Assembly (NCBI GenBank): GCA_004764695.1
Contig: SMSO01000032.1
Location: 806,001 to 870,000 of the forward strand
DNA: 64,000 nt
DNA from: Schizochytrium sp. TIO01
Lineage: Eukaryota > Protista > Bigyra: Labyrinthulomycetes
Direction of reading: 5' to 3'
The notes under the pieces were generated by a model. That model had not been told where the DNA came from and made no database searches. It saw only the letters and a list, made by a program, of their open reading frames with translations. The position numbers were made by a program, and so were the translations under genes. Below, piece by piece: positions 1 through 64,000 of the stretch (the first letter of the stretch is position 1; the number at the start of each line of letters is the position of its first letter).

Positions 1-28
1 CCGTTGCAGTACCCTTGTCGCCATCCAT
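1..28 (-). CDS. Possible 5' end of a gene running off the left edge (MDGDKGTAT...)
   Basis: ATG at 28..26 in GGCACCATGG context, the same context as the GRK start at 35454. Only 9 codons are visible. Confidence 0.3.
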
Positions 29-2324
29 GGTGCCTCGAAAGCGCTCTGTCGCTAAGGCAGTCCCGAAAGACACTACTCTTGTATCTATCTATCTACTCTC
101 CATCCAGACTCTTGTGGGCTTCTTGCAAGTGAATTATAAGGTTTTTAATAGTAATGTTTTCTGAGTAGTTAATGTGAAATATAGAATAGGACATATAAGC
201 CAACTTTGGTAAAGTTCACTTTGTCTGTTCCGGTTCAGAGAAGAAGGGATAAAAGTAGTTTATCTAAACTACTAGACAGGTGGTACCTACTACCATAGGT
301 CAGAATTTAGTAAAGACAATACCTAACATAAAAACTTTAGATCGGATTCCACATTGAGTACACAATGAGCTCAATCGTGCTTGACCGAGATTTGGTTGTA
401 CTTTAAAGAAATAAATTGGTCCTTGAAAAAGAATGTGGATAGTATCTCTAGGGCTTGAAACGGACATGTATAAGAAGAATATGGAGGACGCTACATTATT
501 GCCAACACTCTTAAGACGCCCAGATTACCAGCACAGCGGACACGTGCATGATGAGTTGATCAGTTATTCTTACTGCTCCTGATCGTGTGTCTATGAACCC
601 TGAACAACGCAAGTGCGGAATTACCTAAACTTTAAAGGAGGGTTAATTTTTATTAAGTAGACAAGGTTTAATATTTAGGTAAAGGTGCAACGATGTGAAC
701 AAATATTATACAGCACAGCAATCAGCATAATTACATTGCTTGTCCCTTCTATCTCTGGGTGGCAGTTTCCAAAAGTGGAGGTTATTTTAAGCTATTTTAA
801 ATGGATATGAGGAATTTGCCGCGACATAATGATTTACCAAAACGAGGGCAGTCATATCAACGGTGTAGGACTACAAGAGACTTTTCTCCAGATTTTTATT
901 ATTATCCTGAGAGAATGGACGGGGGTGAGTTTTGGTAAGTTATAATCTAATAAGCGACGTTGACGAAATGGTTACGTGGCACCTGGTCAACGCATGCCAC
1001 AAGACCTTCTCTTGGATTGATATATAGCGTAGCGATGAGCACCCCCCCCCCCAAAAAAATAAAAGAAACACACATAAAAAAAATACTTATAACAATGATT
1101 CATTCATTTGCCAATTTGTATTCACAGCCTATTCAGAATATACGCCGTGCAAGCACCAGACAGCAGCTGTCCACCGTGGTTCCACATCGTAGAAAGGTGG
1201 ATATTTTAGTATTATTCGACGAGATGCGCTAACGATTTATCGGCAACTACCCCCCGGCAATGACAGCGACCATGATGCTCCTCCAACTAACAAGGCATTG
1301 TTCGCAAACTATAAGGAATAGATTACTCAAGGCTGCTTGAAAGAGTTTTGGTAATGCTATTGAAATTCAAACTAGATTCATTTGTCCTGCAGAACTGTGA
1401 TTTTCGAATACTTGTTTAATTTTCATATACACACGACCGAAACCATAGTTCCACGAAGCCTAAATTCACCCAAAAAGTGATATTGGCTCGTTTTACTTTA
1501 TTTTCAAGACAGTAAAAACGCAGGGTAAAAACTCGAAAATCAAATAGAATACAATCAGAAAGCAAGCGAACTCAAATCTTAAACAATATGTTGTTTTGTT
1601 GTAACTTGACCAGGTCTTTGTTCACGACCAAGCTCTTTCATTTGTTTATTTAGTTTGTCATTATTTCAAGTCAATTCCTTCCTCATTTGGTACATAGGGT
1701 TGATGCCTTAGCAATTTTTTTTCCTTACGTTGTGAGGAATTATAAAACCTTCATTTGGGAAGTACCTGGTAGGTGGGGTGTTTTATCTCAGAATAGCATT
1801 CATTTAGGCCTTTGGTGAAAAATAGAGGTTAGATATGAGTATAGCAAGGTCGAGTATTTATTGCAAGTTTGTTAATCTCGAAAGAAAGGATGAAGTAGAA
1901 ACAGTGAACATGTTGATTATTTGGGTAGTGTACTGAAACGGTTACATGGGTTAACTAGCTTGTTCAGTTTGGAACAGAAATCGTCTTTTAGTAGGACGAG
2001 ACGAATACTCTACAGATACGTGGTGTGTGTGTAAACTTCAGATCAAATGTATCCGCGGTTTTCTCATTTCAACTTGATAGAAATTTGAAAGACCACTTTT
2101 TGCTAATACTCCCTAGAATAATTGTTTCTAAGGAGATATTCTTTTATTACGTGTTTGCGTGCTTTCCAAGATATTGCCAGTAGGATAAGCATTGACAATA
2201 CCTCTTTCTTCTACTATTATTAAGTTGAGGTGAGACGAGGATGGAATATGTGCATGAATGTGCATGATATGTGTGAATGGTTGGCTCCCTGATGCTAATA
2301 AGAGGCAATCGTTTCGATTGATTC

Positions 2325-4214
2325 TTATGAAGCAATGAGACCTTGACTCATGTCGACGAGGGTATCGACAGGAACAGCAAAGTTAAAGCCGAGAAGGGGG
2401 CCGCGGGATTCAGTCCGGCGGGGGGGAGTCGGCTTTACTGCCCGAGAGGAAAATGTGCTGCTCGAGTTGGTCGTGCCCATAGTGGAAACAGAGTCACTGG
2501 ACGGGATCTTCTCGAGGCGAGTTGGTGTTGTTGAAGACGAGCTACTACGAGCCGGGTCCATAGTGAAACGGGTTCCCTCGTGAGCGCAGCGGGGTGGGCG
2601 CTCGTCATCATCGGAAGATGATGAGGTCTTCAGCGGGGTGTCGAGGTGCTCATTGAGTTTCTCGCCGTCGAGTGTCTTGGCGTCACGAAAGTATTTGGCC
2701 ACCACCTCGGAGTCGACAACATGAGCGTCCTTACCTGAGTCAACGTACTGAGCAATCTCCTTATCAACGGGGCCCTGGCGAATGTCGACCTTTGACCAGT
2801 TAAAGGACTCAAGGTAAGGGTGCTTCTTGACTTCTTCAACGCCATTAGCGCCAAGGCGATCATTGCTCTCGGGAATAAGAAGACTCTCAATAAACTGAGA
2901 TGCAAGAGCGGCATCGGCATCGTCGCCAGCGAGTTTGCGGAATTGGGCGAAGTTAGCACCCTCGTCTGAGAGAATCTTTTCGTCGATCTTGGCAGTATTC
3001 TTGTCATAGAAAGCGGGCTTCCCAACAATCAGCTCGAAGATGAGACATCCAACTTGCCACCAGTCAGTGGAAAGGTTGTGGCCAGTGCCGCGAATCTGCT
3101 CCGGACTCATGTAGTACCGGGTACCACAGAGACTGAATGTGAACCCATAGCGGTTGCGCTCGTTGCGTGGGGAAGGACGCGGGGTGAGCTGTTTGCTGAG
3201 ACCAAAGTCAATGAGCTTGATGTGTCCGTCGATATCGAGCATGATGTTCTCGAGCTTAATATCGCGGTGCATAATACCGTGGGCGTGAAGGCTGCCGACA
3301 GCTGAGACGAGCTCGGCGGCAATCTGAGTGGTTGCGTCAAGAGAGAGACGCTTCTTGGCACGAATAAGACTCCACAAATCGCCGCGAGCGGCAAATTCCT
3401 GAGCTAATAAGAGCTTACCCCGCTCGCGGAAAGCAAAGGCAAGGCGGCCGACCCAGCGGTTGTCTACAAGTTGTCCGAGCAGGAGACGCTCGGTGATTTG
3501 CTTCTCCAGTTTGAGTTGGCCAATTCCCTTGGGAGAAGAGTCTGTTTTTGACTTGCCATGTTTCTTCTGGTCACGCCGGCGCTGGGCTTCTGCGCGAGCA
3601 GCAGCCACAGATTCCTCCCGCATTTCTTTGAGAGCAAGAACGGTACCGGTGGCTTTGTGAGAAACAAGGGTAACCTTTCCAAAATGACCAGCGCCGAGCA
3701 GGAGTAGCGGCTCGAAGTCGGCACGCTTGGGCGGGCTCTTAATGGAGAGACGATCGATGTGGCGCATCCAGCGTTGAAGTTCTTCCTCAGATTGGCACAT
3801 AAGGACAACCTTTTTGATTTTGTCCTGCTTCTTTTCGCTAACGTAAGCGACCTCGAATGCGTACGCCGGGAGGCCCTTCTTGGCCTTGATTTGACCACTA
3901 ACATCACGGACGACAGCACCCTCGAGATTGATGACACGAACTTTGGGCGAAAACTCAATGCTGTTTCTCCTCAAAATCTCGCCCTTGTCTTCCTTCAATG
4001 GGTTGTCGGCGCTCACGGACTGTTTACTGATATGTTTGGGCAAATTAGACTCAAGGTTCTTGGAGCCGTCCACCACAGGGTCAATAAGAAGGTAGCTCGA
4101 CCGCAACCTCACATCAACGGGAGCTGTGGATTTGCCGGGGAGAAGTTTCCTTTTGCTGCGCTCAATAAGTCTGCCCTCGAGGCTGCTCGGTAGCCGCTCG
4201 ATTAGCACCTTCAT
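2325..4214 (-). CDS. PH-domain AGC-group Ser/Thr kinase (PKB/Akt-like architecture), 629 aa
   Basis: PH-like N-terminus ending AYAFEV...LMCQSEEELQRWMRHI. Kinase motifs LGAGHFGKV, ALKEM, HRDIKLEN, DFG, SLCGTRYYMSPE, DWWQVG. AGC tail RLG..GVEEVKKHPY..FNW and hydrophobic-motif-like LLGFNF. Confidence 0.92.
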   Translation of the reverse strand: MKVLIERLPSSLEGRLIERSKRKLLPGKSTAPVDVRLRSSYLLIDPVVDGSKNLESNLPKHISKQSVSADNPLKEDKGEILRRNSIEFSPKVRVINLEGAVVRDVSGQIKAKKGLPAYAFEVAYVSEKKQDKIKKVVLMCQSEEELQRWMRHIDRLSIKSPPKRADFEPLLLLGAGHFGKVTLVSHKATGTVLALKEMREESVAAARAEAQRRRDQKKHGKSKTDSSPKGIGQLKLEKQITERLLLGQLVDNRWVGRLAFAFRERGKLLLAQEFAARGDLWSLIRAKKRLSLDATTQIAAELVSAVGSLHAHGIMHRDIKLENIMLDIDGHIKLIDFGLSKQLTPRPSPRNERNRYGFTFSLCGTRYYMSPEQIRGTGHNLSTDWWQVGCLIFELIVGKPAFYDKNTAKIDEKILSDEGANFAQFRKLAGDDADAALASQFIESLLIPESNDRLGANGVEEVKKHPYLESFNWSKVDIRQGPVDKEIAQYVDSGKDAHVVDSEVVAKYFRDAKTLDGEKLNEHLDTPLKTSSSSDDDERPPRCAHEGTRFTMDPARSSSSSTTPTRLEKIPSSDSVSTMGTTNSSSTFSSRAVKPTPPRRTESRGPLLGFNFAVPVDTLVDMSQGLIAS

Positions 4215-4579
4215 GATGTCTGTCCTATATGTCTATTTGTCTGTGTGTTGTGTTGTTGTTGTTGTTGTTGTCCTAAAATTGAAACAACCAGCGAATTTAT
4301 CGATCACTCGATCACTTCAGTGCTGGTGTTCCTCGATGCGTGCGTGCAGAGTCGGGTATTGCCTGATTCCCTGTTTGCCTGCGACTTATCTCCGCGTCTC
4401 AATAGTCAAATTTACAGCGGAGGTTCACTCGCTGCCGATCGCTTGTCGGCGCTTGCTTCAATTCCGGTTTTGATCAATGAGGGGTTTTCGAAGACGATGT
4501 TTGTTTTAGTTTGTTTTGTTTTGTTTTAAACATTTTCTGGAAATACTTTCTTTTCTACCATTTCTTTAATAACTTTTTA

Positions 4580-4960
4580 AATAACATCCTTTCTTTTCCT
4601 TTCTCGACGCCTGCGTTTTTCAGTGATTCAAATAGTGACTGACTCTCATCACCGCCCCCTTTTCACTCTTCTTATTCTTGTTCTTCTTCTTCTTTCCTTT
4701 TCTTTTCTTTTCTTTTCTTTTCTTTTTCTCTGCTCCCTCTTCCCCTGACTGCCCCCCCCTTCGCGCCTGCTTGTTCTCTATTCCCTCCTATTTTTGTTCT
4801 CCATACTTTCTCTTTTCCTTTATTCTTTTTTCCTTATTCTCTCTTCTTTTCTGTATTTCCCGGTGTAAAGGGTTCGGCGCTTCCTTGATTCTCGACTTTC
4901 TTCCTCTTGCGCTCCCTCGCTGCGCCTTTTTTCCTCTGCTTTTCCCCATTGTTTCTCAAT
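4580..4960. repeat. Polypyrimidine (+) / polypurine (-) low-complexity tract upstream of the kinase
   Basis: Mostly C/T, with (TTC)n and (TTTTC)n runs. It produces the spurious poly-F ORF 4678..4968. Confidence 0.7.
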
Positions 4961-7900
4961 ATTTTTAAAACCTCTTTCATATAAGACAAGTAAATAATTT
5001 CAATTAAATGTTAATTAAACAAAGAACAGTACTTCAGATGATACAACTTCGTTCCTTCGAGATGCGAGTCTTCTTCTCTTCTTCGTTAGACCACTAAGTT
5101 CTCCTCGGCTCGGCACGTACCGTCCTCTGCGCTCGTCAACCCTTCCTGCTCAGCTTTTGCAGCGATGCTTCTTTCTTCGCTGCGTTGCTGACCCAGCCAG
5201 GTCTATCTAAGGCTGGCTGTTCCTTTTCCTACTCTCCCTTTAATATTCTGCAGACTGCACACTCCTCAACATCATTCATTCATTCATTCATAATGGATAA
5301 CTGCTAGGTCCTACTGCGAATAAGTAGGTGGCCAGGACATTGTTTTGAGAAGGAATAATGAATGAGGGACCACCGTCATCATTGCGAGGCGCATGAGAGC
5401 CATGAAATGACGACGGCCTTGAAGAGTGCGTGTTCTTTCTTCTCTCGCTCCTCCGTCTTTGTAGTGCCTTCGCTGAGGGCGTCGAGGCCGCTTGGTCCTG
5501 GCTCTGAACGCCCCGTCAAGCCGGCAAGCGGATAGGAGTAGAAGCTTTCTCGAGCGGATTTGCGGCATCTTGAAGCTTGCAACTGCGGCTCTACTTCCCC
5601 CATAGTCCGATATGGGAACAAGCAGGCGGAAAGAAGCCCTCCTGCTTAAATAAAAGAAAAAGCCTCTGATTGTGGTGCTATTTTAAATTACTGAATTTAT
5701 TTTAAGAGATACATAATAGTAATAATAAAAATCATCATCGCAATTAGGTCAAAGAAACACGTGAAAGAAAAGGAAATGAAGAACGTCGTACATTCCGGTC
5801 GCCGCCAGAAAGACCGACAGACAGACAGATTGACAGACTGACAGACAATAGATAGCTAGATAGATAGATTGAAAGCTGTGTGTTTCAGTCATTCGATTAG
5901 CTCTCCTTCTACGCGTTATCGTCGGCAAGACCCTCATCCTGCACAGATATATGCAAATATACAAAAACGAGACCTCCATCGCTGCTCGCTATTCTCGTCG
6001 GCCGCTCGGAGCCGCTCGTGCTGCCAAGGAATGAAGAACTGGACCCTAATTTTATACTTCGAAGAAGACAAGCTATAGCTGACTAGCTACTAGCAGTTTA
6101 CTACTTTTGCTTCAAAAATTGATTCCCTGTTCTTTTCTTCTCGCCTATTCCTTGATCCGCTATGAGAGTCTATAGAACTTCTAGCAGCTCCCCTTCTTTA
6201 TAAGCCTAAGGCACTGTTCCCGGCACAACCACAGGTGTTAGTCATCCAGAGCAGCACAGTTCTTCAAGTTATCCCCTTACGCGTCATTTTCATCAAGAAG
6301 AATGAGGCAGCAGAGTATTCGCCTCCGCGGATAACGAATCACAAGCTGGGTAGTGCGTAGTATGTACAGATTTAGTTTTAGCGCAATGAGAGTCACAACG
6401 AGATCTCGAAGCCTACAATTGTATAGTTGTAGTTTTTAAAGCTTCTATTATTTAATTTTGCTTTTAATTAAAAAAGTAATAAAATTAACAATAATAATAA
6501 TAATAATAATACTTTCAAGTCCTCGATGATATTCAAGTTATTTATTATTGTTGGTGACATGGGGTGACGCCTCCTGGTGACCAGTAGCAGTATGCTATGG
6601 TGCGGTAGGCAGAACTCCTTCTGAGAGCAGCGGCGATAAGACAGGGAAAGGGCGACGCCGACAGTTAGTTTATTATTCGTTTGTCGGTTCGTTCGTTCGT
6701 TCGTTGGTTCGTTTGGCGCTGTTGTCGTCACCGTTCCTATGGTATCGCATGATTGGCCCTCTGAGTCTGCCAGACGGGACACAGACGGCTGCGGTCGAAT
6801 CCGCCATACTTTAGACTGGTTCTGGCGCGAATATTCGTCAGATTTATCAGTCCTCGAGGACTTGGATTGAGTCGTCGTCTCGAAGAGATCAGCCGTTCAA
6901 CTCGACCTGCGTTCTTTTTAGCATGCTTCATTGCTCGTTCCGCCATCTTCCCCTCTTGAAGTTGGTCGCGGCGGAGCGCCATTCCCAAGGTACCCCTTAG
7001 ATGTGTGCAACACCATTTGTTTCAACAGGAAAACTTTGGTATTCAGGGGGGTGAAGTAGAACGTTTCTGAAACTTTGGTGCGCGGAACCCTGTTGTAAGA
7101 GAAGGGCCACGACAATATTGCCGGTATCGCCAAGCTTGCAACTGCGTTGAAGGCTAGGTATAGGCAGCGCCACTTCTTTCCAGAACACAAGTCCTTTGGG
7201 CAGCTGCCAATTGACTCATGCAATTCCAGCTAGTATCTCTTCTGCGCGAAGATTTGTCCTGGCACCCAAGCTTTGTCTACTTCTGTTTATTTCTTCTGCT
7301 AGGCGCTGCCAATCTAACGAAACTATGGAGCGAATTGAAGTTTGTACCAAAGAAGCTGTGGTTCATTTAAAATGAATTCTTTTCGCCAGGAGGTGGCAAC
7401 TTCCGGGCCTCCGCCACCGATGACGCCGTGGCTACGCTGCGCCAGGGGCCACCGCGCTCGGCGTGCCTCTTATCTATCTCTGGCCCGAGATGGTCTCCGC
7501 TGCATTTCTCAAACCTCTAGAGGTAGCCACCCTGTCTCTGTCTCTGTCTCTGTGCCACCAAAGCGTCTATCTCAGTTCTCCGCCCTTTCTACTGTCGTAT
7601 CATCATGCCGCTGTGATATGATAGCTAAGCTCCAAGCCTGAGGACATGACATTCCGGCACAAGAGTGCCTCAAAGTTCTCAGCTCGAGCACTTTTCTTGT
7701 GCCTAAACTCGCCTCCTCTTCCACTCTCAACGCCTCCACTTCACACCACCGCCTGCCAGCCAGCTATCTGCCCTGCTTCTTCAAAGACTCACGCTTCACC
7801 ACTAACCTCTGTCCGCCCTCATCGTGTAGCTCGCTCTTCACTTTTCTTTTCTCCGCTTGTTTGGTGTTTTATTAACTTAGGTACGACCTACTTTTTTCTA

Positions 7901-10900
7901 AAGGATTTTTTTTAATAGAAACTTTTTTTTAATCGAATTATGATTGAAGAGGCGCGCGCGGTGAACGACATATAATGACGTTCTTCGCTTCATTGCCCTG
8001 TTCTGGAAGGTCTCCTTATCTTTCAACGTCGGGTGTCTAAAAACTTTTCTTCTCTTTCGTGTTTTCCTAACACTCTCTACTATCTAGTTAGAGGCAGGCA
8101 TTTCAATCAATTGACAGAGTTCTTACTAAGCAAGAAAGGTAGGGAGCCTGAAGGCTTGGTTTCCTCCCTCCTGTCAGCGCGCGCAGCACGTCATCCCCGT
8201 TCGGTGGAACCATGCGAAGAAGGCGTAGATGGTATATCCACGACGCCAAAGCCCACTGCCAGTGCCGCCGCCTTCTTCACCACCACCACCACCACCTGTC
8301 GAAAAGAGCCCTTCGACTCGGCGCATCTGCGCCTGGCAGCGAGTTTGAAGGATGTCCTGCTTGATTGGTTGTTTTTATACTCTCTTTCATCATTGTAGTT
8401 TTCGTAAATAAATAGGCAATAGACAAGTCATTTTCTCTTTAATGTTTCTTTAAAATATAAAATGAAACTTAGAAACAGAAAGACACCAGAATTCACCATT
8501 GTAGCGTGCAGGTGCTCAAGCAGATCTTCGCTTGCCAGAACCTACCTACCTACCCACCTACTGTTGCTTTCTTGAGATAGCTTGATCGTTGATGACCATG
8601 AATATAGGTAGGTCGTGAACTGGGCCGGCGGAGAAGATGGTTTGGGTTGCGCTGCTTGAAAGAATCTTCGTCGATAAAGTAGGTAGTACCAAGTCCTGAT
8701 ACTTGGGAAGCAACGTAGCCAAGTTGCCACGAAGTGCAAGACTCTGTCCGTAGCCACCTACGTATCGTAGCACGATTGGATAGCAATTGATTGTGTTGGA
8801 GGACTAAGACTGTAGCAAGGGTGGAGCACAGCCGCAGGATCGATTGAAGATAAACCGTTGAAAGTTCTCACTGCAGAAACACGGAGCGAGCTGGTCCACG
8901 AGCTCTGGCAGCCACTCAACTTGAAGTCAAACATCACATTGGTCTTTTGAAATTGATTGTGAACCAAGAGTTTGTTGCACGCTGAAGGAAACTATCTTGC
9001 ACAGCGAAGAACGAAACCTTGCGATTAGTTTGAAGAGGGAAGCGCCGTTACTGTATACTTCTTTTACAGAGGCTCCAAAACTGGCTCGAGTAGCTCCTGC
9101 GAGTATCTTTGTTGTTGTGATTCTATATTATCTTGGAGTTCGAACTTCTCAAACCTTGGAGATCAAGAATGGATTTTCATCCTGAAAACATCAAAGAGAA
9201 CCATGGTGATGACGTAGAGGTCTAAAATCTTCTGATGAATAATCATCGGAGCAGAGCATCTTCAAGCCAGTGCCAGGAGAAAAGAATGACAATATCTAAC
9301 TCGATGGTAACAAATTTGAACCTCAGCCATTCATTATGTGTTTGCAATTGGATCAATTGCACTATCCATGCAGTTTTCAACGACCATTTGCAACAAATAG
9401 CACAAGAACTACAGAATCCTCGAGGCTCCAATGCTGGAGGCGATAGTCCCGAACCGTGACACTCAGGTAAAGCCTCTCACTTTCATTGCTACTAGTAGGG
9501 TGGAGATGACATTTGGAGGATCAGGAGTCACCCATCCTAATCAACATCCGAATAATAATCAGCGATATTCGTCCCTGCCATAGTAATATTCAGAGATTTC
9601 GAATCTTCTCTTCTTCCAACCTTTTGTCAAAACTTCCATACACGTCATTGGTTAAACTCCTACCTCAACTCTACCGCACTTCATAGCACCGCCTACTACT
9701 ACGTTAATTTCAATCTATTTTTAAAGTTGGTGGTTTTGAGGCTCTTTGTTCCTTGAACGCTCTTAGTCACGCTTTCCATATTTTAAGTTTTTAATTTTTT
9801 ACAAAAAATTAAAAAATGTTTATGATTATATATTTATGTTTCCCTTTAACAATTTAGTAGAAGTCATAGTAGCTCTTCTTGGCGTTCTTTAACTGTTCTT
9901 TTCCCATCAATTAAAATAAAAATATATATATATTTTGTAGACTCATTGGTTAGTGAATAAGTGAAGTAGGTGATTCGTTGATCGCAAAAAATAAAATAAT
10001 TGTTTTTATCGATAACAGAAGTCATTTGGATGTCTGTCGATTTTATTAATATACCAAGGGTGTGCGACGATATGGAAGATGCCTGTTGGGGCAGATGCAG
10101 ATATATGAAACCGAATACTCAGGTCGGTCTGAAGATGGATTTAGGAGAGTAGAAAGGATGACGCGCCAGTGAATCGGTTTGGGCGTTATGAATATAGTCG
10201 TTATTGTAACAGCGTTGAGTGTAGTAGTGAACCTTCTATGGCCGAGAAAATTCGAGATTATTTTATTTTTTTTAATTTTCCCCCGCAGTCTTTGGTTTGA
10301 GACTCACCAAAGTTGAGAGTGCAGCTATTTAATAGCAAAGCAGGAAAAGTCAAACGTGAATATTGGCAAGTATAGTAGCACGGGTTGGGCTGGTACAATT
10401 ATAGGTTTAGAATGAGATTGAGCATAGATTTCTGTGTCCATCTCTTTAAAGCACTTCTGTAGATCGTGTCATTGATTTTCAAACTTAAATCTACAAGTAA
10501 GCACCAAGAGAGGCAAATAGTTGTTACGAATCTCGTTTGCATTGGAAGCCACCTGCAGAAGAATGCAACGCATTTAATAGTATTCGAAGCGTATGGATCA
10601 AAATTTCAATTAATTGCATCTTAATAGCCTGTTGAGGGAAGTTGGATATGTCATTTGCAACTGTCCTTGCTCAAGAAATGTCATCAAGCCTCTGCAACAT
10701 AATCTATGGTAGTAGCTTTTACTTTCCCAGCTCGATGCTGTCTCTAGATCTATTATCGATATAAACGGTGGATTCCAACCCATACGCTGTATAAGATATA
10801 AAGAATTATATTGTCATAAATATGTGCTCGCTCTGCTAACTGATTTGTTTCGTTTGGAATGAAGGTTGCAAGCCTGAGTTTGAACTATTGTAAACTGTAA

Positions 10901-11770
10901 AACCTACTACACAAAAAGATACCTTCGCAGGAGCACTGAAAATGAGACAAATTTCCAGCGAGCAAATTAGAGACGCAAACAGGCGAACTGGAAATATAAT
11001 TTCGCCTTGGAGCGAGAGTGCTGACTAACTATTTTACTGAGCCAGTTTGCTGACCATACGACCAACCGCCGAATAGAACCCCATTACTACCTCTTGTATC
11101 ATGCAATATCGAGTGAGGAAGATTTTTCGCTTCGCGGTAGGTAGAAGCTAGTAAGAGGCTGTATCGGCCGTCATAATCCAATCCAAGCGAGAGCTTATAA
11201 AATGGGCCACCTGGTCTGATCATGAAACCTTTTCGAACGCGAACCATTTTTCTGTATTATGGCCACAGATCTTGGACATCATAATAAGTGTCAACGGGCT
11301 TTCAAAGAAACCTCAAAACGAAAAAGACCATAAGAAGACAGGAGGACCAACAGGTGCCGCACTCTGTGTCCGACCAGGACCATTATGCCTCAAAGTGCTA
11401 GTGTAATTCTTTCACTCAGCTCTGGCGAGCATTGCACCCGAATCATTGATGACGCGTGGAAGTAAACGTCATACTACGAGTTCTAATTTGCACGGTTCTT
11501 TGGTTACTCATTCGCCAAAGAGCAACGTACTACAATTTGGTAAATCCAAGTTCTAAAGAACGGGAAGAGCTGCGACGGCGATTCTAAAATGTAAGCTCGC
11601 AGTCAGATAGACTCAGATACACGCACAAGGAGCACGCAAAATTGCTCCGGAGGCTGGCTCAAGCTGCTCCACCGGTCCTCAAACGGCCAGGTTGTGGTGG
11701 GTATTGGGTTAGTACTATTGGTAGTAAGCTATTCGCAAAGAATTCGATTCATGGCTCTGGTACTAGTGAT

Positions 11771-11826
11771 TGTTGCCCTTCAATTGAGTTCAATTGAACA
11801 ACATGTTGCCCTTCAATTGAACAACA
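11771..11826. repeat. Tandem pair of quasi-palindromic TGTTGCCCTTCAATTGAACAACA units
   Basis: Reads TGTTGCCCTTCAATTGA-GTTCAATTGA-ACAACA, then TGTTGCCCTTCAATTGAACAACA. Confidence 0.8.
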
Positions 11827-13552
11827 CGGTCAACTGCTAGGCTCCATCTACGCGGACCGATAGAAGTGCAAGTGGGATACGGGCGTTCTTTCGTTGCTGA
11901 CCACGACACCGCGAAGGCCTGCGTTGCACAAACTAAAAGTAGCAAAGGATTAACCTCAGGCCTGAAGGTTCTTTGAGCCGAAGCTTTCTTCGAGATGAAG
12001 GTTCGGCATTACACGGTTCCGAGCCAGGAATCACAATACTTGAACACGCACGCACTGGGGCAAGGCAAGCTTGTGCTGAAGGATCTCTTCGATCTCTATT
12101 CTTCAGCTCACTCACCAAAGGAGGCGCGGTCTTTGAGGCTTAAATCACCGAGGCTTTTATTTATTATTATTATTTCGTTTCTTTTTTCTCATTAATGGAC
12201 TAGGAAAGTGTTTTAGTTTTTAACATTGATCATAAAAAAAACACTGCTGCAAACGAACAGTTAGTATTTAAAAAATAAAATGAAATGAAGTAATGATTTT
12301 TTAAAATATAAAATATTTTAAGAGTATATAAATGTTTATGTGAAACTTGTACAAATTCGCATTATTTTTTTTTTTCTGAAAATAAAATAGTCTAAAAAGC
12401 AAGCTGGCGAGGCCTAATAAGGCCGATCGATGCTCATAGCAGTCCAGATTGTCTGCGAACGGCAGCGTCAGCCGGACCGCTAGCGAAGGCCTCTGATAGC
12501 TTTGATGACGATGCTCTCGACGGCAATGGGGCATGAATGAAACGCATTGAAAAACGAAGGAAAGGGAAGAGAAGGAACAAAGTTGAATTCTCAGCAGCCA
12601 GCATGGCACGCCTCGTTTCTCTCCTTTCCTTCTTTCCTCAGGTTCTCTTCACGTTCTTTCCCAGGTAAAGTGAAGTAATAGAGTGGTGATTGCTCCTGAA
12701 CGTTGAAAAGAAAAGTGAGAAGAGTCGCCCCGCCAATGCGCAAATTGCATCTTGTGCACCATAGTATAGAATCCCGCCGTGCCCCCCTCCCTCTTGCTAT
12801 CTGTCCCGCTGCCGTCAACGCCTGACACAAGCACAACGAAGAAGAAAGAAGGAGAATGGCAAGGCAGTCAAAGAAGGTGAGGGAGGGAACGAAGAAGCTT
12901 CGCCGCCCTGGGACTTTGCAAAGCCAGAGTTCCTCATGAATAATGAACGAACGCAGCATAGAAAGAACGGGCAATGCCTGTGCCGCTGGCACTTTCATCC
13001 TTCATCCTGCGGAAGTGGGGGAAGCACCCTCCTCGCTCGCTCGCTCGCTCAGAAGAACCGGCCACCAGTATTCAACGAACCGGATGGACAAGAGGCTGCC
13101 CCGAGGCTTGCTGGCGTTTCCTGAGCGGCCTCAATCGCCTCTGGCTGGGCCTGGGAGCTAGCTAGCTGCTTTCTTTGAGGGTTGGCGAGAACATCTATTT
13201 GTCAATGCTTTTGGTAAACGTTAGCTAACAGTAGCACGGTCTACCCGCCTAGTAACCTAGCTACGAGTAGCCGCTATCACCTATTGGTTACAGAAAGCAG
13301 CCTCTCGGCTGCTAATTCCGATAGGGTGGGCCGAGTGAACCAGGACCTCGGCCAGGCCGTGGAACCCGCTGAGGATGGCAAGGTGGAAAGCAGCGGCGAG
13401 GGCCCTTTCGAAGGACTCGGGACTTGGAGGCTGAAGAAGCTTGAAGTAGCAGCAGCAGCAGCAGCGTGGGAGGCGACGATGGCACCGCCAGTTTGCAGGA
13501 ATGGCGGATGGCCCTTTGGTTTAATCGACAGGCTCATGGGCGAAATTGACGC

Positions 13553-13601
13553 GAATTTTGAATTTTGAATTTTGAATTTTGAATTTTGAATTTTGAATTT
13601 T
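13553..13601. repeat. (GAATTTT)7 perfect heptamer tandem repeat
   Basis: Seven exact copies counted directly. Confidence 0.95.
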
Positions 13602-15750
13602 GAGATAAGAAGGAAGCAAGCAGCCCGCAGGTTTTCTCAGCGCTTTGCTTGCTTTTCTATCATCTAATGGCATCGTGTCGTGGAACGTCGAAGGCGATGA
13701 AGAACTGCAGAACGAGCGGAAAGGGCGTGGGCTTGGCCATATCTGGATTTCCCAGCCTCACGTCAGTCGAAGTTCAGGATGTCACGGCTGGCAAGAACTG
13801 AGATGGCCGAGCGAGTGTTAGAGAAGTGAATGGCTGGGATATGTTCAGGTTGTTGGGAATCGCTACAGGGAATCGGGGTTAGTTGGCCTGCAGCTCAGCA
13901 AGCACAAACGAAGTACTGAAGCAGGGCCTGAAGAACTTCATGCATGGATCATTAGCCGATGGATTTGAAGATTAATAAGCGTGGTGACTCCAACGAACTC
14001 GAAACGTGAAGAAGAAGCCAGTGGTGGGGCTAGCGTCTGCTTGCTTCTTTCTCTTGCTTCGAGTAGGTACGGGTTTTCGCTCATCAATGACGATGGTGGA
14101 CTTGCGAAAGTTGACTCCTTCGAATTGATTCATCGACTGATTCAAGCTGTAAATGGAACAGCCGAGACTACGAGGTAATACTGACGAAGATCTCGGGTGT
14201 GGCCTTGCTGGCAGACTTGGATTCGCTGAGGACAGAATACAATAGCTAGGAAACCTGCGGAAGCAAGCACTGCCTACGTGCATGCGTGCCTACGTGCGTG
14301 CCTGAGGGTGACCCTTATCCTTATCTATATCGTCGCTGGCTGGTTGCCGGATCGTCATCGAGTTCCCTACACAAGTTGACAAATGGAAGATCATGGACTA
14401 TTTATAGATCGAGACAAGCGCTTTGCAAAGCTTATGACTCTCGTTGCAGCGGTACATGCATTATCCAAGGAGAAGCTCGTGAACGAACCTTGGAAAATGG
14501 ATTCTCAACTCGTCGCAAGTTTGGCTCTTGGGTCAGACAGAGCCTTACCTTGCAGATGAATTACAGCAGCCAGCAAGGGAGAGGAGCTCATTGGCCCACA
14601 AGATGGGCCAGATGCTGGCGGACTCCGAGTTCTCCGAATTGCTTCGTACTTGGTAGAAACGAAACGAGATGAAATGAAACTCCTCATACCCGTAATAATT
14701 AGATAGAGAGATATCTCTATGAGTTAGACATAGTAGCCATTAGCTATGGAAGCTAGGACACAAATAGGATTTCTTAAAGTGGTCGAGAGAAGCCGTGAGA
14801 AAGACTTTGGAGAACGAGGAACGAAGAAAGAACGTGTTGGAGGCTTGATATTTTGGCGTTCTAGCAGTGAGTCACATTTAAGGAGAAGCTGTTTGGCGAA
14901 GGGCACCACTACCTGAGAGGGCTGGCCTAGGTAGTACTCGCATTTTTTTCCAATGGCTGCGATGTGAGCGAAGATATATTCTACACGGATCACAATTTGA
15001 TCAAACTTAAGTCCCTGGGGTTTGCTGCAGCACCTATCATCATGTGGAGCTTTTGCAAACGTGTTTGTATAGCTTCAAGTACTTCAAACATTGCGACAAA
15101 TATGAGGTCGAGTTCCTGAGTCGTACATTGTCTTGTGGATCCGGAAAAAATTTAATAATGTTTTTTAAAAGCCAAAGTTGGTACAGTTATCGGATTGATG
15201 ATCCTTCTCGCTCAACGCAGGCTGGAGCAAGGGTAGGGTTTTGTAGAGAGGAGTCAAGCCGTCAAAGTTCGCAATAATAGCTGCCAATCCATGCTTCTAG
15301 CCAGTGTTTTGTGTTCTCTTTATAGGCGCTACTTCCTAGTAAATTAGACAAAGCATGGTTGTGTCCGCCGTAGGGACTACCACTTCCAAAGAGAAAAATC
15401 ATTCCGTACTACCTTGAACTACTACGAACTCCAAAATTGTGTCCCGAAAGCGCCGGGGAACAAGGAAGAGTCGAATTTTCACGTGCAGGAAAGATGGAGA
15501 GTAGGTATAGGTATTGTACCTGATGCACAAACTTCAAAATCTACCAACTTAGTGGTGAGAAATAGGGCATCGGACAGAGATGATCATTTCTATAAAATAA
15601 CCAGAGCATCATGACGAGTCGATGATAGATAACCTACTGGTTTAGTTTTCTTGCTTGGTGAGCTTTCCTGGACAGGAGTGAACAAGAAAGAGGAACACAA
15701 TGTAGGAAGATTACCTTATAAATATGAGTTTTGTAAAGTCATGCGAACCA

Positions 15751-18700
15751 TTACGAAATAGACCTCGAGATATCATATTCGGCATCTCGGTGGCCATTCC
15801 GCTGGCGTAATCGCTGCATGGAGTGAACTCTGAGTTCAGCACGAACTGTGTCATATCTATTGGCAAGCTCCTCTCGTCCGTAAAAATCAGGTGTTCTTAC
15901 ATTTTGGGCTGGCCAACCAGCGATACTCTCGTCTACCCGTAAATCTGGCATTTCAAACATGTCTCTTAGCTTTTCAACATCTTCATGAGGTAACAAATGC
16001 ACAGTCTGGCCATCTTGTCCCAAAGGCAGAAGGAGATCCTGGATAGGTACACCCTCGATGTCAGCTTCTTCAGCTTCCTGGTGCTCATGTGTATAGGCCT
16101 CTATTGAATACAGGCATCGAGAATACTTAAATCGATTATCGGTATTCACGCGTTGTGCGACCATAGCCAGTTCTTTGAGATCATTCCCATATACAATATC
16201 TGCAAGAGGTTCGTGATCTAGGAAAGACTCTTCAGGATTTTGAGGCCACCACTGTTTAGCATACCCTTCACTAGAGCCAACAGCGCCGTGGTCACAGAGT
16301 CCGCTATCGCTTTCTCCCCATGCACGATAACCAATTGGAGGCGCAAACGCTTTGTGCAGATTCAGCTTTTCACCAATGACATTTTCGGAAGGATAGTAGA
16401 ACTCCTGGTCAACATCACTACGACTGACCCATGGAAACCATTTTTCGTGGGACCTGCTGCCTGCTTCTTCCTCGATTATACGAGTTACAATCACACCGTC
16501 CCCAGTTGAAACTACTTTGCAGCCTCCATCCGCAATAAAATGTATAGCTGCTTTCAAAGCACATAAGCTCCGACGCTCGCGACCGCTAAGCCTTCTAACA
16601 CTTCCCCCCCTTTGACCTGTAAAAAAATTTCGATGCCAGCCCCCTGATTCAAATGATGTCACTTGGTCCCAAATCTCTCTCCAATGCAACCTGTGCTCCG
16701 GTTTCCACTCTGTATGGTTTATAGCCATGCTTGTTCCTGGAAGTCCAAAGGTTTCCATCTCCTCAAGCTTTGAAGGCACAGACCCAGACACCTTATTAAA
16801 ATGGTTTTTTTCCCCTAAACAGTTATGCAGCTTTGCTGCGAATTTGCATAAACGGGTTCGTGTTAATGGAACTGGAATGAAGTTGCAGCATGTGCACAGC
16901 CTGATAAGCAATCTATTCCTATTTGACGTCGGGGTAAACGTTTGGACAAGAGGAAGTTTAATTGAGCCTGGATGCTGAATGCATGTACATTCACCACACT
17001 GATCTGTAAGCCACCTGCCGTGCTCGCAATGCGAGCAATCAAAACAAGGCCAGTAGTCACCATTCTCGTCAAGATTGTTTTCAGTGGCCTCCTGCGTCGC
17101 TTGTCTTCTCTTGCCATGAAGCTTGCACCAACAGTACTCACAACCCTCAAGGGGTATGTCGTGTCGACACCAGTTTTGACAGAGACTGCAACGATCGTTC
17201 TCGGTTGGGCCTTCGCCAGTATTGAACGCATGACCACAATGTGGACACTTACAATAACGGCAATGTTCTGTTCGAAGCATGTCGTGCTGGCAATAGAGAC
17301 AACTGTGGCAAGGCCATAGTGTGCCATTGTCGTCAAAATCTAAATCATCGCTCCCGGTTGCAGGAATGCGTTTTTCGTCATGATCCCAACACCAACAGAT
17401 GTCACATTCCTGAGGGTCTCTATCATGACGGCACCAGCCTTTACAAATACTGCAACGATCACTCTCAGTTGGACCCTCGTCTTCATGAAACTCATAATCA
17501 CAATGAGGACATTTGCAATAGCGGCAAGGTTCAGAACGAGGCGTGTCATGTATACAGTATTTACAATCGTGACAAGGCCATGGTGTCCCATCGTAATTGA
17601 ATTCTTCATCCTCGTGACCAGTATCTGGCACACGTATCAAGTTATGTAGTGAACACCAGCAGATTTCGCAGGAAGTACGCTCCATTCGGTGCTGACACCA
17701 ATTGGCACAAAACCTGCATCGCCCACGGGAATCTGCTGTTTCGCCCTCAAGAAAACTATGTCCACAGTATGCACATGCGCAAAGAGAGCAAAACCCCCCA
17801 GCACAAGATGGCCTCAACTCGCACAGCCGCATCTCATGTTTTATGCAATAGCAATCTTCGCAATCAAAGATTACTCGGTTTTCATGTCCGGGGCACAAAC
17901 ATGCATCTGTGCAGAGAAGGCATTTCCCATCATTTCTTTTGAGATTTCCAACCCTGCCAAGGTTCACGGCGCGGCTGTGTAGCGAGCAAAAGTGTTGGTG
18001 ACACTTTATACGTTGTGGAACTTTGTTGACAGCGTCAACTTCAGCGTTTGTATCCTGCTCAACAAGTTGAATACAATCAGGACACGGGTCTTCGCAAGCT
18101 GAGCATTTGCCACTCAACTTATATTCATTGTGGAAAAGACATTTGTGCTTGAACGAACATGTCATGCTATTTTGTTTCTTTCCAAATGGACACATTTCAC
18201 AAGGGTCGGCACAGACTGGGCAAGACAACGAATCTTGTGTAAGGTCTATGCCGCCATCCTGGTAGATGCTCATGTCCGTCTTCGTACTCCTATGTTGAGA
18301 ATCATAGCACCAGTGAATACCTAGCTCAAAGCATTCAAATCTAGTGGGGTATCTTTGCAGGGCATCTACTTGATGATATGGACAACCCCCACCTTCACAA
18401 ACCTCACACTGCCCTTGACAAGCCTCTAATTTCTCGCGCTGGTGTTCTATGCACCAATGCTTCCTACACATTGTACGCGGCAAGAGAAGGATGGGATCTT
18501 CTCCTTCTCTCTGACACTCTCTGCAAGGATCTCTGCACACAATACATTTCGAGTCCTCTTCTTTGTCTCTTCCGCCTAAGTCGCTACGTCGATGCGTTTT
18601 ACACCAATGTTGTTGACATTCTTCCTCCCAGCGTGTTTGACTTGCATTTTCAGCTTTACAGGATGCACACCCATGTTGGCAATGAATGCACTGCTTGCCA

Positions 18701-21700
18701 TAGTGAATACTACCAGTCTCTAGATAATCTGAGCATGTTTCACATGGATCGTGCGACTTAGGGTAATCGTGTTCGTTACACCAGCACAACATGCAATTTC
18801 GCTTCTTCGACTGATGCTCGCAACAACACATTGGGCAATGTCCTTCCTCATCTAGCCTTATCTGAGATCCGTGGTTCACATCGCAGTAGCATTTGCGACA
18901 TCCACGCAGAGTTTTCCCATCTTCTTCTACACCTTCTTGACGTTGCTGCATATGCACGGAACACCAACACTCGGTGCATTCAACCTTGGCTTTTTGCATA
19001 TGCTTTGGACATGGAGATGTGCAAACTAGACATGTTTTGGTTCCCCCGATCCAATGTTGGCATCCAATTTGACAAATACCTCCACAATTCAATGGATTTC
19101 GTACGTTATTATCAGCTTCTGACATATCCTCAACGTCTTCAAACCCATCTATATTTTTACTTTTTGATTGGTTGATTGAATACAAACATATCATGCAACA
19201 AGGCTTCGCATCTGGGTCATAGTCTTTCTCTCGATTGTGAGCTTCACAATAGCAACGCGAACAGTTCTTTAGCACCCAGCCACAGTCACACAGTGTACCA
19301 GGCTCGCCCTCACAACCTGGACATATCAGCTCGTAGGGGGGAACAATATCAGCATGAAATCTATGCTTCCTGCAGTAGTGTTGTAAGCACCATTTCCAAA
19401 ATCGATAGCGATGCAACCTAGCACATTGATCACAATGGCCAGGCAAATAGAACAGAAGATTCTTCCAAGTACTCCAACACACCCTCACGAGTGACAACTT
19501 TAACAGATATAACAGCAGAAGAAACCCTATAATAACTAACTCTACACCAATGATGACGAAACCTGTCAATCCAACAATGCTATAAAGTGCAGTGGCAACA
19601 AATAAACCACTAATCCCTCCGAGACATGAGATAGAAACTTCAATCAGAACACTCAACACGAACGTGCTTAAATCAAGTGCTATAATGACAAACTTCTCAA
19701 TAAACCTCATTCCCTTGTATGCTATCATTCTCAGCCGAAAGCAAGCTTCAGTTGAATCACTTCTTTGTAAAGTAGAAACTGAACTTTCGGAAGCAAAAGA
19801 GGCAGCGCTCTGACGCTCTGACTGCATGTCTTTCTTCTGGCGCTTGCATCGTAAAACACGATCTAGACAAGTTAGTTCACCAGTAGATGAATTCGTCAAC
19901 ATATCTGATTCCAAAGTATCAATAGCCATTACTGTTTGATGTTGTGTACTTCTAGCTGAGGACAGTCTGGCACAACTGCCCTTCCAAGTGCTCCGCCTAG
20001 AACTGCCAGTCTTCATGCTTCGACTTGAAGATGCAGTATCTCCTCCCTTTAGATCATTCCACCAGAGAATATTCCATAGGCCATACAAGGGTGCCTTGGA
20101 GTCGCATCTGCTGCCTCTGCTTCGACAAGTCACACTCAGATTCTCACGATCTGCTTGGGTTCTGGACTTTCCCTCCGTGCCACCTCGCAATAATTCTCGC
20201 AACACCTGAAATAGAAAAACGCTCCGACTGAATAAAGACTTTGTTAGAATCAAGAGATTGTCAAAGAGCTGTGTGTACCAAAATATCAGGTTCTTTCGGG
20301 CATTCTTCAATCCGTACTTGATAAATTCTGGTGTAAACTTCCATCGAATCGAAGACCTTGAGTAACAATAGAATAGAAACCAGGCTATCATTCCAAAAAG
20401 GAAGACAACAGGGCTCCAAAGCACCATGAAGACATATTTTGGTAACGTTGTTTTTGCTTCGCATAGCTGCATCTGCGCTGCCATGCGGCCCCACTGAGTA
20501 GTGTAGGTGTTGTTGAAGACATCATCTAGTACAGATAAAATATATGCAGGCCCCCCGTGCGCTTCATTTGATTCTTCGATGGCTCTGAGGATACTACTCA
20601 TATTTTCCCATGAAACACAAGTCCCCGCTAAAGACGCGCTACTATAACCAGTAGAACTTGAGAGACGATCGCACGCGTTTTCGATATTCTCTGGGGGATT
20701 CGAGTCCCGTTTTAACTGTATAAGAAGTACTACACCCATAGCCAAACTGTATAATACGACTACAAAAGCAAATATGGACAGACAATATGCTCGACATTCG
20801 TTTTTAATAAGCGTCCCGGCAAAGATTTTGGTTAAGCATTCTTTTTCTTCATTAGACAGCATCGGGAATTCTTCATCGTTTTCAGATTTCTCTGGAGATG
20901 GGGAATTCCGGAAGAAACCCCGCATTTGATTAAAACTCCGATAACCTTGTTTTTTCACCCTTTGTATCAAAAAAACCGTGTCGCTGCTTTCCATACTCCG
21001 CACGTGCTCCATCACAGCTAGACTTCGCTTGATAGGGATATCGTTCTTGTTATTTTTCTCCTGCTCCAGGCGTGCACTTCTTGATATCAAGCTTGAACGT
21101 GCAGAGACACTCTCTCGAAATTCCAGTTTCACCGAGTGGGAACTATCTTGCTCCACACTGTTGCGTCTGTTCTTTTCATCAGCATGTTCTAACGACTCTA
21201 GAATTCTTTTCTCCACCTCTGCCTTGAGTTTTTTTATTTTGGCTTCATTTCTGCGAAAGTGACGTTCTATCTGAGCTCTATCTTGATAAACCTGCTCTCG
21301 GTTATTTTTCACTTGGGAACAATGATTGGGTATTTCATTTTCACTGAAGATAGTTTTTTCAATGATGGCTTTAACCTTGTTCAAGTCGGATTTAGGGTCC
21401 TTTTCAGATATCCCCGCCTGTGAGTTTTTGCGGATGTAGTCCTGCAGTTTTGGATATTTTGAGCTGGAATTTACTTTGAACTCTAACAGTACACTAAATG
21501 TAGCATTGTAGACCAATTTCATATAGCGTTGGAATTGAAACTCATGGTACTTTTCGCCGAGTAGACCTAGACAGCGCAGTACTAGAAAGAAGAGAAGTAC
21601 AAAAAAAAACATAATGGTTTGAGTCTCACGATCAAAACAACCGAATCTCTGGTCAAATGCGGTCTGAAACGGTGGAAGGTTATTTCCGGTGGTATTGATG

Positions 21701-22395
21701 CCTCTAAAAACGTATGTTGCAAAGTCATGAGGTTGCAAAACTGGACTTAGCTCAAGAACCTCGTTTAACGCTGTTAATTCCCTGCATTGCTGAAGCCAGA
21801 GAAACTTGGTGCCAGAGGCCAATGCGATTGCTCCAAGAGAGGGACATGTGGTATTCTCGACTACCTGACCACTGCAGGTGCTAGAGCTCCTCATTTTTGA
21901 CCATGCCCAGCAGCAAAATCCGAAATACAGTGAGCATAAACTGATGGAGAAAATAATCGATATCTTCTGTCGGGGCTTCTCAAATTCCCAATTCCCCATA
22001 TTCAAATATTTAATACTTTGCGCAGAATAAGTTGTAACATTCCAATCTCGAGAGCCATTGTCATATGTAGATACATCTCCAAGATGGTTTGACATTTCAT
22101 TTTCAGAGTGGCAATTTAAGAATCGTGGCTGCTGCGAGTCGCCGATGAAGTTAGACCATGAAGGGCGCCTACTTGTATAGCGGTTGGGCATACATGTATT
22201 CTCATTATTGGTCTGCGAGTCTTCTTCATCCATTTCGTATGGATATTGAGAATGGACGAAAGTTGAAACTTCTACAGTACTATGGGTGATGGGTGGTTCA
22301 TCATCAGCGCTATCGAATGTCTCCATCTGGTTGCTTGAATGAAACCCAACCTGATCATACCTGGGTGCAGCGCTCCCTTTGCTCTTTCGCCTCAT
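15751..22395 (-). CDS. Giant multipass membrane protein with Cys/His-rich putative zinc-binding repeat array (paralogue A), about 2214 aa, family unrecognised
   Basis: Uninterrupted 6.6-kb ORF. The first ATG is at 22395 (MRRKSKG); the track's 22476 start is a GTG. Four hydrophobic segments plus a long hydrophobic hairpin, then many C-x2-[CH]-[WYF]-C-x2-H units. Colinear similarity to 25145..31493. Confidence 0.88.
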   Translation of the reverse strand: MRRKSKGSAAPRYDQVGFHSSNQMETFDSADDEPPITHSTVEVSTFVHSQYPYEMDEEDSQTNNENTCMPNRYTSRRPSWSNFIGDSQQPRFLNCHSENEMSNHLGDVSTYDNGSRDWNVTTYSAQSIKYLNMGNWEFEKPRQKISIIFSISLCSLYFGFCCWAWSKMRSSSTCSGQVVENTTCPSLGAIALASGTKFLWLQQCRELTALNEVLELSPVLQPHDFATYVFRGINTTGNNLPPFQTAFDQRFGCFDRETQTIMFFFVLLFFLVLRCLGLLGEKYHEFQFQRYMKLVYNATFSVLLEFKVNSSSKYPKLQDYIRKNSQAGISEKDPKSDLNKVKAIIEKTIFSENEIPNHCSQVKNNREQVYQDRAQIERHFRRNEAKIKKLKAEVEKRILESLEHADEKNRRNSVEQDSSHSVKLEFRESVSARSSLISRSARLEQEKNNKNDIPIKRSLAVMEHVRSMESSDTVFLIQRVKKQGYRSFNQMRGFFRNSPSPEKSENDEEFPMLSNEEKECLTKIFAGTLIKNECRAYCLSIFAFVVVLYSLAMGVVLLIQLKRDSNPPENIENACDRLSSSTGYSSASLAGTCVSWENMSSILRAIEESNEAHGGPAYILSVLDDVFNNTYTTQWGRMAAQMQLCEAKTTLPKYVFMVLWSPVVFLFGMIAWFLFYCYSRSSIRWKFTPEFIKYGLKNARKNLIFWYTQLFDNLLILTKSLFSRSVFLFQVLRELLRGGTEGKSRTQADRENLSVTCRSRGSRCDSKAPLYGLWNILWWNDLKGGDTASSSRSMKTGSSRRSTWKGSCARLSSARSTQHQTVMAIDTLESDMLTNSSTGELTCLDRVLRCKRQKKDMQSERQSAASFASESSVSTLQRSDSTEACFRLRMIAYKGMRFIEKFVIIALDLSTFVLSVLIEVSISCLGGISGLFVATALYSIVGLTGFVIIGVELVIIGFLLLLYLLKLSLVRVCWSTWKNLLFYLPGHCDQCARLHRYRFWKWCLQHYCRKHRFHADIVPPYELICPGCEGEPGTLCDCGWVLKNCSRCYCEAHNREKDYDPDAKPCCMICLYSINQSKSKNIDGFEDVEDMSEADNNVRNPLNCGGICQIGCQHWIGGTKTCLVCTSPCPKHMQKAKVECTECWCSVHMQQRQEGVEEDGKTLRGCRKCYCDVNHGSQIRLDEEGHCPMCCCEHQSKKRNCMLCWCNEHDYPKSHDPCETCSDYLETGSIHYGKQCIHCQHGCASCKAENASQTRWEEECQQHWCKTHRRSDLGGRDKEEDSKCIVCRDPCRECQREGEDPILLLPRTMCRKHWCIEHQREKLEACQGQCEVCEGGGCPYHQVDALQRYPTRFECFELGIHWCYDSQHRSTKTDMSIYQDGGIDLTQDSLSCPVCADPCEMCPFGKKQNSMTCSFKHKCLFHNEYKLSGKCSACEDPCPDCIQLVEQDTNAEVDAVNKVPQRIKCHQHFCSLHSRAVNLGRVGNLKRNDGKCLLCTDACLCPGHENRVIFDCEDCYCIKHEMRLCELRPSCAGGFCSLCACAYCGHSFLEGETADSRGRCRFCANWCQHRMERTSCEICWCSLHNLIRVPDTGHEDEEFNYDGTPWPCHDCKYCIHDTPRSEPCRYCKCPHCDYEFHEDEGPTESDRCSICKGWCRHDRDPQECDICWCWDHDEKRIPATGSDDLDFDDNGTLWPCHSCLYCQHDMLRTEHCRYCKCPHCGHAFNTGEGPTENDRCSLCQNWCRHDIPLEGCEYCWCKLHGKRRQATQEATENNLDENGDYWPCFDCSHCEHGRWLTDQCGECTCIQHPGSIKLPLVQTFTPTSNRNRLLIRLCTCCNFIPVPLTRTRLCKFAAKLHNCLGEKNHFNKVSGSVPSKLEEMETFGLPGTSMAINHTEWKPEHRLHWREIWDQVTSFESGGWHRNFFTGQRGGSVRRLSGRERRSLCALKAAIHFIADGGCKVVSTGDGVIVTRIIEEEAGSRSHEKWFPWVSRSDVDQEFYYPSENVIGEKLNLHKAFAPPIGYRAWGESDSGLCDHGAVGSSEGYAKQWWPQNPEESFLDHEPLADIVYGNDLKELAMVAQRVNTDNRFKYSRCLYSIEAYTHEHQEAEEADIEGVPIQDLLLPLGQDGQTVHLLPHEDVEKLRDMFEMPDLRVDESIAGWPAQNVRTPDFYGREELANRYDTVRAELRVHSMQRLRQRNGHRDAEYDISRSIS
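16981..17775 (-). repeat. Three tandem 88-aa (264-nt) Cys/His repeats inside paralogue A
   Basis: Units start at 17775 (CAYCGHSF), 17511 (CPHCDYEF) and 17247 (CPHCGHAF). All share RCxxCxxWCxH...CxxCWCxxH...WPCxxCxxCxH. Confidence 0.9.
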
Positions 22396-25144
22396 TTTTA
22401 TACTGTTTAAAGCACAGGAACAAGAGTTGAAGGTGCTTGGTAGACCAAGAAGAAAATATCTTTCCACACGATACACAACAGGTAGACCAGCAGCCTTGAC
22501 ACTGCACTGCTAGTGAAGAGTTTTGTTGATCTATATTGTGTGAATATCAGATATACACAAGCTCGCAAGGCTCACCCACGCAATCTGTGTTAATATTTGT
22601 CTCTGGATCGTATCGGCACTAGACTGACTCAGTTATAATGAAAACGTATTTCTCTCAAAACGAGTTTGAACGTTTGCTTTTGCATTCAGTCGCTTCTTGA
22701 CAAAACTAGTACCTAATTCCTTTTAATACGCCTTTGCTATGTTGTGCCGTGTCAGTCTTGTTGGTGTTCTACTCACATAACTGGCATGGCTTCAATGTAT
22801 ATACAAGTTACCTCTAAAATCATGTTTTCTAGTAGTATAATTTCAAAGCCATTCTGGTAGCCCCCGTGCACTTGCTACTTCGCCCATAATGTAATATGGC
22901 CTTCCCACTTCCCTTCGCAAATGCAATGCAAATTTTGTATACTGAAGTAGATCGCACAGCGGTGCCGTGGTGTCATGATACATAGTATCGAACCAGCTAA
23001 CCCGTTGAATCTGAATAGTTTCCAAACTGTTCCTCTGGTTCTCCGTCTAGAGCTCAACCTCGAGTCGCCTTCGTGCTACTTGGCGGACGGCTCAGCCTGT
23101 CGGTATTCCACTCACACACTTCATCCGGGATACCCATCACCAATGTCACGGTGCAGTAAGATTTACCATTCATCATTTGTAGAAGTTACCTACCTACCTA
23201 CTACTTACTTACTTACTTACTTACTTACTTTCTCCCAAATGTATAGAACTCATACTATGCTTTACAATGAACATGCTGGAGTCTCGCGGTGCATAAAGCT
23301 TTCAATCAGCGGTGACCAAAGTATTTGCTCCTCACAGCTGTGCATAAGATCTTTTTGTAACTTGGAAGTAGGTATGTAGTACCCACTACCAAAAATAAAG
23401 TCCATTCAAGTAAATTGTCAAAGCAGTTTTAGAGCTGAGCACCTCGTGCGGCAATAGCGAGTCTCCCCAGCTCCTTACCAAGTTCAGAAAATTTCAAGTT
23501 CTAAACTTTTTTTATCAAATTTGTTCGCTTTGCGGAGCGGAAGGCGTCACATACTCAGAGTAGGCTGGGAAACAAAATAAAAGCAGACGTGGGGCCACCT
23601 TTGATAGAACTGGGGCCTGGAGGAGATGTCATTCCCATATTGAGTCTGAGTTTCTTCTTAGTGGGTATCAGATGGCCACGCAAAAGGCCGAGGGAAGATC
23701 CGTCATTTTGAAAGTTCTCTAGACCATTTACATCTTGAGTACCCACTAACCTACTCACCTATTCTACTTTTAACAAAGGGCACCAGAAGCTTCATTTGCA
23801 GCCTTAGCTATGTTTCGGCTGCAGGATTCGAGGTACGTAAACATCTGTTTAAAAGAAAAAGAATTTAGATGCTGCACGCGCTGATTTTGGCTCACAAAAA
23901 GTACTAGTACGCAGAGATATTGCATGATTGGTAGGGGGGGGGGGGTTATCTTTTTATTTGGGTGAACGCTGAAGTCAAAGCCAAAGTATCAAGGAGCTCG
24001 ACCGGTCTTCACCATAGAGTGAGTTTGAAGGCACTCAGCAATTACTAAGTAAGCTATCAGGAGCCATGGCTTCTTTCCCGAGCTGTCTGCAGTATCCTTC
24101 ACAAGATGAATGTTCAAAAATAAGCTCTTGAAATTGAGGTGAACACTCAAGTGTAAGCTTTAGCTTGTATCCTGCGGCCTGTACGGCAGCTCGACTGGCA
24201 CGAAGAATCAAAACGACATTAGATTGCGTTGCAATCATGCTATACATAATACGAGAGCAACTGCGGAGGGCCCTTTTAAAGTGGAAAGAAGCTTGCAGCG
24301 CTGGAAGAAAACAAAGAACAGACTTATGGTTCATGATGGAAAGAATATATGAAATTTGAGCCATACACATTTTATGGTGTCCTGGGGTGTCCTGTTGTTC
24401 AGGCTGCTGGAAGTTTGCTGAGATCGTGGATGGTAGAAGTGTGCACAGAGCACGTGCACGCTTGAATGCGCAAAAGCCTAATACAAACTCTGATGCATGA
24501 AATGTAACACGTTTCAAATCAACCTTGCAAGCAAATGAAATTGTCTTCGCATGCTGGGTCAGTGGGTGGGTCAGAGCTAGAAACATATTGCAGTTTATCT
24601 GTCCAAAAAGAAGAAAGATCTTCATCACTTTACTATTCAATGTACAAATGTATAGAACGTCAAAGTTAGTGACTTGGAGTATTAATTCTTGATGACCTGC
24701 AAAAGCTAGTGGTTTGAATCACCTACTAGGTACTACCAGAGCTGGTCGGGCCGGCCCATTCAGAGTTTTCTGTTTTCCCTCATGATTGCCGAGCTAACTA
24801 CAAAGCACTCCGACTACCCAGTTTAAGCGAGGTTAGAGTTCCTCCCCCCAGGTGCTTCTATTTACTTCAATTTTTTAGTTTTACCTCCATGGCTTGTTTC
24901 CAGACCTCTTTCTTTGTCAACCAGATACGGAAGGTCCGGAATTACGGATAAATAGCTATCTCTAAAACCATTTTGCCACTTTGCCTCAAGCTAGCTCTTT
25001 TCCATAATCAAATCTACATAATTCTCGTGCTCAAGCCAACTACCCGTCTACGGCTCTGTAAGAATTGACAGTTGTAGCTTTGGCCAGTACGAACTGAGCT
25101 CGCATTTCTTAAGATTTTTACGGCAGTTAATTATCCTGAAAGGC

Positions 25145-28100
25145 ATGCGCCGTCGAGGTTTGTACAGAAAGTATGAAGATCGCTATGAAGATCGCGCCGG
25201 TGATATACCTTTGGCAAGGTCATCCAGTTCGCACAGCTCATGTGATTACAATCAACGCTTTCTCACGTCTGAACCACGGAACTCAGGAATGAATCACAAC
25301 TCTACGACGGTTGATAATATAAATTCACATCACGAAACGAAATCGAAACTGTATAGCAGAATTTCTAATTATTCTGGAGTACAAACAGATCATATAAACT
25401 GTTGTTGTTGTGACATCTGTAGAGCTAGTGAACAATTACACGATGAGGAAAGTAAACAGCAAGAGAAACATACAGAAAGTCATGGTAGACGTTGCCACTC
25501 AATAACATGTCTTATGGGTAGGGTTATGAGTTGGGTAGGGTTCTTTATTGGATTTGTATCCACGATTATATTCCTCTCCTTTTGGGTCATGGTATTGGAG
25601 TTCGCAACTCTTCCCTGCGAACCTACTCAAGAAACGAACCCAGATTGCTCGAATTTGCAAGAACTGGCTGCCAGTATAAATGTAACAAGTTTCCTGTGGC
25701 TTGGAAAATGCATTGACACAAGCACTACTCCGTTGGAGACAATTTTTGGCCAAAGTGCCTCAAGTTCACCTTTGGAGTTCTCAGTACAAGTCATTCGAAG
25801 CGCTTACGAATCTAACTTTTCAACCCGTGATGCTCTGGGAATTCATTCGCAACAAAGCGTGTGTTACAAAGGTCCAACAAAATCTTTCTATATTATCATC
25901 AATGTTCTATATGTGGTCCTCCTCCTAGTAGCAAAATTTTGGGGCGACGAAAACAACAAGACAATGCAAGAGAAATTCAGCAATCCGATCAAAGACTTGA
26001 CACTCTATAGTATTTGGAGCGATACCATGGAAGAAAGTTGCAGAAGGTCTGGATTGTCAGGTTCAAGAGGCGAAGGAACCCAAAAGGGGCACGGCCTCAC
26101 CAAATCCAGGGTCTCCTCTTTACGACAATTGATTAAACGTCGATATGAACATGGGCCTAACATGAGAGCTGCGAAAAAAAAAGGGGAGAATCCTAAAAAA
26201 GAAATGGAAGATATACTGGAGGAATATCATGACACAGTTCCTGAAACCGAAGGAAAAGAAAAGTTTATATTATCAAAGAGCAAAGAGAATCATTGACGAT
26301 CTGAAGAATTCAGATGGAGATAGCTTGCGACGTAGAGACCCGGCTTCGAGGCGCTTCCAGGATTTGGAAAAAAATCTGTACGAATCCCAGGAAAAGTTGC
26401 GGGTACATTGGGAAACTTGCCTCCAAAGTGGTAGGGATTTAGAACGAGCGTCACAAGATGCTGAGCATCTGGAAGTCGAGGTACAGAAAGCGAAGAGCGT
26501 CGTAGACGCTTATTTTGATGAACATAGGGAAAAGCAAGGCGAACCTCGCCATTTTTCTAGTTTGGAAGTTGTCGAAAAAATTCTTGAGTTACTTGCTTCT
26601 TCAGAAACTTATATACGAATCCCATTTCCCTGTAGGAGACTGGGTGGCACAGCCGATAAAACGAACAAAATGGAAAAAGAAGAAACCCCTGAAGCTTACG
26701 CTGCTAAAATTCTTCGTGATTGGGAATGGTTTGCCTGGTTTTTTTTCGTGCTTGCATGCCTGTCTACAATCTTTTCTTCTATCTGTTCGATACTTTCGTT
26801 GGCCTACCCTAGCATCTCCTCTACATTGAGCGAGGCTATTGATAGTACTGATTGTCCATCTTTGTCAGATATTCTCCCAGCAGTCTCTGTTGCTTTTGAT
26901 GGAAGTTGCAAAAGTTCTGATTGGATTCGCAACTTTTTGTTGCTCTATGAAAATTCTACAGATATTCTTAGCCAAGTACCTAGCATTGTTGACTTCATAG
27001 ATGGAGTATCAGAAAGCGATGGAAGTCTCAATTCTATTCATGATCTGCGTCGCTTTGTAGACCAGACGAAACTTTGTGTGCAACGTCCAGGTTTGCTTGG
27101 ATTATTCGCTGTCAGATTCTCGCTCAACTGGTGTTCATTTTTATCAATGACTGGTTTTTATACGTTTTCTCGAAAGTCAATTAGATGTAAGCTGATCAAG
27201 AGTAACTCAATATATCAGGGCGTGTCAAAGTTTCTTCGAGATGCAAAACTTCGATTGCTGGGCTTCTTTAAATTTATTCGGGTATCTTTAGAGAAAATTA
27301 TAGCTCGTATTTTTTTACCTCTTTCCAATGTGTGGATGGAATACGAGTGGTGGGTAGAGTCGCGCAACCCTTTAAAATTTGTATCAGCACGAGTGTTACT
27401 CCAAGCTCTTGCTTTTACCATTTTGCTTATAGTAGTCACAGGTGCGGCGCTTTCGGCAAACGCCTTGTATGATACCTTTACAATTGATCAGACCTCACAA
27501 TTAGAAGTTCTGTTAACGATCACCCCAACGTCTAGCCCAACACCTTCCTCAATACCTGTTACACCGACGGCCCCAACAGTGTCTATCCCTACTGCACCAA
27601 CTACATTGTTATCAACGCCTAGTCCGACTGTTATGCCTAGTCCTGGTACTTTACAACCGAGCTCGAATCTTACATCTTCAGGCGTTGCATTTTTAAGTGG
27701 ATGGACTTCCTTGAGGATTACACTTACAATCTTAGGAGCAGTCATTCTAGGTGTAATTCTCGCCCTGCCATTTCTTTTGATATGTATGAAGAACAAGTTT
27801 GATGGTGAGCTGGGCGAGCTTGTGACTGGTACTGGTAATTATGGAGATTCTCAAAACACCACGCTTCAGGGCCATAAAGGGGCAGTCAGGAAGGAAAGAT
27901 TGAGCTTGTCAGAATCGAGTTTGACAAATTCGCTTGGTAATGAATATGGAAGAAAGGGCGGGGGTCAACCAAACTCTACTTTACGTCCTCCAAAGAATAA
28001 TAACTCGAGATCTCGGTATGAAGATACAAAGGATACGACACAGGAAACTTCCTTGTCTCCTCTCTCCTCGAAAGATTATACATTACCAAAGCAATATACT

Positions 28101-31100
28101 GTCGATACAAGGTCATCGTTGAGCCAAAGTAGCCTTTCCACTTTGTCTTTAAGCTCCGTGGGGTCCAAGGGCTTGCGAAGCCACGGCTGTAAGGCTTCTA
28201 TTATGTCTGTTTTTTATCAACTTTGTTCATGTTTTTCAAAGGAAATAAAAATCAACGAGCAGCCAGACTCGATAGAGTCAAGCTCTCAAAGACGAGTATC
28301 TTCAACAAAGACAAGTGCGTCTGTGCCTTGTCAGTCATGTATCACTATGACTTTCACAGTCCTTAATACTGCCATCTACTATGTGCTTCTTTCGCCCTTT
28401 GCACTTATTGTTGTCATCACAGAAGGTTTAATTCTTTTGGGAATTTGCATAATGGCAGTAGTTATTGTGCTTGCAATTTTTCTTTTTTGCCTGCCCATCT
28501 TACTGATTGGCCTAATCTTGTACATATTGTTTAGGGTCTTACGAAAGACGCTCCTTCTCCTTAGGAGGGGGATCAAATGGATATGGTGTACAATCATTTT
28601 ACCCTGCATTCCTCTCCGCTGTCTCTCGTGCGCAAGAGAAAAATCGATCTTTATTTATAAGCACCAATGTACAGAGCATTTTTGCAAGAAACATCACTGT
28701 TTTATGCGAACAGGCGAGACATGTGCAGGATGCGAAGATCCTGATCTGCAACTCTGTGATTGTTTCCCGGCCCAAATTCTGGAGACCTGTCCTCGATGCT
28801 TTTGCCATATCCATCATAAGATTAAAATACAACAACCTGGAACTCTAGCAAGCATCAGGAGCATGTGTTCTCCAATGAAGAAGATTTGTTCAATTTGCGA
28901 AGATCCATGCCCTCAGCACCCTGATACTATGCCCAAAAGACAATGTCCCGATTGCTGGTGCCTTCGTCACGATAGACCCGTAGAGCAGCACCAGCTCGCA
29001 GCAGGGTTTGGTCGTGGCTGCGACAAATGTTTTTGCGCAAAGCACCAATACGTGCTACTTAATTTCTCAGAGGGTCGTAAAGATGGAGTTTGCCCAGAGT
29101 GCAATTGCGAACATTTCAAAGCACGCCAGGATTGTGAACTTTGCTGGTGCAAAACACACCTATGCAAGAAAGATAAAATCGCATGTTCAAAATACAGTAG
29201 AAACCTACAAAAAACTTCCAGCAGTCGACCTTCTGGCGGAATTCCTGACTTCACGTTTAGTTGCAAACATTGTGACAATCCTTGCGAGGTTTGTGCGATA
29301 TTCAAAGAAGGAGCAGCTCTTCGTTGGGAAGAAGAGTGTGCCGAACACTGGTGCCCGATACATCGCCGCTCAGACCCTGATGCCGATAACCCAGCCGGGA
29401 AATGTATCGTCTGTCGCGATCCATGTGAGCTTTGCAAGAAGGAGCGCGTTTCTGCCCAGCGACTACCTGCACGAGAAGAGTGTTCGCATTGGTGTAACCT
29501 ACACCAGCGCATAGCACCCTATAAAGATCGTAATTGCTTAATTTGTCGGAAGTATGGATGCCCTTATCGTCATACGGGGGATCATCGCCAGCCGACACGG
29601 CTTGAGTGCAAAGAGCACTGGTGCGCAGATTTCCAACATGCAAAGAGTTACAAAGAGAGAGAAGATATGGATTTCATGAAAGTCAACGAATACATCCTTG
29701 TTGATCTCTTCAAGGCACGCCACTGCCCAGTATGTGCGGACCCATGTGAGAAGTGCCCACTCGGCTCTACGTGTCCTCGAACTAAATGCAACAGACATTA
29801 TTGCCAACCACATGACCGAAGTAAGAGGCTAGGAAAAGATGGTCATTGGGTTTGCAATGCGTGTGATGACCCTTGTAGGGAATGCTTGCTGGAAAACGGG
29901 GGTGTTGACGAAGGAACATGGGCTCCTAAAAGGGATGAATGCGACAAGCACTTCTGCAAATTCCATAAACGACCAGTAAACAAGGGACGACCTTATTTAG
30001 AAGTGAGATGTGATGGTAAATGTCTCATCTGTACTGACAGGTGCGCATGTCATCCGTATCGAGCGCTACAAGAATGTGAAGATTGTTTTTGTGGGAAACA
30101 CCCAGAGCATCCTCATTTATACCTCTGCAGTAGATTTTTGGCATGCGCAAAAGGCTCGTGCTTCCTCTGTACGTGCCAGTTTTGTCATCAAGACTTCGTA
30201 GAGGGCGATTTTATGAATGAGAATGGGCGGTGTCAGCGGTGCCAAGACTGGTGCAAGCATCAAATTTTACTTCAAGATTGCAATGCATGCTACTGCAACT
30301 ACCACAAGGAGGAACGTCTCCATACTGGATCCGAAGGTATTCAGCCTTGTCCTAAGTGTGAGGAGTGCATCAGCCATCACATTATGCCTGCCGAAGAATG
30401 CAAGGTTTGTTTTTGCTTAAGGCACAATACCCACAAAATTCGTCTTCAGGGTATACGAGGATCCAACTCTACTGTCTGTATTGTGTGTACACAAATACAC
30501 GCAGTTCTCACCAAGAAAAGGTTCTGCAAATTTGCTGCTAAATTATTCAACTGCCTTGGTATGAAGGGGCTGCTTGATGACTCTGACCTTGGAAGGATGC
30601 ATTCCATCAGTTCTCCACAAAATAGTGCATTTAGAAATGACCAATCACGGTCTCATGTTAGACAAACTTGGAGTGATGATATGAAGCTCGGTTGGACTGA
30701 GTTGTGGTCAGAAGTTGGTCGTGTAGATCAGACAGATTTAAGTATGTCGGCAGTCTCGAGTGGGATGTCGCAGCGTACGATCGTTATTGATGGCCTTAGA
30801 CAGCGTCGAATTATATGCGCAATCAGCGGTGCAATTCATGCTATTGAAGACATCTGGACGCAGATGTTTCAAGAAAATGTTGTTCTATTTGGAATGGAAA
30901 ATACGGAAGAAACCTGGCTGAGGCTTCGTACAACTCAAGACCGCCCGAGTCGTGAACACGGTGGCTTAAACTACGTCAAGTGGTTTCCATGGCGAGTTTT
31001 AGGTCGTATCGGCTTCATGGGGTTTAATGGTCCTAGGATCAGGCCCATAGAATTTAAATATAGCAGATTTGGCAACGGCGAAGATTGCTTTGACTTGTCA

Positions 31101-31493
31101 GACTTAGATTGCACGATTTGGTGGAGAGAAGAGGATGGCGACACAGTTGCTTATCATGACCCAATGCTCGACATACTTCGAGATGAAGACTTGGAAGAGC
31201 TTGCGTTGATTGCTACGAAGTTTGAAAGGGATAGCTCGAGGAGACAATACCAAGACATGATGTTGTATCGGCAAGACAACATGAGGCTAGCTCTTCTTGA
31301 TCATGGTGATCAATTTCTCACCAAGTTTCGTGCTAGATCGGGGTTGGCTCCCGATCATACCCCACAATACGAAAGAAGTCAAATTGAAAGCTTGAATGCC
31401 AGGGTAGATGCAAATGCGGCGTACGAAAGATATAAATGGAGTGATCAGCAATACATCACAAATTTTGCGGATCACACGCATAGGTTCTCGTAG
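25145..31493 (+). CDS. Giant multipass membrane protein with Cys/His-rich array (paralogue B), split by a +1 frameshift in 26166..26296; about 2115 aa if joined
   Basis: ORF 25145..26296 matches the N-terminus of paralogue A (CSNLQELAA..FLWLGKC vs CPSLGAIAL..FLWLQQC). ORF 26229..31493 matches the rest (RWEEECxxHWCxxHRRSD, KCIVCRDPC, CKFAAKLxNCLG, KWFPW). Both frames are open over 26166..26296. Could be an intact gene with an assembly error, a pseudogene or a recoded gene. Confidence 0.8.
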
Positions 31494-34400
31494 TTTTAAG
31501 TATATGATTTCACTCCGGCTAGAAAGTCTTGTGCGATCCTCATTCTTAATTCATATTATATAAACTAGTTAAAAATTATCTCTCTTACATCAACTGTTTG
31601 ATAGTCACGCAATAAGAAAACTATTGTTGGATGCTTGCTAGTCGTGCGAACTTTTCGGTAAGGCAACATTTGAAATGACGAACTATTTTATATGGGTAGA
31701 ACGGTGGTGACTTTAGCTCGGCTGTGATGTTTGCCTTTAGCAAAACGCTTGATCACCGCAAGGTTATTCTCTCTCCTATTCTAATGAGAGCTTGGTACTT
31801 GTTCATCAAGAGCTAACTGATGCAGAAGTTTTGATAATACCTATCTTTAAAAAAATAAGAGATTAAAACACATAAAGGAGTAAGATTTAGGGATTTGGCA
31901 AATAACGCTATCTAAAGTCAGCTCCCTATGTTTTAGCTCTCGCAACTTGCAAGATATTACTAAAATTCTTTTACTTGTATACAACTCAATGCCTACTCTG
32001 ACTGCTGGCAATCAATAGATATAGTCGTCCTGCCAACTTTGCTTGCCTGCTCGCTCTTTTGCAGGTCAACTGCGTTGCAGATGCTAAAAGCGCACTACTC
32101 AAATACTCAGGTTGGTGCACACCCTCTTGAGCTGTACCTGATTCAATTTGTAAGTTTCAATATACTTATGGTGTACGACAAGTTGATCCTTAGATTTTTC
32201 ATCTTCATACTACTAGTACTAGCTCTAAGATGCTGCTAAATACAACAAGATCAGACCTCAATTGACCTGGTCAATTTATTAATAATCAAAACCATCACCG
32301 TTCTCATCGTGACCTTGAGCTAGCTAGGTACAAGGTGCTCATCTAAATCGAGGTGTACAAAAGGATCCAACTTCAGGTATTGTTTTAGCCTTACTTTATC
32401 CCAGCATTTTTTTGAGGAGTTGCCTCTGACAAGTGAGTATAGTCCAGCTTGAAATCGATTTAGACGTGAATAAGCTGCTGAGATGCACCCGCCCGAGACT
32501 CATGCAACAATAAAGAAGCGAGGAGAATAGAAGTAACGTTCTTTTCAATTTTGAGGTTATTGTAGCCTTCAATCCACCTCTCAAGCCACTGCGATCGGCC
32601 AGAGCCCATGTATCCAATTCAAGATCCCTGCGTATGCAAAAGAACATCTGCAGATTTGTAACTCGTCATTTTAAGCCACTAAGTAAGCGCGGCTATTAAA
32701 AGCTGTTATACTCTGACTAACTACAAATATGGTCACCGCAGCAATACCTATTCCTTTTAAACAACTTAGAGTGACACATGAAGAGTAACATCCAATCTAT
32801 CTGGCTTCAACTCCTCCTCCTTTCGCGAGTCAGAATCGATCCCTTTACCTAGGTTAAAAATCACATTACTAATAGCCACCTTCTCCTCTTCTTTTGCCAT
32901 CTTGGTCCTTCAGACGGCAAGTTTTCAGATTTATGAGCCCTGAATTTTCACCGTACCATTAGTAAGTAGGTACCTAGAAGACATGCTTTAGTAGGTATGT
33001 AATTGATTAGCTATGTCAAAAATAAAGAATTGGCTCTTCTTTTCTCCCCATTGATGCTTTGTGCACGCGCTGATACTTTTGTTCTTAGCAAAGTAGTAGG
33101 TAAGTGACTAAGTATTTTAGGTAGAGAAAATGAAAGTAAAGAGGCAGGCAGCGCGTGCAGCAGGAGACTCGGACTTCGTTTGACTCGTACATTAACTTCA
33201 AGTTGAGCGATAGGTACTGACAGCAACTCGTGCTCGAAGATCATCCGAGCAGTAGCTTACAGGCAGTAAGGAAAGGACAAATTAAAGACTGCGGGGCTTG
33301 TGCGTCGCCGCCAGTTGTCACTGGATGTGGCAAAGGCTGTTGGTCGGTGGGTGGGGCGGGAGGGCTGCCGGAAGAAGAGGGCGCGTGTCAGCTTGTTCTC
33401 AGTGCTCCATCTAGCCACTGGCTGCTGCTTCATAGTTATCTTAGCCTGACTTCTGACTCTCTACTTTGGAAAGGCGAGTGCTTGAGTTGATTGCAATCGA
33501 CGCATTGCAAGGTCAATAAAGTCTCGAGCTACTCTGCTTGAGTGGTGTCCTGAGACCCTTGATGGTGCATATCTCATTTTTTTGGAGATTGCCAAAAGAT
33601 TGTTGAAGCGGTTTACTTTGTCGGGCTCCTCTCTCATTTCAAGTTGATGGTCGCTCTTTAAGTTAGGGCGGTCCATACTCTGAGTTGCGCTGTTTGGTTC
33701 CGAGGTATTTGTCTTTTCCGTGTGTGTATAGGTAGGTAGGTAGGTACCTACACCCGTGGTCACACAGCAAAAGGTCTCTTCTTCAGGTTGTGACCAGAGC
33801 ATTTCTTGGAGAAGCTAGTCCAACATCATTCTGAATTTGTGAGTCACATTCTGAGAAGTTTTTGCTCTTTTTTTTTTTCAAAGTTATAAAGAAAGCACTC
33901 AATTATAGTCAAGGAAAGCTGAGATATGCTTTCTCTTGAAGTACAGCAATTCGATTGCTCTCAGTAACATCTTCATCACTGGCTTGAGAGCTGCAGAACC
34001 CACCGATTAAAAAAGTCCTCCACGAAGCTGCGCCAGCGTCTACTGGCTCGCCAGTAACATGGGCGTTGCAAGCGGCTCTTACCTGGCAGGCTTGCGTGCT
34101 TCTTCAATTCCCCACTGCTCCATTACTGTCTTTCGACGATATAAGAAGGACATTGCTAGAGATCCGCTAGCACAGAATCTACCAGAAACCAAATCTATCA
34201 AGGTAAAAGCTTAAATTCGTCCTGATCTCTGAGTCACCTTCTCGCCAAGTGACAGGGTGACAGGAAGCCACATTCTTACTCCGCTGGTGCGTCCCCACTC
34301 CTCCGTGGTAACGAATCGAATCACAGTGATACTACTGCATTAGTTTACAGATTGAGTAAATGAGGATCTCCTCTCTCTCCACGCACTCGCGCACACTCCC

Positions 34401-35453
34401 TTACACTTACACCCTCTCCCATTCCCCCTCTCATTCTACTACTGCTTACCCACCGCTAGACTCACATTACGGAGATCAATGCATAGCTACATAGCACGAG
34501 GTACTACTAGAGATCCTATGTTACCTATCTCTTTGTTCTCATTTTGACTTCAATCAATACTTTGTGCCTAAGCTAGCAAGGAAACTTGAAGAAAGAACCA
34601 CGTACATAAAAGCCTTCAATTCAAGTGCTTTCGAGCACTCTCTAGACTAGCCACTGCCGCCTATCGCTATGTAGGCACTAGCCACCTTCATTAGTTTAAG
34701 CAAGCGCCACAACGAAGAGCAAAGTTTTTTTTTGGAGAACACTATTAGGAGCTTTTTCACATTCGCTTTAAGCGCCACAAGCGAGCGTGGTTCTGCACTC
34801 CGGACACTTCGTCAGCTGGGTGCTTTTCGCCGCGAGCGAATAGGTCCAGCTATTGAAAAGATCTGCCAAAGTACTTTGTCATGCTGGCTGTGCTGGGCGT
34901 GCTGGTTATGTTCTTTGAGAAGTTGTAGGGTCCCAGATTTTCAAGTTCGTGACTCTCTAAATTTGAACTTTTACTTTTTAACTTTAAAATATTTAAAAAA
35001 GTAAAAACTTCTCTCGTATGATCAATAAATAAATGATGTGTACCTCTAACTAGGAGTAGGAAAGGTGGTAGTGCCACCGAAGTTTAGCTTTGGCACTTCT
35101 CTATTTGTTCCTACAAGTACTCACTCACTCAATCGCTCTTGTAACACAGTAGGCGCAAGTAGAGGTAACAGTAGCACTCGAATGGGGATTTAATCCTGAC
35201 GATCATTCTTTACGCACCTGCTCCCGTGTCAATTCATAGCTGCATCAAAGTTCGCTCTCCAGGTGCTTGCTTCGAGCTAGCTCGGACCTGCTGTGTCGAG
35301 CTAGCTTTGGTACCGAGCAGCCTGATCTGCAAGGCTGACTTGCTAGTCTTTTTGGGCTAGTACTGGTTGCTTTCGGGCCGGGTTACTGGGAGTTTTGGTC
35401 TTTTGTTCATAATAGTAGGAGGGGTAACACATCGACAAAAGCGACTCGGCACC

Positions 35454-37832
35454 ATGGACGATCTTGCGAGTATTTTGCAAGAGGCCAAATACAAGCAAGC
35501 AATGCTTGACTTGAAGAGAAGACCTGTGCGGCGTATTCCCGATCTTCCGAGAACGAAATCGTCACGCAAGCTTGTGGAGAATAATGATGTGGACCTCGAT
35601 ACCATGATCAAGGACCCCATCGGCGTGTGGTTTTTAAGGTGTTTCGCGGACCTTGAACACAAATTCAACGCCGCGGTGGAGGCAGCTACGGAAGGTGATC
35701 AGCTGCAGCTCGAGCTTGAGACACAGAGCTTTGCAGACGATTCCTCGGTACACGGCATGCCAGACGAGCATGAAGGGACATTTCTTAAATTTGTCAATGC
35801 ATTTTACGCCCGAAGACACGCCGACCCATCAAACTCAGTTCCTCGTGACGTTATGATCATGCTTATCCGCCATTATGACCTCGAGCAGCTTGAGCCAGTC
35901 TTGCGTGAGCTCACTGACGCAGATTTAGACCACGCTGTGCGTGAGACATTAGTGCATGCGCTTGACGAGGCCATGCAGCAGGACCTTTCTGCGGCTAGTG
36001 AGGCAAACAGCGAAGACGAGAATGATGACCACCATAAGGTACCCATGCCTCCACTCCTACGTCATACGAGCACTATTGTTGATCAAAGCGATGAGGAGCA
36101 TCCCCACCGACCTTTGCGTCACATGCCCGGCAGTGTGGGGTCCATTGAATTCCCTGCACCAGCTGAAGAAGCGTACGGTCTTCCTCAACACGAAGACGGG
36201 GAGCTCTTGGAGGAGAATCGTTCGCAGGTAGATATTGCCGATCACCTGGATGATGCTGATGATGACGATATTGACCTTGCAGATGAAGATGATGTGCAAC
36301 AGATCGATGACCCGGAGGAGATCGACAAACCCGTGTCCAAAATTTCAAGGCAACAGGAGACGAATCGTCGACGTTTCTCTAGCTCTGTGTCCGATTTACC
36401 ATTTGTCGCTTTAGCAAGTCAGCTCCGCCGAGCAAACTCAGTTCAACGACGGGTGGTTGAGCGCCGGAAACAGATTGTTTCACTCCGCAAACTCCATTCT
36501 GAGCGGACCATTGGGCTCAATGAAGCTGTCGATTCCCTGATTAAGATCGTCTGCGAGCCTATTTTTCGGCGCTTTATGGCTCACAAACTTTCCGTTCGCC
36601 AATATTGTCGAATTAAATCGTTTATCCAACGTCCAATGCAAGACAGCTACTTTAATCGTCTTCGCGTGCTAGGACGAGGCGCTACTGGTCGTGTATATGC
36701 ATGCATGCAAATTTTCACGGGCAGGCCCATGGCAATGAAAGTGATGCCAAAAAAACTCGTAAAATATCGGCGAACCACCTCGCAGGTGAAAGCTGAGCGA
36801 CGGGTTCTCGAAGCGCTGGCACGGAAGCCATCGCCCTACTGTATGCGTCTCTTATTTGCATACCAAACAAAGGAGTCATTTCATTTTGTGCTCCCTTTGG
36901 CTATTGCTGGCGACCTACGTTTTCACTTGTCTTCTGGCCCACTCTCTAAGAAGCGTGCATTAGTCTACGCTGCCGAGGTAGCATGTGGGCTGGGTCACAT
37001 CCACTCTCTCGGATATGTAATGCGCGACCTGAAGCCGCGCAATATTCTCCTTGATGCACAAGGGCGCTGCCGGATCTCCGACTTTGGACTTGCAGTCAAT
37101 GTTGGAGACGGCACACTCATCAGAGGGCGTGCGGGTACTGTGGGTTACTGGGCACCTCAAGTTCTTTCGGGTGAACGATACGGCCAAGACGCTGATTGGT
37201 GGAGCTATGGTGTCTGTGTATACGAATTCTTTGCTGGTTTCAACCCGTTCTCCCGCAGGTTCACAGGATGTGTATCTCGTAATGAGGCTACTTTGCACGC
37301 TCAAATTCGGTATCCTCCTGGTTTTCCAGAAAATGTGGAGGCATTTGTATCTTGCCTTCTCCAGCGTGATGTATCAAAGCGCCTCGGATGTCGCGGCCGG
37401 GGTGTTAATGAGGTCTTGGAAGAAGGTGCTCAAGATATCTGGCGTTCGTACGATCTCGATGCAATCCGCAATGCGACTCACAAAGCAGTTTGGATGCCCA
37501 TGACTGGCGTCATCTATGCAGAGTCTGAGAGCGAAATTGCTGCCAACGAAGAAAAGAAGCTTCCGGATGTCCATAAAGTGCGTGTGAATCCGGGCGATAT
37601 GCCTCCTTTTGATGACTTTGTCGCGCTGTATGACTACCAGACAGATCTTGCACGCGTCATGTCATTCCATATTGATCAAGGGCTTTTGCAGAGTGACATT
37701 CTTTCCAAGTACAAACGTGGCAAACTTCCCCATTCCCCAGTCAGAGATGATCCTTCTTCTTCACAAGAATCTTCTGCGCGCTCCATTGATGGTGCATCTA
37801 TTCGGGCCAACTCTAAATGCTTGGTCATGTGA
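35454..37832 (+). CDS. GRK: G protein-coupled receptor kinase (GRK)-like AGC kinase with RH domain and C-terminal CaaX, 792 aa
   Basis: ATG at 35454 in GGCACCATGG context. N-terminal MDDLASILQEAKYKQAM resembles the GRK2 alphaN helix MADLEAVLADVSYLMAM. RH-like KDPIGVWFLRCF and IFRRFM..RQYCRIK. Kinase RVLGRG, AGDLRFHL, RISDFGLAV, LIRGRAGTVGYWAP. Ends CLVM-stop. Confidence 0.85.
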   Translation: MDDLASILQEAKYKQAMLDLKRRPVRRIPDLPRTKSSRKLVENNDVDLDTMIKDPIGVWFLRCFADLEHKFNAAVEAATEGDQLQLELETQSFADDSSVHGMPDEHEGTFLKFVNAFYARRHADPSNSVPRDVMIMLIRHYDLEQLEPVLRELTDADLDHAVRETLVHALDEAMQQDLSAASEANSEDENDDHHKVPMPPLLRHTSTIVDQSDEEHPHRPLRHMPGSVGSIEFPAPAEEAYGLPQHEDGELLEENRSQVDIADHLDDADDDDIDLADEDDVQQIDDPEEIDKPVSKISRQQETNRRRFSSSVSDLPFVALASQLRRANSVQRRVVERRKQIVSLRKLHSERTIGLNEAVDSLIKIVCEPIFRRFMAHKLSVRQYCRIKSFIQRPMQDSYFNRLRVLGRGATGRVYACMQIFTGRPMAMKVMPKKLVKYRRTTSQVKAERRVLEALARKPSPYCMRLLFAYQTKESFHFVLPLAIAGDLRFHLSSGPLSKKRALVYAAEVACGLGHIHSLGYVMRDLKPRNILLDAQGRCRISDFGLAVNVGDGTLIRGRAGTVGYWAPQVLSGERYGQDADWWSYGVCVYEFFAGFNPFSRRFTGCVSRNEATLHAQIRYPPGFPENVEAFVSCLLQRDVSKRLGCRGRGVNEVLEEGAQDIWRSYDLDAIRNATHKAVWMPMTGVIYAESESEIAANEEKKLPDVHKVRVNPGDMPPFDDFVALYDYQTDLARVMSFHIDQGLLQSDILSKYKRGKLPHSPVRDDPSSSQESSARSIDGASIRANSKCLVM

Positions 37833-39010
37833 ATACTGACAAATAAATAATCACAAGAGCTATCCTCTTTACTACTCCAACTGCAAATAGGCTATAACTA
37901 CTATCTACACTCTTAATTGAAAAACAATTATCTACCTAAAATCGCGCTACTTATGTCATTGAAGCAGTGCGTACAAAATTTTAACATGTGTTCATAAATT
38001 TTGTAAAATTCAATTCTCCAACTCCCAATTTACAAACCTTTGTTAGCCCGAGGTGGTTGATTGGACTATGAAACCAACACAAGCTTTGGAAAGAGGTTAC
38101 TTCAATACTTCGAGACTTCCGAACTTTGCACTGTGTGGCTGGTGCCCCACCACACTATGGAAAACGAAACGCCACGAAGTCACATTGTCCACCGATAGAA
38201 ACCCAATTAACCCCCATTTAACTTTCGCATTTAGTTGTCTCAGGCCATCTGCTTGGTGAACACACTGGAACATTGATCGGCAATCGCTCGCTCTGCATTT
38301 CAATACGTGCTTTGTCTTCAGAGCAAGAGCCTCTCAATTTATACGGGGTCCTGCGCCGCAAGCAATTTGCAAAATAAACTTTTTACATTTGTACAGGTTT
38401 ATAGACCACTTGGTATATCAAAACGGTCTAACGCTCCTACCTTGGTTTTATTCCCAGAGGTGCGTCTCTCACCAAACCAGGGTATTATGTATTACTACAA
38501 GAATCAATAACTCGGGTATTCTGGTACTATACTGGTCGCACAGACAGCTAGATAAAACCGTCAGCAGAAATGCCAAAGCAATTTGAGCTCGAAGAGCACC
38601 GGCGAAGGTGAGTCAGTTCAAGCTGGCAGATATTTCCAGCATCAGCAGCAAAGCCTGGCCAGCATCCCTCTCTCTGCCGGGCCCTCACGGTCCCATCTGC
38701 TCCATGCACTGTGCGATGCATTGGTGCACCTGAAGAAGATTTGCGTGCTTGGTTAGTCATAACTTCTCACTGCAAACACGAGGAAAGAAAGAAAGAAGAA
38801 AGAAAGAAAGAACTTGAAAGAAAGAACTTGAGAAGAAAGGATCGCTGCTTTAGTGCTATTGCTACGCTACGACTAGATAGCGACAGTAGCAGCGATGCTT
38901 CGTCCATATCGTCCATAAGAAACACAATTCGCTCGAAACGAAGGAAAGCATCTTTCTTTTTACAAGCTCTTCTAAGCACCACGAAAATAAGCAGTGACTT
39001 GGTGTAGGAG

Positions 39011-39082
<72 letters not shown>
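39011..39082. repeat. (GTCT)18 microsatellite
   Basis: Perfect tetranucleotide run. Confidence 0.95.
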
Positions 39083-39083
<1 letters not shown>

Positions 39084-40039
39084 CATAGAGATCGACCTTC
39101 AAAGTAGAGATGAATTGGTTGCTAGGCCTGAATTGTACAACGATGATGATGATTATCACACGAGAAAACAGGCTGAGGTGATCTTTTATTTTCCCATCAT
39201 AGTTAGTGCCTATGTCCGTAATCGTGATTAGGTAAATAGAGAAGCGAGTCAACAAATAAGCAGCTAAACAACAAACAATACGTAAGTAAGTAATAAATAA
39301 ACATAAAGGCCCTTCGAGAGAATGAATGAGAGGCAGAGGGGAAAAAAAGGCGCAGGAGACGCGAGGAAAAAGCGGAAAAGCTCAGGAAAGGCGGCAAACG
39401 GCAGGCCCAGAGGCCGGATGCTGCGTGTTCTTGGGCCCCTGCAGGCCCCCAACCGGCCCGCTGGCCTCCCTGCCTCTCAGCCAGGACCCCCGGGAGCCCC
39501 GAGGCCGTGAGCTTCGCGCCTATCCACACACAGGCAGGCGGCAGCGGCGGCGGCGGAAGCAGAGATGGATGAGCAAACGGGGCGGGAAAGGCGATGAAAA
39601 GTGCCAACTACCCCCGTTTCTTTTAAAACGAGATAAAACAGTCGCAGGAGAGAAAGAAACAGAAGCGTCCTAGGGTTGAGGTTAGGGAGGTGCTATCCAA
39701 CCATCGCTTCGGAAAAGGAAGGAAGAAGGGGAGGCCTCGCCGGGGACAGCTAAGGACTTGAAGCAGCAGCAGCAGCAGCTCTGTTGAAACAGCTCCGTTG
39801 AAACAGCTCGCGCGCTCAGAGATGAAGAAGCTGGCCGTCGCCGCGCACAAGAAGGCCCGCTGCGTCTTATTCTACGCTGGAAGCCGCCTCGCTGCTGTCT
39901 CACGCTCGCGTTGACTCGGTGATTGGCGATGCAGAGCCGTTCGCCAGAGGTTCTGTCGAATGACCACTGTCAGCCAATTGAATGAGGCAGAAAAAACCTC
40001 TTCATCGTCTTCATTTATTCATTCATTCATTCACTCATC

Positions 40040-40177
40040 GTTTGTTTGTTTGTTTGTTTGTTTGTTTGTTTGTTTATTTGTTTGTTTGTTTGTTCATTTG
40101 TTTATTTGTTTGTTTGTTTGTTTGTTTGTTTGTTTGTTTGTTTGTTTGTTTGTTTGTTTGTTTGTTTGTTTGTTTGT
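40040..40177. repeat. (GTTT)n microsatellite, about 34 units with a few substitutions
   Basis: Directly visible; generates the spurious FVCL ORFs. Confidence 0.95.
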
Positions 40178-40428
40178 AGGCTATACGATGTTTGTTTGAT
40201 TGCTTGCTTAATTTGTTGACTTATTTGTAAGAGTACCTATACTATATATTTATGTATGATTATTGCCCATCAATCATCGACTTGAACTCATTCAATTCAA
40301 TCGTTCAATTGGTGAATTCATTCACGCATCTCAATTAACCTTGATCGACCTGCAAAGCGAGCATCAAAACTTGAACGAGGCGAGTGCGAGCGAGCGCAAC
40401 AGTCTCGGCTACTTGCGGATCAGAAACG

Positions 40429-42009
40429 ATGATTGAAGAGGAGGAGGACTTCAAGATCGAGCAGATCTTGAAGCGGCGCAAGCAGCGCAACGTGGACAGC
40501 TTCTCGTACCTCATCAAATGGGAGGGCTACGAGTCTGAAGATAACACCTGGCAGACGCGCGAGGACCTCATCGCCGACGGCTATGGCCCTGAGATTGAGG
40601 CCTATGATGCCCAAGCCGGCAAAAAGGGCCGCTCTAAGAAGACGGGAAGCCGCCAGCGCTCCAAGACACCCAAGCGTAAGGTCCCTGAGGTCGAAGAGGA
40701 CGAAGAAGATATCGCCATCACTGACCAGGCCAGAAACATTGATCCTGTGCAAGGCAATGAGGAGGAAGAGGAAGAAGAAAGAGTAGAAGAAGAAGAAGTA
40801 GAAGAAGAAGTAGAAGAAGAAGAAGAAGAAGAAGAAGAAGAAGAAGAAGAAGAAGATGATGATGATGAAAAAAACGTGCAAGATGACAATGAGGAAGAGC
40901 AAGAGGAAGAGGACTCTCAGCCGCAGAATAATAACGAAGAAGAGAAATCCTCATCAGGAGAGGATGACAATGAAGATGAAGATGAAAATGAAAATGTCGA
41001 TTCTACTGATGTGAAGATTGATGATGATGAAACAGATGATGCATCGACACCTCAGGGTGGCGTGGCGAGCAGCATCGCAGCTGATTTTGTGCATGCGGAT
41101 CTTGCTAAGGCGAGCGAAAAGAATGTTGTGGGACGCTTTCTCTTTCTCGTACTTGGCACGTGGCTGTGCGGAATCACTTGGAAGTCAATCAAGATGCACC
41201 TGGACTACACTGAGGGCGGCCAGTCCAACAACAGCTTGACTGACCTAAAGCGTCTCAATGTCGCATCCCTCTTCACCGATCCGCTTCCAATGCTCATTAT
41301 GGTGGGTTACACGCTCAACTATGGACGATCGACTGATTTCATGAACCGATCATGTGCCATGATGGTATTTATTGCGCTTGCAACCTTCACGCTTGACCTC
41401 GGCAAGATCTTTCCCTCCGAGTTCGCATACGGACCTGGCAAATTCTCCCCTTACCTCTTCTCCTTGATTATCTGGCAACTTCTCGAGATCATGGCTCTCT
41501 ACGCCGTCGATGGGTCTGACGTGACCAAGCCCCGTAACGATAAGGTCCTGCAAAAGAGGAAAATGGTCTCCACCATCTCCAACGTTCTCTCTGTCATGGG
41601 CTACTTCGTGATCGCTGGCATCACCTACCAGCAGTTTATCCAGGACTCCTATAAGGACGTCCTTCTCTATGGCACTGTGGCCCTTTCACTATGCAGCGTT
41701 TGCCGTGCCCTAGCTCGTTTTCTCGCTAGTCTCGTGGGTGGCAAGGAGGGTGCCCCCTTTTATCTCTCCCTGGAGCTTGTTGGTGCTATCTGCGGTGCAC
41801 TCTACATCATCATTGCAGCTGCTCAGCTTCACCCAATGCACCAGAATAAGATTCCTCACGATGAGACCTACAAGGTTATCAACATCTATCCTGGCCGTGA
41901 GAAGACTCTTGATGTGAAAATTCCTCACTTTGAGATCATTCATGAGCTCTTCGCTCTCGCAAATTGCGTGACCTTCATGTGCTCCTCCCTCATGTTTCAC
42001 CAACCCTAA
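40429..42009 (+). CDS. Chromodomain + basic R/S/K patch + acidic tract + multipass membrane domain protein, 526 aa
   Basis: First ATG at 40429. FKIEQILKRR...YLIKWEGYESEDNTWQ is a chromodomain. Then KKGRSKKTGSRQRSKTPKRK, a poly-E/D tract encoded by (GAA)n, and about 7-8 hydrophobic segments in the C-terminal half. Confidence 0.88.
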   Translation: MIEEEEDFKIEQILKRRKQRNVDSFSYLIKWEGYESEDNTWQTREDLIADGYGPEIEAYDAQAGKKGRSKKTGSRQRSKTPKRKVPEVEEDEEDIAITDQARNIDPVQGNEEEEEEERVEEEEVEEEVEEEEEEEEEEEEEEDDDDEKNVQDDNEEEQEEEDSQPQNNNEEEKSSSGEDDNEDEDENENVDSTDVKIDDDETDDASTPQGGVASSIAADFVHADLAKASEKNVVGRFLFLVLGTWLCGITWKSIKMHLDYTEGGQSNNSLTDLKRLNVASLFTDPLPMLIMVGYTLNYGRSTDFMNRSCAMMVFIALATFTLDLGKIFPSEFAYGPGKFSPYLFSLIIWQLLEIMALYAVDGSDVTKPRNDKVLQKRKMVSTISNVLSVMGYFVIAGITYQQFIQDSYKDVLLYGTVALSLCSVCRALARFLASLVGGKEGAPFYLSLELVGAICGALYIIIAAAQLHPMHQNKIPHDETYKVINIYPGREKTLDVKIPHFEIIHELFALANCVTFMCSSLMFHQP

Positions 42010-42453
42010 TAAAAACAGATGCCTGCTAGCACCCAATTCCTCCTATCGCCTTACCCGGCGCTCACACAGTAAAACAGGGCGCCCACCTGGCTCGATAGAC
42101 CCCCACCCAAAACGCATAAGCGTCTTCAAGGGAATAAAATAAACGTATGGCATGCGAATCTTTTTTCGTACGATTTCTTTCACAATACCAAACAAGCATG
42201 AAAAATTTATAAAACACCCATGCCAAATTTAAACAGATAATATAAACCACAAATTTAAATTCCCAGTATGGTCCTCAGATACGAACAACAGTAACAACAA
42301 TATTCCATGGATTTTTTTGTTTCAACCATATGAGATGTCCAGAAGACTTCCTCAAGCCTAACACTCTGTCGTCTCTGTCTATATATACTTTAACACTGTA
42401 TATACAGAGGTCTCTCTATATAGAAAATTATATGCAACATGCGAAGCTAGCAA

Positions 42454-42900
42454 TCATTTGCCAATGACAAGAACTTGCTTTTGCGTAGACATAAGGTGCT
42501 TGTGCATGCGGAAATTAGCATAATGATGTGTCATAATAAACCGAGTAAGTTCCACAGCCTGACCTGGCGAGAACACACCTGTGGTCCATGGGGGCCGCTC
42601 GCAACTCTTGACTATGAGGAGTTCCTTGAACTTTGCAAAGCTTTGTGCCATTGTACAAAGAGGCTCGTCACGTTCAAAAGTCAAAACGGTGAGTAAAATA
42701 GAAAATGTCTCGCGCGTGCATGACCATGTCCACTCCTGCTTCCGGGCGAGGCACAATGCTTCGAAGAGGAGTTCCACCGGTGGGTAGCTGCTATCTGTCT
42801 GGCCAACTTCCGGCCCTGCACAACTCGCTTGAGCAGCATTATATAGTTGCTTCCGGCACCACTCAACATCGCGCGAAGACAACAACTGCTCATCAAACAT
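42454..42900 (-). CDS. Probable flagellar central-pair C1a-32/CLAMP-domain protein (CFAP119/CCDC189-like), about 148 aa
   Basis: FAKFKELLIVKSCERPPWTTGVFS...FIMTHHYANFRMHKHL resembles the family motif FxxLL...RPP...F......Y...Y..HYKLY. First ATG at 42900, with an in-frame TAA just upstream of the track's GTG start. An upstream exon is not excluded. Confidence 0.65.
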   Translation of the reverse strand: MFDEQLLSSRDVEWCRKQLYNAAQASCAGPEVGQTDSSYPPVELLFEALCLARKQEWTWSCTRETFSILLTVLTFERDEPLCTMAQSFAKFKELLIVKSCERPPWTTGVFSPGQAVELTRFIMTHHYANFRMHKHLMSTQKQVLVIGK

Positions 42901-43371
42901 TTCTCCTCCGCAAATCCTGGACACGTTCTTCACTGGGCGCCTTTAGAAAACTGAAATGCTCCTTCGCAGAAATAAAGCACCCGAATTATTCTTGTTTGAG
43001 TTCAAGTTTGGCCAGGCTTGCTTGACTCTCTTTGATCTGAGATAGCAACGCAAGTTCTTCCCAACCACTATGCGCTTCTCTGGCAAAAGAAAGATCCGTT
43101 CATTTCTTCTCCTTCTCCATTCTTTCTAGGAGAAAAAGTTAGCTATGTTCTACATACTATTTCATTCAGGGAAAAAAAATAAAATAGTTTATATTGTTTT
43201 TCTTTTTTAATTTTAAAAAAAGTACTACAAAGGAAAAGAAAAATCCATGCTTTTACATTAGGCCACTTTTCGGAAGCTTGCTTGCTTGCTTTGCCAGAAG
43301 AGGAAGAAGAAGAAGCTTTCTTGCTTTCTTGCTAATCTTTGTCAATTCTAACATCAGATAGACCACTTGAC

Positions 43372-44236
43372 TTAGTGCTCGTGGTTGCCAACTGTAAGAT
43401 GGTTATTATTGAAGAATTGAGCAGTTGATGTTGTTCTTCGGTTGGAGCCAGTCCCGTTGGGCTGTTCACAATCAATACCATAGTGGGTATTGGTTGTGCG
43501 CATTGAGCCAAATTTCTGTGGAAAATCATGTTTTTTTCATGTCGATAAGTGTCAGTCTACCTTTAACCTTCATCTCTACAACACCAAAAAATCCCCAGGA
43601 TATGTAGAATGCTCGCAGAAAGATAACTTACCATGGGTTTCCAGGTCTGCACCTTGCCAATTTCATCAGGCTTAACAGAGTGGGCTTGGTCATATTCGAA
43701 AAACTCCTCCTTCTCAGCAGTTTTAGTCCTGGTTTCCTCAGGCAAAGCCTCGTCTCCAGCGAGTGCAGCGGCGTTAATCTTCTCCTGCAATAGCTTCTTT
43801 GCCATTTTTGCTTGAGATTGATTCACAGCTCGAATTGCCTCGCGGTACTGCTCGATGGCAATAGTATTTGAGAACTCATCACGCTTGGGAGGATCGCTTG
43901 ATCCGAATCCTGGCTTGCGAGCCACCTTGAGATAGCCTAATCATGACGTAAAATGCACTTGTGTCAACCGGTTAGAAAGCTACGACACCTCTACCCATTG
44001 TCTTTGTTACCAAACTTACTGTTGCGCTCCATGTACGGGTCGCCCTTGCCGTCCTTGTAAAAAGGGAATTTACCAAAGAGCTCGTTTTTGTGCGGCAAAG
44101 AAATCTGCTTGCCTTCATATCGGCTATTCTTGTCGCGTGTACTCACATACACGTTCTTCTCTTTATCGCGCGATACATTAATGGACATGTGCCCCAAGTC
44201 CGCCTTGGTGTGGACCTTGTACTTGGTTGCGTACAT
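43372..44236 (-). CDS. Three-exon gene, 221 aa, probable flagellar-associated protein (CFAP96/UPF0602-like, tentative)
   Basis: Exons 44236..44020, 43936..43632 and 43515..43372. Both introns start GTAAGT and end TAG/CAG, and the phases fit (217+305+144=666 nt). Product MYATKYK...GDPYMERNS/YLKVARKPGFGSSDPPKRDEFSNTIAIEQYRE...WKPM/KFGSMRTT...FFNNNHL. Confidence 0.75.
43516..43631 (-). other. Spliceosomal intron (116 nt)
   Basis: GTAAGT donor, TTTTCCACAG acceptor, phase 0. Confidence 0.7.
43937..44019 (-). other. Spliceosomal intron (83 nt)
   Basis: GTAAGT donor, CTAAC branch-like motif, TAG acceptor; restores the frame. Confidence 0.8.
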
Positions 44237-44813
44237 CTTGGCAACTTGCTTTAATTCGTGTCCTCCACTGCTCTTCAAAGACGACCAGGTCTTCCTCTTG
44301 CTGCTGACCAACAAAGGTCCAAGGCTTTCCTCTCTCCGTACTCGTTGTGACCTTCTTCGGCGCTTTGTTGCTCGTGTCACGTCTCCTCCTCTTCTGAACG
44401 AGTCTGCGAACCTCCAAACTTGCGTAAACTATTCGCTGAGGATTAATCCTTACAATTTAAGTTGTGATCTTATTCTTGAGTTCTACACTTCATGTGTAAA
44501 CTTTGTGGGAACGCGCTTCACTCAATGGCACATCACTCTCAAATCAATCCGTTGAAAACTGCAGAGCACCACGTCCATGGCTGAAGAAACTATTTTACCT
44601 ATTTTACCTACTTTAAGTTCTTTTTTGTCATTTAGGCCCTTTTTAAAGTCTCTCAGCCTGTTCATTTGCAGCCTCTTGTCCCAAATTCAGTTTAACTAAT
44701 GGTCTCATCAGCGCAGCGAAGAATCCTCCAAACCCACATCGAGCTTGGTGGAAAACTTCGTGGTTGCTGGCATTACCTGTTTGGGGGGTTCGTGGTGATT
44801 AAAGAAAGGCTCA

Positions 44814-46880
44814 ATGGAGGAGACGATGCCTTTGTCTGCAAACACCGCTCAGTCAAATAGCGACAGTGACACCTTAGCAGGTTTGGAAGTTCCGCAACAA
44901 TGCGCTGAGGTCTCACCTTCGACGCAGTCTCGCGAACAGGTCATTGTATCTGTAAGCGACACGGAGGAGAGTGCTGATGAGGATGAGACAGTTGATGAAG
45001 ACAAGATTGAGATCATCAGTGGGCCGCTCGAATCTCTGCATGTTGAAAACGTTCAAGGATACGAGTCACCGGATCTGAAAACCTTAATGATGAGCCCTCT
45101 AGAACTACACCTCCATGCTAGCCCAGGGATATGGAAGCTTAGCGCATGGATTCCACAAAGCGGGCAAGGATTCACGAAGAATCACCGGGTGATTGGCCGC
45201 ATGACAGGAAACATGATTCGTCAACTCCAGATCACAGTTTCAATCCTAAATGGTAGGGATATCAAAAGTACCGATCTCTCAGTTCGCACAACTAAAGTTC
45301 GCAAAAGCATAACTATAGAAGTCCCAACCCAGTTGACCTTGCTGCAACTTAAATTCGAAACACGGGCCATGTTTATGCCTCTCGTGTTCCGATTCTCGCT
45401 TGAACGCCTTCCGATGACCAGTGACCAGGGAATTCCATCTTCATCCTCGTCCAGTCAAATATCTGAGCTTCTTAATAACGAAGAAGAAGAAGAAGAAGAA
45501 GAAGAAGAAGAAACCAAACTTGTACAAGTTTACCCAGAGCGATATTCTATCGAATGGCTTGAACAAAGGTTTACCCGATTGCCCATTGAAGATAAACTCA
45601 AATTCGCAAAAGTTGTCTGGGAAGCACAGAAGCAAGGTTGGCAGCCCCTGGAAGGTGCTTCTGCTGCAACCTACGATAACTCCATGGCTATCAAAGTTAT
45701 GCAAGCTTCGAGTACATATAAAGACAAAGCTTATGCAGCTGGCCTTATTCGTCCCTTTCTGCTCCTTGCATCAATGCATCCGGGTCGTCGTACGGCATGG
45801 GCATTCTCGCTAAACATAAATTTAGTTAGAAGCTCAAAATACGGCAATGCACACTGGGAAGCATATAAAATACTTACACACTCACGCTATGGCATTGTTG
45901 CACGAGCAACCCATACATTCCGCGAAAAAGCGAACCCTGTATCTCGCGCACTTGACTGGTATCAACTATTGCATCGAGTTCTTACCGTAGTACTATCTAC
46001 CCGACGAGCAGGTCCGTTGCGTATCTTTCAGAAGGAGAAAATGGAGCCAGAGCTATTGCGAGAACTCAACGACGCAAAAGTAGGAAAAGGGGTTTCGCGA
46101 GTTTGGAGTCAGAGTGAATTAGCAGCGGTGAACCCTATGCGCCTCGAAAATGTATTTTCACAGCAGTTTTTAACTGCTCGTGCAGAGATGGTGTTCCCTA
46201 ATGGAGTGTTCCATTTCCCTGGTTGTCGATGCCTTTCAAGTTCTGGCGATGCTGATCATAATGATGAAATGAAGCCGTTCGAATCCCGAGATGGGGACAC
46301 GAAGCAGTATGCAAACGAAACAGAGACTGCGTGTTGTGCGTCTGCCGCTAATATTTCGAGAGAACAATTCAGGGATCTTGCCCTCAATCTCGTTGAGAGC
46401 TCTGAAGAACTCTCTGCGAAAGCAAAATTGCTTCGTAAGCATGGGTTCACCGATGATCACAATATTGCTATTGCAGTTCTAAGTGCCTATAAACGTTCTG
46501 CTCTGCCAATCGCGTTTGAGAGTCTAAGCACAGGCCACGGAGATGAAGATGATGACCAGGTTTGTGCAGCCTGGAATCCTCAATGGGGTTCCCAAGCGCA
46601 TTTGTATGATATCGAATTTCAAGAGACTGTGCGTGCCAAAATGCGACAAGAATCTAGCTTCCTTCAAGCTCAAACTATCATAGGCACAGCTGTCCCCATA
46701 ATTCTTGCATCGCTTGCAATTACTCCAGGAGCGGTTGCCGCAATTGTTCTGGCTCGCACTGCAGTCAAACGAGTTTACAAAGATGTGCCGGCAAGTCTTG
46801 CAGGCATTCTCGCTGGTCTCGTTATGCAGCGATATTGGCTGGCAATGAGTGATATCGGCGTCGAGCAGTTTTACGACTAA
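44814..46880 (+). CDS. Hypothetical protein, 688 aa, with acidic N-terminus, poly-E tract and C-terminal hydrophobic helices
   Basis: Long ATG-initiated ORF with ordinary globular composition. No family recognised. Confidence 0.8.
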   Translation: MEETMPLSANTAQSNSDSDTLAGLEVPQQCAEVSPSTQSREQVIVSVSDTEESADEDETVDEDKIEIISGPLESLHVENVQGYESPDLKTLMMSPLELHLHASPGIWKLSAWIPQSGQGFTKNHRVIGRMTGNMIRQLQITVSILNGRDIKSTDLSVRTTKVRKSITIEVPTQLTLLQLKFETRAMFMPLVFRFSLERLPMTSDQGIPSSSSSSQISELLNNEEEEEEEEEEETKLVQVYPERYSIEWLEQRFTRLPIEDKLKFAKVVWEAQKQGWQPLEGASAATYDNSMAIKVMQASSTYKDKAYAAGLIRPFLLLASMHPGRRTAWAFSLNINLVRSSKYGNAHWEAYKILTHSRYGIVARATHTFREKANPVSRALDWYQLLHRVLTVVLSTRRAGPLRIFQKEKMEPELLRELNDAKVGKGVSRVWSQSELAAVNPMRLENVFSQQFLTARAEMVFPNGVFHFPGCRCLSSSGDADHNDEMKPFESRDGDTKQYANETETACCASAANISREQFRDLALNLVESSEELSAKAKLLRKHGFTDDHNIAIAVLSAYKRSALPIAFESLSTGHGDEDDDQVCAAWNPQWGSQAHLYDIEFQETVRAKMRQESSFLQAQTIIGTAVPIILASLAITPGAVAAIVLARTAVKRVYKDVPASLAGILAGLVMQRYWLAMSDIGVEQFYD

Positions 46881-47649
46881 TTTGCTGGTTGTTTTATTAA
46901 TCTGGGACATCCCGAAAAAAAGTTTTATAAAACATACAAGTTATTGCATTTTTTATCCAAAGCGTTAAATTATCTCTCAGCATTCATGTGGTCCACCCGC
47001 GCTCTATGCATGACTTATTCTACCGCTCTTTTCTGCTAGGTACCAACTGTCTTGTATAATTAACTTGAAAACATACGCCTGTTGTTCCTCATTCAGTAAT
47101 GTGACAATGGCTATAAACCTCACCGCTCTTTCTGTGCACGTTCCGCCAGCGATCCTTGCCTCAGATTCTTTCCCGAAATGCCCTTTGGCCTCCTATCATT
47201 AGTCTCACTGATTTTGCAACAGATCATTCGCGTCATTTCCAGTCTTCATCTGAATCTGAAGCAAAGAATAACCCAATACGAAACCATAAGTTTCGGAGAG
47301 CACAGAGCTAAATACAGAAATCAAGAAAATAAAGCCTCAGAAAAGTAATTGAAAGTAAATGCTGTTTTCAGGATCGAATTGCAAGTGGCCCATAAATTGG
47401 CTTACTATCGAATAAATGTTTAATGTCTAAATTTAACTATTATTTTATTTCATAATGTTACAAAAACAATAATATTTACTTTTTAAAAACAGAATATGAT
47501 ATGGCACCACAGATATACAAAATAGGCCTTTTCAGCTCACGCAACTTCAAAGGAGTTTTTGCTCAGGGTAATCAATTGATCAAGCTTTTGTTGATCCAAT
47601 TGTAGATCGATCTTCACTGGGTTTGGAGATCGTTTTTTGCTCCTGTAGC

Positions 47650-50600
47650 ATGAACGTGAGTTTAGATGACCAACGTGCGCCGCGCCTCACATGCTTCTTG
47701 AGGTCGCTTGAGGCTTGTGGCGGCGGCGAGAATGGCCAAGGGAATGGAATCGCCTCGACGAGGCTCACTCAGTCTGAGGTGGTGCTCAAGCGCCGCGAAA
47801 AGCTCATGGAGGCTGTGAAAAGTTTGGAGAAAATCAGCGATAGTGATATCGATGATGGATTTGGCAATTTAGGATTTTCATGGGAATCATTGCAGCGTGG
47901 AAGGCCCGTGAAGGCAGGCATGAGAGCTAAATTCACAAAATTCATGGAGCTCTGCGCCGATTTCGCTGGGGATGAAGAGCAATCTGTTGGAGAGCGTTTG
48001 CAAGATATTGGCAGAGATCTCTTTGTCGGGTTTAACCAAGAGCCAGGCCTTAAAAAGCTTGACATTGAGCTCAAGCTTGGCAACCCAGCTGTGAAGAAAG
48101 CAGATGTTGTCGAGGCGCGATCTCTCGCGCGGGAAATTCACACTTGGGCAAGCGAGACGCCCGTCTCAACTGGGGGGAAAACAACTCAAGCCCCCCCACT
48201 AAATGCTCAACGCTACACAGTTCCCTCTGCATTTGATCCGGAAACTGTGGAGGAAGCAGAGGATGAGGGCTTCCCTTCTCAGGATGTTGAAGACTCTGAG
48301 ATCGAGACCTTTGACATCGGTTCTTCAGCACAAGCGGCTAGTACTCCTGTCGAAGACCCGATTCAATGGCTAGAAACCCAGTGCATGATCCATGTTTCAC
48401 AGCTCGAGCACAGCAACGCCATGAGTGGCGCAGATCTGTCTGCATCAGTTCGCGCTTTGCTTTCGAGTGATGCTTCAGATGATGAACTGCAGGGGCAGCT
48501 CTTTGATTTGCTTGGCATGAGTGATAATACCTTTGAACTTATCGCATTGCTTCTAGGCAGGCGTGCTGATATCGTTCGTGGTAAGTCAGTCTCGGGTTCA
48601 GGTAACACAGGTGCCACTCGAGCAGTCAGCAATAGTACTTTAAATCCGTCGGCTAGCTCGTCAGGATTTGTCATGCCAAACTTTGCCCCTGCTTCGCGAT
48701 CCCCACAAGGAAGCGGACAGAACATCACAGTTCGCCTTGATGCTAATGACCCAGCGGAGAAGAATGCACGCAGAGTGGCACTTCCTGTGATCCAGAATGG
48801 TGCGCGTCCAGCAGGAACTCGCGAAGAGCATCTCACTATGGAGCGCATCACTGGCCCTGGCGCTGATGGGGAAGGAGACGAGGCGAAGGGCCGCTATGTA
48901 CAGGTTGAGGTCCCTGCTCCAAAACGCAAATTTCGTCCTGATGATGACGTCCGGGTTCCAATCACTGCCTTTGGTAGTCTTGCACAAATTGCCTTTGAGG
49001 GGATTCCCTGTTTGAACCGCCTCCAGTCTGCAGTGTTTACCATGGCCTACCATACAAATAACAACCTTCTTGTATGCGCACCCACTGGCGCAGGTAAGAC
49101 CAATGTTGCGATGACGGCGGTTGTACGCGAAATCGAGCAGCATGCTGAGGACATTCACGCTGTAAAGATTATTTATGTGGCTCCCATGAAGGCCCTGGCT
49201 CAGGAGGTGGTGGAAAAGTTTGGCGAGCGTCTTAAACCTCTTGGCATCAAAGTACGCGAGCTGACCGGTGACATGCAGCTGACTCGTGCAGAGATCGAGA
49301 AAACCCAACTCATCGTCACAACACCTGAAAAGTGGGATGTGATTACACGAAAGAGTGGTGATGGTACCCTCGTGGAGGCTGTAGGCCTTCTCATAATTGA
49401 TGAGGTTCATTTGATTGGTGAAGACCGTGGTCCTGTTATTGAATCTCTTGTGGCACGTACACTCCGACTAGTCGAGCAAAAACAACGAATGGTTCGTATT
49501 GTGGGCCTCAGTGCAACCTTACCTAATTATCGAGATGCTGCCGAGTTTTTGCGTGTAGACCCAAACAATGGTCTCTTCTTTTTTGACAATGCGTATCGCC
49601 CTGTTCCCTTAGATCAAACTTTCATTGGCGTCATTGAGAAAAATGTGCAAAAGAAGCTTGCAATGTACAACGATCTGGCGTTCGAAAAGGCTGTCGATTC
49701 CATCCGAAGAGGACACCAGGTCATGATTTTTGTTCACTCGCGCAAAGATACCGGTAAGACTGCGCGGGCGCTGTTAGAAGCTGCACAAAAGCGCAACACA
49801 CATGTTTTTGGATCTTCGGAGTACGTTATTAACTCGAAAAGCCGTGACCATTTCACGAAGGAGGTGGCGAAATCAAAAAGTGGAGAACTTCGAGAGTTGT
49901 TTCAGTCAGGTATTGGTGTTCATCATGCAGGCATGCTCCGCGCGGATCGGTCACTTACAGAAAAAATGTTTGCAAAGCAGGCAATCTCGGTCTTGTGCTG
50001 TACAGCAACCTTGGCATGGGGTGTCAACTTGCCTGTACACACTGTTATCATTAAGGGCACACAAATTTATGTTGCTGAAAAGGGTGGCTTGGTTGAGTTG
50101 AATATGCAGGATGTCTTCCAGTGCTTCGGACGTGCAGGAAGACCCCAGTATGACACACGTGGTGAGGCTGTTCTCATCACTGAGAAAGAGCAGCTCAACC
50201 GCTACTTGAGCATGCTTAACCATGCTCTCCCTCTCGAGTCACAGCTTGATAAACATCTTCCTGATGCTCTCAATGCTGAGATCGTTTCTGGCACAGTGAC
50301 GAACCTTGAAGAAGCTGCGGAGTGGCTGTCTTACACCTTTCTTCATATCCGAATGATGCGAAACCCCATTCGTTATGGTATTACACACAAGGAACAAGAA
50401 GAAGACCCTACATTGCTGCGGCGTCGTGCAGAGCTCATTGTGTCGGCAGCTCGTGAGCTTGATCGCGCAAAGATGTCTCGATTTGCCCTTGGGCCTCGTA
50501 CCTCGGTAGCTATGGGCCGTTCTGCAATCCCGGACCTCCAGGCGCCATTTGGAGTTACAGACCTTGGTCGTGTGGCGTCTCACTTTTATATTGGTCATGG

Positions 50601-53600
50601 TACTATCGAGGAGTTCAACACCAAGTTGAAACCTGGTCTCACTGATGCACAAGTTCTCGATGTATTGTGCCACGCATCTGAGTTTGATAACCTCAAGGTG
50701 CGCGAAGAAGAGATTTCTGAGCTCGGGAAGCTCCGCAAATCTGCTTGTGCGCTTGAGGTCATTTCCCCAGCAGACTCTACTCGGGGCAAAGCCTGTATTC
50801 TTTTCCAAGCGTATATCACTCGTGCTTTTGTGCGAAGCTTTACATTGTCTTCGGACATGAGCTACATCTCGCAAAATATGGGTCGTATCGCTCGAGCAGT
50901 GTTTGAAATTGCGCTTAAAAAGCGCTGGTCTGGTATGGCTGAGCGAATGCTAGCTATTTGCACAGCTTTGGAGAAACGTTGCTGGTGGCCGCCATATTCT
51001 CACCCTCTGCGTCAATTCGTGCCACAGTTCTTTGCTGCAGAGATGGTCAAGAAGTTAGAAGATCGTGGTGAATCCTGCAATATCGAGAATCTGGTTGAGA
51101 TGGATGCTGGCGAGATTAGCTCTATGCTTCGTCACCAGCGTATTGGAGATAAGATTCTCCGAGTATCGCGTCATGTTCCGTATCTTCAGGTTGAAGCCCA
51201 CCTGCAACCACTTACACGTACTATCCTTAGGGTTTCATTAGACATCTTCCCCGACTTTGATTGGAATGATCGTGTACACGGTTCTGCACAATCTTTCTGG
51301 TTTTGGGTAGATGATCAGAACTCAGAGTGGATATACCATGCTGAAAGATTTACTCTACGCAAACCGGATTGGAAGGCAGCTCGTCGTGCACGCCATCAGA
51401 GTACTGGTGAAGATGAGGGCGAAAGCGAATCTACCGATGATTTTGTGGATTCTAAGCTTCATCCCGCTCTAGCTGCTCTCGCATTGCAGAACAATAGTTC
51501 AACTCGTCGGGAATTCACAATTCCCATCTTCGAGCCTTTGCCACCTCAATATTACCTTCGCATTTTTAGTGATACCTGGTTTGGCTCTGAAGCTGTAGTT
51601 CCGTTGACGCTGGATAAGCTTGTGCTGCCGGCAAAGGTCAAACAACATACCGACCTTTTGGCGCTGTCCCCTCTCCCTCGCACTGCTTTGCACGATGAGT
51701 ACTTTGAACGTATGTATGCACGCAAATTCTCTCATTTCAACCCAATCCAGACTCAGATCTTCCATGTCATGTACCACACTGATGAGAACGTCTTGCTTGG
51801 CGCACCTACAGGTTCTGGTAAAACTATATCATCAGAACTTGCACTACTTCGTGTGTTTAAAAACTATCCCAAACAAAAAGTAGTTTATATTGCGCCTCTC
51901 AAGGCTCTCGTTGCAGAGCGCTCAAAAGAGTGGCAGGAAACTCTTGGCAAACAGCTTGGCAAGCAGGTTGTGGAGTTTACAGGTGATGTAACCCCTGATC
52001 CAGGCATTTTACGTCGTGCGGACGTTTTGATTACTACACCCGAAAAGTGGGATGGTGCATCGCGTATGTGGCAAGACCGGTCCTATGTGAAGCAAGTTCG
52101 CTTAGTTATCATTGATGAGATCCACTTGCTCGGCGAAGAGCGTGGCGCAGTTCTTGAAGTGATTGTAACTCGAATGCGCTATATCGCAGAAACAACTGGT
52201 CAACCTGTACGTATCGTTGGCCTTTCTACTGCCCTGGCAAATGCTCACGATCTTGCAAGCTGGTTGGGCATTCAGAACGATATTGGGCTTTACAATTTTA
52301 GGCCCGCTGTGCGTCCTGTGCCCCTTGAAGCTCATATTCACGGGTTCCCGGGTAAGCACTATTGCCCTCGTATGGCAACGATGACGAAACCTGCTTACCA
52401 GGCTATTTTGACACACTCACCTACCAAACCGGTGCTCATTTTTGTAGCATCTCGTCGTCAAACACGCATCACTTCAATGGACCTTATTTCACTTTGTGCT
52501 TCATCTGATAACCCGCGCCGTTTCTTGCACATGGATTCCCAAGATATGGAAGCAATCATTCAATCCGGTATTGATGATGACACCTTACGCCATACATTGG
52601 CATTTGGAATTGGTATCCATCACGCTGGTCTATCTCCTCGCAATCGTGAAATTGTGGAAGAGCTCTTTGTGAATGGCAAAATTCAAATCCTCGTCTGTAC
52701 CTCCACGCTTGCATGGGGTGTCAACTTTCCGGCACATCTGGTTGTCATTAAGGGTACTGAATACTATGATGCAAAGACGAAAAGGTATCAACCATTTCCG
52801 GTCACTGATGTGCTGCAGATGATGGGTCGTGCTGGTCGTCCACAATTCGATCAAGAAGGTGTTGCAATGATCTTTGTTGAGGAATCTCTAAAGGACTTTT
52901 ACAAGAAGTTTTTATATGAGCCTTTCCCCGTTGAGAGCCATTTAGCAGAATTTTTGCACAACCACCTGAACGCTGAAATTGCATCTGGATCAATCAACAG
53001 CGAGCGCGAAGCTTTAGATTACCTTTCATGGACATACTTTTTCCGTCGCTTGCCGGCCAATCCATCATACTATGGTTTGGATAGTGCTGATTCAAATGCA
53101 GTTGCCTTGTTTCTGATTCGTCTGGTCAGGCAGATTCTTCATGACCTGGAGCGCACAGGTTGCATTCGTTTGCAGGATCGCAAAACGGGTTTTGCTGCTA
53201 GCACAGGCACAACTCTTGCAAACGGAAAACGTGGCACCTGGAATACGGAGACCTCAGTAACCTCAAAGACTGACAAGGAAATGCTAGACAAAAATCTGAA
53301 GAATGTGATTGTCGTGCCTACGCGTGCTGGCAAAGTGGCAGCCTTTTACTACCTGGATTACCGCACCGTGGATCTATTCTGCGGATTTGTTGAGAATCAT
53401 CCTCGTGGCATTCCACAAGAAAAGCTTTTGCGTGAGGTTTTAGAGGTAGTGGCAGGCGCACACGAATTTGCCGAAGTTCCTGTTCGTCACAATGAAGACT
53501 TGCTGAATCGTGACTTTAGTGAAGCTTTGCCTTGGGATCCATTTAACACGTGGTCTGCCGAAGACCCACATTGTAAAGCATATCTCCTTTTGCAGGCACA

Positions 53601-54291
53601 CTGCAAGGGGGTACCGATGCCGATTAAGGATTACGTTGGTGATTTGCGATCAGTCCTTGATCAAGCTGCGCGTGTCTTGTCAGCTCTCATAGAGATTGCA
53701 GCTGATGCTGGAGATTTAGAGGTTGCTCTTGCTGCTAATCGTATCTCCCAAAGTCTCATGCAGGGACGTTGGTTCACAGATTCTCCCCTTCTTCAACTTC
53801 CGGGTGTGAAGCGTGGTTTGGCTGGTGATCTCGAGAAACGAATCCCAGAAGGACCTAAAGATACGGAACGTGAAGAGTGCCTGTTGCGCATCGCAGCGAA
53901 GAATCTGCGCGCACTCAATGTGCCAAAACCGGCAAAGGCTGTCATCAAAGCTTTCCCAGAGTTTGAATTGACAAGTGAGATTGAAGATGCAGGCAGTATG
54001 CTCCATATGGTACTCGAACTCATGAATAAGGATACCGCCAAGGTAGAGTTGCATGGTACCGCCCCGCTTATTAAATTTAAGCAGCATGCTTGGTGGGTTA
54101 TTGTCTGCAACGAGGAAAATAAAATCCTTCATGCGAAGCACTTGATTGGTATGCCTCAGCGCCCTGTTGACATGCGATTTGTTTGCAATCCAAGAAATCC
54201 TCCAACATCGGTGCAAGTTGTGTCAGGAGCGGTCCATGGACTTACCCAGAATTTCCCTATTAAGCCTTTGCCTACCTCCTACAAGGAATAA
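47650..54291 (+). CDS. ASCC3: Activating signal cointegrator 1 complex subunit 3 / Slh1-type tandem Ski2-like helicase with Sec63 domains, about 2213 aa
   Basis: Two helicase cassettes (APTGAGKT/DEVH/GRAGRPQYD and APTGSGKT/DEIH/GRAGRPQFD), plus GFPGKHYCPRM. N-terminal APRLTCFLRS matches ASCC3 PRLTGALRS. First ATG at 47650. Confidence 0.93.
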   Translation: MNVSLDDQRAPRLTCFLRSLEACGGGENGQGNGIASTRLTQSEVVLKRREKLMEAVKSLEKISDSDIDDGFGNLGFSWESLQRGRPVKAGMRAKFTKFMELCADFAGDEEQSVGERLQDIGRDLFVGFNQEPGLKKLDIELKLGNPAVKKADVVEARSLAREIHTWASETPVSTGGKTTQAPPLNAQRYTVPSAFDPETVEEAEDEGFPSQDVEDSEIETFDIGSSAQAASTPVEDPIQWLETQCMIHVSQLEHSNAMSGADLSASVRALLSSDASDDELQGQLFDLLGMSDNTFELIALLLGRRADIVRGKSVSGSGNTGATRAVSNSTLNPSASSSGFVMPNFAPASRSPQGSGQNITVRLDANDPAEKNARRVALPVIQNGARPAGTREEHLTMERITGPGADGEGDEAKGRYVQVEVPAPKRKFRPDDDVRVPITAFGSLAQIAFEGIPCLNRLQSAVFTMAYHTNNNLLVCAPTGAGKTNVAMTAVVREIEQHAEDIHAVKIIYVAPMKALAQEVVEKFGERLKPLGIKVRELTGDMQLTRAEIEKTQLIVTTPEKWDVITRKSGDGTLVEAVGLLIIDEVHLIGEDRGPVIESLVARTLRLVEQKQRMVRIVGLSATLPNYRDAAEFLRVDPNNGLFFFDNAYRPVPLDQTFIGVIEKNVQKKLAMYNDLAFEKAVDSIRRGHQVMIFVHSRKDTGKTARALLEAAQKRNTHVFGSSEYVINSKSRDHFTKEVAKSKSGELRELFQSGIGVHHAGMLRADRSLTEKMFAKQAISVLCCTATLAWGVNLPVHTVIIKGTQIYVAEKGGLVELNMQDVFQCFGRAGRPQYDTRGEAVLITEKEQLNRYLSMLNHALPLESQLDKHLPDALNAEIVSGTVTNLEEAAEWLSYTFLHIRMMRNPIRYGITHKEQEEDPTLLRRRAELIVSAARELDRAKMSRFALGPRTSVAMGRSAIPDLQAPFGVTDLGRVASHFYIGHGTIEEFNTKLKPGLTDAQVLDVLCHASEFDNLKVREEEISELGKLRKSACALEVISPADSTRGKACILFQAYITRAFVRSFTLSSDMSYISQNMGRIARAVFEIALKKRWSGMAERMLAICTALEKRCWWPPYSHPLRQFVPQFFAAEMVKKLEDRGESCNIENLVEMDAGEISSMLRHQRIGDKILRVSRHVPYLQVEAHLQPLTRTILRVSLDIFPDFDWNDRVHGSAQSFWFWVDDQNSEWIYHAERFTLRKPDWKAARRARHQSTGEDEGESESTDDFVDSKLHPALAALALQNNSSTRREFTIPIFEPLPPQYYLRIFSDTWFGSEAVVPLTLDKLVLPAKVKQHTDLLALSPLPRTALHDEYFERMYARKFSHFNPIQTQIFHVMYHTDENVLLGAPTGSGKTISSELALLRVFKNYPKQKVVYIAPLKALVAERSKEWQETLGKQLGKQVVEFTGDVTPDPGILRRADVLITTPEKWDGASRMWQDRSYVKQVRLVIIDEIHLLGEERGAVLEVIVTRMRYIAETTGQPVRIVGLSTALANAHDLASWLGIQNDIGLYNFRPAVRPVPLEAHIHGFPGKHYCPRMATMTKPAYQAILTHSPTKPVLIFVASRRQTRITSMDLISLCASSDNPRRFLHMDSQDMEAIIQSGIDDDTLRHTLAFGIGIHHAGLSPRNREIVEELFVNGKIQILVCTSTLAWGVNFPAHLVVIKGTEYYDAKTKRYQPFPVTDVLQMMGRAGRPQFDQEGVAMIFVEESLKDFYKKFLYEPFPVESHLAEFLHNHLNAEIASGSINSEREALDYLSWTYFFRRLPANPSYYGLDSADSNAVALFLIRLVRQILHDLERTGCIRLQDRKTGFAASTGTTLANGKRGTWNTETSVTSKTDKEMLDKNLKNVIVVPTRAGKVAAFYYLDYRTVDLFCGFVENHPRGIPQEKLLREVLEVVAGAHEFAEVPVRHNEDLLNRDFSEALPWDPFNTWSAEDPHCKAYLLLQAHCKGVPMPIKDYVGDLRSVLDQAARVLSALIEIAADAGDLEVALAANRISQSLMQGRWFTDSPLLQLPGVKRGLAGDLEKRIPEGPKDTEREECLLRIAAKNLRALNVPKPAKAVIKAFPEFELTSEIEDAGSMLHMVLELMNKDTAKVELHGTAPLIKFKQHAWWVIVCNEENKILHAKHLIGMPQRPVDMRFVCNPRNPPTSVQVVSGAVHGLTQNFPIKPLPTSYKE

Positions 54292-54634
54292 GTATTAACA
54301 ATATCTTCTCCTCCTTTCTTGTTTCCCACACGGTACTTTGGAGCTAAGTAAGACAGATCTGTCTAACAATCTCTTCGTTGATAGGCTGTCCAGTTGTTGC
54401 AACTTGAGAGGCCAGTCAGCAATGACCGATTTATTGAAAAACTCGAAGACTCAAAGTAAAGGAAACAGCCGTTGACGCAAATCTCTTTCAAACAGGATTC
54501 TGTCCCCGTGCGATCAAGAGCATCCTATATATCACGCACGTCTGAGAACGTGGTGGATAGGTGCTTCATCTTCTAAGATAGATTGATTAAGGATAGAGGC
54601 TCATCAACTGAGGTAGTAGGTTTGCAGCCTTCTG

Positions 54635-55315
54635 ATGGAGGTTCGAAGCTCGATTCCGAAGGTGGGCACCGTAGAGGAGCTTAAGGACTTGCGTAAAAGC
54701 GAGCCTTTACTGGGTGTATACTTCTTTGAAGATTCTGGGGCTTGCCACAAGATTGCCCCGGAGCTGGAGAAACTTGTTACAAGCAAAGAGTATGCCACAG
54801 TCAGGTTTGTTCGGGTAGATTTGTTAACGAGCCCAGAAGTCAAAGAAAAGTATGAAGTAGAATCTGCGCCAAGTTTCATGTTTTATAAGGATGACGCAAG
54901 AGTTGATCACATTGCACAAGGGGATCTTGGGGCAGTGCGCTCAGCCTTGGAAAAACTGACGAAACGAGTACGACGAATAACAACTCTGACTGAATTTGAT
55001 ACTATCAAAACTGTTCACGATCGCTTGATTGTTCACTTCTTTTCGGTGTGGGCTATCGAATGTGAGCGCCTGGCTGAGCTACTTGAAGGATTAGCTTCAG
55101 ATACCTATGATCCTCCTGTTAAATTTGGTCGTGTAGATATTAATGAATGCGAGGCTTTGGCTCGTGAGTTTCAAATCCTGACCGTACCAACTTTCCTCCT
55201 GTTGAGAAACGGGCTCGTCGTCGACCGCTTCGTTGGCGCGCCTAAAGGACGCGAGGCTTTTGATGAAGCAATCAAACAGCTGTCCAAGGATCTAGGGCCA
55301 CCCAAAAATACATAA
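54635..55315 (+). CDS. Tandem two-domain thioredoxin-fold protein with atypical sites (SGAC, WAIEC), 226 aa
   Basis: Two Trx-like units, each with a V.F..VD strand and a cis-Pro loop (APSFMFYK, VPTFLLL). Confidence 0.85.
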   Translation: MEVRSSIPKVGTVEELKDLRKSEPLLGVYFFEDSGACHKIAPELEKLVTSKEYATVRFVRVDLLTSPEVKEKYEVESAPSFMFYKDDARVDHIAQGDLGAVRSALEKLTKRVRRITTLTEFDTIKTVHDRLIVHFFSVWAIECERLAELLEGLASDTYDPPVKFGRVDINECEALAREFQILTVPTFLLLRNGLVVDRFVGAPKGREAFDEAIKQLSKDLGPPKNT

Positions 55316-55477
55316 AGATAAATCTATACGTCTACCTGTTTCGGATTTTCGAAGAGAACGGATATATCCAGATCTGGGTTTGACTTTGTACGAAATAAAA
55401 ACATGAATAATAGAAACATTATGAGTGAAGATTTTTGTTGCAAGTTTCAATGGAGGGGACTATGCGAATATGTTTTG

Positions 55478-58400
55478 TTAAAACAAAGAGGATACTGCAG
55501 CGTCTGCCTCGACAAGGGGGCGAAGAGCTGTTTCTGGAATGATTTTTGAGCACTCGCGCAAAGTAGAACGCATAGCATCATCAAGTTCGAGAGTGACCAC
55601 ACGATCTGCCCAGAAAGAATCCTTTTTGCGTTGGTAAAAATTAGAAAGGCTGGAACCATCTTGGGGTTTGCCCGCGCCCAGAGCCTCTAGTAAGCGCTGA
55701 GAAGCGACTTCACGTTGCAGATCTGAATGCAGATCTGCACGAATGTCTGCCCAGACATGAAGAACAGATGAAAAGCGATGTTGGTCGGCTTGCAAGGTAG
55801 AAAGGTCCACATTGCTCCATGGTTGGCGAGCAAGGGTATCTGTCAATTGGGAGCACAAAACCAATGCCCAAAGTTTGCGCCGCCATATTCCAAATGCAGA
55901 ACCTCCAATATCTTTGTAGCTGGACAGCCATTCATCGATGAGACGAAGCATGGGAATTCCCGGGACTGCATTACAAAGGGCCTGGGTACCATATTCAAAG
56001 ACAAAGCGAGCAAGAATTGTTAGATAAGTCACATGCAGTTGTTGCCCAAGAACTGCAGACTTGTTTTCCAATACTGTTGATGCTATGCGTTGGAAAACAG
56101 GAGTGAGAATAGTGGGAACATTTTGGGATCGTGTACGCAGGAGGATTTCTAGCGAACGAAGAAGGCGCATTTCCTGCTGGTCCTTGAGATAGCCCCGGGC
56201 TACATAATTGTCGAAGAGAGGCAACAGTGTGCTGTTGCCAAAATCACGAACAATATCATCTGCAGCGGACAGTAGATGGGCCTCGAAGATATCAACAATC
56301 CTTGCAAAGAAAGCAACGTCAGTGCCGAACGCGGACAAAAGTGAAGGCAACCGCTGGGTCAGAGCATGCATGCCAGGTGTATAACGAGCAGTGGATTTTG
56401 CAATGGCTGCCCAAAGGTCTACAGCCGGCTCGCCTAAGTAAACAAAGTCAGGATTTTGTGTGTCTGTACATGCCGCGACTAACGGGAGCAAAAGTTCTTG
56501 AAGTTCAAGAATAATATTATACTTGCGCTCGGCATCTAGGTTTTCGGCCTCGCCAATTTTTTCAGCAACATTTTGCAGCAGCTGGAGAACGGCGATTTTC
56601 CAGAGACTCCATTCGGACCCTTCGTGGCGGCCCCACAAGGTGGAGATCGGCTGCAGAAGATCTGGCAAGCTACGCAGAATATTTTCCTCCACGCGTGTCA
56701 CTAATACAGAGACTGTGTTGATAATACCCTGGTGCGTTGAACTGAGTTCGCATGTACTACTTAACGTCATGGCAGCGCGAATTGCTCGCGTTTGATATGG
56801 CTCAAAGAGTTGAGCTTGAAAACACCAAGATTCAAGTAAACGCTGGATGGCACGCATGGCCTGAATGCGTACAACTAGGTCTGTGTTGGAGTTCTCAGTG
56901 AGAGACAAAAGAAACTCATAAAGCGCATCCTGCTTGTCTTCATACGACTCGGAGGGAATACAGCCCAAAAGCCACAGAATGCGACTACGAAGAAGATTGA
57001 TGGCCAGGTGCTCTCGAGAATCCCCCAAGAGAGGAAAGAGGCTCTGCTCAAGCCACTTGCGGAATGGAAGCTTTTCGTATAACCAATAGGCGCAAATTCC
57101 AATGGCCCCATACACTGCCTCTCGCAGGGCGGCTGCATCTGACATGCCAGAGCCATTAATGATCTCGCTGTTTTCGGTTTCTTTCAGCATATCCAGGAGG
57201 ACCGAACTAGTGGGGTCAGGGTAAGTGTCCATTAAAGCAAGCATAAGGTTTTCGCAAGCGGGTCTAAATGTACGGGTCGCACTTTGTTCTTCTTCACGAA
57301 GAGCGAACTCCTCAGGTGAGCTTTCCCACTCCTCAATATCTTCATCGCTGAGAACCATTGCTCGCATGACAATACCACGCACAACTTCATGAATACGATC
57401 ATTTGACCAGAATTGTGATAAAAGTTGATGCGCGGCTTGTGCGGAGTTTGTGGTGCCAGACTCTTCGACATCACCTTGAGCAGTAATGAGCTTTCCACTT
57501 CCTCGGGGCTCCTCAGCGCTGCTGGTGAGTTTATACTCGTTGCAGTTGATCACGTTTGCAAGCATTGTCACGCTCAACACAGCTAGTTTTTCATCAAAAA
57601 AACCTTGCTGATTGTGAGTGACAAGGCATGGAGTGTTTTGCATGAACATGATACTGTTCTGGTAAGTTTTCTCAAGGACAGGTTGGAGATAGGGAACAAA
57701 ACCCAGTGGCTTTTTCTCTTGAGCATCGTTAACAAGACGAAACAATGCACGGAGAGTCTTTGTGGTTGACTGAATCAGTGGTCTTGCCCGAGAGTTCAAA
57801 GTTGGATCCGTGCGCATGGTTGAGGCAGCATAGCAAAGCTGCAAGAGGTTTTGTTCAATGGGAGACGTGCAAAGTTCTTGGAATAAAACGCGGGGTTGTG
57901 GCCCAGAGGCAAAGGTCTCCTCTGACCATCCGTATGCAACAAGCACATGCATAATCTTACTTGCAGCTAAAACAACCTCGCCGCGTTCTCTATTTTCTAG
58001 AGAGTCTTGTTCAGCCCCGCGCGAAAGCATGATAGAAACCTGCTGGCTCCACAAGTTGTGTACTCCGTCAATAAGGTGGACACACAAATCACGAAATTGT
58101 TGTTTGTCAGTTGGCAGACGTTTGGTATTGAGCTCCTTAAGCACACTCAGGGTCGCTTGCAGACCTCGACGTGTCTTCAGAAGGTCTCTTTCGTCAATCA
58201 ATGAAGAAAGTGCTGGGAAAAGGTCTGGCCAGGCTCGGGGCCATTCTGCGCGAGCAATGCTTGCCAGGCCGAGGTTAAGCTGTGCTGAGACTTGTTGGAT
58301 CGGCTCTGCAAGACTTTGTAAGATTCTGGACTTGATTTCCGCACGGTCCTCGTTGCTAAACGAATCCTTGCGGGACCATTGTTTTTGCAGAGTATTTTTC

Positions 58401-58861
58401 AAGTGAACAGCTGCAAGTATACGGAGTGGGTCAGGAAGCTCTTGGCCAGCACGAGCTACAATCAAGAGTGCTGGTAAGAACCCAGGTCTACCCTGTAGGC
58501 GCCCAAGCTCTTCTTCGCCGGCTTTGCGTGTCTTCGCAAGGATTGTCAAATCAAGCAAAATTTATCCAAATATGTCCAACAAGTCATAGTCGACACAAGT
58601 TAGTCATTCGTACATTCCCCAAAGCTCTGGTTATAGAGCACATTCGTACAGCATTCTATGCACAATTTTGTTCACACGGAGCATTCTATTTGCCTTTGGC
58701 CCAAATTGGTATCATAATTGTTTGCGGCGAAGACTGCACGAAACATCGTTCAAACAATCGCCCAAACCAATCGCCAGCCAAGTATATTGAGAGTCTCTAC
58801 TTACGCTTGCGTCCTGAGAGAGCGTCGCTTCTAACACGCGTGCGAGTGTATTAACCTCCAT
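55478..58861 (-). CDS. IPO11: Importin-11 (karyopherin-beta family), 2 exons, 1036 aa
   Basis: Exon 1 is 58861..58805 (MEVNTLARVLEATLSQDAS) and exon 2 is 58531..55478 (TRKAGEEEL..RPGF). IBN_N motifs LAAVHLKN and IARAEWPRAWPDLF. KELNTKRLPTDK and EWESSPEEF...RPACENL are typical of IPO11. Confidence 0.88.
58532..58804 (-). other. Spliceosomal intron (273 nt) of importin-11
   Basis: GTAAGT donor, GACTAAC branch motif, first downstream AG used (AAG). The joined exons give a canonical importin N-terminus. Confidence 0.8.
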
Positions 58862-59421
58862 CGTGCTGATAGTGTTGCCTCGAGAACTTTCTCGCTGTGG
58901 TTTGGTACCCAGACTATCTGGATTGCTGGTTGTCCACAACGCTCCATACGTGGTAGTAGTACAGACATTCGTTCATTTTCATTGTTTTACTATCCATTAT
59001 GAATGGCATTTAATCCCTTTTTATCTAATTATTCTATTTTTTATAACTTGAAAAATAATAAATAATAAATAATAATTTTAATTTTAAATAAATTACAACT
59101 GGGGCCTATTCCTCCCACTGTACCTGCAGGCTATTCAGATCACAACACTTTTGTAGCTGTTTTCAATGACAAGGGAAGTGAAAGTATTGAGATTTATATA
59201 GTAGCAAGATCACATGTAGATCAATACCTAGAAAAATTGGGGAAACCAATATAGGGGGTATGCTACGTGTGTAGCATTGACCCTATGTCTTTTGTGCTCC
59301 TTGAATTGGTGCAAGCGCTTGTTTGAAATTAGGCGAACATCATTGGACTGTATAATAGGCTGTCAAATTTAAGGAAACAGGAAACACAAGGTGAAAATAA
59401 TTAAGAAGTAAAAATAACAAT

Positions 59422-61812
59422 TTACGAAGGCATGCATGGGACATATACATCCTTTGAGGAGTATACGAGTTCGATTGCATCGAGATACTTTTCTTCCACA
59501 ATGCCGCGCCTTAGTTTTAAGGTCGCTGTGAGCTCGCCTGTAGAGATACTAAAGTCCAAAGGCAATATCGTAAATTTTTGGATTTTAGCTGCGTTGGAAG
59601 GAACAACACTACCATCCAAATTAACAGTTGTGATTACATCAATGATCTTTTGAACATATTCTTGGGACTCTCTTGCTTGGTTTACCGTAGTGACTCCCTC
59701 AACAAAGTTGCGTGCTGCTGCATCAAGTTCATTGCTGCCAGGGAGCTCACCTGTAGCCCCTACAGTCTTTAAGGTCACCAAAACAATGTTATACTTGCGT
59801 TTATCACCTACCATCATGACATTAGATAGCGCAGGGCACTTGGCAAGAATTGCATCCTCGATTGGTACAGGAGCAATGTTTTCTCCTCCAGCACCAATAA
59901 TAAGTTCCTTGTATCGTCCGGTGACACGAATCATCCCAACAAAGTCCATGCATCCTTTATCTCCAGAGTGCATCCAGCCCTCTTCATCAATAGCCTCACT
60001 GTTTTTCTTCCGGATTTCTTCAACATGATCAGGGCCTAACTCTGGATTCGCCATGTACCCTAGCATTATATGACGGCCGCGAAAGCAGACCTCACCTTCT
60101 TCCTCGGGCAGGGGTGCCCGAATATCTTTTGTGCGGGGGCATTCAATATTAATCGCGCTCGAATCTACAGGTTTGTCGCCATCATCGTCTGCGGGACGCA
60201 GGATTTTTATTTCAACCCCCGGTAGAGCAAATCCAACACTTCCCCATAAATGAGTGAGCGGCGTATTCATTGTTGTTGTGCCACAACATTCTGACATTCC
60301 ATATAGCTCATTGATATGGATATTCAGAGACGCAAAATATTGAATAGTTGTATCTTTGAGTGGGGCTGCACCCGAGTATCCCATGCGACATCGATCCAAG
60401 CCTAATGCTTGCTTTATCTTGGCAAGAAGCTTTGCAGCAGTACTGTAACCCACAGGAATCTTTCCGGTTCCACCAAGTTGACGCTGTTCAGAAAACGTAA
60501 GAGCTTTATGTTTTGCCCAATCTGCAATCTTCCGCTTAGCACCCTTCACATTGGCGCCAACTTCAAGCATCCGTTCATGAATTTTTTCCCACACTCGTGG
60601 CACTGCTAGGAAAATTGAGGGTCGAACCAAGCAAAGACGGTCTTTCAGTGAACCAGCTTTCAAGTCATACGGTCTTGCCATTGTTGTCTCCCAGGTGAAC
60701 CCAAGGTTGCCATAATCATGAACAGCAACAATGGGTATAAAAATATCTGACATTGCACCGGCGATGTGCGAAAGGGGAAGGTACGATAATGTCCTTTGAA
60801 TATCGTTCGTATCAAGGAACTTTGACATTGTGAGGAATATAGATCGACATCCAAAAATTACGTTGTCATGACTGTCAAGAGAATTCGCAGTGTCCCGGAA
60901 AGAACCGTTCGTTAGTTTAGATATACCTCTTTTTCTGTGCGATCTATGCCACAGTACCTATTGAATTGAGTTATCATTGTAAACTTACCTAATCATGACT
61001 GCTTTGGGTTGCCCTGTTGTACCACTAGTAAAGATGAGATCACAACAGTCTGATGGTTTTATGGCGGCGATCCGGGCCTTCACCTCATCCTGATAATTAC
61101 AGCCCAATCCTTGAAGCTCTTCCCAGTGTAGCATTTTGATTTCCGTCCCATCTGCACGAATGTAGGGGGATGAGTTTCTTGGGAACTCTGGGTTCCAGTG
61201 AACGATTGCCTTTAGATAAGGTAACTTTTCAGCAACTTCAATGAATTTTGCAGAAGCTGACATCGATTCTGCAAAGGCAATCGATGTATTTGTGAGGCGG
61301 GCTTTCCAATAAATCTGTTCGGCTGTATCACTAGGGTATATACCAGTAAAAGCGCCATGGGCGCACATAGTGGCTATAGAAGCAATGTTCCACTCCGGAG
61401 CATTACATCCAAATATACATGTTGAGTCGTACTCTTGAAATCCCAATGCACACATTCCACCTGCAACCTGTTTTGCTATTTTAAAGTATTCCACATAAGT
61501 CCACCTTGTCAAATCTTTAGGGTCAAAAGCTGGCGGGACTTTCTTCGTGACAGGGTCGAGAGGTGGGCACGGTCTTTCAACAGCAAGGGCACATCCATTT
61601 CCGTAGCCTTTTTCAACTAGTGCCTCGAAAATATGAATCAACGTAGAGGGGGGGCACAAGTCTTGTGATGCAATTCCTTTCTCTGCGAAGCTGATTGGCC
61701 TTTTCTCTGTGATCAGTGTTGTGAAGTGAGGTGCATCTTCTCGCCGATATTTGCTTAACGTTTCAGGAGGTTGTTGTGCTGGTGCAACAGGACGAGAAAC
61801 CCCTCCGCCCAT
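59422..61812 (-). CDS. ACSBG: Long-chain fatty acyl-CoA synthetase, bubblegum (ACSBG)-type, 2 exons, 757 aa
   Basis: Exons 61812..60989 and 60871..59422 join to give IFTSGTTGQPKAVMISHDN. Also SYLPLSHIA, ELYGMSEC, GWMHSGD, GRYKELIIGAGGENIAPVPIED and GELTATLKLRR. Confidence 0.9.
60872..60988 (-). other. Spliceosomal intron (117 nt) within the AMP-binding motif
   Basis: AG|GTAAGT...TTGACAG|T restores the SHDN motif. Confidence 0.9.
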
Positions 61813-63142
61813 ACTGCTTTGCTATGAGTCGGAACTCCGCACGTGTTTGCTTTATTCGTACTTCGATATGGTTTATTCTATAGGCGCGTACCTTCGCGGC
61901 TGATTGCCAGGTACGGCAACAAACAATGGCAAGGACCTTCCAGCACGGCCATTCGGGCATTGCATGTCATGAAAAGAACTTAGCCTCAGCAAAGGTACCT
62001 ACCTATAAGCACGATAGTTCTCCAGTAACATCTAGATGCCTTCGATGTTTCACTGCTCCTTAGCGCGGAGTCAAAGCTCACCTTGGGGCTCTTAAGTATG
62101 TTCCTAGATTTTCCAGTAGTATGTGGACTTGTAAAATGTGTGCTTGCAGCTGATGGATTTTCCTTGACTTGCTCCAAGTAGCAAATTGGTATATTGGTTT
62201 CTTCCTGATCTCCAGAGCAAGTTGTGTTTTTTGAATAGGTGAAGGCTCCCTACAATTGCTCTCACTGTATTTGTGAATACACAGGCACAATCTGTTTTCT
62301 AGCTTTAGAAAAGAGCACATCATACATCTAGTTGTGGGCTGGGAAGAAATATTGAGAAAATGCAGAGCAAAAGGTGAGCAACTGCTTTAACGGATCGACC
62401 AGGACCCCTTCTAGGAACTAAGTAAATATAGAGATCCATTTTAGAAAAGGCCCTCATTTTTACAGATTAAAAAAAACACAAAAAAAACGTGGCAATGTTG
62501 CACACCACCTCAAAGCAATATAACTTCTTTGATGTTAAGAATGTGCATGAACTAGCGACATCTCTAGACTGAATACCCATGTTCATTTTAAAACCCTGTA
62601 CACTAAAATCCAGCAACCACATGATCTTAGACGCTTGAAGTTTCTTCGTTTTCGTGTACCCAACAAAGTCCAAGTTCCAACACTAAAAATCATTTTGTCT
62701 TATTTTTTTAATTATATAAGAATCAAACTATATTTTCCTCTCTTTTAAAATAATGGAGCACAGAGGTTCCCTCATCTGAGCTTGTGACCCGGCCGTGACC
62801 CGGCCAATATCAACTGAATGAGCATATACCCTACTACCTTTCTTAAAGCTAGAGTATTACAACTCAGAACTTAAGAGAATCCCTCTAAATAAACTTAAGG
62901 GAATATGAAGCAAATTTGTCCGTTAAATCACATGTACATAGTTGCTATTAATGTTAGGGGACGTGAGCACGAGAAATAGAGATATTGTAAGTCGAATAAG
63001 TAACGCGGTAGTACTAGTTTCATCGTCTTTGGCTCCTGTTCTCCTACATTCTGGGCTAGTTTTCTTCGCCAAGGTTTCATCCCTCCTTAATACTTTTTGG
63101 AGAGTCGCGAGCTCCATTTTTCTTCGAGCTTACTCATGTTGA

Positions 63143-64000
63143 ATGATGGCTTCTGAAGAGGAGGGGGAAGACTTTTTGCAGCGTGCTTTGGCAGCAACAG
63201 ATCGTGTAGCTGTCTCTTCTGCGTTTAAAAAATTTGATGTTGATCATTCGGGACTCATCTCTGCAGACGAGTTAGGCTTGCTTTGTGCAGAGTTAGGCGT
63301 TGAGCTTGGGCCTCTGGAGCTTGAAACAACATTGCGTAAGCTTGATGCCGATGGCTCTGGCCAGATAGAACTGGCTGAATTTGAGGGATGGTGGACCGGT
63401 CGAATGGATGAGGTTCTCGGAGAGAAATTGAGCAGTATTGCAGCCCAGGGCCGGCGCGAGAATCATACCGACATTTATGTTGCCAGCTGGAACGGGCAAC
63501 TGGAACTTGTAGAAGAATTTCTATCGATGGATGCCACACTTTGCCGAGCTACTGATGAGAGTGAATTTGGCGCAGGGTACACAGCCTTGCATTATGCTTC
63601 ATACGCAGGTCACTTTCATATAGTTGATGCTTTGGTCAGCAAATATCGCGCTCCTGTAAATGCCACAAACGGGGCTGGCTGTACCGCTCTTTTTCTTGCA
63701 AGCCAGCAGGGTCATGCTGAAGTTGTCAAGCTCTTGTTGCGACATGGCGCTCGAGTTAATGAAACAGAACCGACACATGGGTTTTCTGCCCTTGATGTAG
63801 CCTCGAGCCCAGTTGTACGTGGGATTTTATTAGAGGAGTGTGATGACTCGCCTCCGCCAACTATCGAAAACGCCCCGCAAGTCTCATGTCCACAATTCGG
63901 CTCGTTGGAGGTGTCCTGGGAAGTCCCGAAAGTAACAAGCAAGAGCCTTCCTTTACAGAATTATATTCTCGAGCTTGCGCGAGACCCGGATAGTCACAAC
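63143..64000 (+). CDS. EF-hand pair + ankyrin repeats + probable start of an FN3 domain; 3'-truncated by the window edge
   Basis: Absent from the ORF track because there is no stop. My translation: MMASEE...FKKFDVDHSGLISADEL...KLDADGSGQIELAEF (two EF hands); GYTALHYASYAGH and GCTALFLASQQGHAEVVKLLLRHGA (ankyrin); APQV...SLEVSWEVP...LQKYILE (FN3-like). Open for 286 codons to 64000. Confidence 0.88.
   Translation, partial: MMASEEEGEDFLQRALAATDRVAVSSAFKKFDVDHSGLISADELGLLCAELGVELGPLELETTLRKLDADGSGQIELAEFEGWWTGRMDEVLGEKLSSIAAQGRRENHTDIYVASWNGQLELVEEFLSMDATLCRATDESEFGAGYTALHYASYAGHFHIVDALVSKYRAPVNATNGAGCTALFLASQQGHAEVVKLLLRHGARVNETEPTHGFSALDVASSPVVRGILLEECDDSPPPTIENAPQVSCPQFGSLEVSWEVPKVTSKSLPLQNYILELARDPDSHN

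Follow-up and report, generated by a model that had tools for sequence, protein, structure and literature searches.

The cysteine-rich domain of DnaJ/Hsp40 carries four CxxCxGxG motifs, which bind two zinc ions in a nested hairpin, and the cross-brace modules RING, PHD, B-box and ZZ place four pairs of Cys/His ligands, eight in all, on a stretch of 25-45 residues. Among membrane proteins, connexins, innexins/pannexins, CALHM, claudins and tetraspanins combine four TM segments with two outward-facing Cys loops, and MARCH and RNF-type E3 ligases, DHHC palmitoyltransferases and LITAF join a multi-pass or hairpin anchor to one defined cytosolic Cys/His zinc domain. Surface antigens of protists typically have dense CxxC repeats, while zinc modules in tandem are frequently binders of nucleic acids or E2 enzymes. 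Protist genomes commonly contain orphan families whose function is unknown. To our knowledge, almost no surface receptors have been described from marine decomposers of the thraustochytrid type.

We compared with these systems a gene pair located in a window of 64,000 nucleotides from Schizochytrium sp. TIO01 (Table 1). The original prediction of two long divergent open reading frames encoding head-to-head paralogues is borne out by their positions and by BLASTP, which aligns the Cys/His arrays of A and B at an E-value of 2e-93 with 32% identity, gives a second alignment up to the C-terminal motif (E 3e-39) and detects the N-terminal part at E 0.002. The spacer, put at 2.75 kb, measures 2749 bp, both proteins do begin with MRR, and the four Cys/His blocks quoted in the prediction were found in A and in B. 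Concerning gene structure, the description as intronless is correct for both coding regions but not for the 5'UTR of A, which contains an intron of 246 nt, and the description as two long genes applies to A, a single open reading frame, but not to B, which is split in this window. The identity between the paralogues is concentrated in the cysteines, with 85 of 94 Cys columns (90%) identical as against 29% of the other columns. An old duplication after which the Cys/His ligands stayed under strong constraint is upheld, but the accompanying claim of purifying selection may fail in the N-terminal parts, where the differences between strains are few and mostly non-synonymous.

Table 1. Features of the gene pair, in window coordinates
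Feature	Position	Strand	Remarks
Gene A, coding region	15751..22395	-	2214 aa plus stop; first in-frame ATG at 22395, protein start MRRKSK
A, C-terminal domain	15754..16809	-	about 350 aa; weakly conserved, including KWFPW and HDP.ADIL
A, basic amphipathic motif	16810..16878	-	IPVPLTRTRLCKFAAKLHNCLG; most invariant stretch of the family
A, Cys/His array	16816..19446	-	residues 984-1860; 121 Cys, 52 His
A, hydrophobic hairpin	19468..19710	-	81 residues (896-976); hydropathy
A, module 2 (TM / Cys loop / TM)	20326..20820	-	residues 526-690; internal duplicate of module 1
A, module 1 (TM / ~90-aa loop / TM)	21520..21990	-	residues 136-292
A, 5'UTR intron	22531..22776	-	246 nt, GTGAGT..ATAG; joint 22530->22777 in X15 RNA contig
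Spacer between both start codons	22396..25144	.	2749 bp
Gene B	25145..31493	+	ATG at 25145, protein start MRRRGL; ORFs 25145-26296 and 26229-31493
B, module 1 (TM / Cys loop / TM)	25490..25969	+
B, extra G shifting the frame	26231	+	missing from assemblies X2 (DNA) and X15 (RNA)
B, module 2 (TM / Cys loop / TM)	26706..27215	+
B, linker rich in Pro/Thr/Ser, flanked by two extra TM segments	27477..27692	+	specific to B; predicted outside
B, hydrophobic hairpin	28353..28562	+	70 residues; hydropathy
B, Cys/His array	28608..30590	+	90 Cys, 41 His; ends in KRFCKFAAKLFNCLG
B, C-terminal domain	30591..31490	+

By sequence and hydropathy both A and B span the membrane several times, and the hydropathy profiles agree with the predicted domain order: TM-loop-TM, charged helical loop, TM-loop-TM, hydrophobic hairpin, Cys/His array and C-terminal domain. 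The N-terminal half consists of two copies of a TM / ~90-residue Cys loop / TM module on either side of the charged loop, and it is followed by a Ser/Arg-rich linker and a hairpin of 70-81 residues; B, unlike A, has in addition an insertion of the form TM / Pro-Thr-Ser linker / TM. The family has seven such modules, all of which share three invariant cysteines, and the loop of A module 1, predicted to face the outside or the lumen, contains four cysteines together with NxT sequons; the two outer loops are likely to be of the disulfide type. The array that follows the hairpin spans 660-880 residues, 131-173 of them Cys or His, and leads to a basic amphipathic motif without variation in the family (R-F-C-K-F-A-A-K-L-x-N-C) and then to the C-terminal domain of ~350 residues, which is mostly helical in a low-confidence AlphaFold model.

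The array is built from an eight-ligand unit, C-x2-C-x2-4-C-x1-2-[C/H], a loop and C-x2-[C/H]-aromatic-C-x2-H. The whole A protein contains 59 C-x2-[C/H] knuckles and the whole B protein 48, and in A about 13 full units can be recognized, including three diverged 88-aa tandem modules. Tandem Repeats Finder detected no repeat of these three modules at the DNA level, indicating that they are old. The repeat is predicted to bind zinc, with ~2 ions per unit and ~24-30 per protein. Ligands 4 and 6 are (H,C) in 16 units, (C,H) in nine, (C,C) in one and (H,H) in none, a reciprocal Cys/His swap which hints that both contribute to one metal site in a nested two-zinc hairpin as in DnaJ, although (C,C) units do occur and the swap may go back to no more than one or two events in evolution. 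The array unit shares with the DnaJ domain its four closely spaced two-ligand knuckles, and the swap fits the arrangement in which the inner knuckles (2+3) hold one zinc and the outer ones (1+4) the other. In contrast to DnaJ, the unit has no CxxCxGxG, uses His ligands, places an aromatic residue in its second cluster and occurs many times in tandem; in alignments of the units the knuckles are not followed by G-x-G, and there is no DnaJ match in Pfam. A ferredoxin-type Fe-S motif was considered and rejected because of the wrong spacing and the His ligands.

The number of Cys and His residues in the array, in a marine host, might suggest that the array buffers or senses zinc, copper or cadmium, either as a high-capacity membrane-anchored sink of the metallothionein kind or as a zinc-sensing regulator. 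We regard this as highly improbable, since the ligand spacing is strictly patterned and accompanied by conserved aromatic and Asp-Pro positions, characteristic of structural zinc modules and unlike metallothionein-like clusters, and no transporter domain was found with Pfam. Equally improbable is a membrane-tethered regulator whose array binds nucleic acid or acts as a RING-like ubiquitin ligase, perhaps after being cleaved free near the hairpin. The order of four ligand pairs does resemble RING or PHD in outline, and tandem zinc modules are often binders of nucleic acids or E2 enzymes, but the spacings fit none of the RING, PHD, B-box or ZZ consensus patterns, no fold match was obtained, and no RING, PHD or B-box HMM matches, the best hit being zf-RING_6. 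Proteins of the MARCH, RNF, DHHC and LITAF types have an anchor and a cytosolic zinc domain as A and B appear to have, but a single such domain compared with a string of ~13 units here; no DHHC, RING-CH or LITAF signature or Pfam match was found, and of the LITAF-like knuckles that would flank the hairpin, the CxxC preceding it is confined to B and lacks conservation.

From hydropathy and charge only, a cytosolic location is predicted for the N-terminus and the helical loop and for all parts that follow the hairpin, and a location outside or in the lumen for the two Cys loops; the hairpin could also hold three spans and leave the array outside. The cytosolic placement follows from the positive-inside rule in all four proteins, from the Hondaea member, which has one TM-loop-TM module and hence two TM segments, and from the position of the Pro/Thr/Ser linker of B between its extra pair of TM segments. 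With the reverse topology the array would be a disulfide-bonded surface coat or adhesion array comparable to Giardia VSPs, ciliate surface antigens or furin-like repeats, as its dense CxxC repeats, the length of the hairpin and the mostly non-synonymous strain differences in the N-terminal parts might suggest. This is very unlikely, given that His residues stand at fixed positions and swap reciprocally with Cys, that a long N-terminal region precedes the first TM segment in place of a signal peptide, that the Hondaea protein with its two TM segments points to the cytosol, as does the charge distribution under the positive-inside rule, and that conservation in the protein is highest, not lowest, in the array. 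In addition, no VSP or furin-like HMM of Pfam matches, even at an E-value of 10.

Comparison with known families and folds agrees with the claim that the family cannot be recognized, as Pfam, PDB sequences, the ESM Atlas and a fold library all failed to return a match. With Pfam, the whole proteins had no match at E-values up to 1, and 20 single units searched at up to 10 gave a single one, zf-RING_6 with E 0.053, far below threshold. PDB searches by sequence or profile returned nothing above noise, with zero matches for the N-terminal 984 aa and only short TM noise for a profile of four TM-loop-TM modules. In the ESM Atlas, a piece of the array found no usable match and the C-terminal domain reached scores of 0.76 or less, which is the noise level. 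The AlphaFold models were unusable, with a pLDDT of 32 for the whole Hondaea protein (four alignment rows) and about 37-42 for its membrane module; a single unit of 35 aa, modelled from 20 paralogous rows, reached 62.6 and had no Foldseek or VIA-align match, as expected at such a short size. The term new is used here in the sense of having no detectable relative or known fold, and does not imply a new mechanism.

Taken as a whole, the reading that we favor, at a probability of about 55%, is a small orphan membrane family with a cytosolic zinc array serving as a receptor-like scaffold, where scaffold is the default reading of a repeat array. In such a protein, contact with the environment would be made by the variable outer loops, the cytosolic array, stapled by zinc, could form a long docking platform together with the C-terminal domain, and the basic helix might hold the protein at the membrane or bind a regulator. 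A and B are probably receptor-like membrane scaffolds rather than channels, and we do not think that they form a pore. The predicted arrangement of four TM segments and two outward Cys loops resembles that of the tetraspan families, but the loops of A and B have ~90 residues, their halves are internal duplicates and the proteins are 5-10 times larger. Pfam and the PDB provide no sequence or profile similarity to connexin, pannexin/innexin, CALHM or LRRC8, nor to any channel or receptor family.

Scanned exhaustively with HMMER, 1.84 billion protein representatives yielded only four family members: A, B, a hypothetical protein of the thraustochytrid Hondaea fermentalgiana (GBG33683.1) and a JGI protein (P0004). 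All four share the TM / Cys loop / TM module, the eight-ligand units and the motif R-F-C-K-F-A-A-K-L-x-N, and their alignment has 60-70 invariant columns. Word-indexed protein searches with whole A, residues 1000-1560 of P0004 and residues 590-1020 of P0003 recovered only the query itself, scans of metagenome, viral and bacterial/archaeal contigs revealed no relative, and in the 64-Mb genome the whole protein, the module profile and the unit profile match only A and B. The family is seen so far only in thraustochytrid-type data, with A and B as its sole members in this genome. The region 47623-54291, considered as a third paralogue, was rejected, being Brr2/SNRNP200. A literature search found no paper on GBG33683.1 or on a family of this kind.

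The quartet tree groups A with Hondaea and B with the JGI protein, (A,Hondaea)|(B,JGI), with support of 93/93, and an A+B clade has a p-AU of 0.053. This topology suggests that the duplication may be older than the Hondaea and JGI lineages, whose partner genes would have been lost or left unannotated. Since each source outside this species group yielded just one homologue, the A-B pairing was not seen beyond it in the HMMER scan of protein representatives.

These results bear on the proposal that A and B are co-regulated subunits of a heteromeric sensor or channel, or a sensor/helper pair, driven by a shared bidirectional promoter. In many strains that are nearly identical, the head-to-head paralogues and the spacer have stayed together, contigs of the spliced RNA assembly X15 cover both genes, and four TM segments with two Cys loops recall tetraspan channels in outline. 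We nevertheless consider it doubtful, in view of the single homologue found per other source, a duplication apparently older than those lineages, a Hondaea member with a single TM-loop-TM module and the lack of a match to a channel family. The origin of A and B is most simply an old inverted duplication, for which divergent orientation is expected anyway. That orientation of two related genes is also the sole likeness to, and the sole footing of the analogy with, head-to-head plant NLR pairs; A and B contain no NB-ARC or LRR domain and no integrated decoy, nor any other Pfam domain. The spacer includes the 5'UTR exon and intron of A, probably the 5'UTR of B, and a (TTAC)n microsatellite at 23186-23230, and no convincing ORF, symmetric repeat or shared promoter element was found in it.

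A further point against the heteromer is the state of gene B in this assembly. One extra G splits B into two ORFs, changing the frame at 26229-26231 and also creating an ATG at 26229. The G is absent from the independent DNA assembly X2, at a depth of about 388, and from the spliced RNA assembly X15, and the intact B protein (P0002) has 2115 aa. Because of the frameshift, B may be non-functional in this strain.

A bolder version of the receptor idea, which we hold to be unlikely, assigns the pair to a new class of surface receptors whose disulfide-bonded loops would recognize a partner such as a virus, a mate or a prey surface, with a rod of a new two-zinc fold signalling inside and A and B forming a heteromer. 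In such receptors the outer loops would be fast-evolving, and the cytosolic rod would relay the signal or serve to build a platform for signalling. Should the outer loops indeed evolve quickly, the pair would be a candidate recognition system in marine decomposers. The repeat, if it is a new zinc-binding module, would add a class to the zinc-finger catalogue and provide a natural example of ~24-30 metal sites on one membrane-anchored chain.

Some details of the gene models complete the description. The ORF list opens gene A at a GTG (22476), upstream of its first in-frame ATG. Exon 1 of A lies upstream of the intron and runs from 22777 to roughly 22900-23075. The A protein is identical to P0001 except for F265S, and the longest contigs of P0001 and P0002 are 18478 bp each, probably one and the same Logan contig.

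The start codons of the two divergent genes, A on the minus strand and B on the plus strand, are separated by 2749 bp, in agreement with the 2.75-kb spacer of the original prediction, and both proteins begin with MRR as it had stated. Although the listed ORF of A opens with GTG at 22476, no in-frame ATG occurs before 22395, and the presence of an in-frame stop in exon 2 identifies this ATG as the start codon. The order of segments was determined from hydropathy and flanking charge. The two TM/Cys loop/TM modules of A are internal duplicates, and three cysteines (C-x2-L ... G-x-C ... C) are invariant in seven modules of four family members. B follows the plan of A with an extra TM pair around a Pro/Thr/Ser-rich linker, so the expected common domain order is borne out, while the Hondaea protein has a single module and no hairpin. 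Clusters of Lys/Arg are found before TM1, after TM2 and after TM4 in all four proteins, a distribution that, by the positive-inside rule, predicts Cys loops facing outward and an array located in the cytosol.

Features of the gene pair and of one neighbouring gene (nucleotide positions relative to the window; residues numbered in protein A)
Feature	Position	Strand	Description
Gene A	15751-22395	minus	2214-aa ORF; first in-frame ATG 22395; protein start MRRKSK
A N-terminal region			~143 residues; without signal peptide
A TM1	residues 144-165
A first Cys loop	between TM1 and TM2		~90 residues; four Cys, NxT sequons
A TM2	residues 257-282
A charged helical loop	between TM2 and TM3		~250 residues
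A TM3	residues 533-563
A second Cys loop	between TM3 and TM4
A TM4	residues 651-679
A Ser/Arg-rich linker	after TM4, before hairpin
A hydrophobic hairpin	residues 896-976		81 residues
A array	residues 984-1860
A motif IPVPLTRTRLCKFAAKLHNCLG	after array		conserved, basic, amphipathic
A C-terminal domain	after motif IPVPLTRTRLCKFAAKLHNCLG		~350 residues
Gene B	25145-31493	plus	protein start MRRRGL
Brr2/SNRNP200 spliceosomal helicase	47623-54291		uninterrupted 2222-aa single ORF

The arrays of A and B align with an E value of 2e-93 and 32% identity, and a second alignment (E 3e-39) continues to the C-terminal motif, while the N-terminal parts align weakly (E 0.002). The four shared sequence blocks quoted earlier were all found in both proteins. 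Within the array, 85 of the 94 Cys columns are identical, compared with 29% of the non-Cys/His columns, implying that the ligands are strongly constrained whereas the linkers drift. The repeat unit can be written as C-x2-C-x2-4-C-x1-2-[C/H], a loop of 6-30 residues and C-x2-[C/H]-aromatic-C-x2-H, packing eight ligands into as few as 25 residues. A regular expression recovers 26 full units across the four proteins, in which ligands 4 and 6 are (H,C) in 16, (C,H) in nine, (C,C) in one and (H,H) in none; visual inspection added (C,C) for the first units of A and B. This reciprocal swap hints that ligands 4 and 6 belong to a common metal site, which would form part of a nested two-zinc hairpin resembling that of the DnaJ cysteine-rich domain, although the two unit types represent old lineages and hence few independent swap events. 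Counting C-x2-[C/H] knuckles (59 in A, 48 in B, 51 in the JGI-contig protein and 11 in the Hondaea protein) and allowing two per zinc, the large members would carry roughly 24-30 putative zinc sites. In residues 1560-1825 of A (16957-17733) an 88-aa module occurs three times in tandem, with two compact Cys/His units per copy; the other three proteins have this module once each, and Tandem Repeats Finder detected no DNA-level repeat across the three copies.

The histidines at fixed positions and the predicted cytosolic location favour zinc binding over disulfide bonding; an extracellular disulfide array seems improbable. The best functional guess for the A/B family, with its membrane segments, duplicated Cys-loop modules, patterned Cys/His array and conserved basic amphipathic motif, is a receptor-like membrane scaffold (probability about 0.55, a figure mostly for the structural description and less for the function). 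Its variable loops would be exposed on the outside; inside there would be a long docking array, stapled by zinc, and a helical end domain. The same putative zinc sites could instead belong to a metal buffer or sensor, or to a tethered nucleic-acid-binding or E3-like regulator; we regard each of these as slightly less probable still than the disulfide array.

The known distribution of the family is very narrow. Residues 1019-2214 of A, searched with HMMER against 1.84 billion cluster representatives, matched four proteins: A, B, GBG33683.1 of Hondaea fermentalgiana (1020 aa), which is the sole named homologue, and the JGI-contig protein (1643 aa). No further relatives were obtained by word-indexed protein searches or in metagenome, viral and bacterial/archaeal contigs, and queries of the 64-Mb genome with the entire protein, or with profiles of the membrane module and of the repeat unit, matched only A and B. 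As anticipated, no known family was matched in Pfam (E up to 1 for whole proteins and up to 10 for single units), in PDB sequence and profile searches or in the ESM Atlas. AlphaFold gave a pLDDT of 32 for the whole Hondaea protein and 62.6 for one unit modelled with 20 paralogous rows (about 75 in its second half, and with a short hairpin), and this single-unit model had no fold match. A relationship to known families was thus not detectable in these searches, and we do not claim a novel fold.

In a four-taxon tree built on 773 fully occupied columns, A groups with the Hondaea protein and B with the JGI-contig protein (support 93/93); a tree constrained to unite A and B is worse by 5.7 log-likelihood units (p-AU 0.053). 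Because its branches are long, this topology is no more than suggestive; it fits an old duplication, as proposed, predating the Hondaea and JGI lineages. Conserved divergent pairing was not seen, with only one homologue on record per other source, where partner genes may be unannotated. A heteromeric sensor or channel, the reading of the original prediction, seems to us unlikely, though the least so of the alternatives to the scaffold.

Public assemblies were compared with the window over 21500-27400. A contig of the RNA assembly X15 joins 22530 to 22777, skipping 246 nt that read GTGAGT...ATAG on the minus strand. The skipped segment is an intron in the 5'UTR of A, and the joint marks X15 as genuine spliced RNA and demonstrates transcription of A. 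Consequently, the description of the genes as intronless holds for the coding regions but not for the 5'UTR of A. A short upstream ATG is found at the end of exon 1, and the public run X16 lacks 10 bases at 22475, within the 5'UTR and some 80 nt before the start codon of A. Contigs of X15 also cover B over 25138-27000. B is not the one intact 6.3-6.6 kb gene expected, its frame being broken at 26229-26231 in this assembly. Base 26231 is absent from X2, a deep DNA assembly (word depth ~388), and from a 1052-nt X15 contig, and intact B (2115 aa) is present in the protein library; the extra G is therefore an error of this assembly or a change confined to the strain that was assembled. It lies outside any homopolymer run and creates an ATG at 26229, in the new frame and exactly at the break, so that the downstream 1754-aa ORF opens with Met where intact B has His-Thr. 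Position 21602 holds another variant unique to this assembly: the window has the base A there (Phe265 of protein A, in TM2), and X2, X16, the further run X17 and the library protein for A have G (Ser).

For both genes, over the N-terminal stretches that this comparison spans, X16 differs from the window by 16 non-synonymous and three synonymous changes, a split to which errors in its shallow contigs may add, and X2 by four and none. These small numbers hint at neutral or diversifying change rather than strong purifying selection; the purifying selection originally proposed agrees with the array cysteines and may not apply to the N-terminal parts. The pair and its spacer are nearly unchanged within the Aurantiochytrium strain group (runs from 12 studies).

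The pair is accompanied in the window by genes for protein kinases, the Brr2/SNRNP200 helicase, an importin and a thioredoxin-domain protein. The single ORF of the helicase illustrates how intron-poor this eukaryote is. No ORF of at least 200 aa is found in the flanks of the pair (4215-15750 and 31494-35366), which may be non-coding or contain genes with introns. Two adjoining minus-strand ORFs at 59422-61812 each encode one half of an AMP-binding enzyme and are probably parts of a single gene that a frameshift or an intron interrupts. Short-read assemblies are broken at a (TTAC)n/(TACC)n microsatellite (23186-23230) within the spacer. Low-depth contigs of X15, and also of X16 and X17, cover 23596-24686 of the spacer; they may stem from an unannotated transcript, from a 5'UTR of B that is long or spliced, or from carried-over DNA.
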